Shown in pieces: positions 1-64,000 of a stretch of DNA of 64,000 nucleotides. A program made the translations under genes and the position numbers. The stretch lies in NCBI GenBank assembly GCA_032249395.1, contig JAVVFY010000003.1, positions 28,329 to 92,328 of the forward strand, written 5' to 3'. Position 1 is the first letter of the stretch. Each line of letters starts with the position of its first letter. This DNA comes from Candidatus Aenigmatarchaeota archaeon (lineage in GTDB: Archaea > Aenigmatarchaeota > Aenigmatarchaeia > CG10238-14 > SpSt-28). The notes beneath the pieces were generated by a model. The model was not told where the DNA came from. It saw nothing but the letters and a program-made list of their open reading frames with translations, and did not search any database.

Positions 1-3000
1 ATCGTAGATATCTGCTGTAAAGTTGAACTTATTAGACCAGCCAAAATAATCATCGAAACCAACTTTTTGCCAGGAATTTATAGAGTTGTTCCAAACATAG
101 ACGCTAAAGTTTTCTGCAGTAGCATTAACGTTCTCTAACCAGAATCTGTTTTGATATGTAGTTGAATTGAAGTTGTATAATGGCATTAAAGTAGAATTCA
201 GTCTTATGCTCCAATAACCTTCTTTTTTACCAGTAGAATTCCAAGTACAGTTATACCAACCATTGTATTCGTTCATTATCGGATTGCAAGTTTCTGCCTC
301 TCCATATGGAGAAATCAGTTCTATACTAACGCTTGCATTTGGTATTAAACCTTCAGACGAACAGTCGCTAGTAGTATTGAATCTAATTGTTATTGGTTGA
401 GTTACGTTGAAAATACTTCCGTTAATTGGTAATTCTAAGTTGTTCTTTAATTGACCTGTAATGTTGAAAGTCGGTGGAGCAAAAGGACCACCTGCTCTTT
501 GAGTATAGTTTTCAGCAATATAGCAGGAATCTATTATTCCTGCATCCCATTTTTGAATTCCCACTGAATAGCTACAATCTGGATCTAGAACATAGCTAAT
601 GTAGCCAGAGGAATTTGTCGTTACAGTAAATACAGTGTTAAATGTACTTCCATCTTTTGTAAAGTAGAATACTGCCAACTTTCCTTCTGGTAAGTATTCA
701 TCTCTATCTAAATCTTTAATCCTCATCACAAAGGTTCCTTGAGTATTTCCTATTTCTCTATCAATTCTTGTTGGTGCAGATACGTAGTAAACCTCTACGC
801 TATCTGGCCTTATTTCTATTGTATCAGAACTTTCGTTAGTATAGCCCCAATCGTCAGAAACGTTTATCTTATAGTTCCTCACACCAATCTTTGAGCAATC
901 AAATGTTTGTATAAATGAGAATAATTTTTCGCTAAAACATGTTGGTGCTTGACAAACAGTTGAGTTAACCAATTCAAAGCCATTACCAAAATCAATCCAC
1001 AGAGAGATGTTTAGTCTTTCATTAGAGTAAGCTCCTTGATCTACATCTCTAACTATTGCGGAGAAATTCCAAATTTCACCCCAACCAAAGTTATTATCTG
1101 TAATTAAACAATCTCCAGATCTACATTTAGTTGTTGGTGGTAACAAAGTAACTTCTGGGTTTGTTACAATAGCGAAAGAATTAACTATTTTGCTTTCTGG
1201 GGAATCAACATAATTCTCTTTACTAGCGTACATGCTCAAATTATACCATTGCATGCTCCAATAGCTCGATGGATATACTGTGCAAGAATAAGTACCATTT
1301 CCATAATCTACAACTTCATTTGGTGGACAATTTGATGATGGTGAGTTTTGAGATGGTTCTGCTATGAATGAAACGCTTGCATTGCTAACATAGCCACAAT
1401 CGTCTTTAACTATTCCTACGTATGTTATGCTATCTATTCCTCTTCTGAAAGTTTTTGATGTTGGTTGCAAGAGAGTAGCATTCAAAGGATAGCTAACTAA
1501 AGTTATGTAGAAGTCATCTCCATAAACATAAGTTGAGTTTATTGGCTTGTATGCTCTGTTAGCTGTTCCAAATTCTACTCTCCATCTCAAAGTTCCTAAG
1601 TTATAAGTACATCTTGGTAATGATGGGAATGTGTGACTTGTATAACCGTATGCTCCTATTGTCAAGTAGCTTCCATCTACAACAAAACTATTTGGATCGT
1701 ATGGATTTGTGGTTACATAAAATCTTATTGGGCCTGTAGTTCCTACTGGCAATAGAACATTTCTATCAGTGTCATACACTAAAATGCTAAATGTAATGTT
1801 ATCTTCACTTGGAGCTAGACTTCTGTTTAGTATAGTATTGTTTCCAAACACAATAGTTATGTTAACATCATCTGGTTGAACAGTAAATGTAAATAAGCTT
1901 GTATTAGCTGAATTTATACCATCTGTTGTGTTGAAGAATGCTTCAAATGTTGTTCCTGCACACGCTGAACTAAAAGCGTTTGGAGATGGGAAGTCAAATA
2001 TTATTAGACCTGGCTGAGTTAATCTGCTTGCTTTTAGATAATAGTTTGGCCATTTACTCGCTTCTGGACAAGCTGGATCAGCTATTGTTATATTTCTTAT
2101 CCACAAACTAACATTGTTGAAATCTGAATCTTCGTCAGTCAAAGTTACTCTAAACTGCCAGCTTTCTCCCCAACCTCCATCTTGAGAATAACTGTAAGCT
2201 GGACTACTTAAGCTTGGTTTTGTAACTATGTAGAAAGCGCAGCCGCTAGCTGCGCATAGATTTCCTATTGTTGTTGTGTTGGAATTATACCATGGAACAT
2301 CTTTTGAAATCATCGTTAAAGTATAGCTTCTTGGAAGCTTGCTTGCATTATTAACAAATAGACAATTGTAGTAGCCATCACCTTCATTGTTAACAGAATT
2401 GTATGGTTCGTCACAATAGAATGTATTTCCAGTTACAGTATGAGTAGCATAAAAGCTAACATTAGCGCTTGATAGCAAGCCTTCTTTAGCAGAACAATCT
2501 GTCGTTACATAACCTCTCCAAGTTATATTTTCTTCATCTCTAATGAACTTGTCTTTAGTAGTGTTTGGAGATGTAATGAAATTCAATAATTGACCAACAA
2601 TCCCAATTGTATAGTTTTCACTCGATGCAAAATGATAACATTCTCCACTAGGTATAATTGTTGATTTATAGAATGCTTTCCAGTTTTGCAAACCAACGTT
2701 AAAGCTACAGTTTGGATCAAAATTAAACGTTACGTTTCCTGGTAAGCTTGAATAAGTTCTATTGCTTCCAACAAACAAGAAATTGCTCCCATCAAAAGTT
2801 ACATTGAAACCAATTTCAATTTGTGCTGTTCTATCGCTACCTACAGGTCTGCTTCTATTAAAATCAGTTACATATACTCTTAATGGCAAATATCCAAAAG
2901 CTCTTGTTATGTTTGTGTTGTTTCCAGAAACTAAAGATATTGAAATGACATCTTTATCTATTATTGGTCCGTAATTTGTTGAAGTGTTCGTTTGACCTAT

Positions 3001-6000
3001 AACGTCAGTCAAATTAAACCTAAACCAATTATCGCTACCAACATCATTGAAAGTATCGTTACAAGTGTATGGTTGTATGTTCTCAAATCTACATGTTCCA
3101 CTTCCTCCACTTATAATTTGAGAACCAACATACCTCCAAACATTGCCATTGTCTGTTGAGACGAACAAACTACAATTGACATCATCTCCATCTGTATCTA
3201 AAACATCTATGCTAAAGTTGTATTTGTCACCCCAACCTCCAGCAGATGGAGTAACTTGTGGATTTGAATATCTTGGTGGTAAGTTGACTATTTCAAACCA
3301 ATTCGAATATGTTGTTTGATTTGAATAGAAGTAGTCTTTAGCTGACTGCAAAATTATGGAATATAATCCTGGCAATTTTCTTGTTGTGTTATACTCACAA
3401 TAGTAAGTTCCGTTGTTGAAATCAGTTATTGGTTGACAAGCTTCTAGAGAATTGACAGGATTTTGTATCAATATTGGATTTGTTATGCCTTGAGTTGAAT
3501 TTGGAACGCTTGGTGTTTCTTCACTTATATAACCAGAACAATCGCTTTTTACATCCATAACTATTGGAATCATTACTCCAGTACCATTAACCCAGCCCTG
3601 TGGAGGATAGTTTAAGTTACTGTAAAGCTGACCATAAACATAAACGCTGGCGTTACTTGTTCTTGAGTATCTATAGCAAGTATCATTTAACTCGATAAAC
3701 CAAATTTGTCTTCCTGTTGTATAATTACAATCTGGGTCGAAATAGTAGGTGAATAGACCATCTGAACCTGTATATATTTCTATAGGATCTCCAAAGTTAT
3801 TTCTGTCTTTTGTAATGTAAAGATACCCTTTAATTCCAAGATCTGTGGCATAAGTTCCTCCCTTTGACCAATCTAGTATGTAACCTTGCAATATTGCTGT
3901 TTCATATCCAGGTCTGTAAACACTAGAGCCATCTCCGCTTTGAATATAAACATCAGCCCATTCCTTATCTACAGTAAATGTTTGTTTTGAAGACTCGCTC
4001 TTCAATCTATTATCATAAACAAAAAGATTATCAGTAGCGTTGAATTTGAATGTATGAGTTCCTATATCTGAGCAACTAAATGATGTAGTAAATACTAGCG
4101 CATCAGAGCCTTCACAGGGCGGAATACACGTCATTGACCCAATATATTCCCAATCACCTGTTCTATTAATCCAGAGGCTAACGTTAACCAAACTTCCTAA
4201 TTCTCCTGTTCTGTCTTCATCTTCAACATCAACTTTAAACTGCCAGAGATCTCCCCATCCATTTGTAAAGTTTCCAGCAGTAACATAATAGCTATAAGTA
4301 GTCAATGTTGGCCTAGAAGCTAAATAAAATGCATTAGTTTGTTGAGTCGTTAAAGAGTCGTTGTAATATTGTTTACTAGCATTTACACTAACATTCCAAT
4401 ATCCATAAATTAACTCGTAGTTAGAGTTCAAAGTTGAGTTCGTTATATTACAAGCATATGTACCATTGTTAAAGTCTACTACACTACCAATAGACCTACA
4501 TTCTCTGATGGTATCTCCTCTTTGTATGTAAAAGTTCGTTGTAGCACCTCTAACTCCACCACATTCGTCAGTAACATTCGCCACTAATATCAAATAGTCT
4601 GCTGGTGTTGGGGACTTTATGTAAATCTTACCATCTTTTGGAGAAATATAATTAACGTTTAATGTATCTGTTACGATTGTTATAGTAAATTCTGAGCTGT
4701 TTGTTGGTTTGTAGAAGGGATTGCTATCTAATACTCCAGCTTTCCATTTTTGAGGTCCTATTGCAAAAGAACAATCTGGATTAAATTGAGTTAGGGATGT
4801 GTTTATATATCCTCCTGGTGAAATTGATGATGTTCCACTAATAGTAATATAATTGTAGAAATCTGTCGTTACAAAAATTGCTGCTCCGGGAGAACCAATA
4901 GCATATTCTCCTTTATCTACATCGTATACTCTGACAGTAAGAGTTTGTATATTGTTTCCTGGTCGATAAACTGATGTGCTGTTTCCGACAACATGCTCTA
5001 TTATCACATCGTCTTTTTTGTAGATTAAGGTTCCATTGTTTGTCTGATATACATTTTGTGGAAAGTCTTTAGTTTGATTTCCAAAAATGTCTTGATATTC
5101 GCTAACGTTGAACATAAATGCGTGTGGACCTACAGCAGATGGAGATCCTAAGACAGTAGGAGATGGTAGTCTCAACATAAAAGTAATAGTTTTATTTATT
5201 CCCCTATCGTATGCAGTCATATTAGATGGAAGTTGATACCATTCTCCATTATCAGTTCTATTTATCCAAAGCTTTACTTCAAGCAAATCATCGTCTTCGT
5301 CAGTAATGTTGACTCTAAATACCCAAAGTTCACCCCAGCCTCCATCTCCCACTCTCCCAAGAGAGTCATAAGAAATTGTATAGAAGTCTGTTGTTAGAAT
5401 TGGCTTTGTTTCTATCCAGAAACCTTTTTTCCAAATTTCAAAAATCTCTAAAGTAGAATTGCTATTGTAGTAACTTTTGCTTGCGTTAAATGTAACATTC
5501 CAACCTTTAGCTCTAAAGCCAGAAGTGTTTAAAGAGCAGGTGTAGTAACCATTTCCTAAATATTCTACAGGATTACAATAGTTAACTATAGAACCCTGAG
5601 AAACGGAGAAATTGGCATTTGCATAAATTCCACCTTCAATCTCACAATCTGAAGTTATTCTTGCTGTTAGATTAACGTTTTGACCATCTGGATAATCTCC
5701 TCTCAAATACTTTTCTCCTTTAGGTGAAATCACATCTAAAACCAAATCTCCATAGACTTCTACTGTATAGTTTTGAGTTGGAGTTGTATTTGTATAAGTT
5801 TCAAAGTAGCAAGCATCATTCTCTACTTTAGCAAACCATGCTTGTTTTCCTGTTGAGAATTGACAATCTGGATTGAAATCTAAACTTGCATATCCACTAG
5901 AATTTGTTTGAGTGTAGTAAGGTTTGAAATTGGTTTGATCATAAGTAACATAGAATGTTAAGTTTGTGTTTGCTAATGGCAATGAATTTCTTGTTAAATC

Positions 6001-9000
6001 TAAAGCTCTAATAACAAAACTGACAGTGTTTCCTATGTTGCTATCAGATCTATTAACTTTTGCTCCATCTCCACTAACAAGAGTTAGAGAAATTGAATTC
6101 TTTGTTATAGCTGGGCCAATTGAAATTTCGCTATCTGATGTGTTAACTCTGTTGAAAGTATCGTTTACCACAAAGTAGAAGCTTGCTATTCCTTGGTCTT
6201 CACAGGTGAAATCGTTAACTTCAATATAACAAACTCCTGGAGTACTTATGGTTTTTGAACCCTTGTGAGCCCAATTGTCATTTGTTTTTACATACAAACT
6301 ACAAGTTACAGTATCGTTTTCCGGATCTTCAACATAAGCTGAATAATTGAATAAACTTCCCCAACCTGCTGCATTTGGTGTAACATTCAAATTGCTGACA
6401 ATTGGAGGCCTATTCTCTAACCAGAACCAATTAGCAAATGTTGTTGTGTTAGTGCTATAATAAGTTTTTGAAGCTTGTATTGTTATGTTCCAATATCCTT
6501 CTGCTTTTGATGTCGAATCCCAAGTGCAATTGTAGTTTCCATTATCTTCGTTTATTGGAGAACAACTTGAGGAATAGCTTCCGCTACTCAATGTTAGCAC
6601 GTTTGAAACTTCACTTATATTTCCTGAATCTCTAACGCTTGAATTCAAATAGCAATCAGAATAAACATTCCAACTTATGTTTATCTTATCTCCAACATTG
6701 AACGTTGAACCGTAAGTTGGCAAATTCAAATTAATGTTCAATTGACCTTTTATTATAAAGCTTGAGTCGCTCGAATTTGCATCAAAATAACATTGATTAC
6801 TCGCTATACCAACTTTCCAAGATTGATAACCAACATTGTAGGAGCAATCTGGATTGAAATCATATTCTAGATAACCAGAAGCATTAGCATATACAAGATG
6901 GCCTTCATCATAAATTCCTGTATCTCTTGTGAACCAGAAGTATCCTTTAACATTTTCTTGACTCAAATCTAACCAAGCATTCTTGTCAACATCATAAACT
7001 CTAACAACAAACTTTCCATAATTATTGCCATATCTCAAAACTTCTGATGGTACTGATATTGAATAGAATGAAACTGTATCTTTTGTTAGCGTAACTGTTA
7101 TCGGAGATGTCTCATTTCTCAAGCCATATGAGTCGCTAACATTTAGCTTTAGCAAAATTGTTGAGTTTATCAAATATTCGCTACAATTGAATGAAGGATT
7201 AAACTCAAAGTAGCATGTTCCCGTACAATCGCTTGAACTCTTTGAATCAACATAAACCCAATTTACTCCATCGTATGATTTCCACAAGCTTATGTTTACT
7301 GGGTCGCTTGGGTCTGCATCTAAAACTAAAGCACTAACCAAAAAGTAACTTCCCCAACCACCAGAGTCTCTGTTTATTGAATATGAAGTTATAGCTGGCT
7401 TTCTTCTAACTTGGAAAGCATTTGATTTGTATGAATAAGTATCGTTGTAATACTGTTTGCTAACGTTCATGCTTATATCATACCAACCTATTAGACCAGA
7501 ACTTGGGAATGAACAAGAATAAGTACCATTACCATAATCATTTACTGGAGAACAAGTTGAATGAATTGGTTCTATTGTAAATATTGTTGATGTTCCACTT
7601 ACTCCAGAACTACAATCATCAGAAACATTCCCAACAATCAATATTGGATCTCCTTCTGCAATAACATTTCCATTCGGTTGTAATATAGATGAAGTTAAGC
7701 TTCCGTAGATTACAACAGTGTAGTTTTGCGAGGCATTGCCAAAGTAATAGCTATCTCCATCAAAAGCTGCTCTCCAATTCTTTACTCCAACGGAATATCT
7801 ACAGTCTGGGTCGAAGTTTAATGTAGCAAAGCCTGAAGATGTTGTTGTTCCGTATCTTATCCAACCTGAGTCTGAGCTAACGTTTATGTATGTTGTGTCA
7901 GAACCTTTATCTAATGGTAAATTCGTGAAAGCATCATACAATCTTGCTTCCAATATTGTTGTGTTTGTTCCAACTCTACTAACCCAAGAATTGTTTCCTT
8001 GTGAATATACCCAATAAGTTCTTCTCTTCGTTACATTAAATGTTTGAATACTTGTTTGAGCTACTCCACCATAATTATCGCTAGCGTTTATGAACCATTC
8101 ATAACTTCCAATATCACTTCCTGAAGTGTAAGATTTTTGTAGAGTTACCGTTACATTTGTACAATTGTTACAAATTGTAGAAGCTGCTAAACTAAATGCT
8201 CCATCTGGCAACTTTCTTATCCATAAGCTAACGTTAACAATATCGTCTTCATCAGTAACATTAACTTTGAATGTAAATGTTGAACCCCAAGGAGCCTCTG
8301 TTGGAGTTACTGATGGTGCTACTAAAACTGGTGGAACTTCATGGAAGAAAGCGTTTTGTTTAACTTTTGAAGCATTGTTGTACAAATCTCTAGAAGAATA
8401 CATGAAAACTGAATACCAACCAGGAGGATTGTTTGAAATATTCCAAGTGCAAGTGTAATATCCGCTAACATAAGATGCAAAACAGTAATCTTCAAATGCT
8501 CCATGCTTTACTTTGTAGAAAACATTAGCATCATTTATTGGATTATTGCATTCATCATTAACTAATCCGCTTATCGTCACGTTTTGATTTGATAAGTAAG
8601 CTTCTCCATTTGGCTGAGAAATCGTGTTGTTTAGCCATCCTTTAATGTTTACAGTTAATGTTAAAGTTGAGTTTGCATTTTTGTAACAAGCATCGTTTAC
8701 TATTCCTGCTTTCCAATATTGTGTTCCAACGTTATAAGAACAATCAGGAGTAAAGACAGCCGAAAGATAGCCATTATCTCCTGAAGCTTCCCATGCACTT
8801 CCATAATTTACTCCATCATAAGTAACCCATATCTTACCGCTAACATATCTATCTACAAATTGTTTATTGTCTCTATCGTAAACCTTTATTTTCAGAGTTA
8901 CACCCTCGCTTCTATTAACCCAAGAGTTATTTCCTAAAGAGTTTGAATCGTAAACGAAATCAACATCGTCTTTATCTAAGTTAAAGCTTATTGGTGCCAT

Positions 9001-12000
9001 ATCAGTCGTGTTTCTTGGATCTGTTGCGTTGAACTTAAAGTAATATGTTCCTATATCGCTACAAGTAAAACCAGAATAATAAAATGTTAACTCTCTTTTG
9101 CTTCCACAATTGTAGCACATTTGAGATGAAATGTAATTCCAATTTACCCCATCTTTAGATAGCCATAAACTAACGTTAACATCATCAGCATTGGCATCGC
9201 TTACATTGACTTTGAAAGTGTAGTTTTCTCCCCAACCCCAATCGTCCTCTGGAAAAACTGTTGCATCTTCTAAAACTGGAGGTTGCCAAACGTGAATTAT
9301 TCTAAATACAGAAACATTTGTGAAGCTTGCGTCGTTATAATAAATAACATTAGAAGCGTTTACTCTAACATTATACCATCCTTCTTTTGCTTCAGTAGCG
9401 TTGAAAGTACATGAATAAGTTCCATTGCCATAGTCTTGAACGTTATCACAATTATAAACATCACCAAAACCAACGCTTATTGGTTCTATTGTTACTGTTG
9501 CTCCACTTATGTTTCTCAACTTACATTCATCTTGAACAAAGACGCTTATGTTTATGTAGAGTTGATTTTCTCTGTAGTAAGTAATTCCATTAGGATAAAC
9601 AACAAATGGAACCAAATCTCCTATAATCGTTACATTGTATGCTTCGCTGGAAGCATCTTTGTAGCAAGCGTCAGCTTGAACATAAGCTACCCAATTTTGC
9701 CTTCCTGCATCATATCTGCAATCTGGGTTGAAATTGTATTCTACATATCCACTTGAATTTGTAGAGTTGCTTCCATCTGTTATAAATGCTGTTCCATTGA
9801 AAATGTTAAACCAAACTCTCGGATAGTATTGAACTCCTATTTGAGAGAATGCTGGAGAATTCTTATCTCTATCTAAAACATAAATCATGAACTTTGTCGA
9901 ATTATTTCCGTTTCTGTTAACATAACTTTCGTTTCCTAAAACATAGATTAGAGAAATGTCATCCTTTCTCAAAGTATGAGAAATGGCGCTTGTGTTTGAA
10001 TATGTCTGTGGAATATCTGGCTCACTCGCATTAAACATGAAATATCTAATAGCTGCTTGCTGATAATCTGAACAAGTGTAATCTCTAGTAAAGTTAACCA
10101 AAGTGTAACTTGGATTTTCTATAAATCTACAATCTGTTACTGACCATGGTCCATCTGAAGATGTAGACTCTAATAAGCAAACGTTTACGCTAGCATAATG
10201 ATTAACTATAACGCTGAAATTGTGAATTTCGCCCCAAGAACCATCGTTTGGATACTCAACTTTTGGATTGATTAACTCTACTGGTTTTATAAGGAAGAAA
10301 GCGTTTTGTTTAAATGATGAAGCATTCAAATAGTATTGTTTTGAAGATTCCATTGATACATTGTACCAACCACCAGATTTTCCTGTAGTATCAAACTCAC
10401 AAACGTAAGTATTTGAAGTGTTTGTTATATAGCCTGAAGATGGACAATAATATTCGTTTGAACCAGAAGTTAGTTTGAATCTAATGCTTGCATCGCTTAT
10501 TGGATTCCCACAATCATCATAAACTTCTCCAATCAAATAGATTTTTTCTCCAGCAGTATAGTTTCTATCTCCAGTTGGAGAGATTATACTGTTTGCTAAA
10601 CTTCCAACTATTATAACATAGAATTCTTGTGAACTATTGCTCTCATAACAAGCACTACTAACATTAACCTTCCATTTTCTTAATCCAACTGAATAAGAGC
10701 AGCTAGGATTAAAGTTTATGAAGTAATGAGTTTCGTTTGAATAAACAATTTCTTGCTCCCAATTAACATCATCTTTAGTTACGTAACCATAAACTTCGTC
10801 AGTTGAAATTTCAGTTGTGTAGTTTCCAAAGACTAAATTCTTTATTCTAACCGTCAAATTAACAGTATTTCCTATCACGCTATCGCTTCTGTTAACAACA
10901 CTATTATTGCCAGAAGAATAATCTATGGAAATTGGAGTTTTTGTTATGTTGAAAGCTATTACCTGAGTTTCGTTTTTGAAGGTTGTTGGAGAAGTTGCAT
11001 TGAATTTGGCATACCAGCTTCCTATATCGCTACAATAAAAGCTTTTCTGAGTAAAGAATTGATAGTTGTTACAATTTACGCAAACGCTTGAATTTTCTAA
11101 TTGCCAATTAGAATTTTCTCTTTTTAGCCATAAGTAAGTGTAAACAGGTTCTCCATCTTCACTTGTAACATAAACACTAAAGTTGAATGGATTTATTTGC
11201 CAGCTTCCTTTTGGATATGGAGAAACTTGAGGATTATCCAGCTTTATGTTTGACGCAACGAAAAATGCATTTTCTTTAAAGTAAGTTCCATTCCAGTATT
11301 TACCAGCTTCGCTTCCTTCAGCAAAAGCTATCATCGTAACGTTATACCAACCAAGAGGAGCATCTTGTGGAATTGTCCATGTTGTATAAGTTAGTGGAGC
11401 AACTATAGTATAAACTGTGGAGCCGTGAGAAATTATATATTCTACTCCAAAAGATGCACTATCTGTTTTAACTAAGCCACAATCATCTTTTATAATGCCA
11501 TCAAACTCAACAACTTGTCCTCTAGTATAGTTTCTAGAGCCATTTGGATAAAGCATGTAAGAATTGCTTAAGTCTCCTATCAACCAAAATGGTATTATTG
11601 GTGTCACATTATCTTTGTAAGTTGAAGCTCCAAAAACTCCTCCTTTCCAATAGTTTTGCCCCAAGTAATAATCTGAAACTTTACACCAACTATCAGAAGT
11701 ATTTTGCATTGTTCTAACTACATAACCTGTTGAGTTTGCTGAGAGAGATGGAGAAATATCAAAAGTTTCGTTGCTTCCGTATTTTGATATAAATATTCTT
11801 GCTTTTCCTTCATCTACTTGACCGAGCTGCAAATAGTAAGGATAGGTTTGATTGTCGATATCAAAAACAAACATAGTGAATTCAAAAGGCATGCTTCTGT
11901 TAACAGTTGCATTTAATATTGGCTGTATTCCAAAAACGCTTATATCGTCCTTTTCAATCGTATAAGCATATCCTAAAATTTCTGATGAACCATCTGCATT

Positions 12001-12300
12001 AGTTGCATTGAATTTGAAACTCCAAGCTCCAATAGCGCTTCCATCATATTTGAATGAAAAGTTTAGTTGAGTCCATTGCAGACAATTGTAACAAACTTGA
12101 GAACCAATCAACGAATATTCACTTGCTCCCATTCTATGCCAAGCATAAACAATAACATCTCTTCCAAATCTATCTCTCACATAAACTCCAAACTTATAAT
12201 TCTCTCCCCAACCTCCAACATTTCTAACTTGATCGTCTATGTAGAGAGTAGCATTGGTTAATAGTGGCGAGTATTTATAGATTTTTGATTTAACGAACAA
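1..12300 (-). repeat. Main tandem array inside the giant ORF: 12 complete divergent modules of about 310-360 aa plus a partial 13th at the window edge
   Basis: The G-W-G codons (plus-strand ccccaacc-type strings) recur at about 1085, 2172, 3235, 4255, 5335, 6365, 7355, 8287, 9235, 10235, 11213 and 12212, with spacing of 930-1090 nt. The FNPDC motif (plus-strand caatctgg) recurs with the same period. Conservation is at the protein-motif level; the DNA copies are not near-identical. Confidence 0.85.
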
Positions 12301-15300
12301 GTTTTGAGTTTCATTGAAGAGTTTTCCAGTAGACCAAACATAAGCAATTTTCTCTATGCTAACATTTGAGTAAGGATTGGTGCTTGAATCTGCATAAGTA
12401 TCTATGAAAATATTTCTCAAAGAATTAACAAAGTTTGTTGAATCGTTGCTGTCAATTGAATAATTGCTCCAAACTTTTGATAAAGCTAATGAATGAGAAT
12501 AATTTTGCCAGAATATTCTTTTGTTCAATAAATCATCTGCAATTGAAACCTTTGCCTCAGCGATTGTTAGATTTTCATCTCCAAAACTATAGTTGATTAA
12601 AAATGCAATTTCTTTCATTTTTTCATATCTTGCGTTAATTGGTTTTGTAAACACGAATGGATAAGTTAAGCTACAAGAGTTTCCATAACAAGAAATTGAA
12701 GTATCGTTAACAAAATAGCTTTCGCTTCTCGTATCCAAAATTCCTTCAGCAACCAAAACTTTCTTTCCTTCTAATGAACAATTCAAAGTGAAGTTTAAGT
12801 AAGAAGAAGAATATACACTCAAAGATGGTAAGCTCCAAGATATCTTTCTTGTTGATGGATTGAAAGTTCCGCCATTATAAACATTTAAAACGTCGCACTC
12901 TTCTGGAATGCTTAAATAAACGCTCCATCCAGAAGCTGTTGTATCGCCAATATTAGTTACTTTAAGGCTGTAATTGTAAGCTCTGTTTAGTTGAGAAGAT
13001 CTTACTTCTGGCCATGGATATTCATCTTGCTGTATTGCCTCTATATCGAATGATAGATGAGACTCTTGATTGTAAGAAGCTGTTGAAACTGTAAATGGAT
13101 TTTCTTCTTCAAAGCTTTTTCCATCCCAACTAACATTAAACTTGAAGCTTCCAGTTTTCGAATAAATATTTGGTGCTTTTACTTGATAAGTTAGAACTGC
13201 ATACTCATTTACATCAATGTCTCCAAGATTCCAAATTACCAAATTGTTTATCAAATCTACTGAAGAAGAAAGCAACTGAACGCTGCTCCCATAAACGTTT
13301 GTTTTAATGCTTGGATTTGCTGGAGTCCAACCACTTTCCAAAGTCTCAATTATTGTTGCACCAGAAGCTTTAGCACATCCTTTGTTGTGAACTACTAATC
13401 TACTTTCGAAAACTTTATCTGGTGAAACAAATGGAGGAGTTTCTCTTATGACTTCAAGAATTGCTATTGAATTGCTTTCTTGAATTTGGAAAGTTGCTGT
13501 TTTTGTTTTTTGAGTTATGTGATTGTAATTAACAATTGCTTGAATGTTTGCCAACTCGCTTGTTGAATTGCTCGAAGTTAAAGTGAACTGAGCATAATAC
13601 TTTCCGGGAGTTATTGCTTTAACAAGTTGATAAGATGGGGTGAATGTCCAGCCAGTTGGAACAGAAAGAGTTACATTGTAATCTATTTCTTCGTTGAATG
13701 GATGATATATTTCTACAATGAATGGTTCGCTAGTGGAATTGCACATCCAATTGCTTCCTTTAGCATTAACAGTAACGTCTTTAATGGTTAATAATTCAAC
13801 TCTAGTAGAAACGTTTGAATTGTAAACAAATGTTGCAATTATATTGTAATTTCCTTCACTCCAAGCTTGAGTATCAATGTTTGAGAAGTTTGCTATGTAA
13901 CTAGATTTTTGATTCAAAAGTAAAGGTGAGCTAGATGAATAAACAACATTACCATAAGCATCTGTTATGTTTAAGTAAAGCGTTCCAGAAATTTGTTGGT
14001 TGAATGAGTTTGAAAGAATTACAGAAATGTTCAAGTATCTATCTGTTTTTTCCAATCCTTTTACAGAAATGCCATTAACGTTTGTATCTACATCTTGAAT
14101 CAAAACAGTTTCATTGTAGTAAGCAGAAAGCTTTAGGCCAGAAATGTTTACAGGATTGTCACCAATGTTTGTAATTCTTATTTTGCAATAGCCAGTTTCA
14201 CTTGGCTGAATTTGTTTTTCTAATATTGGAATGAAGAGAGAAGATGGAGAAGTGAAGTAGAGAGAATGAGAAACATCTAACCAATAAGTTCCGTTGTAAA
14301 CCTCTATTCTAATTTTTCCATCTTGCAAGCTTGAGGAATAAGTGGAAATTGAAAGATTAGCTATTCTGTAACTTCCAGCTTCACAAACAAAATTGAACTC
14401 TTTAGCTTCATTTGAATTGAGCAAATATGGCAATTCTTCTTGAGAAAAAGTTTCACTCATGAACTTATAAGTAAAAACATTTATCGTTAAGCTATCGTTT
14501 TCGGCGTTGCTTGAATTAACAAATATTATTATTTGGTTTGACGAATAGGTTGTTGGGTAAATGTTGAACCAAATTGTTTTTAATTCTCCAACGCTAACAT
14601 TTCCAACATATTTTGTTGTTGAATCTGCTTGCCACCCAGTTGGCAAAGTCAAATTAACATAAACATCATTCGCTACAGTACCGCTTGGTCCCAAAGTTCC
14701 AACTGTAACTCCAAGAGTGAAGTTTTTGTATTGGAAGGCTTCTTTTGGTTGTTTGATTTCTCCTATTTTTATTTGAGGTTTACAACCAGAAGTATCTATT
14801 GAAATGTTGAAGTAGCTTGTTGTGTATGGCTTGTAATATGGCTCATCTGAAGCTATTTCAGCATACCAATATTGATCTCCGCTAGAAAAGCTACAATCTG
14901 GAGTAAAGTAGAATTCTGCGTATCCAGAAGAGTTTGTTATGTTTGATCCTATAATTTTATCGTAAAGGCCATTATACTTTATTCTAAATGTAACAGTTGC
15001 TGCCGGATTCAAATTGTAGGTTTGTGCATCTAAATCGTAAACTCTAACAACAAACTTAGCTGATTGAGCAGGAGAATATTTAGCAAAGCTATTGTTACCT
15101 TCTACATAGCTTATATTAACATCATCTTTTTCTACAGTTACATACAAAACTTGAGTAGTTTCTGCCCCATCCATCTTAAACTGATAATACCAATTTCCTA
15201 TGTCGTTTGCAGTAAAGTTTCTATACCAATACTTTGTTGAATTTATGCAATTGGAGCATTCATTCGGAGTTTGATTTATGCAAGTTGGGGCTTCACATTT

Positions 15301-18300
15301 GAATATTGGCGGCCATGTTTTTCCCATATACAAGCTAACGTTTAGAACGTTTTCTGAATCACCTGAAGAAGCTTTTACCGAAAAGTTCCAATTTGGATAA
15401 CCCCAACCTTCAGATAGTGGATAAGCTTGTGGATTTTCCAATTTTTTGATTGGCAACAAGTAGAACAAGCCAGGATATAAAGCATTAACTGTTGAGTTGG
15501 GATAATGATAATCTTTACTTGCATACATTGTTGTGTTGTACCAGCCCATTGGAGTTAAAATATCAGTTTGCCAATCGCAAGTGTAAGCGTTAGCACCTAC
15601 TTGATATACTGGCAAACATTCAAAGCTTTGAGTTGATTTATTAGCAAAGAATCTCACGTTTGTTGTTAATGCATCTCCACAATCATCAGTAGTTGCTCCT
15701 AAAAAGCTTACTTTTTGTTCTTGTGTGAAGTTTGTCGTACCATCTGGCTTTTGGAAGTTTAAGATTATATCTCCTGTAACCAAGACTGAAAGATTGACAA
15801 AATTTTCTGTTGAATTATCAAAGTAACAAGCATGACCACTAACAACTGCCTTCCATTTCTGATATCCAACTTGATATTTTGGCGAGCATTTTGCTTGGAA
15901 GTAGTAATTAGCATAAGCTGATTCGTTTGTTGAATTAGTTGTTCCAGAATCGTAAATGTTTCCATCTAATGTTACGTAAAATGTTACTGGCAAGTTTGTT
16001 ATTAGAGTGTTATTCTTATCTCTAACCCTCAAAGCAAGCAAAGTTGTTGTTTTTCCTCTTCTCGTTTCTGTACCATTGCCAATAATATCTTCAAAGAATA
16101 TTGTGTCTTTTGTTATTGTGAATGTTGTTGAAGTTGAGTTTGTTGTTCCTGCATTGTTTGTAGCGTTAAACTTAACGAAAACTGGAGAACCTATATCGCT
16201 ACAATCGGCGTCAAACTCAAAAGTAAAGTTTATCCAATCTCCAGTATTTCCAGCACCTGGAGCAGGATAAACATCACAACCTACTAACCTCCAAGGCTCT
16301 GAACCAGTTTTGCTAAAGTATGAGCAAACTTGAACATCGTTTTCTGAATTTGTAACTCTAACGCTTACATTAAAAGTAAAGTTGAATCCCCAGCTTCCAG
16401 TGGAAGTTCCTGTTTCTTTTGAAATTACCAGTGGATTTTCCATTTCAATGGTTGCTGGTGGTAAGCCAACTAAAACATCATTGCAAGACATTACTTCAGT
16501 TGAATTTTCAGTTGAATTTGCTCTTATGCAAATTGTGTAAGTTCCTGCAGTATTTGCTGTAATGTTCCATTTTGCTTCTCTAATTCCGTTCAATTCTATA
16601 GTTCCAAGGTAATTGACGTCACTTAAATCACCAGTAGCATTTCTAATTTCTAAAACTCCTGGGCCAGTGTAATTTATTACAGCAATAACATTGCTTGCGT
16701 TTCCTGGGCCAAAGTTTGTTATTGTTGAGCTTGCATTGAAAGGCTGATTTAAAAATGGATTGTTAGGAGAGAAGCTTGGTTGACTAACTGTTAAACTTGC
16801 TCCACATGCAATGAAAATATCATATGGTTCGTCTAAGAATGTGAATGTTCCGTTTGTTGGAATTGCTTGAAATCTGAAAGTACCATTGGTCTGGAAAGTT
16901 ACATTAATTGTGTAATTGTAAATTTTAGTTCCGTCAAGTCTTCCGAAGGGTGAACCAAAATTTATTCCTCCGTCCCAATTGATTTTTCTTGCATCATCTA
17001 TTGTTGCTGTTGTTGGGAGGGATGACCAAGGATATTGAAATATTAAATCTTGCGGGTGCGTTACTGTAATGTTATATTTATTTTCTGTAATATTTGCATT
17101 TATCAATGGTAAGTTGCCTTTATTCCATGTTTGTAAAGATACATTGAAAATACCGCAACCTACAGTTGATGGAAAACCTGTTTTATAGCTTGTTGAAGTA
17201 TCATTGTAAAGTCTTTGTGTTTTGATCCATGGACCTTCTACAACTAAAGGTATAACATCATCAGTAAACAACCACATTGTTGGAGATTGAGCAGTGTAAG
17301 ATCTTCCTATAGTTCTAATAAATATATGTTTTCCTCCTGGAGTAATATGAGGTATATTGCTAACATCTAAATTGAAAGTAAGAGATACAAAACCATTATT
17401 TGATGGAACTGAAAACAATAAACCTCCTTTAAACCAAACGGTCCATCTTACAACCCATCCTTCATCGGGAGAACCATATGGATAGCCTGGTGCTGGTGGG
17501 ACACCAAGATCAGCTCCTGCTGAGCTTCTCCAAACAAAATTTTTCGGAGTTAAACCCGGTGGGAAATGTATTTCAACATCGTAGATATCGCTAAAAGTAC
17601 CAGCTCCACCCCCACTTCCAAAAAGTCTAATTTCTACGCCAACATTTGTAGAATTTGCAGGAATTTTAGTGATGTTTATTCCATATACAGTAGAACCTCC
17701 GGCTCTACCACTTCTTGCAGGGAAGAAAGCTAATTCCGGATCTGTTGTTATAGAGAAAGTTTGCCCAGTTACAGGATCATTCCATACAACTTGAGCTATA
17801 AATTCCTCTGGAAATGTATCTCCACTACCAGGATATCTAACTAAAAACCATTGGCATTGTGAAGTTGAAATATTGTAATTTAGCCATTTGACTTCTCCTT
17901 TTACAGGAGTTACGCTAGCTGCTGGTACTTGAAAATCTGATGCTGATAAAGTACGAGTAAAATCTGTTAGGTTATAAGTTATATTGTAGTCACCATAGTT
18001 ACATACCGTAATATTGCGCCAAACCGTACCGCTACCAGCTGATTGAGTTACTGCAGTTGCATAAGAAGGTGTTACTGTTGTTAAAGTTAGTGGAGAGGGT
18101 TTAATTCCTAAAGACTCTACTTGGAATATTTTATCATGAACGATTTCTGGTTTGTTTGGAGATTTTATTCTAATTCTTGCTATGTATTTTTTTGAAGCAT
18201 CCACATCATCAGGAATTTTTACATGCCAAACAGTATCATTAAACGACCAATTACCAATTTGTGATGGTGGCGTACTCTTTACAAATACGCTTCTGTCAGC

Positions 18301-21790: not shown

Positions 21791-22763
21791 TTTTAACTCC
21801 TATTGCTTAACACTAATGATAAGCAGAGTTGTTTGTCGACCCATATATAATTTTTTTAACAACCTGTCGAGAGTGAAAATCGACAGTTCGACACCTCGAC
21901 AAAAAAGAAGAATAGCTTTTATTTTTAGAATAAAAGAAAGAATATATGCTTAAAGAGATTTTTGGTTTGAAAAAAGAAAACAAAGATGAAAAAATTGATG
22001 AGATGATTAAGTTAATTGATTCTCAGCTCTCTATGATTTCTATGGAAATTGAGAAGTTGAAGAATTTGGGTTCTAAAATTGAGAATATTGAGAAAAAAAT
22101 AGCAATTTTAGAAGAGCTTATTAAAGAACAAGGAGTCGAAATAAAGCCAAAACCGGTTAGTGAGAAAACAAAAGAAGCAATAAAGACTTTGTTGAAGAGA
22201 TATGGAAGCTTAAATGCCTGGCAGGTTGCCAAATTATTAAACATGTCTAGAACAAGATGCGCAGAATATCTTAAGCAAATGGAAGAAGAGGGGATTTTAG
22301 TCTCTCAATGGAAGAGTCGAAAAAAGTACTATTCGATTCGACAGTAAAATTTTTCGATGAAGTTTTTATTCGACAGATCGACTTTATCCTCTCTATAGAT
22401 TGTTCCCCTATGAAGTTTGTTTATTTTCAAGAATTTCGACAGTTTAACAAGCTTTATTTTTTGAGTAGTCTGAAGAAAGTAAGAGGAATTCTGAGTTGTC
22501 GAAAATCCGACAGTTATAATAGCTAGTTAGTTTTATTATTTTTTCTGTCGAAGTAGTTGTCGAGATGCTGTTGGGAGAGAATTGAACAAAAAATGCATTA
22601 TTGAAGGTGCATTCATCTCAATCTGTCGACAAAAATCGACTGTTTTTCTGAAATTCTCTACTTACTAGAGATAAAAATCTGAAGAGAGAAAAAATTTTGA
22701 GAGTTGAAGTATTTATCTTTAGCATTTTTAATTTTATTTCTAACTATCTAATCAACTCGACAC
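21325..22763. promoter_or_regulatory. Dense cluster of TCGACAG/CTGTCGA heptamers and TCGAC cores around the divergent promoter region and the regulator gene
   Basis: Exact heptamers start at 21325(-), 21348(+), 21603(+), 21864(-), 21880(+), 22338(+), 22370(+), 22436(+), 22545(-) and 22623(-). About 10 further TCGAC(A/T) variants are present, for example at 21718, 21834, 21888, 21896, 22378, 22497, 22558, 22636 and 22757. Confidence 0.6.
21946..22347 (+). CDS. Coiled-coil plus winged-helix DNA-binding protein (putative transcriptional regulator), divergent from the giant-gene operon
   Basis: The N-terminal half has a heptad-like pattern rich in E, K, I and L. The C-terminus TLLKRYGSLNAWQVAKLLNMSRTRCAEYLKQMEEEGILVSQWKSRKKYYSI looks like a MarR/TrmB-type wHTH. 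Confidence 0.6.
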   Translation: MLKEIFGLKKENKDEKIDEMIKLIDSQLSMISMEIEKLKNLGSKIENIEKKIAILEELIKEQGVEIKPKPVSEKTKEAIKTLLKRYGSLNAWQVAKLLNMSRTRCAEYLKQMEEEGILVSQWKSRKKYYSIRQ

Positions 22764-23459
22764 TTATTTAGAAATTTTGGGCTTTAGCCTAAGTAAGCCT
22801 AAAATGCCAAGAAAAACCTCAAGATCATAATTTTTGGCCCCTGAGGACAAAAATCATCACAGACCTTTTTATCCTCTTAGCATAAGATTTCAAATTTTTA
22901 AGTATCTCTAGTTCAAAATGCTCCACTTGGATCACTTCATACTTCTTAAATTTTAAAAATCAACGCAGATAAATTGTCTAAGTGGAACATTTCAAGACTC
23001 TTCTAGCTCCAATAATGTTAAAGACAAAATCTTTTTATCTATCAACAACTCCTAATTTTTTATGTTCTCTTTCTTGTCAATCAAGCACTTTCTCGTATGC
23101 TACATAGGGAAAAAACTTTATATATGAATCTTTATCCATGATTGCGAAACTCCTTATTTGAAGATATTTTTTTGCAGAGATTGCTTTAAATAATTATCAA
23201 TAGTTCTAATAAAAGAGATAAATTTAGCACAGTATCCTGTGTACCAGAAAAATTTTACATATACCCTTTTACAATGCTGAGGGATTTTTAATTCCTCCAA
23301 CTTCATTCTAATTATAAGTTAGAGATATAAATGCTCGTTTGAATATACTAAATTGTGGAAACTGCTCCCCCAGAAAGCCCACTATGTCAATGTTGCTATA
23401 TCCTCACTAAAAAAGATGAGGAAAAGGTAGAGAATTTAAGTAGAAGTGGAATCAGGAGT

Positions 23460-23532
23460 GGGCGGGTAGCTTAGTGGCTGGAGCGCTCGGCTGATAACCG
23501 AGAGGTCGTGGGTTCGAATCCCACCCCGCCCA
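23460..23532 (+). tRNA. tRNA-Ile (anticodon GAT)
   Basis: It folds by hand into a cloverleaf. The acceptor is GGGCGGG/CCCGCCC, the anticodon arm is CTCGG-CTGATAA-CCGAG, and the T arm is GTGGG-TTCGAAT-CCCAC. Length 73 nt, no encoded CCA. Confidence 0.9.
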
Positions 23533-23702
23533 TCTTTACTATTTTTGACTCAGAACCGTACTTAATATTATTATTAATTAATCGCAAATGAGGGAAAAAT
23601 TAACTATCTTTATTATTTGTTTACATTCTATTCTTATTTTTACCCTTTCCACTCTTTAAAAAATTAAAGAAGAAGTTTTTAATTAAAACGAGAATAATTT
23701 AG

Positions 23703-24299
23703 ATGAAAGGCAAGTTTATAGTTTTTGAAGGTATTGACGGCGCCGGCCTAACAACACAAGCAGAGTTGTTGGAAAAATATCTAAAAGAAAAAAAATATGA
23801 AGTTGTTCTAACAAAAGAACCAACAAACAGCTTAATTGGAGGTATAATAAGAGCTGCTTTGAAAAAAGAATGGTTAACATCAAACAGAACATTGCAACTA
23901 TTATTCTCTGCTGATAGATCCCATCATATTGAAAAAGAAATAATTCCAGCTTTAGAAAGCGGAAAAATAGTTATTTGTGATAGGTATTTCATTTCAACAA
24001 TTGCTTATGGAATGATAGAGGTAGAAAAAGATTGGTTAAAATCTCTTAACTCAAAGTTTTTGTTGCCAGATATTATTTTCATAATCGACGTTCCAGTAGA
24101 AGTTTCAATAGAAAGGATAAAAGCGAGCAGATTTGGATTCGAGCTTTTTGAAGAAAAGAAAAAACTTGAAAAGATAAGAAACAATTTTCTTGAGCTTTCA
24201 AAAGAATACAAAAATTGCTTTGTGATTAATGGAAACAGAAGTATAGAGGATGTTCATAAGGAAATTGTTAAAATTGTAGAAGAAAAACTAAAGCTCTAA
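23703..24299 (+). CDS. tmk: Thymidylate (dTMP) kinase with an atypical P-loop
   Basis: The sequence FIVFEGIDGAGLTTQAELLEKYLK...LTKEPT...DRY matches the Tmk layout. The Walker-A position is Leu (CTA, 23748-23750) rather than Lys. Confidence 0.8.
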   Translation: MKGKFIVFEGIDGAGLTTQAELLEKYLKEKKYEVVLTKEPTNSLIGGIIRAALKKEWLTSNRTLQLLFSADRSHHIEKEIIPALESGKIVICDRYFISTIAYGMIEVEKDWLKSLNSKFLLPDIIFIIDVPVEVSIERIKASRFGFELFEEKKKLEKIRNNFLELSKEYKNCFVINGNRSIEDVHKEIVKIVEEKLKL

Positions 24300-25355
24300 T
24301 TCGGCCAATCTTTTCAAAGCCTCTACTTTTTCTTTTCTTTCAATTTCTGCTTTCTCTAAAATTTCTTTTAATGTTCTTATGCTTTCATCATAAGTCTTTC
24401 TATCAACAGGGTAAGGTATTCTGTCTTTCCCACCGTGTGCAAATGTGTATTTAACTGGATCTATCCAGCTTGCCTCCTTTCCATAAACTAGCTTTGCTAT
24501 TAAAGCTAGGGCTCTAACAGTTTTTGGACCAACTCCTTCAAAGGCGACAAGTTCTTCATAATTTTTTGGATCAAATTCATGCAAATCCAAAAGTTTCTGA
24601 TAAACCTTTATATCGAAAGTGTGTTCTACCGGCATTTTGAGAAACTTATATAGGCTATGAGGAGAAGAAAAATATTTCTTGAATTTTCTAACATCCTCTT
24701 TAACAATATCAACGCTCGCTTTTCTCGCTTCTTCGCTTTCTTTAGCAACCATATTTAAAACTTTCTCTTCCTTAAAGCCAACTATTGCTGAATGAGGTTC
24801 CACAACAAAAGAATTTAATGAGAAAGAAAGCCAATGATATCTTCTTGCCAATTTATTTTCAACATTCATTCCTTGTTGAACTACTGCCCATTTCCCATCT
24901 TCTGTTACAAAAAATGAATGATGATAAATTTGATAACCAGCCTGAATTAAGGAATTATCAACCTTTGCTACCATTCTGCTTGCATACTTTAATTCTTCAA
25001 TTTTTCTCGTAGATAGTCTAAATTCCTCCCCAATTTTTTCTATTTCCTCTGGAGTCTTTTTAGAGGATGAACCCTTACCTCCTAAAACTTTAACACCAAC
25101 ATTTTCTTTGTTTAATCCTTCTTTTAGTGCACCAGTCAGAGTTGTTGTTGTTCCTGAGCTATGAAAATCCATACCTACACAACAAGACAATGCCTGAAAC
25201 CAAAAAGGATTAGATATTCTTTTTAAAAATTCATCAACGCCGTATTCTTCAATTATTATTTTAACTATCGATGTCGAAAGCTTAGTCATTCTTTTGAACA
25301 ACCAAGCTGGTACACTTCCATAGTGTAATGGTAGTTCGGCAATTCCCACTCTCAT
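24288..25355 (-). CDS. DUF763-family protein with a C-terminal helix-hairpin-helix
   Basis: The N-terminus IAELPLHYGSVPAWLFKRM...FQALSCCVGMDFHSSGTTTT and the HhH-like FEGVGPKTVRALALIA resemble the DUF763 pattern. This is recalled from memory. Confidence 0.5.
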   Translation of the reverse strand: MRVGIAELPLHYGSVPAWLFKRMTKLSTSIVKIIIEEYGVDEFLKRISNPFWFQALSCCVGMDFHSSGTTTTLTGALKEGLNKENVGVKVLGGKGSSSKKTPEEIEKIGEEFRLSTRKIEELKYASRMVAKVDNSLIQAGYQIYHHSFFVTEDGKWAVVQQGMNVENKLARRYHWLSFSLNSFVVEPHSAIVGFKEEKVLNMVAKESEEARKASVDIVKEDVRKFKKYFSSPHSLYKFLKMPVEHTFDIKVYQKLLDLHEFDPKNYEELVAFEGVGPKTVRALALIAKLVYGKEASWIDPVKYTFAHGGKDRIPYPVDRKTYDESIRTLKEILEKAEIERKEKVEALKRLAELEL

Positions 25356-25360
25356 AGGAA

Positions 25361-26248
25361 TTACTTTGTAAGACGTTTTTTAAACTCTCTTTCAGCCTCT
25401 TTTATACATTTTATTACTTCTTTTTTAATTTCCTTCCTTAATTTTTCTTTCAACTTAACAATCCTTGACAAATTTTTTCTTTTCTGGACTTTCAATATTA
25501 ACTTAATCATCTTAATTTTCTCTTCATGTTTCGTGTATTTAAGCAACTTTCTGGCAATAGAAATCACTTCATCTTGTCTCTCTAAATATACGATCCAGCG
25601 CTTGCATGGTTCCTTATGAAGTCTAAAAATTGGATGATATCCATCTTTTTTAAGTCTCTCGTATATGCCTCTTAATATGTGCCTGTCCTTTGTGATTATA
25701 GAGAGTCTTATATTGATACTATTCTCGCCTCTTTTCCTTATAAACCAACAGCCATCAGCATCTATATATCCAGCAAGGAATGCATAAAAAAATTCGCCTT
25801 GTGGAAGTTTTACTGGTTTTTCTAATATAAATTCAAACGAAGAATCTAAGTAAGCTTTAAGGTTCCAATCAAACTTTGGAGTAATCTTTCTTTTTCTGGG
25901 TGTCTTACTGCAGTGACCATACTTACTGAAGAGTTTACAAAAAAGATGAACCATAGAAGGATGAGTAGTTGACAAAGAACATATTATCTTATTGTGCGAC
26001 TTCACTACATAAAGGTCCCCCGAGCGAAAACCGATTAAGTAATATTTCTCTATTTCATTTCCTGAGAAAGGAGATGTTGGATATTCACTATTTGCTTCTG
26101 ACAAAGTTCTACGAGAGAGGCTGTATTCAATCATTCTCCGTCTTATAGTTTCTTTACCAACTCCAATTATTTTAGCTATTTGAGATAAACTTAGCTTTTC
26201 TTTATAATACATTCTCTTTATTTCTTTTATAGGAAATTCTTTTTCCAT
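25361..26248 (-). mobile_element. Free-standing HTH plus LAGLIDADG homing-endonuclease-like gene
   Basis: The N-terminal HTH is LSLSQIAKIIGVGKETIRRRMIEY. The first dodecapeptide motif is degenerate (YYLIGFRSGDLYV) and the second is canonical (YAFLAGYIDADGCWFI). The C-terminal tail is basic. Confidence 0.7.
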
Positions 26249-26451
26249 TTTATTCTAGCTATTAATGCGGCTTCTTTTAAGTTTCTTCTTTTTATACCAA
26301 ACTTTTTTAAATAATATCTCACTCCAGCAGGAGACATTCCTACTAATTTAGCAATCTCGGTAGTGCTTTTCTTTTTTCTCCAATAAAGGTTATATAGCTT
26401 TGCTTTTTCCAAGACTTTTTTGTTTCTACTATTTATTTTTTTATCACTCAT
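26227..26451 (-). CDS. Small HTH protein, paralogous to the N-terminus of the adjacent LAGLIDADG gene
   Basis: YWRKKKSTTEIAKLVGMSPAGVRYYLKKFGIKRR aligns with YYKEKLSLSQIAKIIGVGKETIRRRMIEYSLSRR of the downstream ORF. The two ORFs overlap by 22 nt. Confidence 0.5.
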   Translation of the reverse strand: MSDKKINSRNKKVLEKAKLYNLYWRKKKSTTEIAKLVGMSPAGVRYYLKKFGIKRRNLKEAALIARIKWKKNFL

Positions 26452-26666
26452 ATAGTGTATTATATTATGTATATAAATATTTTTCTTTTTATAAATATAT
26501 AAATTTAAATATATAAATTATTATTGCAAATTTTAGAGGAATAGCAAAAATTTGCCTTTTAATAAACCTCTTCCAAAAACCACACTATTGTTATGTAAAT
26601 ATCCAGTAACGTCCTCATTTTTTACTGCAGCTTTCCATAAAAATCTTTAGGAAAATAATTAGATAT

Positions 26667-26739
26667 GCGCCAGTCGTCTAGCCTGGTAGGACACGAGCTT
26701 CCCAAGCTCGGAGCCCGGGTTCAAATCCCGGCTGGCGCA
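26667..26739 (+). tRNA. tRNA-Gly (anticodon CCC)
   Basis: The acceptor is GCGCCAG/CTGGCGC, the anticodon arm is CGAGC-TTCCCAA-GCTCG, and the T arm is CCGGG-TTCAAAT-CCCGG. Length 73 nt. Confidence 0.9.
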
Positions 26740-26833
26740 AGGATTTTAAAATGTAACTTAATTTTTAAAATTTAATGTCTTAGAATTTTGGTTGTATTTA
26801 ATAAAAACATTAAAAACATCACTATTTAATTAA

Positions 26834-27118
26834 TTATAATTCTCTGTGTTTTTTTCTAACGCTTTTCCCTGGCTGAGCTATTCCCCTGAATCTAGCGCAG
26901 CTTGGGCAAACATAATATTTTCTTTTAAATGTATGCAAGTATCTCGGATCAATTTGTTTCCTCAAAGTTGGGTCGTTTATGAAAAAACCTTTAGTAACTA
27001 TAAAAGCTTTGTATCTAGGCAATCTTCTTCCACAAAAAGAGCATTCAACTACAGTTTCGCTTCCTCTCGCATGTGTATGTTCATATTTTCTCTTGTAAGG
27101 TGCTTCACTTATTGGCAT
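26834..27118 (-). CDS. rps26e: Ribosomal protein S26e
   Basis: The two Cys pairs have S26e-like context: VECSFCGRRLPRYKAF and YYVCPSCARFRGI. The C-terminus is basic. Confidence 0.65.
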   Translation of the reverse strand: MPISEAPYKRKYEHTHARGSETVVECSFCGRRLPRYKAFIVTKGFFINDPTLRKQIDPRYLHTFKRKYYVCPSCARFRGIAQPGKSVRKKHREL

Positions 27119-27251
27119 AATTCTTAATGATTTTAATGTTTAAATCTTTGAAGTAGATAGCCTCTTTAAACTTTAAGTGATAGAACGTGATGTTAACTTC
27201 TACAAAACAACTTGTAGTAAGCAATTTTTAATTAATTTTTGAAGTGAAAAT

Positions 27252-28277
27252 ATGGGGGTTCAGATTGGAACGATAATTCCTAGAAGAGAAATAGAATTAG
27301 AAAGCCTAGCTGGTAAAAAAATCGCTATTGATGCCTACAATGCTCTATTTCAATTTTTAAGTATAATAAGAGATAAGATGACTGGAGAACCTTTGAAAGA
27401 CAGCAAAGGTAGAATAACATCTCATTTATCAGGTCTGTTCTACCGAACTATAAATTTAATAGAAGCTGGAATTAAGCCAATTTATGTTTTTGATGGAAAA
27501 CCGCCTGAATTCAAAAAAGCCACTCTCGAGAAAAGAGAGGAAATGAAAAAAGAAGCTGAAGAAAAGATGAAAGAAGCTTTGGAAAAAGGAGAAGAGGCAA
27601 TAAAATATGCCCAAGCAACAGCAAGAGTTACGGAGGAAATAGTTAACGATGCAAAAAAGCTTTTACAACTAATGGGAGTTCCAATAGTTCAGGCTCCAAG
27701 TGAAGGCGAAATGCAAGCCGCATACATTGCAAAAAAAGGAGACGCTTATGCTTCTGCTTCTCAAGATTATGATTCTTTGCTTGTTGGTTCCCCAAGATTA
27801 ATAAGAAATCTGAACATTACTGGTAAAAGAAAATTGCCAAATAAAGAAGTTTATGTTGATATAAAGCCTGAGCTAATAGAATTAGAAGAGGTTTTGAAGA
27901 CTTTAGAAATAAATAGGGAGCAACTAATAATAATAGGTATTTTGGTTGGGACTGACTATAATCCGGAAGGAATAGAGGGTATTGGACCAAAAAAAGCTTT
28001 AAAGCTCGTTAAAGAAAAAAAGACTTTGGAAAATGTTTTGAAAGAAGTTGAGTGGAAGTTTGACGTCAAAGCAGAAGATATCTACAACTTTTTCCTGAAT
28101 CCTCCCGTTACCGATAGTTATAAGCTTGAGTGGAAAACGCCAGACGAAGATGGAATAATAAAATTCATGGTCGAAGAACACGATTTTTCTGAGGAAAGGA
28201 TAAGAAATGGAATAGAAAAGTTAAAGCAAGCATTTTCTAAATCTCAACAAAAAAGCTTGGGAAACTGGCTTAGATAA
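27252..28277 (+). CDS. fen: Flap endonuclease 1
   Basis: It begins [40 protein letters not shown] and contains [17 protein letters not shown] and [19 protein letters not shown]. The C-terminus has a PIP-like motif (QKSLGNWL). Confidence 0.9.
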
Positions 28278-28390
28278 TCTTAGATAATCAAATTTTGTAG
28301 GAAATTTCCTTTAGTTTTTTAACTATTTTATGAGTCTGAGTGAAACTCTAGTAAATATTAGTGTTATTAAACCTGTTGTCATTTTGTACA

Positions 28391-29374
28391 TCAAGATTTT
28401 ATCCTTTCAACTACTTTATAATTTCCGTTTTCAAGCTTATAATGAAGTATATAATCATTAGAAATCTTCCCAAATAAAGGAGTGTAAATCCACTTTTTAA
28501 TATTTCTTAAAGTTGGATTTTTTAAATAATACTCGATTGCTCTTGTATGTTGAGCACCGTAAATAACTAATAAGTAGTTTTTAGACTTTTGTAGCTCGGA
28601 TAATCTTTCTAACCTTTCAGAAGCTATCACATTTCTATAATCAAACACCCCATAGCCAACAATATCCTCTATTCCATAATTAAAAAGTGATTTGCTATCG
28701 ATCAAATTAGCAGAATATCTACCATTATAGCTACCAAAAAATAAAGGAAAGAAAAGTTGCGAAAGGAGAAAAACGATAAACCTTCTTCTTTTCAACTTTT
28801 TTCTAAAAAAGTAAAAATAAAGTGCTAGCGAAACAGGATAAGATAAATACATAAAACTGTCTACAGCAAAAAATACATCATCGTTATCAAATGTATTAGG
28901 ATCGACAACATATATTTCTTTGCTTAGCTCTGCGCATAATTTTACTACATTGCTATAAAAATATGAAGATTGATAGTAAATGTCACTCTCTAACACTTTA
29001 TCTATATAATATTCTAAAACGACAGCATCCGCTTCTTTTATTACTTTATAAAGAAACTCTTTATAGTATCTAAAATATTTTTCATTATGAGCAACACCAA
29101 CAATTTTATATTTTACTCCATTTACTTCCAAGTCTAAAATTTCAAAAAGAGATGGCAAATCTGACCAATCTCCCCTTCTTTCAACCCACTTCTCAAACTC
29201 TCTTTCGAATCTTTCCCTATTAGGATTTTCTGTAAGCTCTTTTCCAACTTCTGAAGCTAAAATTGGAACAAAGGGAATGGACAAAGAGATTAATTCGAAA
29301 GCAGATTTCGAATTCTCGCTGATAAATTTAATAAATTCTTTTATAAACAGTCTTCCACTTAACTTTTCACGCAT
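28391..29374 (-). CDS. Hypothetical membrane protein with weak TraB/GumN-like features
   Basis: The motifs IVGVAHNEKY...ADAVVLEY and VIYGAQHTRAI weakly resemble TraB-family motifs. There are central hydrophobic segments. Confidence 0.3.
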   Translation of the reverse strand: MREKLSGRLFIKEFIKFISENSKSAFELISLSIPFVPILASEVGKELTENPNRERFEREFEKWVERRGDWSDLPSLFEILDLEVNGVKYKIVGVAHNEKYFRYYKEFLYKVIKEADAVVLEYYIDKVLESDIYYQSSYFYSNVVKLCAELSKEIYVVDPNTFDNDDVFFAVDSFMYLSYPVSLALYFYFFRKKLKRRRFIVFLLSQLFFPLFFGSYNGRYSANLIDSKSLFNYGIEDIVGYGVFDYRNVIASERLERLSELQKSKNYLLVIYGAQHTRAIEYYLKNPTLRNIKKWIYTPLFGKISNDYILHYKLENGNYKVVERIKS

Positions 29375-29548
29375 TATAATTTAGATTAAAAACAAAAATA
29401 AAAAAATTAATACCCTTAAGCTCTTTTTCTTGACAGTATTTGTAAATTAGTACATAAACGTATCATTCATGACGTTACCATATTGTTTACAGAATCGAAC
29501 AGTTTTCATAAATCCTACTTTGATTTATAACTAAATCAAGTTGAATTT

Positions 29549-29622
29549 TGGGCCTGGCGGGATTCGAACCCGCGACCAACCGGTTAAGAGCCGGCTGCTC
29601 TACCTGGCTGAGCTACAGGCCC
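29549..29622 (-). tRNA. tRNA-Lys (anticodon CTT)
   Basis: The reverse complement reads GGGCCTG TA GCTCAGCCAGGTAGAGC A GCCGG CTCTTAA CCGGT TGGTC GCGGGTTCGAATCCCGC CAGGCCC A. Length 74 nt. Confidence 0.9.
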
Positions 29623-29658
29623 GAGATAATTTTTTTCTACTAAACATTAAAATTTTAT

Positions 29659-30027
29659 ATGAAAAAAGAAATAGAAGCTTTTTTAGAATTAAAAAATTTG
29701 GTAGAAAAAATGAATTCTGAAATTTCTTGCGTTATTGTTGAAGGTAGAAAAGATAAAGAAGCTTTAGAGAGAATTGGTTATAAAGGTAGGATAATATATG
29801 CTAATAAATTCGAGATGGCTAATGGAATGGTTGTTATATTGACTGATTTCGACAAAGAGGGAAAAGAAATAGCAAAAAGAATAACAATAAGTATTGGAGA
29901 AAAGAATATTGATAAGTTTTTCAGAAATGAATTCAAAAAAATTTTGAAATCTATTGGCAGAGACGATATTCAATCGATAATCAATCTTTGCAAAAAGTAT
30001 GAAAAAATGTCCGATCAAAACTTATAA
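29659..30027 (+). CDS. Small Toprim-domain protein
   Basis: CVIVEGRKDKEALERIGY supplies the conserved Glu and VVILTDFDKEGKEIAKRI supplies the DxD motif. Confidence 0.6.
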   Translation: MKKEIEAFLELKNLVEKMNSEISCVIVEGRKDKEALERIGYKGRIIYANKFEMANGMVVILTDFDKEGKEIAKRITISIGEKNIDKFFRNEFKKILKSIGRDDIQSIINLCKKYEKMSDQNL

Positions 30028-30641
30028 GCAACTAAACCTTTTGTCTCTTCAACTTTTACAATTTTACTAAAACCAGCTAATAAAAGCCTTCTTGCTATTC
30101 CCTTAATAAAATTCTTACCAGAAAGTTTCCCTGGTTCCCCAGTATAATGGAATATCTTTCCACCTTTCTTCAAAACTCTGAAAAGTTGATTGTAAAACTC
30201 TTGAGAATAAAGTTCCGGTGCTAAGGAAAATCTCGGAGGATCATGAATTATAAAATTAAAACTTTCACTCTCAAAGCTTCTAACAACTTCAAATGCATCA
30301 CCAATTATCAATTCTATTTTTGGATTTTCAAAAAGCTCTCTAGAAAATTCATTTTGCTTAGCAATTTTTATCACATTCTCATCTTTTTCAATAGTCACAA
30401 CTTTCTCGACGCTTTTCTTCCTAGCCGCTAAAATTGCTGTATAACCTAAACCAGTGCAAATATCTAAAATCTTGCCATAAATTTTACCTAAAGATTTTAT
30501 TTTTAGTTCAGTATCGGTTTTTGGATCCACATCTTTAATTCTATGCATGTGAATTCCAGAAATTTCTAATGTTGGCCAAGTTGACGTTGGGATTAGTTTG
30601 TAAAATTTATTCGTTTTCTTATCAAAGAGCTTAACTCCCAT
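30015..30641 (-). CDS. Class I SAM-dependent methyltransferase with a DPPR motif
   Basis: Motif I is ILDICTGLGYTAILAA and motif IV is IIHDPPRF. I cannot infer the substrate. Confidence 0.6.
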   Translation of the reverse strand: MGVKLFDKKTNKFYKLIPTSTWPTLEISGIHMHRIKDVDPKTDTELKIKSLGKIYGKILDICTGLGYTAILAARKKSVEKVVTIEKDENVIKIAKQNEFSRELFENPKIELIIGDAFEVVRSFESESFNFIIHDPPRFSLAPELYSQEFYNQLFRVLKKGGKIFHYTGEPGKLSGKNFIKGIARRLLLAGFSKIVKVEETKGLVAYKF

Positions 30642-30911
30642 AAAAAACTTTGTTAAAAGAAAAAATAAGAAAAGTGAAATTATTGAATGGAACTATATTT
30701 TCTAAAAGCACGTAAAAATAAAAATATTTATAAAAATGGTTAAAATCAACCATAAAATGGAGGAAAAAGACAGCACGCGAAGAGGGTTGATTTTGATTTT
30801 TGTGTTATAGTAAAAGAGAGGAATTAGGAGAAAGAATTTTGAAGAATTGAAAAAGAAAAAAGATAAACTTGTTAAAGATATTCTGATAGATGGAATAGAA
30901 ATAATTTAAGT

Positions 30912-31553
30912 TCAAAACTTCTCTTCTTCAATTTTTCTAAAGCTATACTTATATGCCAAAAAGAAAACCATTATCATAGCAACTAATACCAAACCAAACT
31001 TAACATCTATTGGGCTAACTGTTGTTGTTATGGGTAATGGCACAATTTTAGAACTACCAACATTAAGGACTGATGGTGCATAAAAGTTTATAACTCCACT
31101 ACCAACTAAAGTAAAGGGATACACTCCACTTGTCACATTACAAGGAATTGAGGCAACTATTGCTATTGTTTTTGTTTCGTTAACATCTATGCTTATTTTT
31201 TCTGGATATCTTATCCATTTTGCTGCTTCTCCTATGACGCTCAAGCTAATATCTCCTTTTGTCCCTCCTATGTTACTTACAGAAGCAAATATAATATTGT
31301 CATTGCATGCTTTAACATCATAAATTTCTTTAATGTTAATAACTGGTACTTCTTTTTTAGTCAAACAAACTCCATACTTGCAACCATAAGGACAATAATC
31401 TAAAATTCTATAACCAACGCTTCCGTCTGATTCTCTCACTTTTACAATCACATAATTTCCTTCGCAAGTTTTTTCGATAATTTGAAAGCTATTCGCTAAA
31501 GCTACTTCAAACATTAGCAACGCTATCGCAATTAACAAAATTTTTTTGTTCAT
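30912..31553 (-). CDS. Secreted, C-terminally anchored hypothetical protein (beta-sandwich-like)
   Basis: The N-terminal signal is MNKKILLIAIALLMFEVALA. The CARDB-like motif SVSNIGGTKGDISLSV is present. The C-terminal TM segment is FGLVLVAMIMVFFLAY. Confidence 0.5.
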   Translation of the reverse strand: MNKKILLIAIALLMFEVALANSFQIIEKTCEGNYVIVKVRESDGSVGYRILDYCPYGCKYGVCLTKKEVPVINIKEIYDVKACNDNIIFASVSNIGGTKGDISLSVIGEAAKWIRYPEKISIDVNETKTIAIVASIPCNVTSGVYPFTLVGSGVINFYAPSVLNVGSSKIVPLPITTTVSPIDVKFGLVLVAMIMVFFLAYKYSFRKIEEEKF

Positions 31554-31600
31554 GATTAATTATTGAAGCGAAAAGCTTAAATATCTTTACTAACTAGTGA

Positions 31601-32803
31601 CTAAGGAGTAAACCATTCTATTTCATAATATTTGTGTTCTGAACCAGGCAATTCTATTCTATTAGCCAAATAATATGTTACGCTTGTTTCCCTATCGTTT
31701 ATAGCAATTAGCAATCTTAGTCCAAGCTCGTCAGCTCTATCCAAAGCGCTAGCAAGCATCTTCCCGCTTAAACTTTCATCTTCATTAAGAGAAATTATTA
31801 GAAAAGAAGGATCGTCTTTTTTTGGTTTCTCAACTTGATTCCCAGCTTTTCTGTGCCACGCAACAAAATCTATCGGAGTTCTCTCTTTTAAATAGTCTTC
31901 CTTCTTCATTCCTGGAATTGCCATTATAAAAGTTTTTCTCACGCTATGAGCTACTCTAATTGCTCTTGACCATTCGCTCATTGGCATGCTAATTTCTTTT
32001 GGAAACACGTGAATGACATGCTTAGAATGTTGCCATTCTTTTTTTGTTCCAACCGGCTTTGCTCCGGGAAAATAAATTCTAAAATGAGTTCCAAATTTAA
32101 AACCAGTTTTCAAAATAAAACCTTTATCTCTCCAATCCTCGTAAACTTCTAGCATTCTAGATGCAAAAGGTATCCTTTGTTCAACTTCTTTTAGTACCTC
32201 TTCGAAGCTCATTTTTTTGTTAGAAGATACATCTATCACTTCTACTCCCTTTTTTGAAAGATATAAAGTTTCAATAGCATCCAAAGTTAAACAATTCCCT
32301 CTTTCAATATTCTTATAAACACCCCATTGACCAAACCAGTAATCCTCAAAAAATTTTCTTGCTTCTCTTCCAAAAGCTAAAGAATAACATTCTTCTCTCA
32401 TGAAAAATATCTGAAAATTTATTTGAAGGGAAATTTTATTTGAAGGATATTTTTTGATTGGACTCTTCCCAAAGTTTTTCATTGTAATCCTTTCAGGAAA
32501 TGTTATAAAAAGTCCTCTATCTTTCCAATCTCTAAACACATTATACCTAACAAAGAAATGGTTAGAATAAAATCTTTGAAAAATAGTTGAAAGAGAAACT
32601 TCCTTATTACCTTCAAAAACGCTAGCCTTTCTTATGTTAGCAAGGTAAAAAACTTCTATGGGATGTAAGTAGATTTTATTTCCTTTCACCTCTCCAATAA
32701 AACTTTCCTCTAGTTCTTTGTTTTGAGAAAATGCTTTACCATCTTCAAAATAAATCCTTATCTCCTCTCTCTCAAACTTCATTTTATATCCCTTAATACG
32801 CAA
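31601..32803 (-). CDS. endA: tRNA-splicing endonuclease, long multi-unit form (400 aa)
   Basis: The catalytic-unit signature is EDWRDKGFILKTGFKFGTHFRIYFPG...HSKHVIHVF...AIRVAHSVRKTFIMA. An N-terminal EndA-like unit ends in FRDWKDRGLFITF. An additional C-terminal unit of about 100 aa follows. Confidence 0.75.
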   Translation of the reverse strand: MRIKGYKMKFEREEIRIYFEDGKAFSQNKELEESFIGEVKGNKIYLHPIEVFYLANIRKASVFEGNKEVSLSTIFQRFYSNHFFVRYNVFRDWKDRGLFITFPERITMKNFGKSPIKKYPSNKISLQINFQIFFMREECYSLAFGREARKFFEDYWFGQWGVYKNIERGNCLTLDAIETLYLSKKGVEVIDVSSNKKMSFEEVLKEVEQRIPFASRMLEVYEDWRDKGFILKTGFKFGTHFRIYFPGAKPVGTKKEWQHSKHVIHVFPKEISMPMSEWSRAIRVAHSVRKTFIMAIPGMKKEDYLKERTPIDFVAWHRKAGNQVEKPKKDDPSFLIISLNEDESLSGKMLASALDRADELGLRLLIAINDRETSVTYYLANRIELPGSEHKYYEIEWFTP

Positions 32804-33201
32804 TCTATTGGCATATCTATCATAATTTTACACAAAAGATCTATTGTTTGATTTAAAGTGGGGTTTTTTATTTCTCTAGAACCTTTTAAGCTCTCTATTT
32901 TTAAATAGTCTTCATTAGATTGATTTTCTACTAGATATACTTTATAGTTTATTGTTAAGTTATCTAGATAAGACCTTATTTCACTATTTGGAGAAGTGTA
33001 GTTTAAATAAATTATAGTATAGCCTTGAGATATTGCCAAAATTCTTTGGTTTTCACTGAGAAAAGAAATTTTCCTTTCCTTAGGTAGTTCTTGATCTTTA
33101 TTAGTTGGGGTATAATATCCTTGTATAAATGCATATGCAAAGCTAGATAGAACCATCACAAATATAAGTAAATATCCTATTGTTTTCTTATCAACTTTCA
33201 T
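32779..33201 (-). CDS. Hypothetical protein with an N-terminal transmembrane helix
   Basis: The TM segment is IGYLLIFVMVLSSFAYAFI. The ORF overlaps the endA start by 25 nt. Confidence 0.4.
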   Translation of the reverse strand: MKVDKKTIGYLLIFVMVLSSFAYAFIQGYYTPTNKDQELPKERKISFLSENQRILAISQGYTIIYLNYTSPNSEIRSYLDNLTINYKVYLVENQSNEDYLKIESLKGSREIKNPTLNQTIDLLCKIMIDMPIDCVLRDIK

Positions 33202-33250
33202 AAAAGACTCTTTTTCAACAAAATTAAAAATTATAACTTCATCAATTTAT

Positions 33251-34192
33251 ATGGTATTAGAAAGTTTAGTTTCTATAAAAGAAGGAATAAGAAATCCTTG
33301 GAAAGTCTTCTACCTTTCTTCAGTAGTTTCTTTAGTTTCTTTTGTAATTTCTTTCATCATATTCAAGCAAGATGTTGGGTTATATGCAGTAATACTAACT
33401 ACATTGGGATTAACTCCATTCATGACAAAGCTAAATATTTATGAAGCAAAGAAAAGTGAAGTCAAAAGAAGTATGGACATTGAAAATATGCTGTTTTACT
33501 ACGCAAAAGATAAGGGTTCTATATTAAAATTAGCTATAATATCATTCTTACCATTTTTAATAGCAGCCTTTATTCTAAATAATCTACAAAGCTTAATAAT
33601 TTTGATATCTCTATACATTGGAATTTTCTTAATTTTTTCTCTAATTTTCTTCTCAATTTACAAAGAGATTATAATTTCTTTTGTTGCAATTTTTGCTGGA
33701 ATGGTTTTGACTTTTTCAATTCTTTACTTGCTATTGCCAGCGGAAATTGCAGAAAAAACTTTTAAAACACAAATAGAAGAAATAAAGGCAATAAGAGGTT
33801 ATTTTTCGTTTGGAGGAACCTTTCAGACAATATTCATTAACAACGTGGGTGTTTTATTTTTATCTTTTGTTTTTTCTTTCGTTTATGGATCTGGTGCAAT
33901 ACTAATACTTGCTTGGAATGCATCCATACTTGCGACAGCAGCAAGTATGATGACTAAAAGCTTAGGAGGAAGTTACACGCTCCCTATAGCTTTAGCATCA
34001 TATTTACCGCATGGCAGTCTAGAAATTGTTGCCTATTTTCTTGCTGCTATGGCTGGAGGAATTATTTCTTATCACTTAATGAAAGAGAAGGGAATAAAAA
34101 CAGTTTTAGAAGATTGTTTATTCTTGCTTTCTCTTGGAGTTTTGTTCGTATTGTTAGGAGCTATAGTAGAAACGGCTGCAATTTTAGGTTAG
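33251..34192 (+). CDS. Polytopic membrane protein, SpoIIM/DUF95-like
   Basis: There are several hydrophobic segments. The C-terminal motif YLPHGSLEIVAYFLAAMAGG is typical of the family. Confidence 0.5.
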   Translation: MVLESLVSIKEGIRNPWKVFYLSSVVSLVSFVISFIIFKQDVGLYAVILTTLGLTPFMTKLNIYEAKKSEVKRSMDIENMLFYYAKDKGSILKLAIISFLPFLIAAFILNNLQSLIILISLYIGIFLIFSLIFFSIYKEIIISFVAIFAGMVLTFSILYLLLPAEIAEKTFKTQIEEIKAIRGYFSFGGTFQTIFINNVGVLFLSFVFSFVYGSGAILILAWNASILATAASMMTKSLGGSYTLPIALASYLPHGSLEIVAYFLAAMAGGIISYHLMKEKGIKTVLEDCLFLLSLGVLFVLLGAIVETAAILG

Positions 34193-37005
34193 ATTGAAAA
34201 ATAAATAGCCGGCTTGAAAGGTTCTGCTTTTTTTGCTTTTTCTAATCCACTCCTTTCTTCAAAAGTAATTATTATCTTTGCTCCAGCCTCTTTCTCCAAA
34301 ATTTCCCTTGCCTCTTCTAAAAGCTTAACTTCTTCTTTCCTTGATAGAATTTTTAATGATTCCCTTTCTCTTTCAATCTTCTTATAGAACTTCGCAACCA
34401 TTTCTTTTTCTTCTGGCCCAAAATTTTCTAGTAAGCTCTTTAATTCAACCTTTTCTCCTCTCACGATTTTTCTAACCAAATCAAATTTCCATTTGGCAGC
34501 AATTATTATATCTACTTCTTTTGGAGCTCCTCCAGCCAATTTCTTTACTTGCTTTATGTCTTCTATTAAAGATTTTATGTATTCTTCACCTAAAATTGCT
34601 TTCTCATCAACTCTTTTAAACCTTGGTAAACCTTCTTGAAATACAAACTTCTTTCCACCGAGCATTCTCCAAAACTCCTCAGACAAATGTGGAATTAGAG
34701 GAGAAACCAATATTACAAATTTCTTTAAAACATCTTTCATTATCTTTCCGTTACCGTTTTTAATATCCCCTACCCTTTTAAAATACCACTCTAAATCGTT
34801 TAAAAATTCGAAAAATAAAAGTTGAGTAGACGTTCTAAACTTAAGATTTTCGTAGGCGTTTATAACGTCTTTACCTATTTTATTTATTTTGGCCAACAAA
34901 AATCTATCAACATTTCTATTTTTCTTAGATTTCATTCTTTTCAACGACTTAATGAGAGAAAATAAAAAATTCAGCCTCTCTAAAAATACCTTAACATTTT
35001 CTCCTCTCCAATCAGCGTCGCTTAATCCTTCAGCTGAAGAGATTATATTTATTCTTGTTAAATCGCTCCCGAATTCCTCTAACAAACGAAATAGAGGAAT
35101 TATGTTTCCTTTGCTTTTGCTCATTTTTTCTCCCGCAATATTAACAAAACCATTTACAGCTATTGCTTTAGGCCAATATTTTTTATTCCAAATTGCAGTA
35201 TGATGAAAAAGATAAAATGTTAAATGATTCTGAACTAAATCTTTTGCGGATGACCTTAAATCTACAGGATAAAAGTATTCAAACTCTTCCCTCATCTTTT
35301 TCAAAAGACTTTCTTTAATTCCATATCTCTTAGCTATTTTATTACAATTACCTTTTCCTAAGAATATGAAATCGAAGACTTCGTCACTCAATTTATCTGC
35401 TGGTATATTTTTCAAATGATGGAAAATTGTATAGAAAGCCATGTATATGGTTGAATCGCTTAAAGTTTCAATAATCCATTCTTTATCCCATGGTAACTTT
35501 GTTCCTAATCCTGTTTTTCGGGCGCAAGCTTTGTTTTCTAACCAATCAACAGTATTTATAAATTGTTGTCTTATTTCTTCTGGATAAAACTTCATCATAT
35601 TTATGCATTCTTTAACTTTTTTCTTCCATTCCTCATCAGAAAATTTTAAGAACCATTGATTCTCTAGTATCTTTACGTGACATCTTGTATTACATCTACA
35701 AACCACTAAACCTGTGGTTTCCCAAATAAAATCTAAAGCATTAATCGCTTTTAATAATTCAACGGTTTTCTCTTTTGCTTCTCTAACTGGTAAGTCTTTA
35801 AATTTGTCTACAATCATCTTTCCTTTGTGAAACTCTCTCTTGTAAACTTCTTGAGTAGCCAATTCTAATTTTTCGAATTGCTCTTGATTTTCTATATTAT
35901 AAGCTTTACAAGCTTCTTCGGCCGGAATACCCTTGTAATCTTCCAGTTCTATTATCTTCTTTGGTTTAATTTTCTCTATGTTTAATTCTTTTCCAATTTC
36001 ACTCTTTTTCAAATCTTCTAAAGCAATAAAATCGTAAGGAGCATGAGCAGGCACAGACATAACAATCCCTGTACCAAATTCTAAATCTATAAATTTCGCA
36101 GGCAATATTGGTACTTTCTCTCTTGTTACAGGATTTTCTGTTAGTTTACCAACCAAAGAGCTTGAGTTTATTTTTTCTAATTCTTCAACGCTTCTTAACT
36201 GATCTCTTAATTTTTCTACAGTCTTTTTGCTAACTATCCACTTTTCTCCATTTACTTTTGCTAATACATATTCTTCATTAGGTTTAATCCAAATGTTTGT
36301 AACACCGAAAATAGTTTCTGGTCTTAAAGTAGCACATGGTAAAATTTCCCCGCTATCTAGCCTGAATTTTATTACGTAAAACTGAATCGGACTTTCCCCT
36401 TCTCCTTTCAACCTATCATGATCCCCAGTTGGGCTTTGGCAATGTGGGCACCATATTACCGGATGAGTTCCTTGAACAACATAGCCTTTCTTTCTTAAAG
36501 TATTATATTGCCATTCAATGAATTTGTTGTAATGAGGAGTAATAGCAGTTATGAATGTTCTTCTCCAATCTATACTCATTCCGCATCTTCTCAAGTCTTC
36601 TATCCATCTATTCATCCAGTATTTAGCAACAAATTCTGGTCCTTTCTCAACAAAATTTTTTATATCTTCGTCGCTTGCCCCAAAAAGTTTAAAAGTTTCT
36701 ATTTGCGTTTCGTCATTTTGTTTAATTCTCTCTATAACACCCAATATAGGCTCTCCTGTGGCATGAAAGCCTTGAGGAAAAAGAACGTTAAAGCCTTGTA
36801 GTCTTTTGAATCTTGCAAAAGAATCAGCCCTAAAAAAAGAAAATGTATGACCAATATGAGGTGCCCCATTTACGTAGGGATATGGAAATGTTACGAAAAA
36901 CTTTTTTCTTTTATTATCAACATTTGCTTCGAAAACTTTTGTTTTTTCCCATTTTTTTTGCCATTTCTCTTCTATTTTTTTGATTTCTTCAAAAGTCAAA
37001 TTCAT
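34189..37005 (-). CDS. leuS: Leucyl-tRNA synthetase (archaeal type)
   Basis: The HIGH motif is PYVNGAPHIGH and the KMSKS motif is present as KMSKSKGN. Its length of 938 aa and overall layout fit. Confidence 0.9.
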   Translation of the reverse strand: MNLTFEEIKKIEEKWQKKWEKTKVFEANVDNKRKKFFVTFPYPYVNGAPHIGHTFSFFRADSFARFKRLQGFNVLFPQGFHATGEPILGVIERIKQNDETQIETFKLFGASDEDIKNFVEKGPEFVAKYWMNRWIEDLRRCGMSIDWRRTFITAITPHYNKFIEWQYNTLRKKGYVVQGTHPVIWCPHCQSPTGDHDRLKGEGESPIQFYVIKFRLDSGEILPCATLRPETIFGVTNIWIKPNEEYVLAKVNGEKWIVSKKTVEKLRDQLRSVEELEKINSSSLVGKLTENPVTREKVPILPAKFIDLEFGTGIVMSVPAHAPYDFIALEDLKKSEIGKELNIEKIKPKKIIELEDYKGIPAEEACKAYNIENQEQFEKLELATQEVYKREFHKGKMIVDKFKDLPVREAKEKTVELLKAINALDFIWETTGLVVCRCNTRCHVKILENQWFLKFSDEEWKKKVKECINMMKFYPEEIRQQFINTVDWLENKACARKTGLGTKLPWDKEWIIETLSDSTIYMAFYTIFHHLKNIPADKLSDEVFDFIFLGKGNCNKIAKRYGIKESLLKKMREEFEYFYPVDLRSSAKDLVQNHLTFYLFHHTAIWNKKYWPKAIAVNGFVNIAGEKMSKSKGNIIPLFRLLEEFGSDLTRINIISSAEGLSDADWRGENVKVFLERLNFLFSLIKSLKRMKSKKNRNVDRFLLAKINKIGKDVINAYENLKFRTSTQLLFFEFLNDLEWYFKRVGDIKNGNGKIMKDVLKKFVILVSPLIPHLSEEFWRMLGGKKFVFQEGLPRFKRVDEKAILGEEYIKSLIEDIKQVKKLAGGAPKEVDIIIAAKWKFDLVRKIVRGEKVELKSLLENFGPEEKEMVAKFYKKIERERESLKILSRKEEVKLLEEAREILEKEAGAKIIITFEERSGLEKAKKAEPFKPAIYFSI

Positions 37006-37157
37006 TAGATAAATTTTAATTGCAAGTTTAAAACTTTATTTCCTACTTTCTATTCGGAAATAGATCTTCAAAAATTTATTAATTTTGAAAGTAAGATTAA
37101 AAAAGATAAAACTAGAAAATATCTAAATGTTTTCTGATGCCGCTCTATCCAACTTGA

Positions 37158-37269
37158 GCCCCCGTAAATTGGGGAAAGCTCAGCTTGGATAGAGCGGCAC
37201 CCTTCTATCGAGAAGGTTTGACAAAAGGATGAAAGGTGACGGTCGCGGGTTCAAATCCCGCCGGGGGCG
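37158..37269 (+). tRNA. tRNA-Arg (anticodon TCT) with a 26-nt intron at 37/38 and an extra 11-nt insert between the acceptor and D stems
   Basis: The acceptor is GCCCCCG (37158-64) paired with CGGGGGC (37262-68). The D arm is GCTC-AGCTTGGATA-GAGC (37178-95). The anticodon stem is GCACC paired with GGTGA, and the loop is CTTCTA^A. The intron spans 37208-37233, and its AGAAGG pairs with CCTTCT, which covers the anticodon. The T arm is GCGGG-TTCAAAT-CCCGC. The mature length would be 75 nt. Confidence 0.75.
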
Positions 37270-37420
37270 CTCCTGGAAAACGTTCATCGCCCAACCACCT
37301 CATTTAAATAACCTTCACTCATTTTCGCCTATGAGAGTTGAAGAAGAAAAATTCAAGAAAATTGTTGAGAAAAGGCTAGAGAAAATAAACAATGATTCAA
37401 GCATAAATCAAAATATTTGG

Positions 37421-37846
37421 TTAATATTCATTATCTTTACTCATTTCTTCTAATTCTTCATCTAAAATTTTTAAAAGTTCTTGTAGGTTCATGTCTTTCC
37501 TAAGTTTACTATACTTCGATAATGATAATGCCTCTTTCATACTAATTAATGAGCTTAACTCGCGAATCTGTCTATCCAGATTGGACATTAAAATAACTTC
37601 TTTAAAACCTTCTGATAATTCTTCACTTAAAGGGAAGCGTTCTCGAAATTTCTCGTATACAAGGGGAGGAAAATTATAATTATAATTTTCACGAAGATAC
37701 TTATAAGCTCCATTCTCACTGTAGGCTATTGAGAAAACGTCCTTAAGAGTAATATAGGGTATCTTCCAATATTCTATTAAATCTTTTATAATAGAGATTG
37801 CTCTAGTTGTATATAATTCCATAAGAAACTTTTTAAATTCGTCCAT
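37421..37846 (-). CDS. Hypothetical protein
   Basis: A 141-aa ORF in an otherwise unoccupied region. I recognised no motif. Confidence 0.35.
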   Translation of the reverse strand: MDEFKKFLMELYTTRAISIIKDLIEYWKIPYITLKDVFSIAYSENGAYKYLRENYNYNFPPLVYEKFRERFPLSEELSEGFKEVILMSNLDRQIRELSSLISMKEALSLSKYSKLRKDMNLQELLKILDEELEEMSKDNEY

Positions 37847-38056
37847 ATCTATTATTATTTTATTATTTTATAATGTTATTTAAATTAGTAACACTAACAT
37901 AAAGCAACACTATTCTGTCTATAAGGATAAAAGCTGGGGTCACTTTTCCAATTTCATAATACTAACTTTTATCCTCTAAATTTTAGTATCTTTGGAATTT
38001 GTTGCAACTTAACAAAAATTCTATATTTTAAATACTTTTCCAATCCAACTGCTATT

Positions 38057-38311
38057 GTGGTAGAGAAAATATTAATAGGAGAACTCACTCATTACTACCA
38101 AAAAATTGGAGTTGCAGTAGTTGAGTTTCAAGAAAGACTTTCCAAAGGAGATAGAATAGAAATGGAAGGGAAAAACAACAAAATTGACGCAGACAGCAAC
38201 CTCAATGCAACTAAATTATGTTGATATAGATGTTGCAGAAGAGGTCAATCAATAGGACTGAAAGTAGCGGAAAGAGTGGGGGCTAAAGTTTACAAAATTG
38301 TAGAATGGTAA
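38057..38311 (+). pseudogene. Disrupted gene for a small EF-Tu-domain-II-like beta-barrel protein ('translation elongation factor-like' family)
   Basis: From GTG 38057, frame A reads VVEKILIGELTHYYQKIGVAVVEFQERLSKGDRIEMEG. The family-like middle, GKTTKLTQTATSMQLNYVDIDVAEE, is in the +1 frame from about 38169. The end, GQSIGLKVAERVGAKVYKIVEW*, is back in frame A. Frame A itself hits TGA at 38222-38224. Confidence 0.45.
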
Positions 38312-38567
38312 AGCTAAAAAACGAATAGTAAAGTTTTTAAATACTCTATACAATAAATATAATGCAAACGGCCCCAAGAAAGTGTACATTTAATTCTAAA
38401 ATTTTAAATATTGATTACTTGGGGCCATAAGGGATGATCCTAAAAAACTTCCAACGAGTGGGGACCTAAACGAAGTAGATGTTTGCGATTTATGTGGTAA
38501 TGAAACAGAAGATTATTCAATCGTAGATGGGTTAGTTGTCTGTGAAAGCTGTAAAGAAAACTTCGAA

Positions 38568-38879
38568 ATGAAAGTAGAAGAAGAGTATACTTCAGATATT
38601 TGTGCTTTATGTGGGTGGCCTATAAATAAACCAATAACAAAAAAAGAGGCAGCAAAACTTATTAGTGGTATTATTGATTGGTTAAATAACAATAAGAGTC
38701 TTACAAAAAATTTAGAGAAAAAAATAGAAAAATTTGGTAAAGGAGAATTGTACATTTGTAGATACGATTTCTTCTACCTAATTAAAGACATTATCGAATG
38801 CGAAAATGAAGAAATAGCCAAGAAGTTTGAGAACGAACTAGCTTCAAAGTACGAGTTCTACGGAGGAATAATAAGTTAA
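38568..38879 (+). CDS. Hypothetical protein. The ORF is open upstream of its ATG through a zinc-ribbon-like segment.
   Basis: The track ORF is 103 aa. The same frame is open back to about 38416 and there encodes VCDLCGNETEDYSIVDGLVVCESCKENFE, but I could find no ATG, GTG or TTG in that stretch. Confidence 0.4.
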   Translation: MKVEEEYTSDICALCGWPINKPITKKEAAKLISGIIDWLNNNKSLTKNLEKKIEKFGKGELYICRYDFFYLIKDIIECENEEIAKKFENELASKYEFYGGIIS

Positions 38880-38912
38880 TATTTCTAACAAACTAACAAA
38901 AAATTATCTAAT

Positions 38913-38986
38913 GCCCTGGTAGCTCAGCATGGTAGAGCACCTCACTGGTAATGAGGGGGTCGCGGGTTCGAATCCCGCCCAGGGCT
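38913..38986 (+). tRNA. tRNA-Thr (anticodon GGT)
   Basis: The sequence reads GCCCTGG TA GCTCAGCATGGTAGAGC A CCTCA CTGGTAA TGAGG GGGTC GCGGGTTCGAATCCCGC CCAGGGC T. Length 74 nt. Confidence 0.9.
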
Positions 38987-39085
38987 TTTAAATATTTTTT
39001 AAGACTATAGCTATTTTGAAAAACTTAAAAGCTCGAAAGGCTTAAAAATAAATGTGTGGAAATTATATAACATCGAGGTGTCATT

Positions 39086-39331
39086 GTGAAGAAAGAAATA
39101 GATGTTTCTAAGCATGAATTAGTACCAAAACACGAAATAGTTAGCGAAAAGGAAAAAGAAGAACTAATAAAGAAGTATGGAAGTATAAAGAATTTTCCTA
39201 GAATTTTGTCGACAGATCCTCAAGTAAAATTATTAAATGCAAAACCAGGAGATGTTATAAAAATAAGAAGGTATAATGATGTAACGGGAGAATCAATATA
39301 CTATAGAGTAGTTGTAGAGGTGAAAGAATAA
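39086..39331 (+). CDS. rpoH: RNA polymerase subunit H (Rpo5)
   Basis: The sequence HELVPKHEIVSEKEKEELIKKYGSIKNFPRILSTDPQVKLLNAKPGDVIKIRR fits RpoH. It has a GTG start and is the first gene of the conserved cluster. Confidence 0.9.
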   Translation: MKKEIDVSKHELVPKHEIVSEKEKEELIKKYGSIKNFPRILSTDPQVKLLNAKPGDVIKIRRYNDVTGESIYYRVVVEVKE

Positions 39332-40821
39332 TGGAAAATGTTTTCACAATTCTAATGAAGTCCTATCTTAGAGAAAAAGGACTAGTAAATTTTCAAATAG
39401 AGTCCTTTAATGAGTTCGTCGAAAAAAGGCTACCAAAATTAATAAAGAGTATTGGAAAAATAAAGCCAGAACTTCCTGAAATTGGGGAGTTAGAAATAAA
39501 GCTTGGTAAATTTGAGCTTGGGGAGCCAAGAGTTAAAGAAGCTGATGGCTCTATAAGAAAGATATATCCAATGGAAGCGAGAATAAGGAATTTGACATAT
39601 TCAGCACCAATGTACGTTGAAATGACCCAAGTATTAAATGGAATAGAAAGTAAACCAACAATGGTTGAAATAGGCGATCTACCAATAATGGTGAAATCTA
39701 AATTTTGCCCTTTATCGAGAATGAGTAGAAAAGAGCTTATAGAAATAGGAGAAGATCCTGATGATCCAGGAGGATATTTTATCATAAATGGTACGGAAAG
39801 AATTCTAATGCTTGTAGAAGAAATAGCAACTGACAGAATTATAGTAGAAAAAACTAAAGATTCTTCTGTTCCACAAATAGCAAGAATACATTCTGAAAGG
39901 GAAGGATTTGTACAAAAACACTTAATAGAAAGAAAAAGAACTGGAGAAATTTATATAACATTTGCTAACATTCGTAGGATTCCTATAGTAATAATACTAA
40001 AGGCTTTAGGATTAGAAAAGGACAAAGAAATCTTAGAAGCCATATCTTTAGATGAAAGAATTCAAGAGTCATTTTTAATTAACATTTTAGAATTTCCGAT
40101 AAAAAATGGAGAAGAGGCTATAGATGAATTGGGTAAATACCTTAGGATTCCTCAAAAATCTATGAGAAAAAAACAAGCAATAAGAATGATAGATAAGTAT
40201 TTGCTACCTCATATTGGACAGGAGCCGGAAAATAGACTAGCCAAAGCTATGTTTATAGCCAAAGCTATAGAAAAAATTTTAAAACTTCACTTGGGCGAAA
40301 TAGAAGAAGATGATGTAGATCACTATGCAAATAAGAGAATTAAAATGGCTGGAGACTTGTTGGAATTGCTCTTAAGGTCTATACTTTTGGGAAAATGGGG
40401 ATTAATAGTTAGAATGAACTACAATTATCAAAAACTTGTAAAAAGAGGAAAATTGCCTCCCTTGCAAGCTGTAGTAGAAAACGCAATATTAACTAACCAA
40501 ATAGTTTCAGCTATGGCCGTTGGAAGTTGGATAGGTGGAAGAACTGGGGTAACTCAGAGGCTTGAAAGAAGTAGTTGGAACAAAACTATAACTCATATGA
40601 GAAATATTGTCTCACCACTTTCTTCTACCCAAGAACATTTCGAAGCAAGAGAACTTCACCCTACTCATTTTGGTAAACTATGCGTAACTCAAACGCCAGA
40701 AGGAGCAAATATTGGTTTGAGAAAGTATCTTGCTATTAGTGCGACGATAACTCCTAAGATAGACAAAAAAGATATAACTCCAATACTAGAGTTACTAGAT
40801 TCTGTAAAGGTGAAAAAATGA
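39331..40821 (+). CDS. rpoB2: RNA polymerase subunit B'' (N-terminal part of split Rpo2)
   Basis: The motifs QIESFNEFV, GYFIINGTERIL and HFGKLCVTQTPEGANIGL are present. An ATGA overlap links it to the next ORF. Confidence 0.9.
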   Translation: MENVFTILMKSYLREKGLVNFQIESFNEFVEKRLPKLIKSIGKIKPELPEIGELEIKLGKFELGEPRVKEADGSIRKIYPMEARIRNLTYSAPMYVEMTQVLNGIESKPTMVEIGDLPIMVKSKFCPLSRMSRKELIEIGEDPDDPGGYFIINGTERILMLVEEIATDRIIVEKTKDSSVPQIARIHSEREGFVQKHLIERKRTGEIYITFANIRRIPIVIILKALGLEKDKEILEAISLDERIQESFLINILEFPIKNGEEAIDELGKYLRIPQKSMRKKQAIRMIDKYLLPHIGQEPENRLAKAMFIAKAIEKILKLHLGEIEEDDVDHYANKRIKMAGDLLELLLRSILLGKWGLIVRMNYNYQKLVKRGKLPPLQAVVENAILTNQIVSAMAVGSWIGGRTGVTQRLERSSWNKTITHMRNIVSPLSSTQEHFEARELHPTHFGKLCVTQTPEGANIGLRKYLAISATITPKIDKKDITPILELLDSVKVKK

Positions 40822-43800
40822 CAAGGGCTAGCGTTTTTCTAGATGGTGAATATTTGGGTGAAATTGAAAACCCTAAAGAATTCGTAGAAAGCGTTAGAAA
40901 AATGAGAAGGGAGGGAAAAATACCACCATTTGTTAATATTGCATACCATGCTCACTTAAATGAAGTAAGAATTTTAACTTCGCCAGGAAGAGTAGTTAGA
41001 CCTCTGATAGTTGTAGAAAATGGAGTTCCAAAATTAACAAAAGATATATTAGAAAAAGTGAGAAGGGGTGAATTGAGTTTTTCTGATCTAGTGAAAAATG
41101 GAATTATTGAGTATTTGGATGCGGAAGAGGAGGAAAATGCTTATATTGCAATAAGACCTGAAGAAGTAACCAAAGAACACACACATTTAGAAATAGATCC
41201 TGCAGTAATTCTTGGTTTTTCCGCCCAATTTGTTCCTTATCCAGAATTTAATAGGGGAGATAGAGTTAATTATGGAGCTAAAATGGGGGATCAATCTATA
41301 GGTATATTTGCGGCAAACTTTCTTAATAGAGTTGACAGCAAATCAAGCGTATTAGTTTACCCGCAAAAGCCGCTAGTACAGACATACATACATAAAATTC
41401 TAGACTATACAGAAAACTATCCCCATGGTGTTAATGTTGTAATAGCAGTAGCCACTTATGAAGGATACAATATTGAAGATGCTATCGTTTTAAATAAGTC
41501 TTCGGTAGAAAGAGGTATGTTTTGGAGCTATATGTATAGAACTTATGAGACGGAAGAAAAAAGATATCTTGGTGGTCAAGAAGATATAATTGGAATACCA
41601 CAACCAGGAATAAGAGGTTATGGTGGTGAGGAGGAATACAAACACCTTCCAGAAGATGGGATAGTAAATCCAGAAACCGAAGTACATTCAGATCAAGTTC
41701 TTATAGGAAAAACTTCTCCTCTAAGATTCTTAGGCAAAGCCGATATATTTTTAGCAGGAATGGAAAACTTAAGAGAAACGTCTGTAAGAGTAAGGCATGG
41801 TGATAAAGGAATAGTTGATAGAGTTTATTTAACTCAAACAACCGATGGTACAAAATTAGTTAAAGTTGTTGTTAGAGACTTGAAAAAACCAGAAATAGGC
41901 GATAAATTTGCTTCTAGACATGGACAAAAAGGAGTAATAGGGTTAGTGGTTCCTCATGAAGACATGCCATTTACAGAAAGTGGTATTGTTCCTGATATTA
42001 TTTTCAATCCTCATGGACTGCCATCTAGAATGACAGTTGGTCAACTTCTAGAAATTTTAGCAGGAAAAGTAGCGGCAATATCTGGAAGATACATAGATGC
42101 CCCAGCTTTTAATCCTACCAATGAAGAAGAGTTGAAAAACGTTCTGAAGAAATTAGGATTTGAAGAAAGTGGGAAAGAGATAATGTATGATGGCAAAACG
42201 GGAAGAAAATTCGAAGCTAAGATTTTCATAGGCTGTTCTTTCTATATGAAGTTGGATCACCTAGTTTCAAATAAACTACAATCAAGAGCAAGAGGTCCTG
42301 TAACTTTATTAACGAAACAACCAACAGAAGGTAGAAGCAAAGAAGGTGGTTTAAGATTGGGTGAAATGGAAAAGGATTGTTTATTGGCTCATGGTGCTGT
42401 GCTAACTTTAAAAGAAAGATTCGATTCAGATAGAATTATTCTACCTGTTTGTAAGAAATGTGGAATGGTAGCTGTTCACGAAAAACCAAAAAACAGATAT
42501 TTCTGTCCTGTATGCAAAGATGATGCAGAAATAACAAATGTTGAGATGACTCACGCTTTCAAATTACTATTGGATGAACTAAAGAGCTTGCTAATATATC
42601 CTAAGTTGGTTATTAACGATGAAGGAAAGATAAGCAAAATAGAATTCAGTATTCTAGATCCTGATACTATAAGAAAGATGGCGTTCGCTGATATAACTAA
42701 AATTGATATCTACGATGAAGAAGGATACCCTATAGAAGGAGGTGTTATGGATCCTAGATTAGGAACAGTAGAACCTGGAATAAGATGTAGGGTTTGTGGA
42801 GGAAATGTTGGAGAGTGTCTAGGTCATTTTGGTAAAGTAGAACTTGTAAAACCTGTTATTCATCCTCACTATGTCAAGTTTTTGCATTTTGTATTAAAAA
42901 TAACATGTAGAAAATGCGGAAAACTTTTGATAGATGAGGAGACAAAAAAGAAAGGTAAGATATCGTGGAAAGAAATAGAGAAACTTGCGTTGAAAAAATG
43001 CCCATATTGTAATACTCAACAAAAAGAAATTAAATTAATTAAGCCATACATATTTATAGAAGGTAACAAAGTATTAAATCAGGAGGAGATTAGAGAGAGG
43101 CTAGAGAAAATACCAAATGAGGACCTGAAGATACTTAATCTTAAAATAAGACCTGAATGGTTGATTCTAACAGTACTTCCAATACCTCCAGTAACTATAA
43201 GACCATCCATAACATTAGAAACTGGAGAAAGAAGCGAAGATGACTTAACCCATAAGCTGGTAGAGATAGTAAGAATTAACGACAGGCTTAGAGAAAATTT
43301 GGAGTTGGGAGCACCACAATTCTTATTGAACGATTTATGGGAGCTTCTACAATATCATGTAGCAACTTATTTTGATAATGAATTGTCTGGAGTTCCGCCA
43401 GCGAGACATAGATCTGGTAGGGTTTTAAAAACTCTAAGCCAAAGATTGAAAACGAAAGAAGGAAGATTTAGAGGAAACCTACTTGGAAAGAGAGTTAACT
43501 TCTGTGCAAGAACAGTTATTTCCCCCGACCCTAAAATTAAAATAAATGAAGTTGGTGTTCCACAAATAATAGCTAAAGATATAACAATTCCTATAAGAGT
43601 AGATGAGAGAAATATAGAAGAGTGTAGAAAACTTGTTTTGAACGGTCCTAATTGTTGGCCTGGTGCAAACTACGTTATTAGACCTGATGGAAAGAGAAAA
43701 AGAATCTTAGAAACAAACAAAGAGGAAATAGCAAAAGAACTTGATGTTGGTTATATAGTTGAAAGACATTTAATGGACGGAGATATTGTTATTTTTAACA

Positions 43801-45107
43801 GACAGCCAAGCCTGCATAGAATGAGCATGATGGCTCATAGAGTAAGAGTAATGCCATACCTAACTTTTAGATTAAATGTAGCTGTCTGTCCGCCATACAA
43901 TGCCGACTTTGATGGAGATGAGATGAACTTACATGTTCCACAAACAGAAGAAGCCAGAAGTGAAATAGATATCCTTGCTTCGGTGGAAAAAAACATAAGA
44001 AGCCCGAGATACTCTGCTCCCATAATAGGACCAATAAGGGATGGGATAACTGGTCTATACTTGTTAACTAAAGACGGTAACAAGCTTAGCAGAAGAGATG
44101 CAATTAGATTGATAAGAAGCGTAGATACTGATGTAGAAATTCCGGAAAAGGATGAATTCACCGGTAAGGAAGTCTTTAGTATTCTACTACCTAAAGATTT
44201 CTCTATCGAATACAAAGGAAAAACAGGAATTGTAAAAATAGAAAATGGTAAACTTATAAAAGGTGAATTAGAAAAAAACGGAATAAGCGCGGACGGAGGA
44301 AAAATAATAGACAAAATAGAAAAATATTATGGAAGAGTGTTCGCTAGCGAATTCATTTATAAAATTCAGCTTTTAGGGATTAACTATCTGGACATGAAAG
44401 GATTTTCTCTTGGGATTACGGATTTGAGTATAGAAAAAAGAGTAAAAGAGGAGATACAGAAGATTATAGAACAAACAGAAAGCGATATTAATAAAATGAT
44501 TGAAAAATTCAACAAAGGAGAGCTAATTCCTATGATAGGGAGAACTACCGAGGAAACTTTAGAAAATATGATAAAAGAAAGAATAGCTATGTGTTTGAAT
44601 GAAAGCATGAGTGTATTAGAAAGAGGAATTAAAGAATCTCCAGCTTTAGATATGGTAAAATGCGGTGCTAGAGGAAGTTTAGTAAATCTCTTACAAATAG
44701 TTGGGTTAATTGGTCAGGAAATGATAATGGGCGAAAGAATAGAAAAAGGATATTATAAGAGGACTTTTCCTCATTTTAAGATGAATGATATAAGTCCGGC
44801 ATCCAAAGGTTTTGTTGCGCATGCTTTTAAAGATGGTTTAAACGTATTTGAATTCTACTTCGATAATATGAACTCCAGAGAAAGTCTTATGGATAAAAGT
44901 TTAAAAACAAGGCACTCTGGTTATATGGAGAGAAGATTAGTCGGCGCTCTTCAAGATTTAAAAATCGCATACGACGGAACAATAAGAGACGCCGCAAATA
45001 GAATAATTCAATTCGTTCCATTCGAGGATGGTCTAGACCCATCGAAAATTACTAGAGAAGGAATAAATGTTAGAGAAATAGCAAGGAGGATCTTCAATGC
45101 TTCCTAA
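40818..45107 (+). CDS. rpoB1/rpoA1: In-frame fusion of RNA polymerase subunit B' (Rpo2 C-terminal part, about residues 1-601) and subunit A' (Rpo1 N-terminal part, about residues 602-1429)
   Basis: B' motifs are [34 protein letters not shown] and the Zn ribbon CKKCG...CPVCK, followed by [23 protein letters not shown]. The frame continues without a stop into A' motifs: [37 protein letters not shown], the catalytic [12 protein letters not shown] and [13 protein letters not shown]. Confidence 0.85.
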
Positions 45108-46233
45108 AAAGATTTTAGAAGAGGTGGAAAAGGTCTCTAAAGAACTAAAACTTAATGAAGAAGATAAAAATAAATTGATAAAAGAAGTGGAAAAAGAATA
45201 CCTTAATATGATGGCCGAACCTGGTGAAGCTGTAGGTATTTTGGCTGCTCAAAGTATTTCTGAACCAGCTACTCAACTTACCATGAGAACTTATCACCTT
45301 GCTGGAGCTGCAGGAGTTAAGATTACATTTGGTTTACCAAGACTGATAGAGATATTCGATGCAAAAAGAAACATAGAAACCCCGATGATGACGATATATT
45401 TGAAAAAAGAATTTAACACTAAGGAAGAGGCGGAAAAAGTGGCATTTAAAATAGTTGAGAAGAGAGTTATAGACCTATCTAGTTATATATCAATGGATAT
45501 AGGAGAAACTTCCATTATTGTAGAACCTTCTGACAAAAGAAAAGCGGAAAAGATAGAAACGGCAATAAAAGAATATTTAGGTAAGAAAGCAGAAGTAAGC
45601 ACTAAAGAAGGCAAAATAATTGTTCGAGTCAAAGAGAAGGAAGTAAGTCTTTCAGATTTACAAAAAATAAAAGAAGATATCTGCAATATCGTTGTAGAGG
45701 GTATTCCTGGAGTAACAGCAGTAATAGTTAAAAAAGAAGGAGACGAATGGATTTTGCAAACTGTTGGATCAAATCTAAAAGAAGTATTGAAACTCCCCGA
45801 AGTAAATGAACATAAAACGATATCTAACGACATTTTTGAGGTTTATGAAATTTTTGGAATTGAAGCAGCTAGAAATGTCATAATAAAAGAAGCTTACAAG
45901 ACTATGCAAGAACAAGGATTAGATACAGATATAAGATATTTGCTGCTTTTGGCAGATGTGATGATATGGAGTGGAGAAATAAGCTCTATAGGAAGATATG
46001 GTGTGGCTGGTGCTAAGTTTTCGGTACTTTCAAGAGCTGCGTTTGAAGAAACAATAAAACATCTAATTAGAGCATCGATAAGAAATGAAGTTGATGAATT
46101 TAAAGGTTTGTTCGAAAATGTTATGATAGGTCAACCGGCACCAGTAGGTACTGGTATGTTTGAGCTATTAGTTAGAGGGGGAGAAGAAAATGAAAGTGGA
46201 GGAGATGGTGAAAAAAGCATTAAAGGAGAATAG
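45097..46233 (+). CDS. rpoA2: RNA polymerase subunit A'' (Rpo1 C-terminal part)
   Basis: The motif [31 protein letters not shown] is present. It overlaps the preceding ORF by 11 nt. Confidence 0.9.
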
Positions 46234-46444
46234 AATAATCTTCGGTTATAGAGAATCATTAAAATACATAAGGAATAACACTCCAGAAGTCGTCATAATT
46301 GCTAAAAATGCGCCAGAGAAAATAAGAAAAGTTATACTAAATAGTAATGTTAAGTTTATCATTTTTGAAGGGAGCAGCAAAGAGTTGGGCACTATTTGTG
46401 GCAGGCCACATCCTATAACGACAATAGTAATAAGGGGAAATTGA
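46190..46444 (+). CDS. rpl30e: Ribosomal protein L30e
   Basis: The sequence [38 protein letters not shown]...[23 protein letters not shown] fits L30e. The true start may be the internal ATG at 46205. Confidence 0.8.
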
Positions 46445-46445
46445 A

Positions 46446-46859
46446 ATGAAGATAACTTTTGATACAGAAACAATTAAAACCATTAATCTATTTGAAACTA
46501 TTAACAAAGCTAGTGTTAAAGATTGCATAATTATGGATGATAGAATATACTTCTTAATAGATGAGGGAGAATCAAAAAAAATAAAAGAAAATGGCAATTT
46601 AGTAAGAAACCTGGAAAAGATGCTAAAAAAGAAAATAATAATTTTTGAATATTCCAAAGACTTATCGACATTTCTAAAAAACTCAATAAAGGGTGTTCGT
46701 GAAATAAAAATAAGAAATGAAAAAGAAGAGAAAATAGTGGAAATAAGTGTTGATAACTATCTAAAAAGTATAGTAATAGGTAAGGATGGTAAAAACATAA
46801 AAGCTTTAAGACAAATTTTGAAAAGAAACTATAACATAGATAATTTGGTGATAAGGTAA
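46446..46859 (+). CDS. nusA: Archaeal NusA-like KH-domain protein
   Basis: The KH motif [16 protein letters not shown] is present, and the gene sits between L30e and S12 as expected. Confidence 0.8.
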
Positions 46860-47281
46860 TGCCTGGAGAATTTGCTGGTAGAAAATTAAAGCAAAGAAGA
46901 AAAAAGTTCAGATGGTCTAGCGAAGCATATAAAAGAAGAGTTTTGCAGCTATGGAAAAAAGATCCGCTAGAGGGAGCTCCCATGGCTAGAGGAATAGTTA
47001 TAGAAAAGAGAGCTGTAGAGCAAAGAAAACCGGCTTCCGGTTTAACGAAATGTGTTAGGGTCCAATTGATTAAAAACAACATACAAGTTACTGCCCATGT
47101 TCCAGGAGTTGGAGCAATTGATAAGATTAGTGAACACGATGAAGTATTAATAGAAAAAGTTGGTGGAGGCCAAGGAGGATCAAAAGGTAGTATGGTAGGT
47201 ATAAAATATAGAGTTATTGCTGTTAATGGAGTCGCTCTAAGTGAAATCCTCAAAGGTAAAAAACAGAAACCTGCTAGGTAG
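46859..47281 (+). CDS. rps12: Ribosomal protein uS12
   Basis: It begins [20 protein letters not shown] and contains [14 protein letters not shown] and VLIEKVGG. Confidence 0.9.
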
Positions 47282-47286
47282 ATTTT

Positions 47287-47889
47287 ATGAGTGAGGAGAT
47301 AAAACTGTTTGGCAAATGGTCTTTCGACGTTAAAATTTTAGATAAAGGACTTGAAAGATATATTAATTTAACTCCAAAAATAGTTCCAAAATCGTGTGGT
47401 AGATATGCTAAACAACAATTTCATAAATCAAAAATGAATATTGTTGAAAGACTTATTACCCATTTAATGGTTCCAGGCCATAAAGGTAAAAAACATGTTT
47501 TAACTTCTGGAAGAGTTGTTGGAAGATGGCAAACAACCTATAAAATTGTGGAAAAAGCGTTTGATAAAATATACGAAATTACAAAGAAAAATCCTTTAGA
47601 GATTTTTGTTAGAGCTATAGAAAACGCTGCTATTAGAGAAGAAATTGCTGCTTATCAAGTTGGTGGAATAATAGTTAGAAAAGCTGTAGTTACCTCTCCT
47701 CAAAGAAGAGTTGATTTAGCTCTAAGGCATATAGCGCAAGCGGCATATAGGAAGGCTTTTGGAAAAAAAGCAAATATGGTTGATGCGTTAGTTGAAGAAA
47801 TTATTGGCGCTTATGAAAATAATCCAACAAAAAGTGAAGCTATAAGAGAAAAAGAGAGAATAGAAAAAGAAGCAGAGGGAGCAAGATAG
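47287..47889 (+). CDS. rps7: Ribosomal protein uS7
   Basis: The motifs KLFGKW, NIVERLITHLM and AIENAAIREE are present and the gene order is conserved. Confidence 0.9.
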   Translation: MSEEIKLFGKWSFDVKILDKGLERYINLTPKIVPKSCGRYAKQQFHKSKMNIVERLITHLMVPGHKGKKHVLTSGRVVGRWQTTYKIVEKAFDKIYEITKKNPLEIFVRAIENAAIREEIAAYQVGGIIVRKAVVTSPQRRVDLALRHIAQAAYRKAFGKKANMVDALVEEIIGAYENNPTKSEAIREKERIEKEAEGAR

Positions 47890-47922
47890 ATTTGATTATT
47901 TTTAAGAAAGGGGTGGATATTT

Positions 47923-50900
47923 ATGACTATGAAAAAAGAGATGATTGAAAGAATCAAAGAATGTATGAAGCATCCGGAGAGAATAAGAAACGTTGCTACT
48001 AGTTCTCACGTTCACCATGGAAAATGTGTAAGTGGCGATACATTGATATTCCTAGAAGATAAAACCCTAACTGCAAAAGAACTTTTTGAGATAGCAAAAA
48101 AAGACGGCGTACTTTTAAAGAAGGATTTAGAGGAAATTTATAAACTTGCAGAACCTATAAGTGTACTAACCTATAAGGACGGAGTAATTTCAAGAGGATT
48201 AATAACTCATGCATGGAAGATTAAGAATTTTGATAAATTGATAGAAGTTGAAACAAACGATGGGAGGAGAATTAAAGTTACGCCAGAACATAAATTTTTG
48301 ATTTTTAAGAACGGAAAAATATATGAAAAAGAGGCGAGAGATTTAAACAGGGGAGAGATTTTAGTTTTACCAAATGTTATTCCTTCAAAATCTATAGACC
48401 TAAAAGAGATTAAAACTTACTTTCTAAAGAAATTATCCGAAGATTATTCTTTTCTGGCTTACGTTAGCGATAATTTAAAGAAAAAACTCCACAAGATTGT
48501 CATAGAGTATGGAAGAATGAAAATTCACAAAGAAATAAAAAGCAAAATAAAGCCTCTTTCCTTTTATCATGGTGTGTGGGGAGGCAGATACAGAATTTCC
48601 GACTTAATAAAGTTGGCAGAGAAATTCCAAGTTGATTTATCAGAAGTTTACGATAACATCGAATTCATTTCCTATAGAAAAGGAATAAAAAGATACGGTT
48701 CGAGAACCTCTATCAAATTAAAACTTCCTAAAAATGAAAAAGAATTTATTGAGTTCTTCTATTTACTTGGTCTTTTGTTTGGAGACGGAAGTGTAAATTT
48801 AACGTTTGATAACAATAATCCAAAACTTTTAGAAAAGGTTGTTAAAATCTGTAGAGAAATTCTTGGAACATCTCCAGTACTTAAAAAGTATAAAAATAAG
48901 TGTCCACGAGTTTATTTGAATGGCGGATTTACATTAAAGTTTTTCCTCAATAAAGTGTTTGATTATCCGTTGAAGTCAAAAGCCAAAAATCTCAGAATTC
49001 CTTGTATTTTATTCAATTTGCCACTTCATTTCATTTCAAGTTTCATAAGAGGATACTTTGATACAGATGGTTCTGTGCATCAAACCGTCTACCTTTCTTC
49101 GGCAAGTAGAGAAGTATTAGAAGGCATAAAACTTTTGCTATTAAGGTTTGGATGTCACTCTTATATAAGAGAGAAAATTGCAAGTATTAAAGATAGAAAA
49201 TATAGAGAATTTGTATTACACATTTCTGGAAGGATTGACCTCGAAAGATTTATTCATTTTATAGGTTTTGGAGTAGATTACAAACAAAAAAAGCTTGAAA
49301 GGCTCCACTTGAATGCTTCTTTTAGCAAAGTTTTTGATACAATTAAAATAGAGCTACCATTCATAAAGATGGTTGAAAATCAAATAGCTCTTTTACCTGT
49401 GGTTAATGTTAGAGAAGTTTATGGTGAGGATTTTGTTTATGATTTTACAGTTGAAGAAACACATAACTTCCTTGCAAATGGCTTCTTCATTCATAATACA
49501 ACTCTAACTGACAACCTAATGGCTGGGGCCGGAATGCTAGCAGAAGAGATGGCTGGTAAAGTGATGTATACCTGGTTTGATCCGGAGGAAAGAAAGAGAC
49601 AATTGACTGTTTATGGAGCAAACGTTAGCATGGTACACGAATATGAAGGTCAAGACTATTTGATAAATTTGCTAGATACTCCTGGTCACGTAGATTTTGG
49701 TGGCGACGTTACAAAAGCTATGAGAGCTGCAGATGGAACAATAGTTTTAGTAGATGCAGTAGAAGGAGTAATGCCACAAACCGAAACTGTATTTAGACAG
49801 GCTTTAAGAGAGTATGTTAAACCAGTATTATTTATTAATAAAACTGACAGACTGATAAAGGAATTAAAGTTAACTCCAGAACAAATGATGGAAAGATTTG
49901 AAAGAATAATAAAGGATGTTAATGGATTGATTGACAAATATTGTCCACCAGAATTCAAAGGAAAATGGTATGTTAGTGTAAAAGATGGTAGCGTAGCTAT
50001 TGGTAGTGCTTTCAAAAGATGGGCAATTTCTATTCCTTATTTACAAAAAAGCGGAGTAACTTTGAAAGAAGTTATTCAACTAACATTAGAAGGAAAAGAA
50101 GAAGAATTAGCTAAAAAGGCTCCTTTACATCAAGTTGTTTTGGATATGATTATTAGACATCTTCCTTCTCCTGTAGAAGCACAAAAATATAGAATTCCAA
50201 AAATTTGGAAAGGAGATATCGAAAGCGAAATTGGAAAACAGATGTTAAATTGTGATTCGAATGGAAGATTAGCCGCAATAGTAACTAAAATGATCCCAGA
50301 CGAGCATGTAGGTTTTGTTGCTACAGCAAGAATATTTTCTGGTAAAATATTCAAAGGAAAAGAAATATATCTGGTAAACTCCAAAAAGAAAGAAAAAGTT
50401 CAACAGGTAGCAGTTTTCAAAGGAATAAACAGAGTTCCTGTGGATGAAGTTACCGCTGGGAACGTAGTAGCTATTGTAGGAATACCCGAAGCTTTTACTG
50501 GAGAAACGATTTGTGATGTAGATTATACGATAGAACCATTCGCAGAAATAAAACACATTTTCGAACCAGTTGTTACAAAATCCATAGAGCCTAAAAATCC
50601 TATGGATTTACCAAAACTTGTTGATGCATTGAGAAAAATTGGAAAAGAAGATCCCACGCTAATCGTTAAGATTAATCAGGAAACTGGAGAATATCTTGTT
50701 TCTGGCTTAGGTGAATTACACCTAGAAATTAAAGTAGAACACAAGTTGAAAGATATGGGAATCGATGTTGAGTTGTCTCCACCAATAGTAGTTTATAGAG
50801 AAACAATTCTTAAACCTTCCCCAATGGTAGAAGGAAAATCCCCAAATAAACACAACAAACTCTATTTCATTGTTGAACCATTAGAAGATGGTGTTTATGA

Positions 50901-51603
50901 AGCCATGAGAGCTGGAGAGATACCAAGCACGATTGAAGTAAAGAAGAAGAATTTGGAACTATTTCAAAAATTAGAAAAAGCTGGTATGAAAGGGGAAGAT
51001 GCGAGAAACGTATTGCTTATTTACAATAAAAATGTTTTCATCGATCAAACAAAAGGAGTACAGTTCTTGTTAGAGGCAATTGAAATGATTAAAGAGGCGT
51101 TTAAAGAAGTTATGGATGATGGTCCATTAGCAAGAGAACCTTGCATGAAGCTTAAAGTAAAATTGGTAGATGCTGAATTACATGAAGATCCTGTACACAG
51201 AGGCCCTGGTCAGATAATGCCGGCTGTAAGGTACGCTATAAGACAAGCTATGTTGTTAGCAGGTGCCTTGCTATATGAACCTAAACAAATCTTGAGAATA
51301 GATATTCCGAATGAGAATATGGGAATTGTAGTGAGGGAAATAGAAAATAGAAGAGGTAGCATTCTAGAAATGAAAGAAGAAGGAGAAACAATGACAATAA
51401 TGGCAAAGATACCCGTTTCCGAGTTGTTTGGATTTGATGCAAAACTTAAATCTTTAACTAGCGGTAGGGGATTTTATAGTCTTGTTGACATAGTTTTTGA
51501 AAAGTTACCAGACGAACTAAGAGAACAGACAATAAAATCAATAAGAAAAAGGAAAGGTCTGCCTGAAGAGATCCCTAAAGCTGAAGCTGAGCCGGTCTCT
51601 TAG
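47923..51603 (+). CDS. fusA: Elongation factor 2 (aEF-2) interrupted by an intein. The exteins total 735 aa.
   Basis: The N-extein ends HVHHGK. The C-extein begins TTLTDNLMAGAG and continues with DTPGHVDFGGDV, NKTDR and the rest of the EF-2 body. Confidence 0.9.
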   Translation: MTMKKEMIERIKECMKHPERIRNVATSSHVHHGKCVSGDTLIFLEDKTLTAKELFEIAKKDGVLLKKDLEEIYKLAEPISVLTYKDGVISRGLITHAWKIKNFDKLIEVETNDGRRIKVTPEHKFLIFKNGKIYEKEARDLNRGEILVLPNVIPSKSIDLKEIKTYFLKKLSEDYSFLAYVSDNLKKKLHKIVIEYGRMKIHKEIKSKIKPLSFYHGVWGGRYRISDLIKLAEKFQVDLSEVYDNIEFISYRKGIKRYGSRTSIKLKLPKNEKEFIEFFYLLGLLFGDGSVNLTFDNNNPKLLEKVVKICREILGTSPVLKKYKNKCPRVYLNGGFTLKFFLNKVFDYPLKSKAKNLRIPCILFNLPLHFISSFIRGYFDTDGSVHQTVYLSSASREVLEGIKLLLLRFGCHSYIREKIASIKDRKYREFVLHISGRIDLERFIHFIGFGVDYKQKKLERLHLNASFSKVFDTIKIELPFIKMVENQIALLPVVNVREVYGEDFVYDFTVEETHNFLANGFFIHNTTLTDNLMAGAGMLAEEMAGKVMYTWFDPEERKRQLTVYGANVSMVHEYEGQDYLINLLDTPGHVDFGGDVTKAMRAADGTIVLVDAVEGVMPQTETVFRQALREYVKPVLFINKTDRLIKELKLTPEQMMERFERIIKDVNGLIDKYCPPEFKGKWYVSVKDGSVAIGSAFKRWAISIPYLQKSGVTLKEVIQLTLEGKEEELAKKAPLHQVVLDMIIRHLPSPVEAQKYRIPKIWKGDIESEIGKQMLNCDSNGRLAAIVTKMIPDEHVGFVATARIFSGKIFKGKEIYLVNSKKKEKVQQVAVFKGINRVPVDEVTAGNVVAIVGIPEAFTGETICDVDYTIEPFAEIKHIFEPVVTKSIEPKNPMDLPKLVDALRKIGKEDPTLIVKINQETGEYLVSGLGELHLEIKVEHKLKDMGIDVELSPPIVVYRETILKPSPMVEGKSPNKHNKLYFIVEPLEDGVYEAMRAGEIPSTIEVKKKNLELFQKLEKAGMKGEDARNVLLIYNKNVFIDQTKGVQFLLEAIEMIKEAFKEVMDDGPLAREPCMKLKVKLVDAELHEDPVHRGPGQIMPAVRYAIRQAMLLAGALLYEPKQILRIDIPNENMGIVVREIENRRGSILEMKEEGETMTIMAKIPVSELFGFDAKLKSLTSGRGFYSLVDIVFEKLPDELREQTIKSIRKRKGLPEEIPKAEAEPVS
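48025..49497 (+). mobile_element. Intein of 491 aa with a LAGLIDADG homing-endonuclease domain, inserted in the EF-2 P-loop
   Basis: Cys1 is in block A (CVSGDTLIFL) and block B is VTPEHKF. The endonuclease motifs are LLGLLFGDGSV and FIRGYFDTDGSV. Blocks F and G read VYDFTVEETHNFLANGFFIHN, followed by Thr at +1. The size is 1473 nt, or 491 codons. Confidence 0.9.
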
Positions 51604-51661
51604 ATTTTTAAATGGTTAAGTTAAGTATTTAAATTATAAAATTACAAATTTAAAAGGAGGG

Positions 51662-52939
51662 ATGAAGATGGCAAAGCCTCACATGAACATTGTAGTAATT
51701 GGTCATGTAGATCATGGTAAGTCAACAATAATTGGAAGATTGCTATATGAAAGCGGGGCCGTTAGAGAAGAAGAAATGAGAAAACTGCAAGAATTGGCAA
51801 AGGAATTTAAGATAGAGGGTGGTGAATTTGCTTATATCGTAGATAGAGAGAAAGAAGAGAGAATGAGAGGAATGACAATTGATATCATGCATAGACCTTT
51901 CGAAACTCAAAAATATTTCTTTACTGTTATTGATGCTCCGGGACATAGAGACTTTGTTAAGAACATGATTACTGGAGCATCCCAAGCAGATGCAGCAATA
52001 CTAGTTGTTTCTGCTAGACCTGGGGAAGGTGTTCAAGAACAAACTAAAGAGCATGCGTTTTTAGCAAAAGTTCTAGGCATTAACCAATTGATTGTAGCTA
52101 TTTCTAAAATGGACCTTGCAGAATACAAAAAAGAAGTATATGAAAAATTAAAAGAAGAGACAAGCAAGCTTCTAAGAAGCATTGGATATAATGTTGATAA
52201 GATACATTTCGTTCCCGTTGCCGCACAATTCGGAGAAAATATCATAAAAAGAAGCGATAAAATGCCATGGTATAATGGGCCTACTTTAGTAGAGGCTTTA
52301 GATACTTTGCAAGTGCCTCCAAGACCTGTTGACAAACCGTTAAGAATACCGATACAAGATGTTTATTCTATTACTGGAGTAGGAACAGTCCCTGTAGGAA
52401 AAGTTGAAAGTGGTGTTTTAAAAGTTAATGATGTTGTTGTTTTCGAACCAAGTGGAGTTAAAGGAGAAGTTAAGTCTATTGAGATGCACCATCAATCAAT
52501 ACCACAAGCAATGCCAGGAGATAATATTGGATTTAATGTTAGAGGAGTGAGCAAAACAGATATTAGAAGAGGAGATGTAGCTGGTCATCCGAATAATCCA
52601 CCAACTGTTGCTAAAGAATTTACAGCTCAAATTGTAGTATTACAACATCCAACTGTAATAGCTCCTGGTTATACTCCTGTATTACACATACATACTGCAA
52701 CAGTTGCAGTTAGATTTGAAGAATTAATCGCAAAAATAGATCCAAGAACAGGCAATGTTATACAAGAAAAACCTGAATTTTTGAAAACGGGAGATGTAGC
52801 AAAAGTTAGATTAGTACCAGTAAGGCCTACTGTTATAGAAAAGCAATCAGAATTTCCAGCTTTAGGAAAGTTTGCTATAAGAGATATGGGAATCACTGTT
52901 GCTGCAGGAATAGTATTGGATGTAGTTAAGGCCAAGTAG
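51662..52939 (+). CDS. tuf: Elongation factor 1-alpha
   Basis: The motifs [22 protein letters not shown] and SKMD are present. The likely true start is MAKPH at 51668. Confidence 0.9.
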
Positions 52940-53025
52940 ATTTCTTATTTTCAACTTTTGCATTTTTATTTTGAATATTTTATAATTTTATATAAAGTCT
53001 ATCGTATTATTACAATGGTGAAAAT

Positions 53026-53349
53026 ATGCAAGTAGCACGAATAAAGTTGGTTGGAAGAAATCCAAAAAAGCTAGATGAAATAGCTAGAGAAATAATCGAA
53101 ATAGCTAAAAAATTTGGAGTTGAGTATAGAGGGCCTATTCCTTTACCAACAAAAATACTAAGAATAACCACTTTAAAAACTCCATGCGGAGATGGGACGG
53201 GTCATGGAAATGCTACATACGATAAATTTGAGATGAGAATACACAAGAGAATAGTAGACGTGCAAGCAGATGAGAGAACACTAAAACAAATATTAAGAGT
53301 TGGTATTCCTCAAGATATTCATGTTGAGATAAAGTTGATAAATCGTTAA
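53026..53349 (+). CDS. rps10: Ribosomal protein uS10
   Basis: The sequence ARIKLVGRNPKKLDEIAREIIEIAKKFGVEYRGPIPLPTK fits uS10, and the gene follows tuf as expected. Confidence 0.9.
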   Translation: MQVARIKLVGRNPKKLDEIAREIIEIAKKFGVEYRGPIPLPTKILRITTLKTPCGDGTGHGNATYDKFEMRIHKRIVDVQADERTLKQILRVGIPQDIHVEIKLINR

Positions 53350-53381
53350 ATCATTTTATTTTTCTACTTCAAAACTTAATA

Positions 53382-53981
53382 ATGAAAACATTTATAAAAT
53401 TTTTTGAAAATGATGAGAAAGAATTTGAAAAAAATTATAAACATTCTGGGTTGACTATAACTGTTTCTGGGTTGACTTGCTCTGGTAAAACAACTGGCGC
53501 GAGGGCAATAGCAGAGTATTTTGGACTAGAATATCATTCTTCAGGTTCAATATTCAGAGAAATTGCAAAGAGAAAAGGGATACCGCTAGAAGAATTCGTA
53601 AAAATAAGAAGCAATGAAATTGACATAGAAGCGGATAGACAAACGTTAAAATTGGCGATAATTGGTAACGTTGTTTTAGATGGTAGATTAACAGGTTGGG
53701 TTGCTGGAAGATGGGCTAATGTTAAGGTATTTTATGATGTCCCATTTGAAATAAGAGTAAAGAGATATGCAGAAAGAGAAGGAGTTGATGTTAATACGGC
53801 AATAAAAAGTGTTAAGGAAATTGATGAAGCTAACGAGAAAAAGTACAAAAGTTTGTATGGTATTGATTTATCTGACTTATCTATTTATGATATAATTATT
53901 GATAACAGCAATTGGAGTTTAGAGGAATCTAAGAAAAAATCTATTGAAATTATAGAAAAGTTTTTGGAGAAAAGAAAATGA
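53382..53981 (+). CDS. cmk: Archaeal-type cytidylate kinase
   Basis: The P-loop is ITVSGLTCSGKTT, and IAEYFGLEYHSSGSIFRE and VVLDGRL are present. Confidence 0.7.
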   Translation: MKTFIKFFENDEKEFEKNYKHSGLTITVSGLTCSGKTTGARAIAEYFGLEYHSSGSIFREIAKRKGIPLEEFVKIRSNEIDIEADRQTLKLAIIGNVVLDGRLTGWVAGRWANVKVFYDVPFEIRVKRYAEREGVDVNTAIKSVKEIDEANEKKYKSLYGIDLSDLSIYDIIIDNSNWSLEESKKKSIEIIEKFLEKRK

Positions 53982-54919
53982 AGGTAATACCAATAGCTTT
54001 TGATTCTTTTGGAGTAAGAAGTATGGCAACTTTTGTTAAAACTAAAGACGTAAACATTCTAATTGATGGTGCCGCAGCTTTAGGACCTAACAGATATGGA
54101 TTAAAACCAACAAATGAAGAGTTTAAAGCGCTAGAAATATGTAAAGATATAATAGTAGAAATTGGAAAAATTGCCGATATATTAATAGTAACTCATTTCC
54201 ATTACGACCACCATCCTTACCCATGGGATGAGAATCTATACTCAATATACAAGAACAAAATCATTCTTGCAAAAGATATTAGCAAAGACATAAATCTCTC
54301 GGGAAGGATTAGAGGCAAAATATTTGAAAGTAAAGTTAAAGAAAATTCAAAATTGGAATATGTGGATGGCCGAAGCTTCGAATTTGGTAACACTATTATT
54401 TCATTTTCAAAAGCTGTTTGGCATGGCGATGTAGGAAGCAAAGTGGGAAAAGTTATAATGGTTTATATCGAAGAAGGCAAGGATTCTTTTTTGTTTGGTA
54501 GCGATGCTCAAAGTCTAGCTGATAAAGATGCTCTAGAATTTGTTAAAGAAAAAAATCCGAATTTTTTGATAGTTGATGGTTATCCAACAATCTTTGTTGG
54601 ATGGGAAATACAAGAAAAAAATTTTCTAAAAGCTAAAGAAAATTTAAAAGAAGCAATTAGAGAGATCGATGCTAAAAAAATTATTTTAGACCATCATATA
54701 GTTAGAGATTTGCATTATAAGGAAAAAATGAAAGATGTTTATGAACTTGGAGAGCAATTAAAAAAAGAAATATTAACAGCTGCAGAATTCCTTAAATTAG
54801 ATAATTTTTTTCTAGAAGTCTGGAGAAAAGAAATTAAGGAAGGTAAGAGAAAAATAGAAGTAGATAAATATTTTGAAGAATTAAAAAACAAAATAAGAAA
54901 AGAAATAGAAACAGCCTAA
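53978..54919 (+). CDS. Metallo-beta-lactamase-fold hydrolase (UPF0282-like)
   Basis: The metal motif is VTHFHYDHH and the N-terminus is MKVIPIAFDSFGVRSMATFV. Confidence 0.6.
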   Translation: MKVIPIAFDSFGVRSMATFVKTKDVNILIDGAAALGPNRYGLKPTNEEFKALEICKDIIVEIGKIADILIVTHFHYDHHPYPWDENLYSIYKNKIILAKDISKDINLSGRIRGKIFESKVKENSKLEYVDGRSFEFGNTIISFSKAVWHGDVGSKVGKVIMVYIEEGKDSFLFGSDAQSLADKDALEFVKEKNPNFLIVDGYPTIFVGWEIQEKNFLKAKENLKEAIREIDAKKIILDHHIVRDLHYKEKMKDVYELGEQLKKEILTAAEFLKLDNFFLEVWRKEIKEGKRKIEVDKYFEELKNKIRKEIETA

Positions 54920-55038
54920 AAACCTTAAGATCTATTCCTTACTCTTTTTCTTCTTTCCTCCACATCCACGTGCCACATTTACTCACCATTTTTATTTTTC
55001 TTTATAAAAATTTAGTTAATCGATTTTTATAGTTTTTA

Positions 55039-55707
55039 ATGATAGATGAGAGTAATATAGAACAAGTAATGAAAACTATAGAAAAATTTATTAAAGAAAA
55101 AACAATGATTAAGAAGTTTGTAGAAGAAAAATTTAATCCATTTCAAATACTTGTTGCCACTATACTTAGCGCGAGAACAAAAGATGAACTAAGCGAGAAA
55201 ATATCTAGAAAGATTTTTGAAAAAGTTAAAGAACCTAAAGATTTATTAAAGTTTAGTGAAGATGAACTAGCAAAAGAAATTTACCCAGTTGGCTTTTATA
55301 GAATTAAAGCTAAAAATCTTTTAAAACTTGCAAAAATTATTATAGAAAAGTATAACGGTAAAGTTCCAGAAAAAATGGAAGGGCTTCTAGAGTTGCCTGG
55401 AGTAGGAAGAAAAACTGCAAACATAGTGCTTTCATATGTTTTTAACAAACCGGCTATAGCAGTTGATACTCATGTACATAGAATATTTAATAGATGGAAT
55501 TTTGTGAAAACAAAAAATCCTGAAGAAACTGAAACTGAATTAAGAAAAAAATTGCCAAAAAAACTCTGGAAAAAAGTCAATAATTTACTTGTTAATTTTG
55601 GAAAAACTATATGTAAGCCAATTAAACCGCTATGCAACAAATGTCCGATAAATAGAATTTGTCCCTATCCTCAAAAAGTAAAAATAAGATTTGTTCATGA
55701 AAAATAA
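55039..55707 (+). CDS. nth: Endonuclease III (HhH-GPD glycosylase/lyase with an Fe-S cluster loop)
   Basis: The motifs [25 protein letters not shown] and AVDTHVHR are present, with the cluster [17 protein letters not shown]. Confidence 0.85.
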
Positions 55708-55715
55708 TTAGTTTT

Positions 55716-58163
55716 ATGAGAGAGAAGATTTTTCTTATTGACGTTGATTATGATGTAGAAAATGATAAAGGAATCATTTTTCTATTTGGAAAAAATAAAG
55801 AAGGCAAAAGAGTTTTGGTAAGAAAAGAGTTTTATACTTATTTCTTTGCAATGCCAAAAAAAGGAAAAGAAGAAATACTAAAGCAAAAAATTGAAAATTT
55901 GAAAAATCTGCCAACAAGAATCCTTTCTGTTGATATAGTCTCAAAAAACTGGATGGGGGAAGAAAGAAAATTAATAAAAATAACTATACAAAACCCAAGA
56001 AAATTAAAAGATGTTAGAGATGCAATAAAAGAATGGGAAGAGGTTGAAGAAACATACGAATACAATATTTCATTTTATAAGAGGTTTTTAATGGATTATA
56101 GAATAAAACCTTGTAGCTGGATAGAAGTAGAAGGAGAAAAAGTAGAAAATAAGTTTGATGTTGATACGACAATAGAAGCGAAGGAAATAAGACAATTAGA
56201 AGATTATGATGAACCAACACTTAAAGTTATTGCAATAGATACTGAATGGGTCGAAGTTGAAAATAAAGAAAAACTTATAATGATAAGTATTGCTTCGGAA
56301 AATTTGAGAAAAGTCCTAGCTTTATCAGACTGGCAACAAAAACAAGATTTCGTTGAAAGCTGTGCAAGCGAGGAAAAATTAATTAGGAGATTTATAGATA
56401 TAATAAAAGAAGAAAAGCCAGATATAATAGTAACTTACAATGGGGATGGATTCGATTTCTTAAAATTGAGAGAAAAGGCAAAACAACTTAAAATAAAGTT
56501 TAGTTTTGGAATAGATAATAAGGAACTCGAATTTGTCAGAAGAGGAAGAGTTTCCGCCGCAAGATGTTTTGGTGTTGTTCACATAGATGAGTATGTTTTT
56601 ATTGATAAGATACTTTCTGCTAGCTTAAAAAGTGAAGTTCTAACTTTAGATGAAGTTGCAAGCGAGTTAATTGGAGAGGGTAAAAAAGACCTAGAATACA
56701 AACAAATGGTTGAATTTTGGAGGGAAAGAAAAGAACTAAATAAAATAGCAGAGTATAGCATGTGGGATGCTAATTTAACTTATTTGTTAAGTAAGATATT
56801 ATTGCCTCAAATATTTTCTATTTCTAAACTAACTGGAGAGATTCCTTTTGATGCTTCTAGATATAGTTACTCTCAACTTGTTGAAGCTTATTTGATGAGA
56901 AAGGCTGTTGAAGATAATGTACTAATACCAAACTCTCCGAAGAGTGAAGAAAGAGAAGTTAGAATGATTGAACTACCATATAAAGGTGCTATAGTAGTTG
57001 AACCGAAGAAAGGAATCCATGAAAATATTGCAGTGATGGATTTCAAATCGCTTTATCCAACTATTATAGTATCTCACTCGATTTCTCCAGAATTGTTAAA
57101 TTGTAATCATGAAGAATGCAAAGAAAAAAATAGCGTGCCGGAAACAAAAAATCACTTCTGTATAAAGAAGGTTGGATTTATCCCAAAACATTTAAAATTC
57201 TTGATTGATAGAAGAAAAGAACTAAAAGAAAAGATGAAAAAAGTTCCTAAGGATTCTCCGGAATATAAAATTTTAGATAACGAGCAATATGCAACAAAAA
57301 TAATTAGCAATGCTATGTATGGATATTTTGGTTTTGTTGGAGCAAGATGGTATAAGAGAGAGTGTGGAGAGGCAACTGCAGCGTGGGGAAGATTTTATAT
57401 TAGAAAAATAATGCAAATGGCTGAAAGTTTCGGATTTGAAATCATTTATGGAGATACTGATAGCATATTTGTTAGAAAGGAAGGTCTGTACTTAAAAGAA
57501 TTGGAAGAAGAAGCTAAAAGTTTTGTAGAAAAGGTTAATGAAGAGCTGCCTGGAATAATAGAGTTAGAGTTTAGAGGAGTTTATATAAGAGGAATTTTTG
57601 TTGCAAGAGAAAAAGGCGAAACTGGAGCTAAGAAAAGATACGCATTATTGGATATTAACGGAAATCTTGAAATAAGAGGTTTCGAAACAGTAAGAAGAGA
57701 TTGGTGCAAATTAGCAAAGGAAACACAAAGGAAAGTTTTGGAGATTATTCTAAAAGAGAAGAATCCGGAAAAAGCAATTAAATTTGTTAATGATACTATA
57801 AAAAGAATTAAGGAAGGAAAAGTTGATATCGAAGAATTAACCATATACGAACAAATAACTAAACCTTTAAGTCAGTATGAACAAATTGGTCCACATGTTA
57901 AAGCGGCTATGAAAGCAATAGAAAGAGGAAGAATTATTACTGAAGGATCAATAATAGCTTTTGTGATAACAAAAGGTATTGGAAGTATTTCTGATAGAGC
58001 AATGCCCGTAGAATTCGTTACAGAAAAAGATTATGATCCCGAGTATTACATACAGCATCAAATACTACCAGCTGCTCTGAGGGTGCTTAAAGCTTTAGGA
58101 TACACTGAACAAGATGTATTGAAACATAAAACAGTTGGATTGGAAGCATGGTTTAAAAAATAA
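55716..58163 (+). CDS. polB: Family B DNA polymerase
   Basis: Exo I is AIDTEW, motif A is DFKSLYPTII, motif B is KIISNAMYGYFG and motif C is YGDTDS. There is no intein. Confidence 0.9.
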   Translation: MREKIFLIDVDYDVENDKGIIFLFGKNKEGKRVLVRKEFYTYFFAMPKKGKEEILKQKIENLKNLPTRILSVDIVSKNWMGEERKLIKITIQNPRKLKDVRDAIKEWEEVEETYEYNISFYKRFLMDYRIKPCSWIEVEGEKVENKFDVDTTIEAKEIRQLEDYDEPTLKVIAIDTEWVEVENKEKLIMISIASENLRKVLALSDWQQKQDFVESCASEEKLIRRFIDIIKEEKPDIIVTYNGDGFDFLKLREKAKQLKIKFSFGIDNKELEFVRRGRVSAARCFGVVHIDEYVFIDKILSASLKSEVLTLDEVASELIGEGKKDLEYKQMVEFWRERKELNKIAEYSMWDANLTYLLSKILLPQIFSISKLTGEIPFDASRYSYSQLVEAYLMRKAVEDNVLIPNSPKSEEREVRMIELPYKGAIVVEPKKGIHENIAVMDFKSLYPTIIVSHSISPELLNCNHEECKEKNSVPETKNHFCIKKVGFIPKHLKFLIDRRKELKEKMKKVPKDSPEYKILDNEQYATKIISNAMYGYFGFVGARWYKRECGEATAAWGRFYIRKIMQMAESFGFEIIYGDTDSIFVRKEGLYLKELEEEAKSFVEKVNEELPGIIELEFRGVYIRGIFVAREKGETGAKKRYALLDINGNLEIRGFETVRRDWCKLAKETQRKVLEIILKEKNPEKAIKFVNDTIKRIKEGKVDIEELTIYEQITKPLSQYEQIGPHVKAAMKAIERGRIITEGSIIAFVITKGIGSISDRAMPVEFVTEKDYDPEYYIQHQILPAALRVLKALGYTEQDVLKHKTVGLEAWFKK

Positions 58164-58168
58164 AAAAA

Positions 58169-59584
58169 TTAGTAGGTTTTTCCAACCAATGTTAATTTAT
58201 CTGTATTCTGCTTACAAACTATGCAAAAGCCGATTTTTCTTTCATCATACAAAAATCCTATTGGCTCTATAGAAGGTCCTACTTCCTTAATCTTATCAAA
58301 ACATTCTTTACTTCCACACCAGTTAACTTTTGCAACATTTCCTTTTTCTATCCATTCTTTGACGCTTTCAATACTATCAAAATACTTTATCTTTTGCTGA
58401 TATAGTATCTCTACTTTCCTATACAAACTTTTTGGTATCTCTTCTTTCAACAAAACACTTACAACTTTCTCAATTTCTTGTTTATTAACTTCCATTCTTT
58501 CCTTAGTATCTCTTCTATAAACAGTATATATGCCTTTTTCGACTTCTTTTTCTCCAATTTCTATCCTTATAGGAACTCCTTTAATATCCCAAATATTAAA
58601 CTTTTCTCCAGGAGTCTTCTCACTTTTATCTATAAAAGTTACAACTCCGAAACTTTCAAGCCTTTTCTTCAACTCTTCTGCTTCTTCTAAATAGTACTTA
58701 CCTTCTTTTGGAATCGTAATTATAACTACTTGAATAGGAGCTATTTTTGGTGGTAATACTAATCCTCTTTCATCACCATGTAAAGAAAAAGCTGCTACTA
58801 AAAACCTTGCCCCATTTCCAGTACAAACTTGCCAAACATATTGCTTATTTCCTTCTTCATCAACGTAAAACAAATCAAACTTTTTTGCATAAGCTTGACC
58901 TAAATTATTTACACTTCCATTCTCTAACAACCTACCATTTGGTAAAATCACGTAAAATTCATAAGCAGACTCTGCTCCAGGAAATATTTCATACTTAGGT
59001 TTTTCTACGCATATTGGCGGAATATTTAAAACTTCCTTCCATATGTACTCATAAATTTTTCTGTGTTTTTCCATTTCTTCGTTTGCTTCTTCTTTTGTTT
59101 TATGAGCTGTATGGATTTCGTGCCAAAATGTGATTTCTCTGTCTCTTATCATTGTGTGTGTCGTCTTTCCTTCGTTTCTAAATGAGGAAACAGTTTGATA
59201 AACTCTTATTGGTAGTTTTCCTTCCATTATCCAATATTTAAAAATGGGATACATTGCTGGTTCGCCTGTAGGTCTTAGGATCGCATTCTCTCCTTCGACA
59301 TAAAAAGCATCGGTTTTAAATCCTTCGAACCACTCTTCATTTATTCTCGCAAACTCTAACGGAACGAACAAAGGAAAGTAAACCTGTTGTATTCCATTCT
59401 CTTCAAAAATTTTATCCCAAATTTCTGTTAATCTCTTCATTATTTTAAAACCATATGGCAACCAAACAAAAGTTCCCTTTACCGGATACCTTCTGTCTGC
59501 AATTTCGGCTAACTGAAGCAAAGAATTATACCATTCTATAAAATTATCTTTTGAAGGAAGTCTCTCCGGCTTGATTTCCTCCAT
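58169..59584 (-). CDS. proS: Prolyl-tRNA synthetase (archaeal/eukaryotic type)
   Basis: It has a class II core (FRNEGKTTHTMIRDREITFWHE) and the C-terminal Zn-binding-type domain ending in GKTY. Confidence 0.85.
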   Translation of the reverse strand: MEEIKPERLPSKDNFIEWYNSLLQLAEIADRRYPVKGTFVWLPYGFKIMKRLTEIWDKIFEENGIQQVYFPLFVPLEFARINEEWFEGFKTDAFYVEGENAILRPTGEPAMYPIFKYWIMEGKLPIRVYQTVSSFRNEGKTTHTMIRDREITFWHEIHTAHKTKEEANEEMEKHRKIYEYIWKEVLNIPPICVEKPKYEIFPGAESAYEFYVILPNGRLLENGSVNNLGQAYAKKFDLFYVDEEGNKQYVWQVCTGNGARFLVAAFSLHGDERGLVLPPKIAPIQVVIITIPKEGKYYLEEAEELKKRLESFGVVTFIDKSEKTPGEKFNIWDIKGVPIRIEIGEKEVEKGIYTVYRRDTKERMEVNKQEIEKVVSVLLKEEIPKSLYRKVEILYQQKIKYFDSIESVKEWIEKGNVAKVNWCGSKECFDKIKEVGPSIEPIGFLYDERKIGFCIVCKQNTDKLTLVGKTY

Positions 59585-59646
59585 TAAATTTATTTAACAT
59601 TAATATTTAAACCGAAAGTTCTTATTTTTTATTATCAATTTAAAAG

Positions 59647-60702
59647 ATGGAATTGAATAACCTTTGGTATGTTATAAGTTTTTTTGGAGAGGTAGCTTAT
59701 TGGATGGGTTTTGCATCAGCTTTTATTATTATATATCCATTTCTAGAAAAAAGAAGCAAAAGAAAACAAAGATGGATACTTTATTATTTATTGCCTGCTA
59801 TTGTTCTTTCGTCTTTGTCTTCTTTTTTCCTAAAGTTAATATTTAAAATTCCAAGAATATGTGAAGGACTAGAATATTGTCCTGAAACATACTCATTCCC
59901 TTCTGGCCATTCTACAGTAGCATTCTCTTTATTTACTATATCTTTGCTACATTTTAAAGATATAAAGATTTATTTGCCTTTATTTTTTCTAGCAATACTA
60001 GTTAGTTACTCAAGACTTGCTCTAAAAGTTCATACTTTAAGCGATGTAGTTGGGGGAGCTTTAGTTGGAATTTTAGTTTCTTCTTTTTGGTATTATTTCT
60101 TTAGAAGAATCGAAAATAGAAAGAATGGAGCTAGTTTTTACTTCAGAAAACTAATTCACCTATTAGGAATTGCGGTAATTTTCTTGAGATTAACAGTAGA
60201 AACAAAATACATCTCTCCTCTATTGTTTTCTCTAACTTTATTATTTTTCGTTTCGGAATTGCTTAGATTAAGAAAAATGAAACTCCCTATATTCTACGAA
60301 ATATCAGAATTTTGCAAGAAAAAAGAAGAAAGAGGATTTTTGGTACAACCATTATTTTTCGCTCTTTCCCTATTCATTTTACTACACTTCCCTTTAGATT
60401 TCTTTATAGTTGGTAGTGTGCCACTAGTTATAGGTGATGGTTTAGCAGGATTAATTGGTTATAGATTTGGTTCTCATAAACTTTTCTACAATAAGAATAA
60501 ATCTATAGAGGGAAGCATAGCATTCTTTATCTCAACACTTATTAGCTTTCTTCTATTTTTTGATGTTAAAATTTCTTTTATATTGGCGCTATTTTCAACG
60601 ATACTGGAAATCATTATAAAAAAATATGAAAACCTTATATTGCCATTTGGTTGTGTTTTGTTTTATTTTGTTTTGTCAAAAACAATAATAAATATTTTCT
60701 AG
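59647..60702 (+). CDS. Fusion membrane protein: N-terminal PAP2 phosphatase plus C-terminal dolichol-kinase/CTP-transferase-1-like domain
   Basis: The PAP2 motifs are KLIFKIPR, SFPSGHS and SRLALKVHTLSD. The C-terminal motif GDGLAGLIGYRFGSHKL...KSIEGSIAFFI is typical of the dolichol/phytol kinase-CdsA superfamily. Confidence 0.65.
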   Translation: MELNNLWYVISFFGEVAYWMGFASAFIIIYPFLEKRSKRKQRWILYYLLPAIVLSSLSSFFLKLIFKIPRICEGLEYCPETYSFPSGHSTVAFSLFTISLLHFKDIKIYLPLFFLAILVSYSRLALKVHTLSDVVGGALVGILVSSFWYYFFRRIENRKNGASFYFRKLIHLLGIAVIFLRLTVETKYISPLLFSLTLLFFVSELLRLRKMKLPIFYEISEFCKKKEERGFLVQPLFFALSLFILLHFPLDFFIVGSVPLVIGDGLAGLIGYRFGSHKLFYNKNKSIEGSIAFFISTLISFLLFFDVKISFILALFSTILEIIIKKYENLILPFGCVLFYFVLSKTIINIF

Positions 60703-60715
60703 GTAAGAAAGATTA

Positions 60716-61990
60716 ATGAGAATTTATTCCAACCAACTAAAGGAGAATGAAGGCAAAAAGGTTTTATTAAAAGGTTGGGTTCACGATTTTAGGCTTATTG
60801 GCAAATTAAATTTCATAATATTGAGAGATTATGGTGGATTAGCTCAAATAGTTTTGAAAGAAGAAAAATTTAAAGAGATAGCTAAAAGTTTGCATTTAGA
60901 AGATGTAATAGAGGTTGAAGGAACAGTAAAAAAATCTAGATCAGAGAAATTTGAGTTTGAGGTTGAAGCAGAAAGAATAAACATAATAAATAGATCTGAG
61001 CCTCAATTACCTTTAGACCCAAGAGAAGTAACAAAAACTAATTTGGAAACAAGGCTAGACTGGAGATTTCTATATTTCAGAACTCAAGAAGGAAGAGCAA
61101 TTTTTAAGATCCAAACTGAAATATTAAAATCCTTTAGGGAACATTTCTTGAAAAAGGGATTTATAGAAATGCAGCCTCCTATAATAATTGCCTCAGCTAG
61201 TGAAGGTGGTGCTGAGCTTTTTGAATTACCGTACTTCGAGAAAAAAGCATATCTTGCCCAGTCTCCTCAATTATACAAGCAAATGGGTGCTATATCATTC
61301 GAAAAGGTTTTCATGATAGTTCCAGTTTTTAGAGCAGAAAAGTTCGATCAACCAACCCACTTGAATGAAATAAGACAAATGGATATAGAAATGGCTTTTG
61401 CTGATGATGAAGCAGTGATAAAAGAGTTGGAAGAAGTTTTCGTTTATATTTTAAAAAGTGTTAAAGAAAATTGCAAAGAGGAACTTAAAATTTTAAATCA
61501 AGAGCTTAAAATTCCTGAATTGCCATTAAAAAGAGTGAAATATGAAGAGGCAATAGATGCTCTTAGAAAAATGGGAGAAAAAATAGAGTTTGGAGAAGAT
61601 TTTTCTAAGTCGCAAGAAAAGAAACTAGCTGAAGTTTTTGGAGAAGCCTTTATACTAAAAGATTGGCCGGAAGAGCTAAAGCCATTTTATGCTATGCCAA
61701 AAGAAGATAACCCTAAAATAGTTAAGGCTTTTGATTTAATATATAAAGGTTTGGAAATATCCTCTGGAACGCAAAGAATACATTTATCGAATGTTTTAGA
61801 AGAAAGAATAAGAAAAAAAGGATTGAACCCTAAAGATTTCGAGTATTACATAAACGCTTTTAAGTATGGTGCTCCTCCGCATGCTGGCTGGAGCATTGGA
61901 TTAGAAAGATTAACGATGAAAATTTGTGGTAAAGAAAACATACAAGAAGTAACTATGTTCCCAAGAACAAGAACTAGAATATATCCATGA
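60716..61990 (+). CDS. aspS: Aspartyl-tRNA synthetase (archaeal type)
   Basis: The motifs QSPQLYKQ, FRAEK and GAPPHAGWSIGLERL are present. Confidence 0.9.
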   Translation: MRIYSNQLKENEGKKVLLKGWVHDFRLIGKLNFIILRDYGGLAQIVLKEEKFKEIAKSLHLEDVIEVEGTVKKSRSEKFEFEVEAERINIINRSEPQLPLDPREVTKTNLETRLDWRFLYFRTQEGRAIFKIQTEILKSFREHFLKKGFIEMQPPIIIASASEGGAELFELPYFEKKAYLAQSPQLYKQMGAISFEKVFMIVPVFRAEKFDQPTHLNEIRQMDIEMAFADDEAVIKELEEVFVYILKSVKENCKEELKILNQELKIPELPLKRVKYEEAIDALRKMGEKIEFGEDFSKSQEKKLAEVFGEAFILKDWPEELKPFYAMPKEDNPKIVKAFDLIYKGLEISSGTQRIHLSNVLEERIRKKGLNPKDFEYYINAFKYGAPPHAGWSIGLERLTMKICGKENIQEVTMFPRTRTRIYP

Positions 61991-62005
61991 AATTAAATTT
62001 TAATA

Positions 62006-62773
62006 ATGATTGAGAAAAATGGAAAATTTGTTAGAATTTTGGAATGCGATAAACTATTTGTTGTTGGAGATATTCATGGTGATTTAGAGGTTTTTGAAAA
62101 AATAAAAAATGTTTTTAAGAAAGAATTAGAGAAAGATTCAAAAGTATGTTTAGTTTTCCTTGGAGATTATGCCGATAGAGGAGACTTTGGCTTAGAAGTT
62201 ATAGAAGGATTAAAAGAGTTAATAAGAGAATATAGGGAAAATGTAATAGCGTTAAAAGGGAATCATGAAGATTATGATGATGAAGGTAACCCAAACTTTA
62301 GACCTTGTGATTTAAAGTATGAAGTGGTTAGTAAAAGAGGGGTTTGGTATGATTACTTTAAAGAGCAACTACAACCATTCTTCAATTCTTTGTTTATTGC
62401 AGCAAAATACAATTCCTTTTTGTTTGTTCATGGTGGTATATCATCTAAAATAAAAAGTGAAGAAAGCTTAGCATATCCTGATAAAAAAATTGAAGAAGAT
62501 GTACTATGGAGCGATCCTTTTGAAGGTTATGGAGAATATCCTAATCCAAGAGGTGCTGGAGTTTTATTTGGAAAAGATATTACAGATAAGGTTTTGAATT
62601 CCTTATCAGTTGATAAATTAATAAGAAGCCATCAACCTCAAAAGGCAATGGATGGTATTTATGAGGAGCATGATGGCAAAGTTTTAACAATTAATTCAAC
62701 TCGCGTTTATGGTGGTAAGCCTATAATTTTAGAAATCTCCAATGATAAAATAAAAGCTAAACGTATTTTATGA
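62006..62773 (+). CDS. PPP-family metallophosphoesterase (Ser/Thr phosphatase-like)
   Basis: The motifs GDIHGD, GDYADRG, GNHE and VHGG are present. Confidence 0.8.
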   Translation: MIEKNGKFVRILECDKLFVVGDIHGDLEVFEKIKNVFKKELEKDSKVCLVFLGDYADRGDFGLEVIEGLKELIREYRENVIALKGNHEDYDDEGNPNFRPCDLKYEVVSKRGVWYDYFKEQLQPFFNSLFIAAKYNSFLFVHGGISSKIKSEESLAYPDKKIEEDVLWSDPFEGYGEYPNPRGAGVLFGKDITDKVLNSLSVDKLIRSHQPQKAMDGIYEEHDGKVLTINSTRVYGGKPIILEISNDKIKAKRIL

Positions 62774-63032
62774 ATCCTACCCTTTCAAATTCTTCTAATA
62801 TTGGCTTAAGTCCTCTAATAACATCTTCAGCATTCATTTGAAGCTCTTCTGATAAAATTCTAGCAATTTCTGAAACGCTTCTCCTTCCATCACACAACTT
62901 TAAAATTTCAAAAGCCCATTTCTCTATTCTCCAATATTGCTCTCCATCAAAAGTTGCATATAGGCTTCCGATATGTTCAATTATTTTCAAATTTTCGGCT
63001 TTCTTAGGTCTTTTCAATGCCCATTCTTCCAT
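62757..63032 (-). CDS. PqqD-like small protein
   Basis: FEILKLCDGRRSVSEIARILSEELQMNAEDVIRGLKPILEEFERVGFI resembles the PqqD/RRE fold signature. This is recalled from memory. Confidence 0.45.
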   Translation of the reverse strand: MEEWALKRPKKAENLKIIEHIGSLYATFDGEQYWRIEKWAFEILKLCDGRRSVSEIARILSEELQMNAEDVIRGLKPILEEFERVGFIKYV

Positions 63033-63104
63033 CTTAGATTTTAGAAACTAGCAATATATAGCAATTTTTAAAACGAAAGCTATTTAAAAAAACAATATTA
63101 TTTT

Positions 63105-64000
63105 ATGAGTCTAAAATCAATTTCCACTTTTCTAGCAAGCGTTTTATTAATTGGCTTTACTATTGCTAGTGGAATAATAGTTTATTATTTTTTAACAAAT
63201 TTACCAAAAGTTCAAACTACAGAAATTTCTAGCCAAGCTTCTAAAGTATTAAGCTGTGCAGGAGATACTTTTGATGTTAAAGTAAGAAATTGCAATTTAT
63301 TGAATGGATTAGTATTATGGCTACCAATGGATGAAGGCAGTGGAACAATAACTTATGATTATTCTGGTTATGGAAACAATGGAACATTATATAATGGTAC
63401 TAACATATGTTCTAATCCACCTACTTCTGGTTGTCCAACTTGGGTTGATGGAAAGATTGGAAAAGCTTTGAGTTTTGATGGTAGCGATGATTATGTAACC
63501 ATAGGTAATGTTGGTTCTGGAGTTACAAGTGGTAGTAGTAATGATATAGGTAGTTTATTGGGTAATGGTCCATTTACTGTTACTTTATGGTATAAACCAA
63601 TTTCTAATCCAGGATCTAGTGATTGGGATTTTTTACTTGATCAAAGAGCTGACATTAATTGGGGGGATGGTTTTTATATCCTAAATGATGGTAGACTTTC
63701 AAATAAAATACTATTTGGTGTTGCTGATTCGACATCAAGTGAAAAGACAGTAAATAGCAATACTCAATTACAGGTAAACAATTGGTATCATATTGTTGCT
63801 TTGTATGATGGAAGTGCGATAAGAATCTATGTAAATGGTAACTTCGAAAACTCTGTATCTCAAACAACGAGAAGAAGTAACACAGTAGGAGCAGTCATAG
63901 GTTCTAGATATTCTAAGGATCAAAAATATGTTAACGGTATTATAGACGAGGTCCACATTTACAACAGAGCTTTAAGCGAAGATGAAATTAAACAATTGTA
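63105..64000 (+). CDS. Archaeal pilin-like (class III signal) protein with a LamG/concanavalin-like domain. It is 3'-truncated by the window edge and absent from the ORF track.
   Basis: ATG 63105 opens MSLKSISTFLASVLLIGFTIASGIIVYYF, a short polar head followed by a hydrophobic helix. LamG_3-type motifs follow: LVLWLPMDEGSGT, GKALSFDGSDDYV, FTVTLWYKP, NWYHIVALYDGSAIRIYVNG and IDEVHIYNRALSEDEIKQL. There is no stop before base 64000. Confidence 0.75.
   Translation, partial: MSLKSISTFLASVLLIGFTIASGIIVYYFLTNLPKVQTTEISSQASKVLSCAGDTFDVKVRNCNLLNGLVLWLPMDEGSGTITYDYSGYGNNGTLYNGTNICSNPPTSGCPTWVDGKIGKALSFDGSDDYVTIGNVGSGVTSGSSNDIGSLLGNGPFTVTLWYKPISNPGSSDWDFLLDQRADINWGDGFYILNDGRLSNKILFGVADSTSSEKTVNSNTQLQVNNWYHIVALYDGSAIRIYVNGNFENSVSQTTRRSNTVGAVIGSRYSKDQKYVNGIIDEVHIYNRALSEDEIKQL

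Follow-up and report, generated by a model that had tools for sequence, protein, structure and literature searches.

A single stop-free open frame of 7069 codons occupies positions 1-21207 on the minus strand of the analysed DNA (the window, 64,000 nucleotides in total) and runs off the window start; all features described below lie on this strand. The ATG of this giant gene is located at 21204-21202, and the window covers residues 2-7069, the 5' 62% of the gene (1..21204). In an independent assembly the gene was called at 11,434 aa (~34 kb) from the same ATG on two ENA contigs (ERZ27249314:k141_10402 and ERZ27247211:k141_22287), and an orthologous contig, L002 (97% identical), extends the frame to at least 10,402 aa. 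The gene matches the MAG 'Candidatus Aenigmatarchaeota archaeon Bin S16' at 97% identity, and the genes next to it in the window belong to the archaeal core set; the source organism is an Aenigmatarchaeota (DPANN) archaeon. Comparison with the 97% orthologue gave 127 nonsynonymous and 240 synonymous differences (dN/dS = 0.13), indicating purifying selection. Frameshifts in two related metagenome contigs (L007 and L005) would fit a mis-assembled gene or one decaying into a pseudogene, but the chance of this is negligible: the low dN/dS, the recovery of the stop-free gene in ENA, JGI, Logan and NCBI assemblies alike and the 11,434-aa gene call effectively refute it. Repeat-driven mis-assembly is likewise disfavoured because the DNA identity between modules, ~45%, is too low. 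An earlier note on this DNA had not reported the single 11,434-codon gene, which belongs to an already described architectural class.

Immediately upstream, a 197-aa gene (21197..21790) has a stop that overlaps the giant-gene ATG by 8 nt. Its product combines a signal peptide with a sequon-packed, S/T/N-rich linker and a single β-sandwich of NPCBM_assoc/CARDB-like type (Pfam NPCBM_assoc, E 8e-8). This gene pair is present on 14 contigs, and the 197-aa protein is probably a co-translated secreted partner of the giant protein. The putative N-terminal export signal of the latter (20980..21204), as evidenced in a hydropathy scan and codon listing, consists of a K-rich start followed by hydrophobic segments at aa 16-45 and 57-74; no other hydrophobic stretch occurs in the 7069 aa. 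Two such segments are unlike a textbook signal peptide; homologues carry ordinary signal peptides at the equivalent place. The distal non-repeat ectodomain (aa 77-1598, 16414..20979) is predicted to be all-β and includes an MG2/Filamin/YtkA-like domain at aa 546-636 (Pfam MG2, 43 bits against a cut-off of 32.8). Residues 430-1600 are kept in the homologues P0155, P0135, P0071 and P0006, and the complete homologue P0019 carries a variable head of Peptidase_S8 and an RCC1-like propeller ahead of its modules.

The earlier note had proposed a tandem array of at least 12 tripartite (A-B-C) modules of about 330 aa, with a period of 930-1090 nt. Slicing at the GWG anchors indeed gave modules of 310-363 aa (930-1089 nt), and HMM envelopes delimited 12 full modules at 97-12237: M3 (aa 2991-3331, 11215..12237), M4 (aa 3325-3656, 10240..11235), M5 (aa 3647-3988, 9244..10269), M6 (aa 3982-4303, 8299..9264; computed sub-domain boundaries A 8971-9264, B 8656-8970 and C 8299-8655), M7 (aa 4298-4611, 7375..8316), M8 (aa 4609-4946, 6370..7383), M9 (aa 4939-5277, 5377..6393), M10 (aa 5280-5644, 4276..5370), M11 (aa 5646-5990, 3238..4272), M12 (aa 5981-6344, 2176..3267), M13 (aa 6335-6692, 1132..2205) and M14 (aa 6700-7037, 97..1110). 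Each scored 296-379 bits (E 1e-90 to 1e-115) against a profile built from the very modules scored. The array is not confined to positions 1-12300. About 1.6 further modules lie at 14794-16413, namely M1 (A-B-C, aa 1599-1930, 15418..16413; 333 bits, sharing 70% identity with P0155 module 1) and the truncated M2 (A-B only, aa 1932-2138, 14794..15414; HMM columns 10-212, 95 bits). The array is interrupted between M2 and M3 by an 852-aa non-repeat cassette (aa 2139-2990, 12238..14793), conserved family-wide with full-length phmmer matches in P0045, P0008, P0155, P0156 and, in duplicate, P0012. At the other end, M15 is truncated by the window edge, with only its 22 initial residues at 1-66. L002 adds five full modules past this edge, M15 and four more, followed by an incomplete module and no fewer than 1457 aa of ectodomain outside the repeats, giving a predicted total of 18 full and two partial modules with one interruption in the whole protein.

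The consensus motifs described earlier for A, B and C were recovered in a 13-module alignment, and the strings quoted in the note were all found in the translated frame: GWGENYTFKVNV...FKFNATD at aa 3991-4063 (window about 9019-9237), VLDTDGDDVNCSLF and NITDEDDDLLEVKLW. Invariant positions are W13, N81, R120, C177, G182, W186, Y196, P220, C241, Y272 and F308. The cysteines of sub-domain A, by contrast with the fixed scaffold described earlier, are not constant and follow two mutually exclusive patterns.

The copies are strongly diverged at the DNA level, as previously noticed, with a mean pairwise identity of 44.7% and third-position identity of 38% compared to 32% expected from composition; Tandem Repeats Finder, which covers periods of up to 500 bases and thus less than a module, detected short repeats only. 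At the protein level, paralogous modules are 21-39% identical (mean 28.5%), with synonymous sites near saturation. The self-similarity is not due to chance: off-diagonal BLASTP of the array against its 97% orthologue aligned 2400-4100 residues at 27-30% identity with E = 0. The module profile matched 685 independent database proteins, and the module register is kept across DPANN lineages, each array position being individually conserved. Against a Ca. Haiyanarchaeum homologue, modules 1-8 pair one by one with their positional counterparts (also modules 1-8) at 39-70% identity, above any paralogue. Together with the dN/dS of the orthologues, these comparisons agree with the earlier view that the array is old and selectively maintained.

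AlphaFold2 modelling of M6 (pLDDT 93.0, pTM 0.76) gave three Ig-like β-sandwiches, and sub-domain A modelled separately was all-β (pLDDT 90.7); each module is taken to be three such sandwiches. With the whole module as query, Foldseek returned the arrays of macroglobulin domains in complement C5 and A2M as well as adhesin extender repeats from bacteria (4p99, 6xi3 and 5irb), at ~10% identity. Sub-domain A on its own had as best structural neighbours RhoGDI, CTLA-4 and the Ig-like domains found in GH2 glycosidases (best E 5e-3; TM 0.66-0.70 for the glycosidases), and in the model it is a generic Ig-like sandwich. The earlier note had made novelty conditional on the sub-domains not strongly matching families such as PKD, Big or cadherin. 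None of A, B and C reached curated Pfam or NCBIfam thresholds, the best profile matches (Big_1, Invasin_D3, Filamin and K319L-like PKD) all staying under the cut-off, and novelty at the level of the sequence family therefore stands by that measure. The module family itself appears to be undescribed.

Two alternative functions were considered for the modules. In the first, each module binds glycans like a lectin or CBM, and the protein along its whole length would stick the cell to S-layer glycans of the host or to biofilm polysaccharide. The resemblance of sub-domain A to accessory Ig-like domains of glycoside hydrolases, the NPCBM_assoc-type domains in the upstream partner and the C-terminal region, and the individual conservation of every module position would all suit such a role. 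However, GH2 Ig-like domains are structural rather than sugar-binding, the structural-match E-values are weak (5e-3), no CBM or lectin family reached threshold in the profile searches and a catalytic domain is absent, so that we consider this unlikely. In the second, sub-domain A takes up calcium in its DxDxD(G)D loop, which rigidifies the modules or lets them adhere in the manner of cadherin- or thrombospondin-like domains. The loop, likened to such domains in the earlier note, is conserved over 405 family modules from many lineages (D25 81%; D27 54%, D/E/N 74%; D29 59%, D/E/N 78%; position 28 often G or N), and the adhesin extender repeats 4p99 and 5irb are Ca2+-rigidified. The relationship itself found no support in Pfam or Foldseek: with the cut-off relaxed to E = 10, no sub-domain A member hit a cadherin model in Pfam, and the top 50 Foldseek matches of sub-domain A included neither cadherin nor thrombospondin. 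Moreover, thrombospondin type 3 repeats are not β-sandwiches, and M1, M3 and M5 have variant loops. Calcium-dependent adhesion is thus rather unlikely, though less so than glycan binding. Calcium binding would also fit alongside a stalk function, as an added feature.

In 92% of the 405 family modules the number of cysteines is even, and cysteine columns co-occur between sub-domains A and B (69-198, phi 0.97) and between B and C (180-244, phi 0.93), compared to phi 0.07-0.27 for the same columns between neighbouring modules. The only intradomain pairs are 266-279 (phi 0.95) and, in sub-domain A, either 52-55 (0.79) or 33-59 (0.87). Such statistics suggest that the cysteines act as disulphide partners. 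Intradomain disulphides, as anticipated earlier, would hold for these latter pairs, but the two best-conserved ones link A to B and B to C and are therefore not intradomain; the proposed staples are Cys70-Cys195 and Cys177-Cys241 in M6 numbering. The frame also contains 296 NxS/T sequons (4.2 per 100 aa), compared to 115 expected and to 0-0.4 per 100 aa in cytoplasmic neighbours. There are ~15 per module, largely at fixed positions, and at 15 alignment columns 30% or more of the family modules have a sequon, which is consistent with N-glycosylation and an extracellular location. Archaeal S-layer proteins are likewise N-glycosylated and contain Ig-like domains, as would suit an S-layer or sheath protein building an envelope lattice; however, known and proposed S-layer proteins are of ~1,000 aa, and an 11,434-aa chain with, in its homologues, a cytoplasmic ATPase tail is ill-suited to be a lattice subunit, making this reading highly improbable. 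N-glycosylation and Ig-like domains also characterise DPANN S-layer candidates (bioRxiv 10.1101/2023.10.27.564410).

About 2,000 aa of further β-sandwich domains lie C-terminal of the modules. P0164, P0028 and P0159 align with the L002 protein over its entire length and run 1016-1031 aa further to a TM/ATPase tail, and the orthologue L019 (48.6% identical) is collinear to the last known residue, after which 1016 aa contain a TM segment, the Walker A motif GGSGSGKS, a coiled coil and the stop. All family members with an intact C-terminus end in a TM helix and a DUF87/HerA_C ATPase; such a tail scores 41.6 bits with DUF87, 27.2 with HerA_C and 19.6 with T4SS-DNA_transf, and the PDB matches are HerA proteins. 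The length predicted from homologues, 11,418-11,433 aa, compares with the 11,434 aa called. From these collinear, 38-49% identical homologues and the length match, we infer that the last 1,033 residues form a single TM helix, then a P-loop ATPase of the FtsK/HerA/VirD4 type on the cytoplasmic side and, at the very end, a coiled coil.

FtsK/HerA/VirD4 ATPases are hexameric translocases, and six chains might join through such a tail, the ectodomains then forming a long tube or bundle that moves DNA, proteins or metabolites between symbiont and host. Besides the tail profiles, a coiled-coil gene conserved directly 3' of the giant gene in four homologous loci would accord with such a conduit. Ig-like bead arrays, however, are normally rods rather than tubes, each chain has a single TM helix and no pore-forming domain was found in it, and the second VirB4 ATPase encoded downstream in nanohaloarchaea was not found in the homologous loci examined here. 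A conduit is consequently improbable, to about the same degree as glycan binding; the same idea, a 'straw', has been put forward for nanohaloarchaeal giants (PMC10266531).

The architecture has already been described in those nanohaloarchaeal (SPEARE) giants, which comprise a signal peptide, tandem Ig-like domains, a TM segment, a VirB4-TraG-like ATPase and a coiled coil (PMC10266531), the same layout as in the homologues here, the tail of the giant gene itself being deduced. According to PMC6642349, the SPEARE protein is synthesised, and intracellular domains resembling its own were also seen in Aenigmarchaeota and Micrarchaeota. The roles proposed for SPEARE proteins, which are thought to link DPANN cells to their hosts, include secretion, uptake and DNA handling. 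We favour, with a probability of roughly 0.7, a model in which the array is the stalk or extender of one giant membrane protein of type I, made by the tiny, symbiotic Aenigmatarchaeota archaeon. The chain would be exported, N-glycosylated and oxidised outside the cell, where the A-B and B-C disulphides would lock the three sandwiches into a single rigid unit, the other disulphides being intradomain. The resulting stiff glycoprotein fibre, protease- and heat-resistant and possibly hundreds of nanometres long, would hold the variable N-terminal head off the small cell for contact with a host cell or surface, while the ATPase tail would couple it to an energy-dependent membrane process. No ligand or host could be identified in 10.4 kaa of giant-protein sequence. 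Since each position is individually conserved, the module array may also have a role beyond spacing.

A single frame of 7069 codons with zero stops occupies the minus strand of the window (positions 1-21207), starting from an ATG at 21204-21202 and leaving through the window start. In L002, a JGI contig of 97% identity, the frame remains free of stops for another 10 kb past the window edge, which yields another five complete modules, a partial one and no less than 1,457 aa of beta-rich sequence outside the repeats; the length of the giant protein actually read from the window and L002 is 10,402 aa. Two ENA contigs, each about 103 kb long, carry a gene call of 11,434 residues that begins at the same ATG (window 21204), and coordinate mapping placed the window at positions 27,529-91,528 of ERZ27247211:k141_22287. 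A MAG designated Candidatus Aenigmatarchaeota archaeon Bin S16 shows 97% identity to the repeat region, and its 11.7-kb contig lies entirely within the giant gene. These contigs speak against the rival reading of the frame as an artefact; in its favour are frameshifts found within the giant gene in two related metagenome contigs, L007 (72% identity; ~11590-11700) and L005 (83%), where reading then continues in another frame, owing either to sequencing errors or to real disruptions. An upstream gene for a 197-aa secreted protein (21197-21790, minus strand), with a signal peptide, a S/T/N-rich linker laden with sequons and one NPCBM_assoc/CARDB-like domain, shares 8 nt of its stop codon region with the ATG of the giant gene. 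The gene pair is kept on 14 contigs, and the small protein may be an accessory or tip subunit of the giant one.

The GWG anchors occur 15 times in the frame, and the units cut there measure 310-363 aa, or 930-1089 nt, in keeping with the period of 930-1090 nt given in an earlier note, all of whose quoted motifs and example strings were found in the giant frame. A profile made from an alignment of 13 full units, with 27-36% identity to the first unit, re-found every unit with E values of 1e-90 to 1e-115, as the note had called for, the profile being built from the same units. Off-diagonal alignments against the independent 97%-identical contig extended over 2,400-4,100 residues (27-30% identity, E = 0), demonstrating that the similarity between modules is far above chance. 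The profile delimited 12 full modules at window 97-12237, which bears out the count of at least 12; the proposed placement of the array at 1-12300 was right in that these 12 modules lie there, but the array reaches past this span both ways. At one end, the start of another module (1-66, minus strand) is cut by the window edge. At the other, one full and one two-domain module (M1 and M2; 14794-16413, minus strand) lie upstream of the main array, parted from the remaining modules by a non-repeat cassette of 852 aa (12238-14793, minus strand). This cassette is matched over its full length in many homologues, one of which, P0012, has two copies, and a Pfam search with it returned nothing except a weak NPCBM_assoc match; it is a conserved family unit in its own right. 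Tandem Repeats Finder, with a maximum period of 500, reported only short trivial repeats in DNA that is too diverged.

Structural modelling of the whole module in AlphaFold2, using 13 paralogues as alignment, gave an all-beta model (pLDDT 93.0, pTM 0.76) of three sandwich domains, A (residues ~1-100), B (~101-205) and C (~206-315), and sub-domain A modelled by itself reached a pLDDT of 90.7. DSSP analysis of the confident models assigned them to the Ig-like beta-sandwich class, which is defined by seven to nine strands in two sheets. Counting strands to decide which loops point towards which adjoining sub-domain gave contradictory answers for B, and such arguments were rejected. Foldseek matched the whole module to series of macroglobulin domains (complement C5, A2M-like) and to extender repeats of bacterial adhesins, with identities of 8-14% and TM scores of 0.25-0.40, and matched sub-domain A to the Ig-like accessory domains of GH2 glycosidases (TM 0.66-0.70), RhoGDI and CTLA-4, with a best E of 5e-3; glycan binding, a rival reading of the array, may be weighed beside these last matches. 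Alignment of family-wide profiles with hhalign related A to B with a probability of 91% (E 9e-7) and B to C with 78%, while no significant similarity was detected between A and C, which suggests a distant common origin of the three sub-domains.

Sequence searches were consistent with the proposed novelty of the sub-domains with respect to PKD, Big and cadherin domains, as no Pfam or NCBIfam model reached its curated threshold on A, B or C. Big_1 (22 and 20 bits against a Pfam gathering threshold of 34.9) and Invasin_D3 (21.2 bits against 33) stayed below threshold, and these matches, together with sub-threshold ones to Filamin and Big_3_3, concerned sub-domains B or C in few modules only. Sub-domain A had no consistent Pfam or NCBIfam match, K319L-like_PKD appearing under threshold (18 bits against 27) in two of the 14 A sub-domains, and an NCBIfam search of the modules likewise gave nothing consistent. 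A sequence search of the PDB gave only a marginal match of sub-domain C to a CEACAM1 Ig domain (E 2e-4), probably stemming from the G-x-Y-x-C motif. Given three confident sandwiches and no match to a curated family, the module is, as modelled, a super-repeat of three Ig-like sandwiches that is novel in sequence.

The cysteines were analysed in 405 unique near-full modules taken from an exhaustive profile search. Ten profile columns are rich in cysteine, and five pairs of columns are tightly coupled in presence and absence. The pair 69-198 links the FxCSD motif of A with the ACY of B (phi 0.97; both, one or neither cysteine present in 239, 5 and 161 modules, respectively), and 180-244 links the PDC of B with the DDC of C (phi 0.93; 381, 3 and 21). 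The other three lie within single sub-domains, namely 266-279 in C (phi 0.95; 322, 7 and 76), the CxxC pair 52-55 in A (phi 0.79; 143, 41 and 221) and 33-59, also in A (phi 0.87; 59, 14 and 332), of which 52-55 and 33-59 never occur together in one module. The number of cysteines is even in 92% of the 405 modules. In the giant protein, all five modules devoid of C69 (M2, M3, M7, M10 and M13) are also devoid of C198. As a control, the same columns compared across neighbouring modules of one protein (242 pairs) gave a phi of only 0.07-0.27, arguing that shared ancestry is not the cause of the coupling and that the partners lie within the same module. Instead of the intradomain disulfides proposed earlier, the two best-conserved disulfides are predicted from this covariation to be staples between A and B and between B and C.

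The acidic DxDxD loop of sub-domain A had been likened to the Ca2+-binding loops of cadherin- or thrombospondin-like domains. The loop itself is a genuine family feature, with Asp at positions 25, 27 and 29 in 81%, 54% and 59% of the family, respectively, or Asp, Glu or Asn in 85%, 74% and 78%, but kinship with either family was not detected. No cadherin Pfam model matched sub-domain A at E values up to 10 or the whole protein up to 0.1, and neither cadherin nor thrombospondin appeared among the top 50 Foldseek matches of sub-domain A. Of the Ca2+-binding motifs of cadherins (DxD, DxNDN and LDRE at inter-domain linkers), only the DxDxD loop is present. Thrombospondin type 3 repeats are contiguous DxDxDGxxDxxD motifs without a beta-sandwich, whereas there is one acidic loop per 330 aa here, positioned inside a confident beta-sandwich of the AlphaFold2 model. 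Binding of Ca2+ by the loop is possible, and it is on this point that a rival reading of the giant protein as a Ca2+-dependent adhesin would turn.

The view of the array as old and selectively maintained was upheld on three counts: purifying selection, the divergence of paralogues and the register kept across lineages. Comparison with the 97%-identical orthologue over 3,822 codons revealed 127 nonsynonymous and 240 synonymous differences, giving a dN/dS of 0.13, with 0.10-0.23 for individual modules. Paralogous modules share a mean protein identity of 28.5% (range 21-39%) and a mean DNA identity of 44.7%, and their third positions are 38% identical compared to the 32% expected from composition; these inter-module identities exclude recent amplification or gene conversion. 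The best matches of modules 1-8 are modules 1-8 of P0155, a protein of Ca. Haiyanarchaeum, in register and at 70-39% identity, compared to 30-37% for the best paralogue of each, and two other homologues, P0007 and P0164, also show collinear runs of modules. Judged by these alignments, the array and the order of its modules are older than the split of these homologous genes.

The 7,069 residues encoded in the window contain 296 NxS/T sequons (4.2 per 100 aa), which is 2.6 times the expectation from composition and a density 10-20 times that of five cytoplasmic proteins from the same window. In fifteen columns of the alignment, 30% or more of the family modules have a sequon, as at the FNATD site (69%), and hydrophobic segments are confined to the N-terminus. 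From the sequon excess and the N-terminal hydrophobic segments, and in line with established knowledge of archaeal surface glycoproteins, we infer that the giant protein is an exported, heavily N-glycosylated ectodomain, a property that also bears on a rival reading as an S-layer protein.

When 1.84 billion cluster representatives were searched exhaustively with the module profile as an HMM, 685 proteins matched at E <= 1e-3, 326 of them at E <= 1e-30, compared to only five short fragments from a word-indexed protein search. The largest reach 6,938 aa and 17 modules, and the named members are all annotated as hypothetical or labelled by an incidental domain. The survey of taxonomic spread suggested in the earlier note gave overwhelmingly DPANN bins, namely Aenigmatarchaeota, Micrarchaeia/Anstonellales, Ca. 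Haiyanarchaeum, Jingweiarchaeum and Nanoarchaeota. Family fragments on short contigs in bacterial bins (P0002, P0165, P0017 and P0035; Fervidobacterium, Thermotogae, Chloroflexi and Dojkabacteria) are most likely mis-binned DPANN contigs. In a Micrarchaeia genome with a single 1.30-Mb contig (L018; GCA_041661025.1, JBAZVF010000001.1, positions 33-15713), the family protein was called in two parts, a C-terminal part of 5,226 aa that begins at contig position 33 and an N-terminal part of 6,938 aa (P0006), marked partial, on the same contig; the two may be one gene of ~12,000 aa divided by linearisation of a circular genome.

All family members with an intact C-terminus share a terminal cassette of ~500 aa, consisting of a last CARDB-like domain, one TM helix and a basic stretch after it, then a P-loop ATPase and finally a coiled coil. 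The ATPase matches DUF87/HerA (41.6 bits) and HerA_C (27.2 bits), with T4SS-DNA_transf (19.6 bits) just under its threshold of 20.1, and its nearest solved structures are HerA proteins. Only distant fragments were returned when the last 600 known residues of the giant protein served as query. The L002 product aligns end to end with three homologues, P0164, P0028 and P0159, at 34-40% identity, and these run 1,016-1,031 aa further to the tail. The orthologue L019 (48.6% identity) aligns collinearly as far as the last known residue, after which it continues for 1,016 aa to the TM helix, the GGSGSGKS motif, the coiled coil and a stop. The locus of the 72% orthologue L007 stops short of the tail. 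Such a tail would bring the giant protein to 11,418-11,433 aa, which matches the called 11,434 aa within 2-17 aa. Since the collinear homologues have the tail and the predicted length fits the called one, the giant gene very probably carries the same TM, ATPase and coiled-coil tail, lying beyond the residues read. About 600 aa before its stop, L019 contains a short cysteine-rich knot, CGDGRCESGSGETSTNCPLDCP, followed by a Gly/Pro-rich linker, GGGGGPGGGAGGPGGGAGG...PPPTAPVTPITPTVPQPVP; situated where the ectodomain gives way to the final membrane-proximal domains, the knot and linker may act as a flexible hinge close to the membrane.

Directly after the giant gene, homologous loci encode a coiled-coil protein of 490-650 aa (L016 12971-14929; L017 12584-14263; L009 25583-27064; L019 10001-11707). 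These four proteins share 28-41% identity, and their profile matched 116 proteins, mostly from Aenigmatarchaeota and without a Pfam family. The one locus looked up among these, that of P0189, belongs to the 48.6% orthologue, and none of the candidates was linked to the species of the window. The coiled-coil protein may associate with the ATPase tail in the cytoplasm. The N-terminal head differs among family members, and P0019, in which both ends are intact, carries a subtilisin domain (Peptidase_S8) and an RCC1-like propeller ahead of the modules; such a variable head agrees with a spacer role for the array.

The overall design belongs to a known class. In the giant proteins of Nanohaloarchaeota, a signal peptide leads into tens of Ig-like domains, after which come a TM helix, an ATPase resembling VirB4/TraG and a coiled coil (PMC10266531). 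Expression of the SPEARE protein has been reported, as has the presence of related intracellular domains in assemblies of Aenigmarchaeota and Micrarchaeota (Hamm et al. 2019, PMC6642349). The protein studied here resembles these SPEARE proteins in its DPANN host, in its thousands of residues (5,998-9,409 aa there and 11,434 aa here), in an N-terminal export signal with the bulk being extracytoplasmic tandem Ig-like domains, and, probably, in a TM helix near the C-terminus followed by a cytoplasmic ATPase of the FtsK/HerA/VirB4-TraG type and a terminal coiled coil, which are seen here in the collinear homologues. Its gene is an ORF of over 3,000 aa in a DPANN genome, and the product is predicted to be mostly extracytoplasmic. 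The likeness of the intracellular domain consists of a shared Pfam superfamily and the statement in PMC6642349, the two being compared by description. Unlike the single Ig/FN repeats of ~100 aa in SPEARE, the ectodomain here is a three-domain super-repeat with predicted inter-domain disulfides; the protein is cysteine-rich, not acidic-halophilic, and the gene downstream in homologous loci is one for a coiled-coil protein, where a second VirB4 ATPase is found in Nanohaloarchaeota. No Pfam match to laminin-G, serine-protease, toxin-like or WD40/PQQ propeller domains was detected in the 10.4 kaa read, and La Cono et al. dispute laminin-G, serine-protease and toxin-like parts as defining the SPEARE class (PMC10266531). 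Whereas the giant-protein-plus-ATPase class is already known, the literature searched held no specific description of the module or of a HerA-tailed giant in Aenigmatarchaeota, and the A-B-C module family, the inter-domain disulfide pattern, the conservation of register and the spread over several non-halophilic DPANN lineages appear to be undescribed there.

Bacterial giant adhesins (MpIBP region II, 4p99/5irb; a large adhesion protein, 6xi3; Bap; and a cross-linked adhesin of Mobiluncus, PMC10619420) also use arrays of beta-sandwiches as a rigid spacer projecting a distal binding region, stiffened by covalent or metal cross-links, and they appear among the Foldseek matches with ~10-14% identity to the modules. 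They differ in having single-domain repeats, often nearly identical in DNA and linked by Ca2+, isopeptide or ester bonds, and in being anchored by T1SS or sortase instead of a TM helix and ATPase. Complement C3/C5 and alpha-2-macroglobulin gave the best Foldseek match of the three-domain model (E 1.6e-10), and the N-terminal region of the giant protein contains one Pfam MG2 domain (43 bits), but the TM score is only 0.25-0.34, the identity 8-12%, and the modules are devoid of the thioester, CUB and bait regions. Membership in the A2M/complement family was rejected, the similarity being at the fold level only and with no A2M, TED or CUB Pfam match; the macroglobulin match reflects consecutive beta-sandwiches. 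Titin offers an analogy only, with no homology: its unit is likewise a fixed series of different Ig-like domains whose positions are kept between orthologues more than between neighbours, but it is eukaryotic and intracellular, without disulfides or glycans.

Taken with the fold, the coupled cysteines, the sequons and the tail, the best-supported reading is that the array would be a rigid, disulfide-stapled and glycan-coated stalk, holding a variable distal head out from a small symbiotic cell, while the TM helix would anchor the stalk to a cytoplasmic translocase-type ATPase. Its role may be in host or surface contact, possibly coupled to transport. A rival reading makes more of the HerA/VirD4-like tail, as a hexameric conduit: the 11,434-aa chain would be a one-polypeptide transfer device, six copies of which assemble on the ATPase ring into a stapled, glycan-coated fibre or tube of A-B-C modules several hundred nm long, with ATP-driven movement of DNA or macromolecules between the DPANN cell and its host. 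We consider this improbable; if true, the individually conserved module positions would make the chain a fixed-length molecular ruler for the gap between cells.

DPANN archaea account for much of the archaeal diversity, and most of them live attached to other cells, through contact molecules that are largely unknown. The family extends the giant-protein-plus-ATPase design of SPEARE beyond the halophilic Nanohaloarchaeota to Aenigmatarchaeota, Micrarchaeota and Parvarchaeales-related lineages, which use a different, unannotated ectodomain block (685 cluster representatives and no Pfam model). The predicted A-B and B-C staples, together with the register-kept super-repeat, suggest how a long extracellular fibre could be stiff and stable, in habitats that are apparently often hot. 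A new domain family could be founded on the module alignment, which would provide better annotation for hundreds of hypothetical giant fragments, some of which are binned to bacteria. With the called 11,434 aa, the giant protein is also longer than the protein of 9,409 aa that La Cono et al. (2023, PMC10266531) present as the largest of cultivated archaea.

Elsewhere, the window encodes archaeal core genes (split rpoB, rpoA, aEF-2 with an intein, aEF-1α, PolB, FEN1 and several aminoacyl-tRNA synthetases) and four tRNAs. One ORF of 1,429 aa (40818-45107, plus strand) joins Rpb2 domains 4-7, the C-terminal half of RNA polymerase subunit B, to A' (Rpb1 domains 1-5) with ~5 residues between the parts; as the identical product occurs on six contigs of independent assemblies, the B-A' fusion is not an assembly error. 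The rpoB gene is split as well, with B'' at 39331-40821. The GTPase domain of aEF-2 (47923-51603, plus strand) holds an intein with a LAGLIDADG homing endonuclease at residues ~44-525. A free-standing LAGLIDADG/HTH gene (25361-26248, minus strand), of 363 aa in some assemblies of this population (L010, L012 and L013), is split into 74 and 295 aa in others (L011 and L014) and in the window, and may be a decaying homing endonuclease. At ~38000, GC and AT skew flip sharply, from negative to strongly positive, coinciding with the point where mostly minus-strand genes give way to genes on the plus strand (the rpo-EF operon), and the flip may be coding-strand bias only.

Follow-up and report, generated by a model that had tools for sequence, protein, structure and literature searches.

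Comparison with related sequences confirms that the window, a stretch of 64,000 nucleotides, carries a genuine and inherited in-frame fusion of rpoB' (Rpo2C) and rpoA' (Rpo1N) from the archaeal phylum Aenigmatarchaeota (DPANN). We consider the account given here very likely as a whole, namely that the fusion is inherited, that it originated by a stop-to-sense change and later flipped between states, that the protein folds normally and that its effect is near-neutral.

The gene is a single open reading frame that starts with ATG and encodes 1429 aa plus stop, according to the ORF listing and its translation (Table 1). Translation is continuous, and Pfam domains of both subunits follow each other in series, as expected from the fusion that the initial annotation had proposed. 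Likewise, its gene order B'', B'-A', A'', at once split and fused, is borne out by B'' and A'' being separate ORFs on either side. Within the polymerase operon, the rpoH stop and the B'' ATG overlap as TAATG, ATGA (40818-40821) holds both the stop of B'' and the first codon of the fused gene, and the A'' gene overlaps the fused gene by 11 nt, with a GGAGG motif upstream of the A'' ATG lying within the 3' end of the fused gene. The genes downstream in the operon are the canonical archaeal context.

Table 1. Features of the RNA polymerase operon (positions in the window)
Feature	Position	Strand	Description
rpoH (Rpo5)	39086..39331	+	81-aa ORF; Pfam RNA_pol_Rpb5_C, E 4.9e-25; first gene of the polymerase operon
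rpoB'' (Rpo2N)	39331..40821	+	separate N-terminal half of subunit B; 496 aa; Rpb2_1/2/3
fused rpoB'-rpoA' (Rpo2C-Rpo1N)	40818..45107	+	one ORF; Pfam Rpb2_4-7 followed by Rpb1_1-5N
B' moiety	40818..42614	+	aa 1-599; ends in the clamp strand IYPKLVI
junction linker	42615..42629	+	N600-D-E-G-K604; site of the B' stop / A' start in relatives
A' moiety	42630..45104	+	aa 605-1429; aligned to solved archaeal A'/Rpo1N chains
rpoA'' (Rpo1C)	45097..46233	+	separate gene; 378 aa; C-terminal part of Rpb1_5
L30e, NusA-like KH protein, S12, S7	46190..47889	+	Pfam Ribosomal_L7Ae, KH domains, Ribosom_S12_S23, Ribosomal_S7

Both halves of the protein are complete by domain content. Rpb2_4/5/6/7 cover aa 6-598 and Rpb1_1/2/3/4/5 (domain 5 by its N-terminal part) cover aa 604-1405, and the end of Rpb2_7 at aa 598 and the start of Rpb1_1 at aa 604 show that the C-terminus of the second-largest subunit joins the N-terminus of the largest. 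The B' moiety scores above the cut-off of TIGR03670 rpoB_arch (883 bits against 811, aa 6-601), and its alignment with subunit B from P. furiosus and T. kodakarensis stops 3 residues short of their C-termini. The A' moiety passes the equivalog models NF006336 (1121 against 819) and TIGR02390 (1090 against 1042), and its alignment begins at residue 3-8 of solved archaeal A'/Rpo1N chains. The active-site and hybrid-binding motifs of B' are present (GYNIEDA at aa 216 and a further motif at aa 361), as is its C-terminal zinc ribbon (CKKCG...CPVC, aa 545). A' retains its N-terminal zinc sites (motif at aa 657), GKRVNFCAR (aa 890) and the catalytic loop NADFDGD (aa 1028). None of the catalytic and zinc motifs of the fused protein is damaged. 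What B' lacks is a free C-terminus: with no stop codon to end it, the chain runs on into A'.

The codons at 42618-42626 read GAT GAA GGA (D601 E602 G603), neither stop nor start. In an AlphaFold2 model of aa 535-910 the junction is strand-turn-strand with a pLDDT of about 90, and the five-residue linker NDEGK is a predicted beta-hairpin turn between strands aa 593-599 and aa 605-612. Among homologues the linker varies in sequence and length, with 10-13 residues between YPK and I-x-F, and its flanks are conserved. In the model, the turn would connect the last B' strand to the first A' strand inside the clamp, and the 1,429-aa chain would take on the normal folds of the B' and A' modules. The initial annotation saw the link as bridging the two halves of the catalytic cleft; instead, the joined strands are neighbours within one mobile module, the clamp, and the link should therefore disturb neither clamp movement nor catalysis.

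A Foldseek search of the PDB gave 3QQC_A as the best match (TM 0.79, rmsd 3.1 A). This is the engineered P. furiosus rClamp, B(1053-1115)-linker-A'(3-318)-linker-A''(334-371), a construct shown to fold and to bind Spt4/5 (Martinez-Rucobo et al. 2011, PMC3094117). It has the same join, B C-terminus to A' N-terminus through a short linker, and the two align continuously across the junction (PKLNLSEGGKVIGSIEF against the rClamp sequence). Unlike rClamp, an artificial clamp fragment made for crystallography that includes a piece of A'', the natural protein has complete B' and A' and must work within a whole polymerase. The engineered clamp had already demonstrated tolerance of this link, in agreement with the earlier view that such a fusion is structurally tolerable. 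Covalent linkage of the two largest subunits has also been made in E. coli, where tethered beta-beta', an artificial and bacterial construct, was reportedly an active polymerase in work by Severinov and colleagues in 1997. That the fused chain forms part of a functional multisubunit RNAP has indirect support from the conserved open frame, the intact motifs, the modelled structure and the engineered clamp.

In nature, the nearest parallel is the bacterial fusion of beta and beta' (rpoB-rpoC) in Helicobacteraceae and Wolbachia (Zakharova et al. 1999; Lane & Darst 2010, both as cited in PMC7483510). There too the second-largest subunit runs at its C-terminus into the N-terminus of the largest, and the junction is homologous, in keeping with the analogy first drawn for this gene. 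In both cases the fusion is a lineage trait whose relatives have abutting or overlapping separate genes. The archaeal fusion differs in belonging to another domain of life and having an independent origin, in a state that switches repeatedly within the phylum, and in its extent: B is split and only its C-terminal half is fused, while A'' remains separate, leaving the enzyme both split and fused. Furthermore, the bacterial fusions have dedicated NCBIfam models, and the window protein falls far below their cut-offs (NF007172, PRK09603, 346 bits against 5372; NF011417, PRK14844, 343 bits against 4632). The protein is thus analogous to the bacterial fusions, with a homologous junction, and lies outside their families.

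We asked how far the fusion extends among relatives. All of the best 120 homologues (protein clusters, down to 53% identity) are fused; 91 are 1,400-1,499 aa long, 27 are 1,900-1,949 aa and 2 are outliers. These lengths reflect two fused architectures, a separate B'' with B'-A' (~1,430 aa, the window type) and B-A' (~1,915 aa), the latter adding a B''-B' fusion in one subclade. The window fits an Aenigmatarchaeota-type consensus derived from 119 fused homologues, which consists of the open frame and the flanks AFKLxLDELK..IYPK and I-E-F-x-x-L-S-P. Among the best 80 GTDB species-representative loci, at least 48 are fused. Almost all named members of the best 120 homologues are Aenigmatarchaeota by label, and some fused loci sit in bins that bear the labels Heimdallarchaeota, Woesearchaeota and 'bacterium'. 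Since labels of MAGs are unreliable, we take the taxonomic range from sequence clustering rather than from curated taxonomy; on that basis the fusion is widespread in the phylum Aenigmatarchaeota. In a library of 50%-identity representatives, all Aenigmatarchaeota fusions fall under one representative, and among the best 150 matches listed only two further proteins, P0159 and P0234, span the junction. With P0159 as the query, a homologue search yielded no close relatives. One unrelated archaeal contig (L081, from SRR24908257) encodes B, A' and A'' in a single ORF of 2,214 aa.

Not all relatives are fused. Comparison of the junction, which the initial annotation had recommended, did reveal a stop in L012, in L028, L031 and L025, and in L034 and L075, and did not expose an error in the window. 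These stops are real alternative states, most of them common to several MAGs. At the junction, unfused relatives read GTT TAA ATG (L012), GAA TGA ATG (L056) or GAA TAA ATG (L051), and in other unfused loci the B' stop lies one to five codons ahead of the A' ATG. Except in L075, which has a 1-nt offset, the B' stop is in frame with the A' ATG, and in the closest unfused relatives the total spacing is 270-273 nt, equal to that of fused genes. Because the B' stop abuts the A' ATG, nearly always in frame, one substitution is enough to fuse or split the genes. A change of the B' stop to a sense codon would create the fusion, and the reverse change could split the genes again where an internal Met and a ribosome-binding site survive.

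Neighbour-joining trees of 70 genomes were built from a concatenated B'+A' alignment. The window groups with L001 and L003 within the fused clade. Fitch parsimony gave 6-7 state changes in 100/100 bootstrap trees, and the unfused L012, L028 and L034 were nested within the fused clade in 100% of replicates. The comparison supports repeated flipping between fused and unfused states in the phylum. Since the trees are neighbour-joining and DPANN sequences evolve fast, our count of the switches and the direction we assign to them are approximate, and which way the state changed between split and fused is something we infer.

Given that errors may occur in MAG assemblies, that some related genomes have a stop at the junction and that L075 departs from the fused frame by 1 nt, the fusion might be a sequencing or assembly artefact, with a miscalled stop base or an indel of 1-2 nt hiding what are really two genes. 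We give this reading practically no credence. The junction LVINDEGKI is identical in 13 full-length 1,429-aa members (>=90% identical) of the 90% cluster of the window protein, which come from independent assemblies (JGI, ENA, Logan and NCBI), and the frame is open across 119/119 junctions that could be located in the best 120 homologues. With the window DNA at ~34% G+C and the frame open in all 119, a chance fusion is not credible. Moreover, stop and ATG are both missing from the junction in the window, and a single wrong base could not account for that. With the frame open in many independent assemblies and in over 100 divergent homologues, we reject the artefact, which is effectively already refuted. 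A different objection is that the gene is fused and separate B' and A' proteins nevertheless arise, by internal initiation or by proteolysis of the linker. We scanned 77 loci and the window for ATG/GTG/TTG and a GGAGG-like motif at the position of the former A' start. Unfused relatives have such signals, and five fused loci keep a vestige of them, an ATG at the former start codon, in one case with a nearby GGAG; the linker is also the most variable part of the region. In the window they are absent: A' has no start codon or ribosome-binding site of its own, with Met missing between aa 577 and aa 621 and nothing like a Shine-Dalgarno motif at the junction. An internal start at this junction is thereby ruled out, and A' in the window is producible only within the fusion. 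Even with internal initiation, the full-length product would keep B' tied to A'. A five-residue turn predicted to be tight and ordered makes a poor protease site, and in bacteria the beta-beta' fusions are described as fused genes (PMC7483510). We regard separate products as very improbable. Made solely as part of a fusion, A' would be held at a 1:1 stoichiometry with B', and the clamp would assemble in cis.

The question of selection is less one-sided. The fusion could be adaptive and kept because the tether secures stoichiometry or clamp assembly, or alters clamp dynamics or the binding of Spt4/5 or TFE, perhaps in ultra-small DPANN cells that are short of chaperones or assembly factors; we think this unlikely, in its mechanism and in its setting alike, though with more to be said for it than for the two readings above. 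The fused state has lasted throughout a deep clade whose members go down to 53% identity, one subclade has added the second fusion of B'' to B', and the unrelated contig with B, A' and A'' in one ORF points the same way. Archaeal RNAP assembly is also reported to be sensitive to stoichiometry, and to co-elute with a chaperonin (PMC13556214). Against strong selection in either direction stand the unfused genomes nested in the fused clade and the 6-7 state changes. The junction, moreover, lies inside one rigid module, and the engineered equivalent behaves as a native clamp. Separation of the H. pylori beta-beta' fusion is reportedly tolerated, which likewise counts against an adaptive role. Repeated switching suggests a fusion that is nearly neutral or confers at most a mild advantage, and it does not look like a new function. 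Less likely still, in our judgement, is that the fusion of large-subunit genes in ultra-small archaea is an adaptive trend and not drift, leading from separate B'', B' and A' to B'' with B'-A', then to B-A' and finally to L081. If so, L081 would be the end point, a multisubunit-type cellular polymerase with a single-chain catalytic core; tethering would make up for lost assembly helpers, and the reversible stop-to-sense switch would allow lineages to move between both states.

The initial annotation was not aware of such a fusion as an established feature in archaea. This stands as far as the literature goes, since a full-text search, with subscription journals outside its coverage, found no paper describing an archaeal B-A' fusion. 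It is unmentioned in a genome-wide screen of archaeal gene fusion and fission from 2024 (PMC11237513), in a 2026 review of archaeal RNAP evolution that includes Aenigmarchaeota (PMC13257274), in a 2026 preprint on the Aenigmarchaea B'' subunit, in a comparative genomics study of DPANN (PMC8407392) and in Da Cunha et al. 2017 (PMC5484517). The fusion is no oddity of a single genome and is common in public MAG annotations. Databases name the fused protein simply "subunit A'", which makes B' look absent when gene content is surveyed, and pipelines based on marker genes may mishandle the gene if they look for rpoB and rpoA1 as separate matches. Archaeal RNAP is the closest model for eukaryotic Pol II. 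The four gene architectures found in close relatives form a natural series that could be used to test the effect of B-A' tethering on assembly, stoichiometry and clamp dynamics. As a simple rare-genomic-change character the fusion, although homoplastic, may also help to sort Aenigmatarchaeota lineages and to flag mis-binned contigs, and the fused protein could be a natural single-chain source of the clamp for structural biology.

Other boundary shifts in archaeal large subunits are known: B versus B''/B', A versus A'/A'', and a secondary A'-A'' fusion in Pacearchaeota, with such fission and fusion events called rare (Da Cunha et al. 2017, PMC5484517). They have in common with the fusion described here that gene boundaries of the large subunits shift in evolution, especially in fast-evolving DPANN. 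Unlike those cases, which concern pieces of one subunit, the window joins two different subunits, B and A. As a separate observation, A is unsplit in the relatives P0121, P0123 and P0126, which are 61-66% identical in the first ~300 residues of A'.

In the window, B' runs in frame into A' with neither stop nor start codon between them, as the initial annotation had proposed. The two polymerase parts form a single ORF whose translation is uninterrupted across the junction (codons 42618-42626 read GAT GAA GGA, D601 E602 G603). Pfam places Rpb2 domains 4, 5, 6 and 7 at aa 6-598 of the fused protein, after which aa 604-1405 match Rpb1 domains 1 to 4 and the N-terminal portion of domain 5. The same protein scores above the cut-offs of NCBIfam equivalogs for both subunits: 883 bits against 811 for archaeal rpoB (TIGR03670), and for A' 1121 against 819 (NF006336) and 1090 against 1042 (TIGR02390). 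Catalytic and structural motifs are intact, among them the B zinc ribbon, the A' zinc site, GKRVNFCAR and NADFDGD, and the fused gene is the window's sole source of B' and of A'. B'' and A'' each have an ORF of their own beside it, so the proposed B''/B'-A'/A'' order, split as well as fused, also holds. The surrounding gene order is that of the canonical archaeal operon: rpoH, B'', B'-A', A'', L30e, NusA-KH, S12, S7, EF-2. Within the aEF-2 product, at ~aa 44-525, lies an intein that includes a LAGLIDADG homing-endonuclease domain (Pfam Intein_splicing and LAGLIDADG_3); it is inserted near the N-terminus, inside the GTPase domain.

Features of the polymerase operon and its surroundings in the window
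Feature	Position (nt)	Strand	Description
tRNA gene	38913-38986	+	~100 nt 5' of rpoH, heading the polymerase operon
B''	39331-40821	+	separate 496-aa ORF, Rpb2_1/2/3; ATGA overlap with fused gene
Fused B'-A'	40818-45107	+	1,429 codons, ATG start
A''	45097-46233	+	separate 378-aa ORF; 11-nt overlap with fused gene; GGAGG 5' of ATG
aEF-2	47923-51603	+	encodes 1,226 aa
Further tRNAs (n=3)	23460-23532, 26667-26739, 29549-29622		elsewhere in the window

Comparative sequence evidence that the fusion is real and conserved is strong. Thirteen full-length members of the protein's 90%-identity cluster, each 1,429 aa long, come from assemblies of JGI, ENA, Logan and NCBI, and every one has the junction LVINDEGKI. 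In a search of ~5.8 billion proteins the best 120 matches, ranging from 100% down to 53% identity, were all fused; 91 are 1,400-1,499 aa long and 27 are 1,900-1,949 aa, with outliers of 1,237 and 1,608 aa. Named homologues come from "Candidatus Aenigmatarchaeota/Aenigmarchaeota archaeon", and the protein is labelled merely "subunit A'". The B' flank (AFKLxLDELK..IYPK) and the A' flank (I-E-F-x-x-L-S-P-E-x-I-K-K-M) are conserved in 119 junction segments; the linker is variable in sequence, with 10 to 13 residues from YPK to I-x-F. Such a pattern is expected of a genuine open frame that is kept by selection and whose linker tolerates change.

We scanned a junction alignment against one genome per GTDB species, which yielded 80 loci (designated L), and located both flanking motifs in 78. 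Among these 78 of the best 80 loci, at least 48 are fused and 30 unfused. Aenigmatarchaeota-type sequences display four architectures. The window type, B''/B'-A', is that of a large clade. Unsplit B fused to A' (B-A') is found in L047, L050, L052, L059, L066, L067 and L073, with ORFs of ~1,915-1,940 aa (that of L066 cut at its 5' end), and likewise in the homologous proteins P0066, P0084, P0086 and others, in which the B''/B' boundary is closed too. Three separate genes (B''/B'/A') occur in L012, L028, L031, L025, L034, L075, L017, L046, L051, L074 and L077, and B/A' in L038, L055, L056 and L061, unfused sisters of the B-A' genomes. Since these sisters also carry unsplit B, the split of B varies within Aenigmatarchaeota; on a tree with outgroups, parsimony gives 3-4 changes of this state.

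The junction is unfused in loci labelled Nanoarchaeota/Woesearchaeota-type, Archaeoglobales, Methanocellales, Hydrothermarchaeota and Hodarchaeaceae. Exceptions, fused under foreign labels, are L007 (Woesearchaeota), L030 (Heimdallarchaeota YT1_048) and L002 ('uncultured bacterium'); P0014 is a further Aenigmatarchaeota-type fused rpoB'-A' under an other-phylum MAG label. L007 and L030 were placed inside the Aenigmatarchaeota-type fused clade, and the junction of L002, which is truncated and outside the tree, is 87% identical to the window's. These sequences are probably mislabelled or mis-binned, and a fused rpoB'-A' could help to spot such contigs quickly. Clustering at 50% identity leaves a single representative for all Aenigmatarchaeota fusions, and the nearest other A' proteins among the best 150 matches listed begin at their own residue 2-17.

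A neighbour-joining tree of a 1,215-column B'+A' concatenate (70 sequences: the window and 69 loci) nests unfused L012, L028 and L034 in the main fused clade, and places fused L041/L057 as sister to unfused L046/L051 and the B-A' clade as sister to unfused L056, each in 100/100 bootstraps. L067, also B-A', lies apart from the B-A' clade. By Fitch parsimony the observed tree requires 7 changes between fused and unfused, and each bootstrap replicate 6-7. Stop codons at the junction, which the initial annotation had considered a threat to the fusion, do occur in some relatives; since most are common to several MAGs, we regard them as genuine alternative states and not errors. Unfused L028, L031 and L025 all read KEV*KM, and L034 and L075 both read KEE*. 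Repeated switching between the fused and unfused states is well supported by these sequence comparisons; the switch count and the direction of change are approximate, given a simple method and the fast evolution of DPANN sequences.

The origin of the fusion is mechanistically clear. At the unfused junctions L012 reads ...GAA GTT TAA ATG AAA GTA GAT AGA ATA GAG TTT, L056 ...GGT GAA TGA ATG CAG and L051 ...GAA TAA ATG ATA; other unfused relatives have a stop-to-start gap of one to five codons. Stop and start codon share a reading frame in all but L075, whose ATG is shifted by 1 nt, and the flanking motifs lie as far apart in the closest unfused relatives as in fused genes (270-273 nt). Thus, one substitution in the stop codon would be sufficient to create the fusion, the old stop and start codons becoming linker residues. 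The translated L012 junction, ...EEV*MKVDRIEF, lines up with that of the fused protein P0021, ...EEEVMKVDRIEF. Within the final B' codons of unfused members lies a strong Shine-Dalgarno motif (GGAGG or GAGGT). Five fused loci (L010, L021, L026, L027 and L029) keep a vestigial ATG, and only one of the five has a GGAG motif nearby. The window junction has neither an ATG nor a Shine-Dalgarno motif (linker codons GAT GAA GGA AAG, next Met at aa 621), so its A' would be obtainable only within the fusion.

Several loci show further peculiarities. The intergenic junction of L034 (JAWCME010000006.1) contains an apparent tandem duplication of the segment bearing the Shine-Dalgarno motif and stop, GAAAGAGGAGTAATATTTTTGAAGGAGGAGTAATATG, and its motif spacing is lengthened to 291 nt, versus 270-273 nt in relatives. 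The B' frame 5' of the junction is open for just 293 aa in L017 and 129 aa in L031, which suggests interruption by a frameshift, an intein boundary or an error. Unusually long A' ORFs in L054 (1,337 aa) and L064 (1,094 aa) suggest an intein or unsplit A.

For solved archaeal subunit B chains the alignment stops no more than three residues short of the C-terminus, and for A' chains it starts at residue 3-8; next to nothing was lost or gained at the junction. The best PDB sequence match spanning it is chain A of 3QQC, an engineered P. furiosus recombinant clamp that joins B 1053-1115, A' 3-318 and A'' 334-371 by short Gly/Ala/Ser linkers (PMC3094117). This construct folded and bound Spt4/5 (PMC3094117); tolerance of a B-A' link had already been demonstrated by it. 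An AlphaFold2 model of aa 535-910, based on an alignment of 36 fused homologues (mean pLDDT 76, pTM 0.78; junction blocks pLDDT 90-91), predicts two strands, aa 593-599 (IYPKLVI) and aa 605-612 (ISKIEFSI), connected by a turn at aa 600-604 (NDEGK). Its top Foldseek match is likewise 3QQC_A (TM 0.79/0.78, rmsd 3.1 A, 366 columns). Together, the chain-end alignments, the 3QQC match and the predicted strand-turn-strand indicate that the link would close a hairpin joining adjacent strands in one mobile module, the clamp. The covalent link of B' and A' thus stands, but not the suggested tie between the two jaws of the cleft, both strands being predicted to lie in the clamp.

The fusion is the archaeal counterpart of a known bacterial phenomenon. 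Its closest natural precedent, the beta-beta' fusion of Helicobacteraceae and Wolbachia (cited in PMC7483510), is joined at the homologous junction. This bears out the likeness noted earlier, though the window protein scores below the cut-offs of the bacterial fusion families (346 against 5372 and 343 against 4632) and is not a member of them. NCBIfam holds fusion-specific models for the bacterial cases and none for archaeal B'-A'. Described archaeal states are B/B''B' and A/A'A'' plus a secondary A'-A'' fusion in Pacearchaeota, events called rare (PMC5484517). A full-text literature search, whose coverage leaves out most subscription journals, found no description of a B-A' fusion; it is unmentioned in a 2024 archaeal fusion/fission screen (PMC11237513), a 2026 review of archaeal RNAP evolution (PMC13257274), a 2026 Aenigmarchaea B'' preprint and a DPANN comparative genomics paper (PMC8407392).

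We infer that the fused protein does the work of B' and of A' in a polymerase that is otherwise of the normal archaeal kind. Fusion would fix B':A' at 1:1 and would turn clamp assembly intramolecular. RNAP of M. maripaludis assembles from an Rpo3/11-Rpo2'2'' subcomplex and is stoichiometry-sensitive (PMC13556214); given this type of assembly order and sensitivity, fusion would merge two assembly steps. The repeated switching argues for a small selective difference between the fused and unfused states. That the fusion is adaptive in very small, chaperone-poor cells is unlikely. A reading that we consider more doubtful still, in which adaptation tends towards a catalytic core made of one chain, is raised by L081 (4732-11376 of an 18.7-kb contig, Logan SRR24908257), a single 2,214-aa ORF. 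Its product, P0159, has Rpb2 domains 1, 3, 6 and 7, then Rpb1 domains 1, 2, 3 and a complete domain 5, a domain order indicating one chain made up of B, A' and A''. Its gene neighbours are archaeal, with S19e upstream and S12, S7 and EF-2 downstream, and the junction region is only 35% identical to the window's. A word-based homologue search with P0159 found no close relatives.

P0234 (1,665 aa) also spans the junction, joining a full Rpb2 to Rpb1 domain 1 and a portion of domain 2. It is found on 10 contigs (JGI/ENA/Logan), the longest 79 kb, and is named 'RPB2' by one source; it may come from a eukaryote, a giant virus or an archaeon. Close relatives of the A' part include P0121, P0123, P0126 and P0129 (59-66% identity over the first ~300 residues), of which P0121, P0123 and P0126 are unsplit A (A'+A''; 61-66% over the first ~300 A' residues). 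Inteins are present in P0123, where a LAGLIDADG domain is included, and in P0129, where the insertion lies in Rpb1 domain 2.
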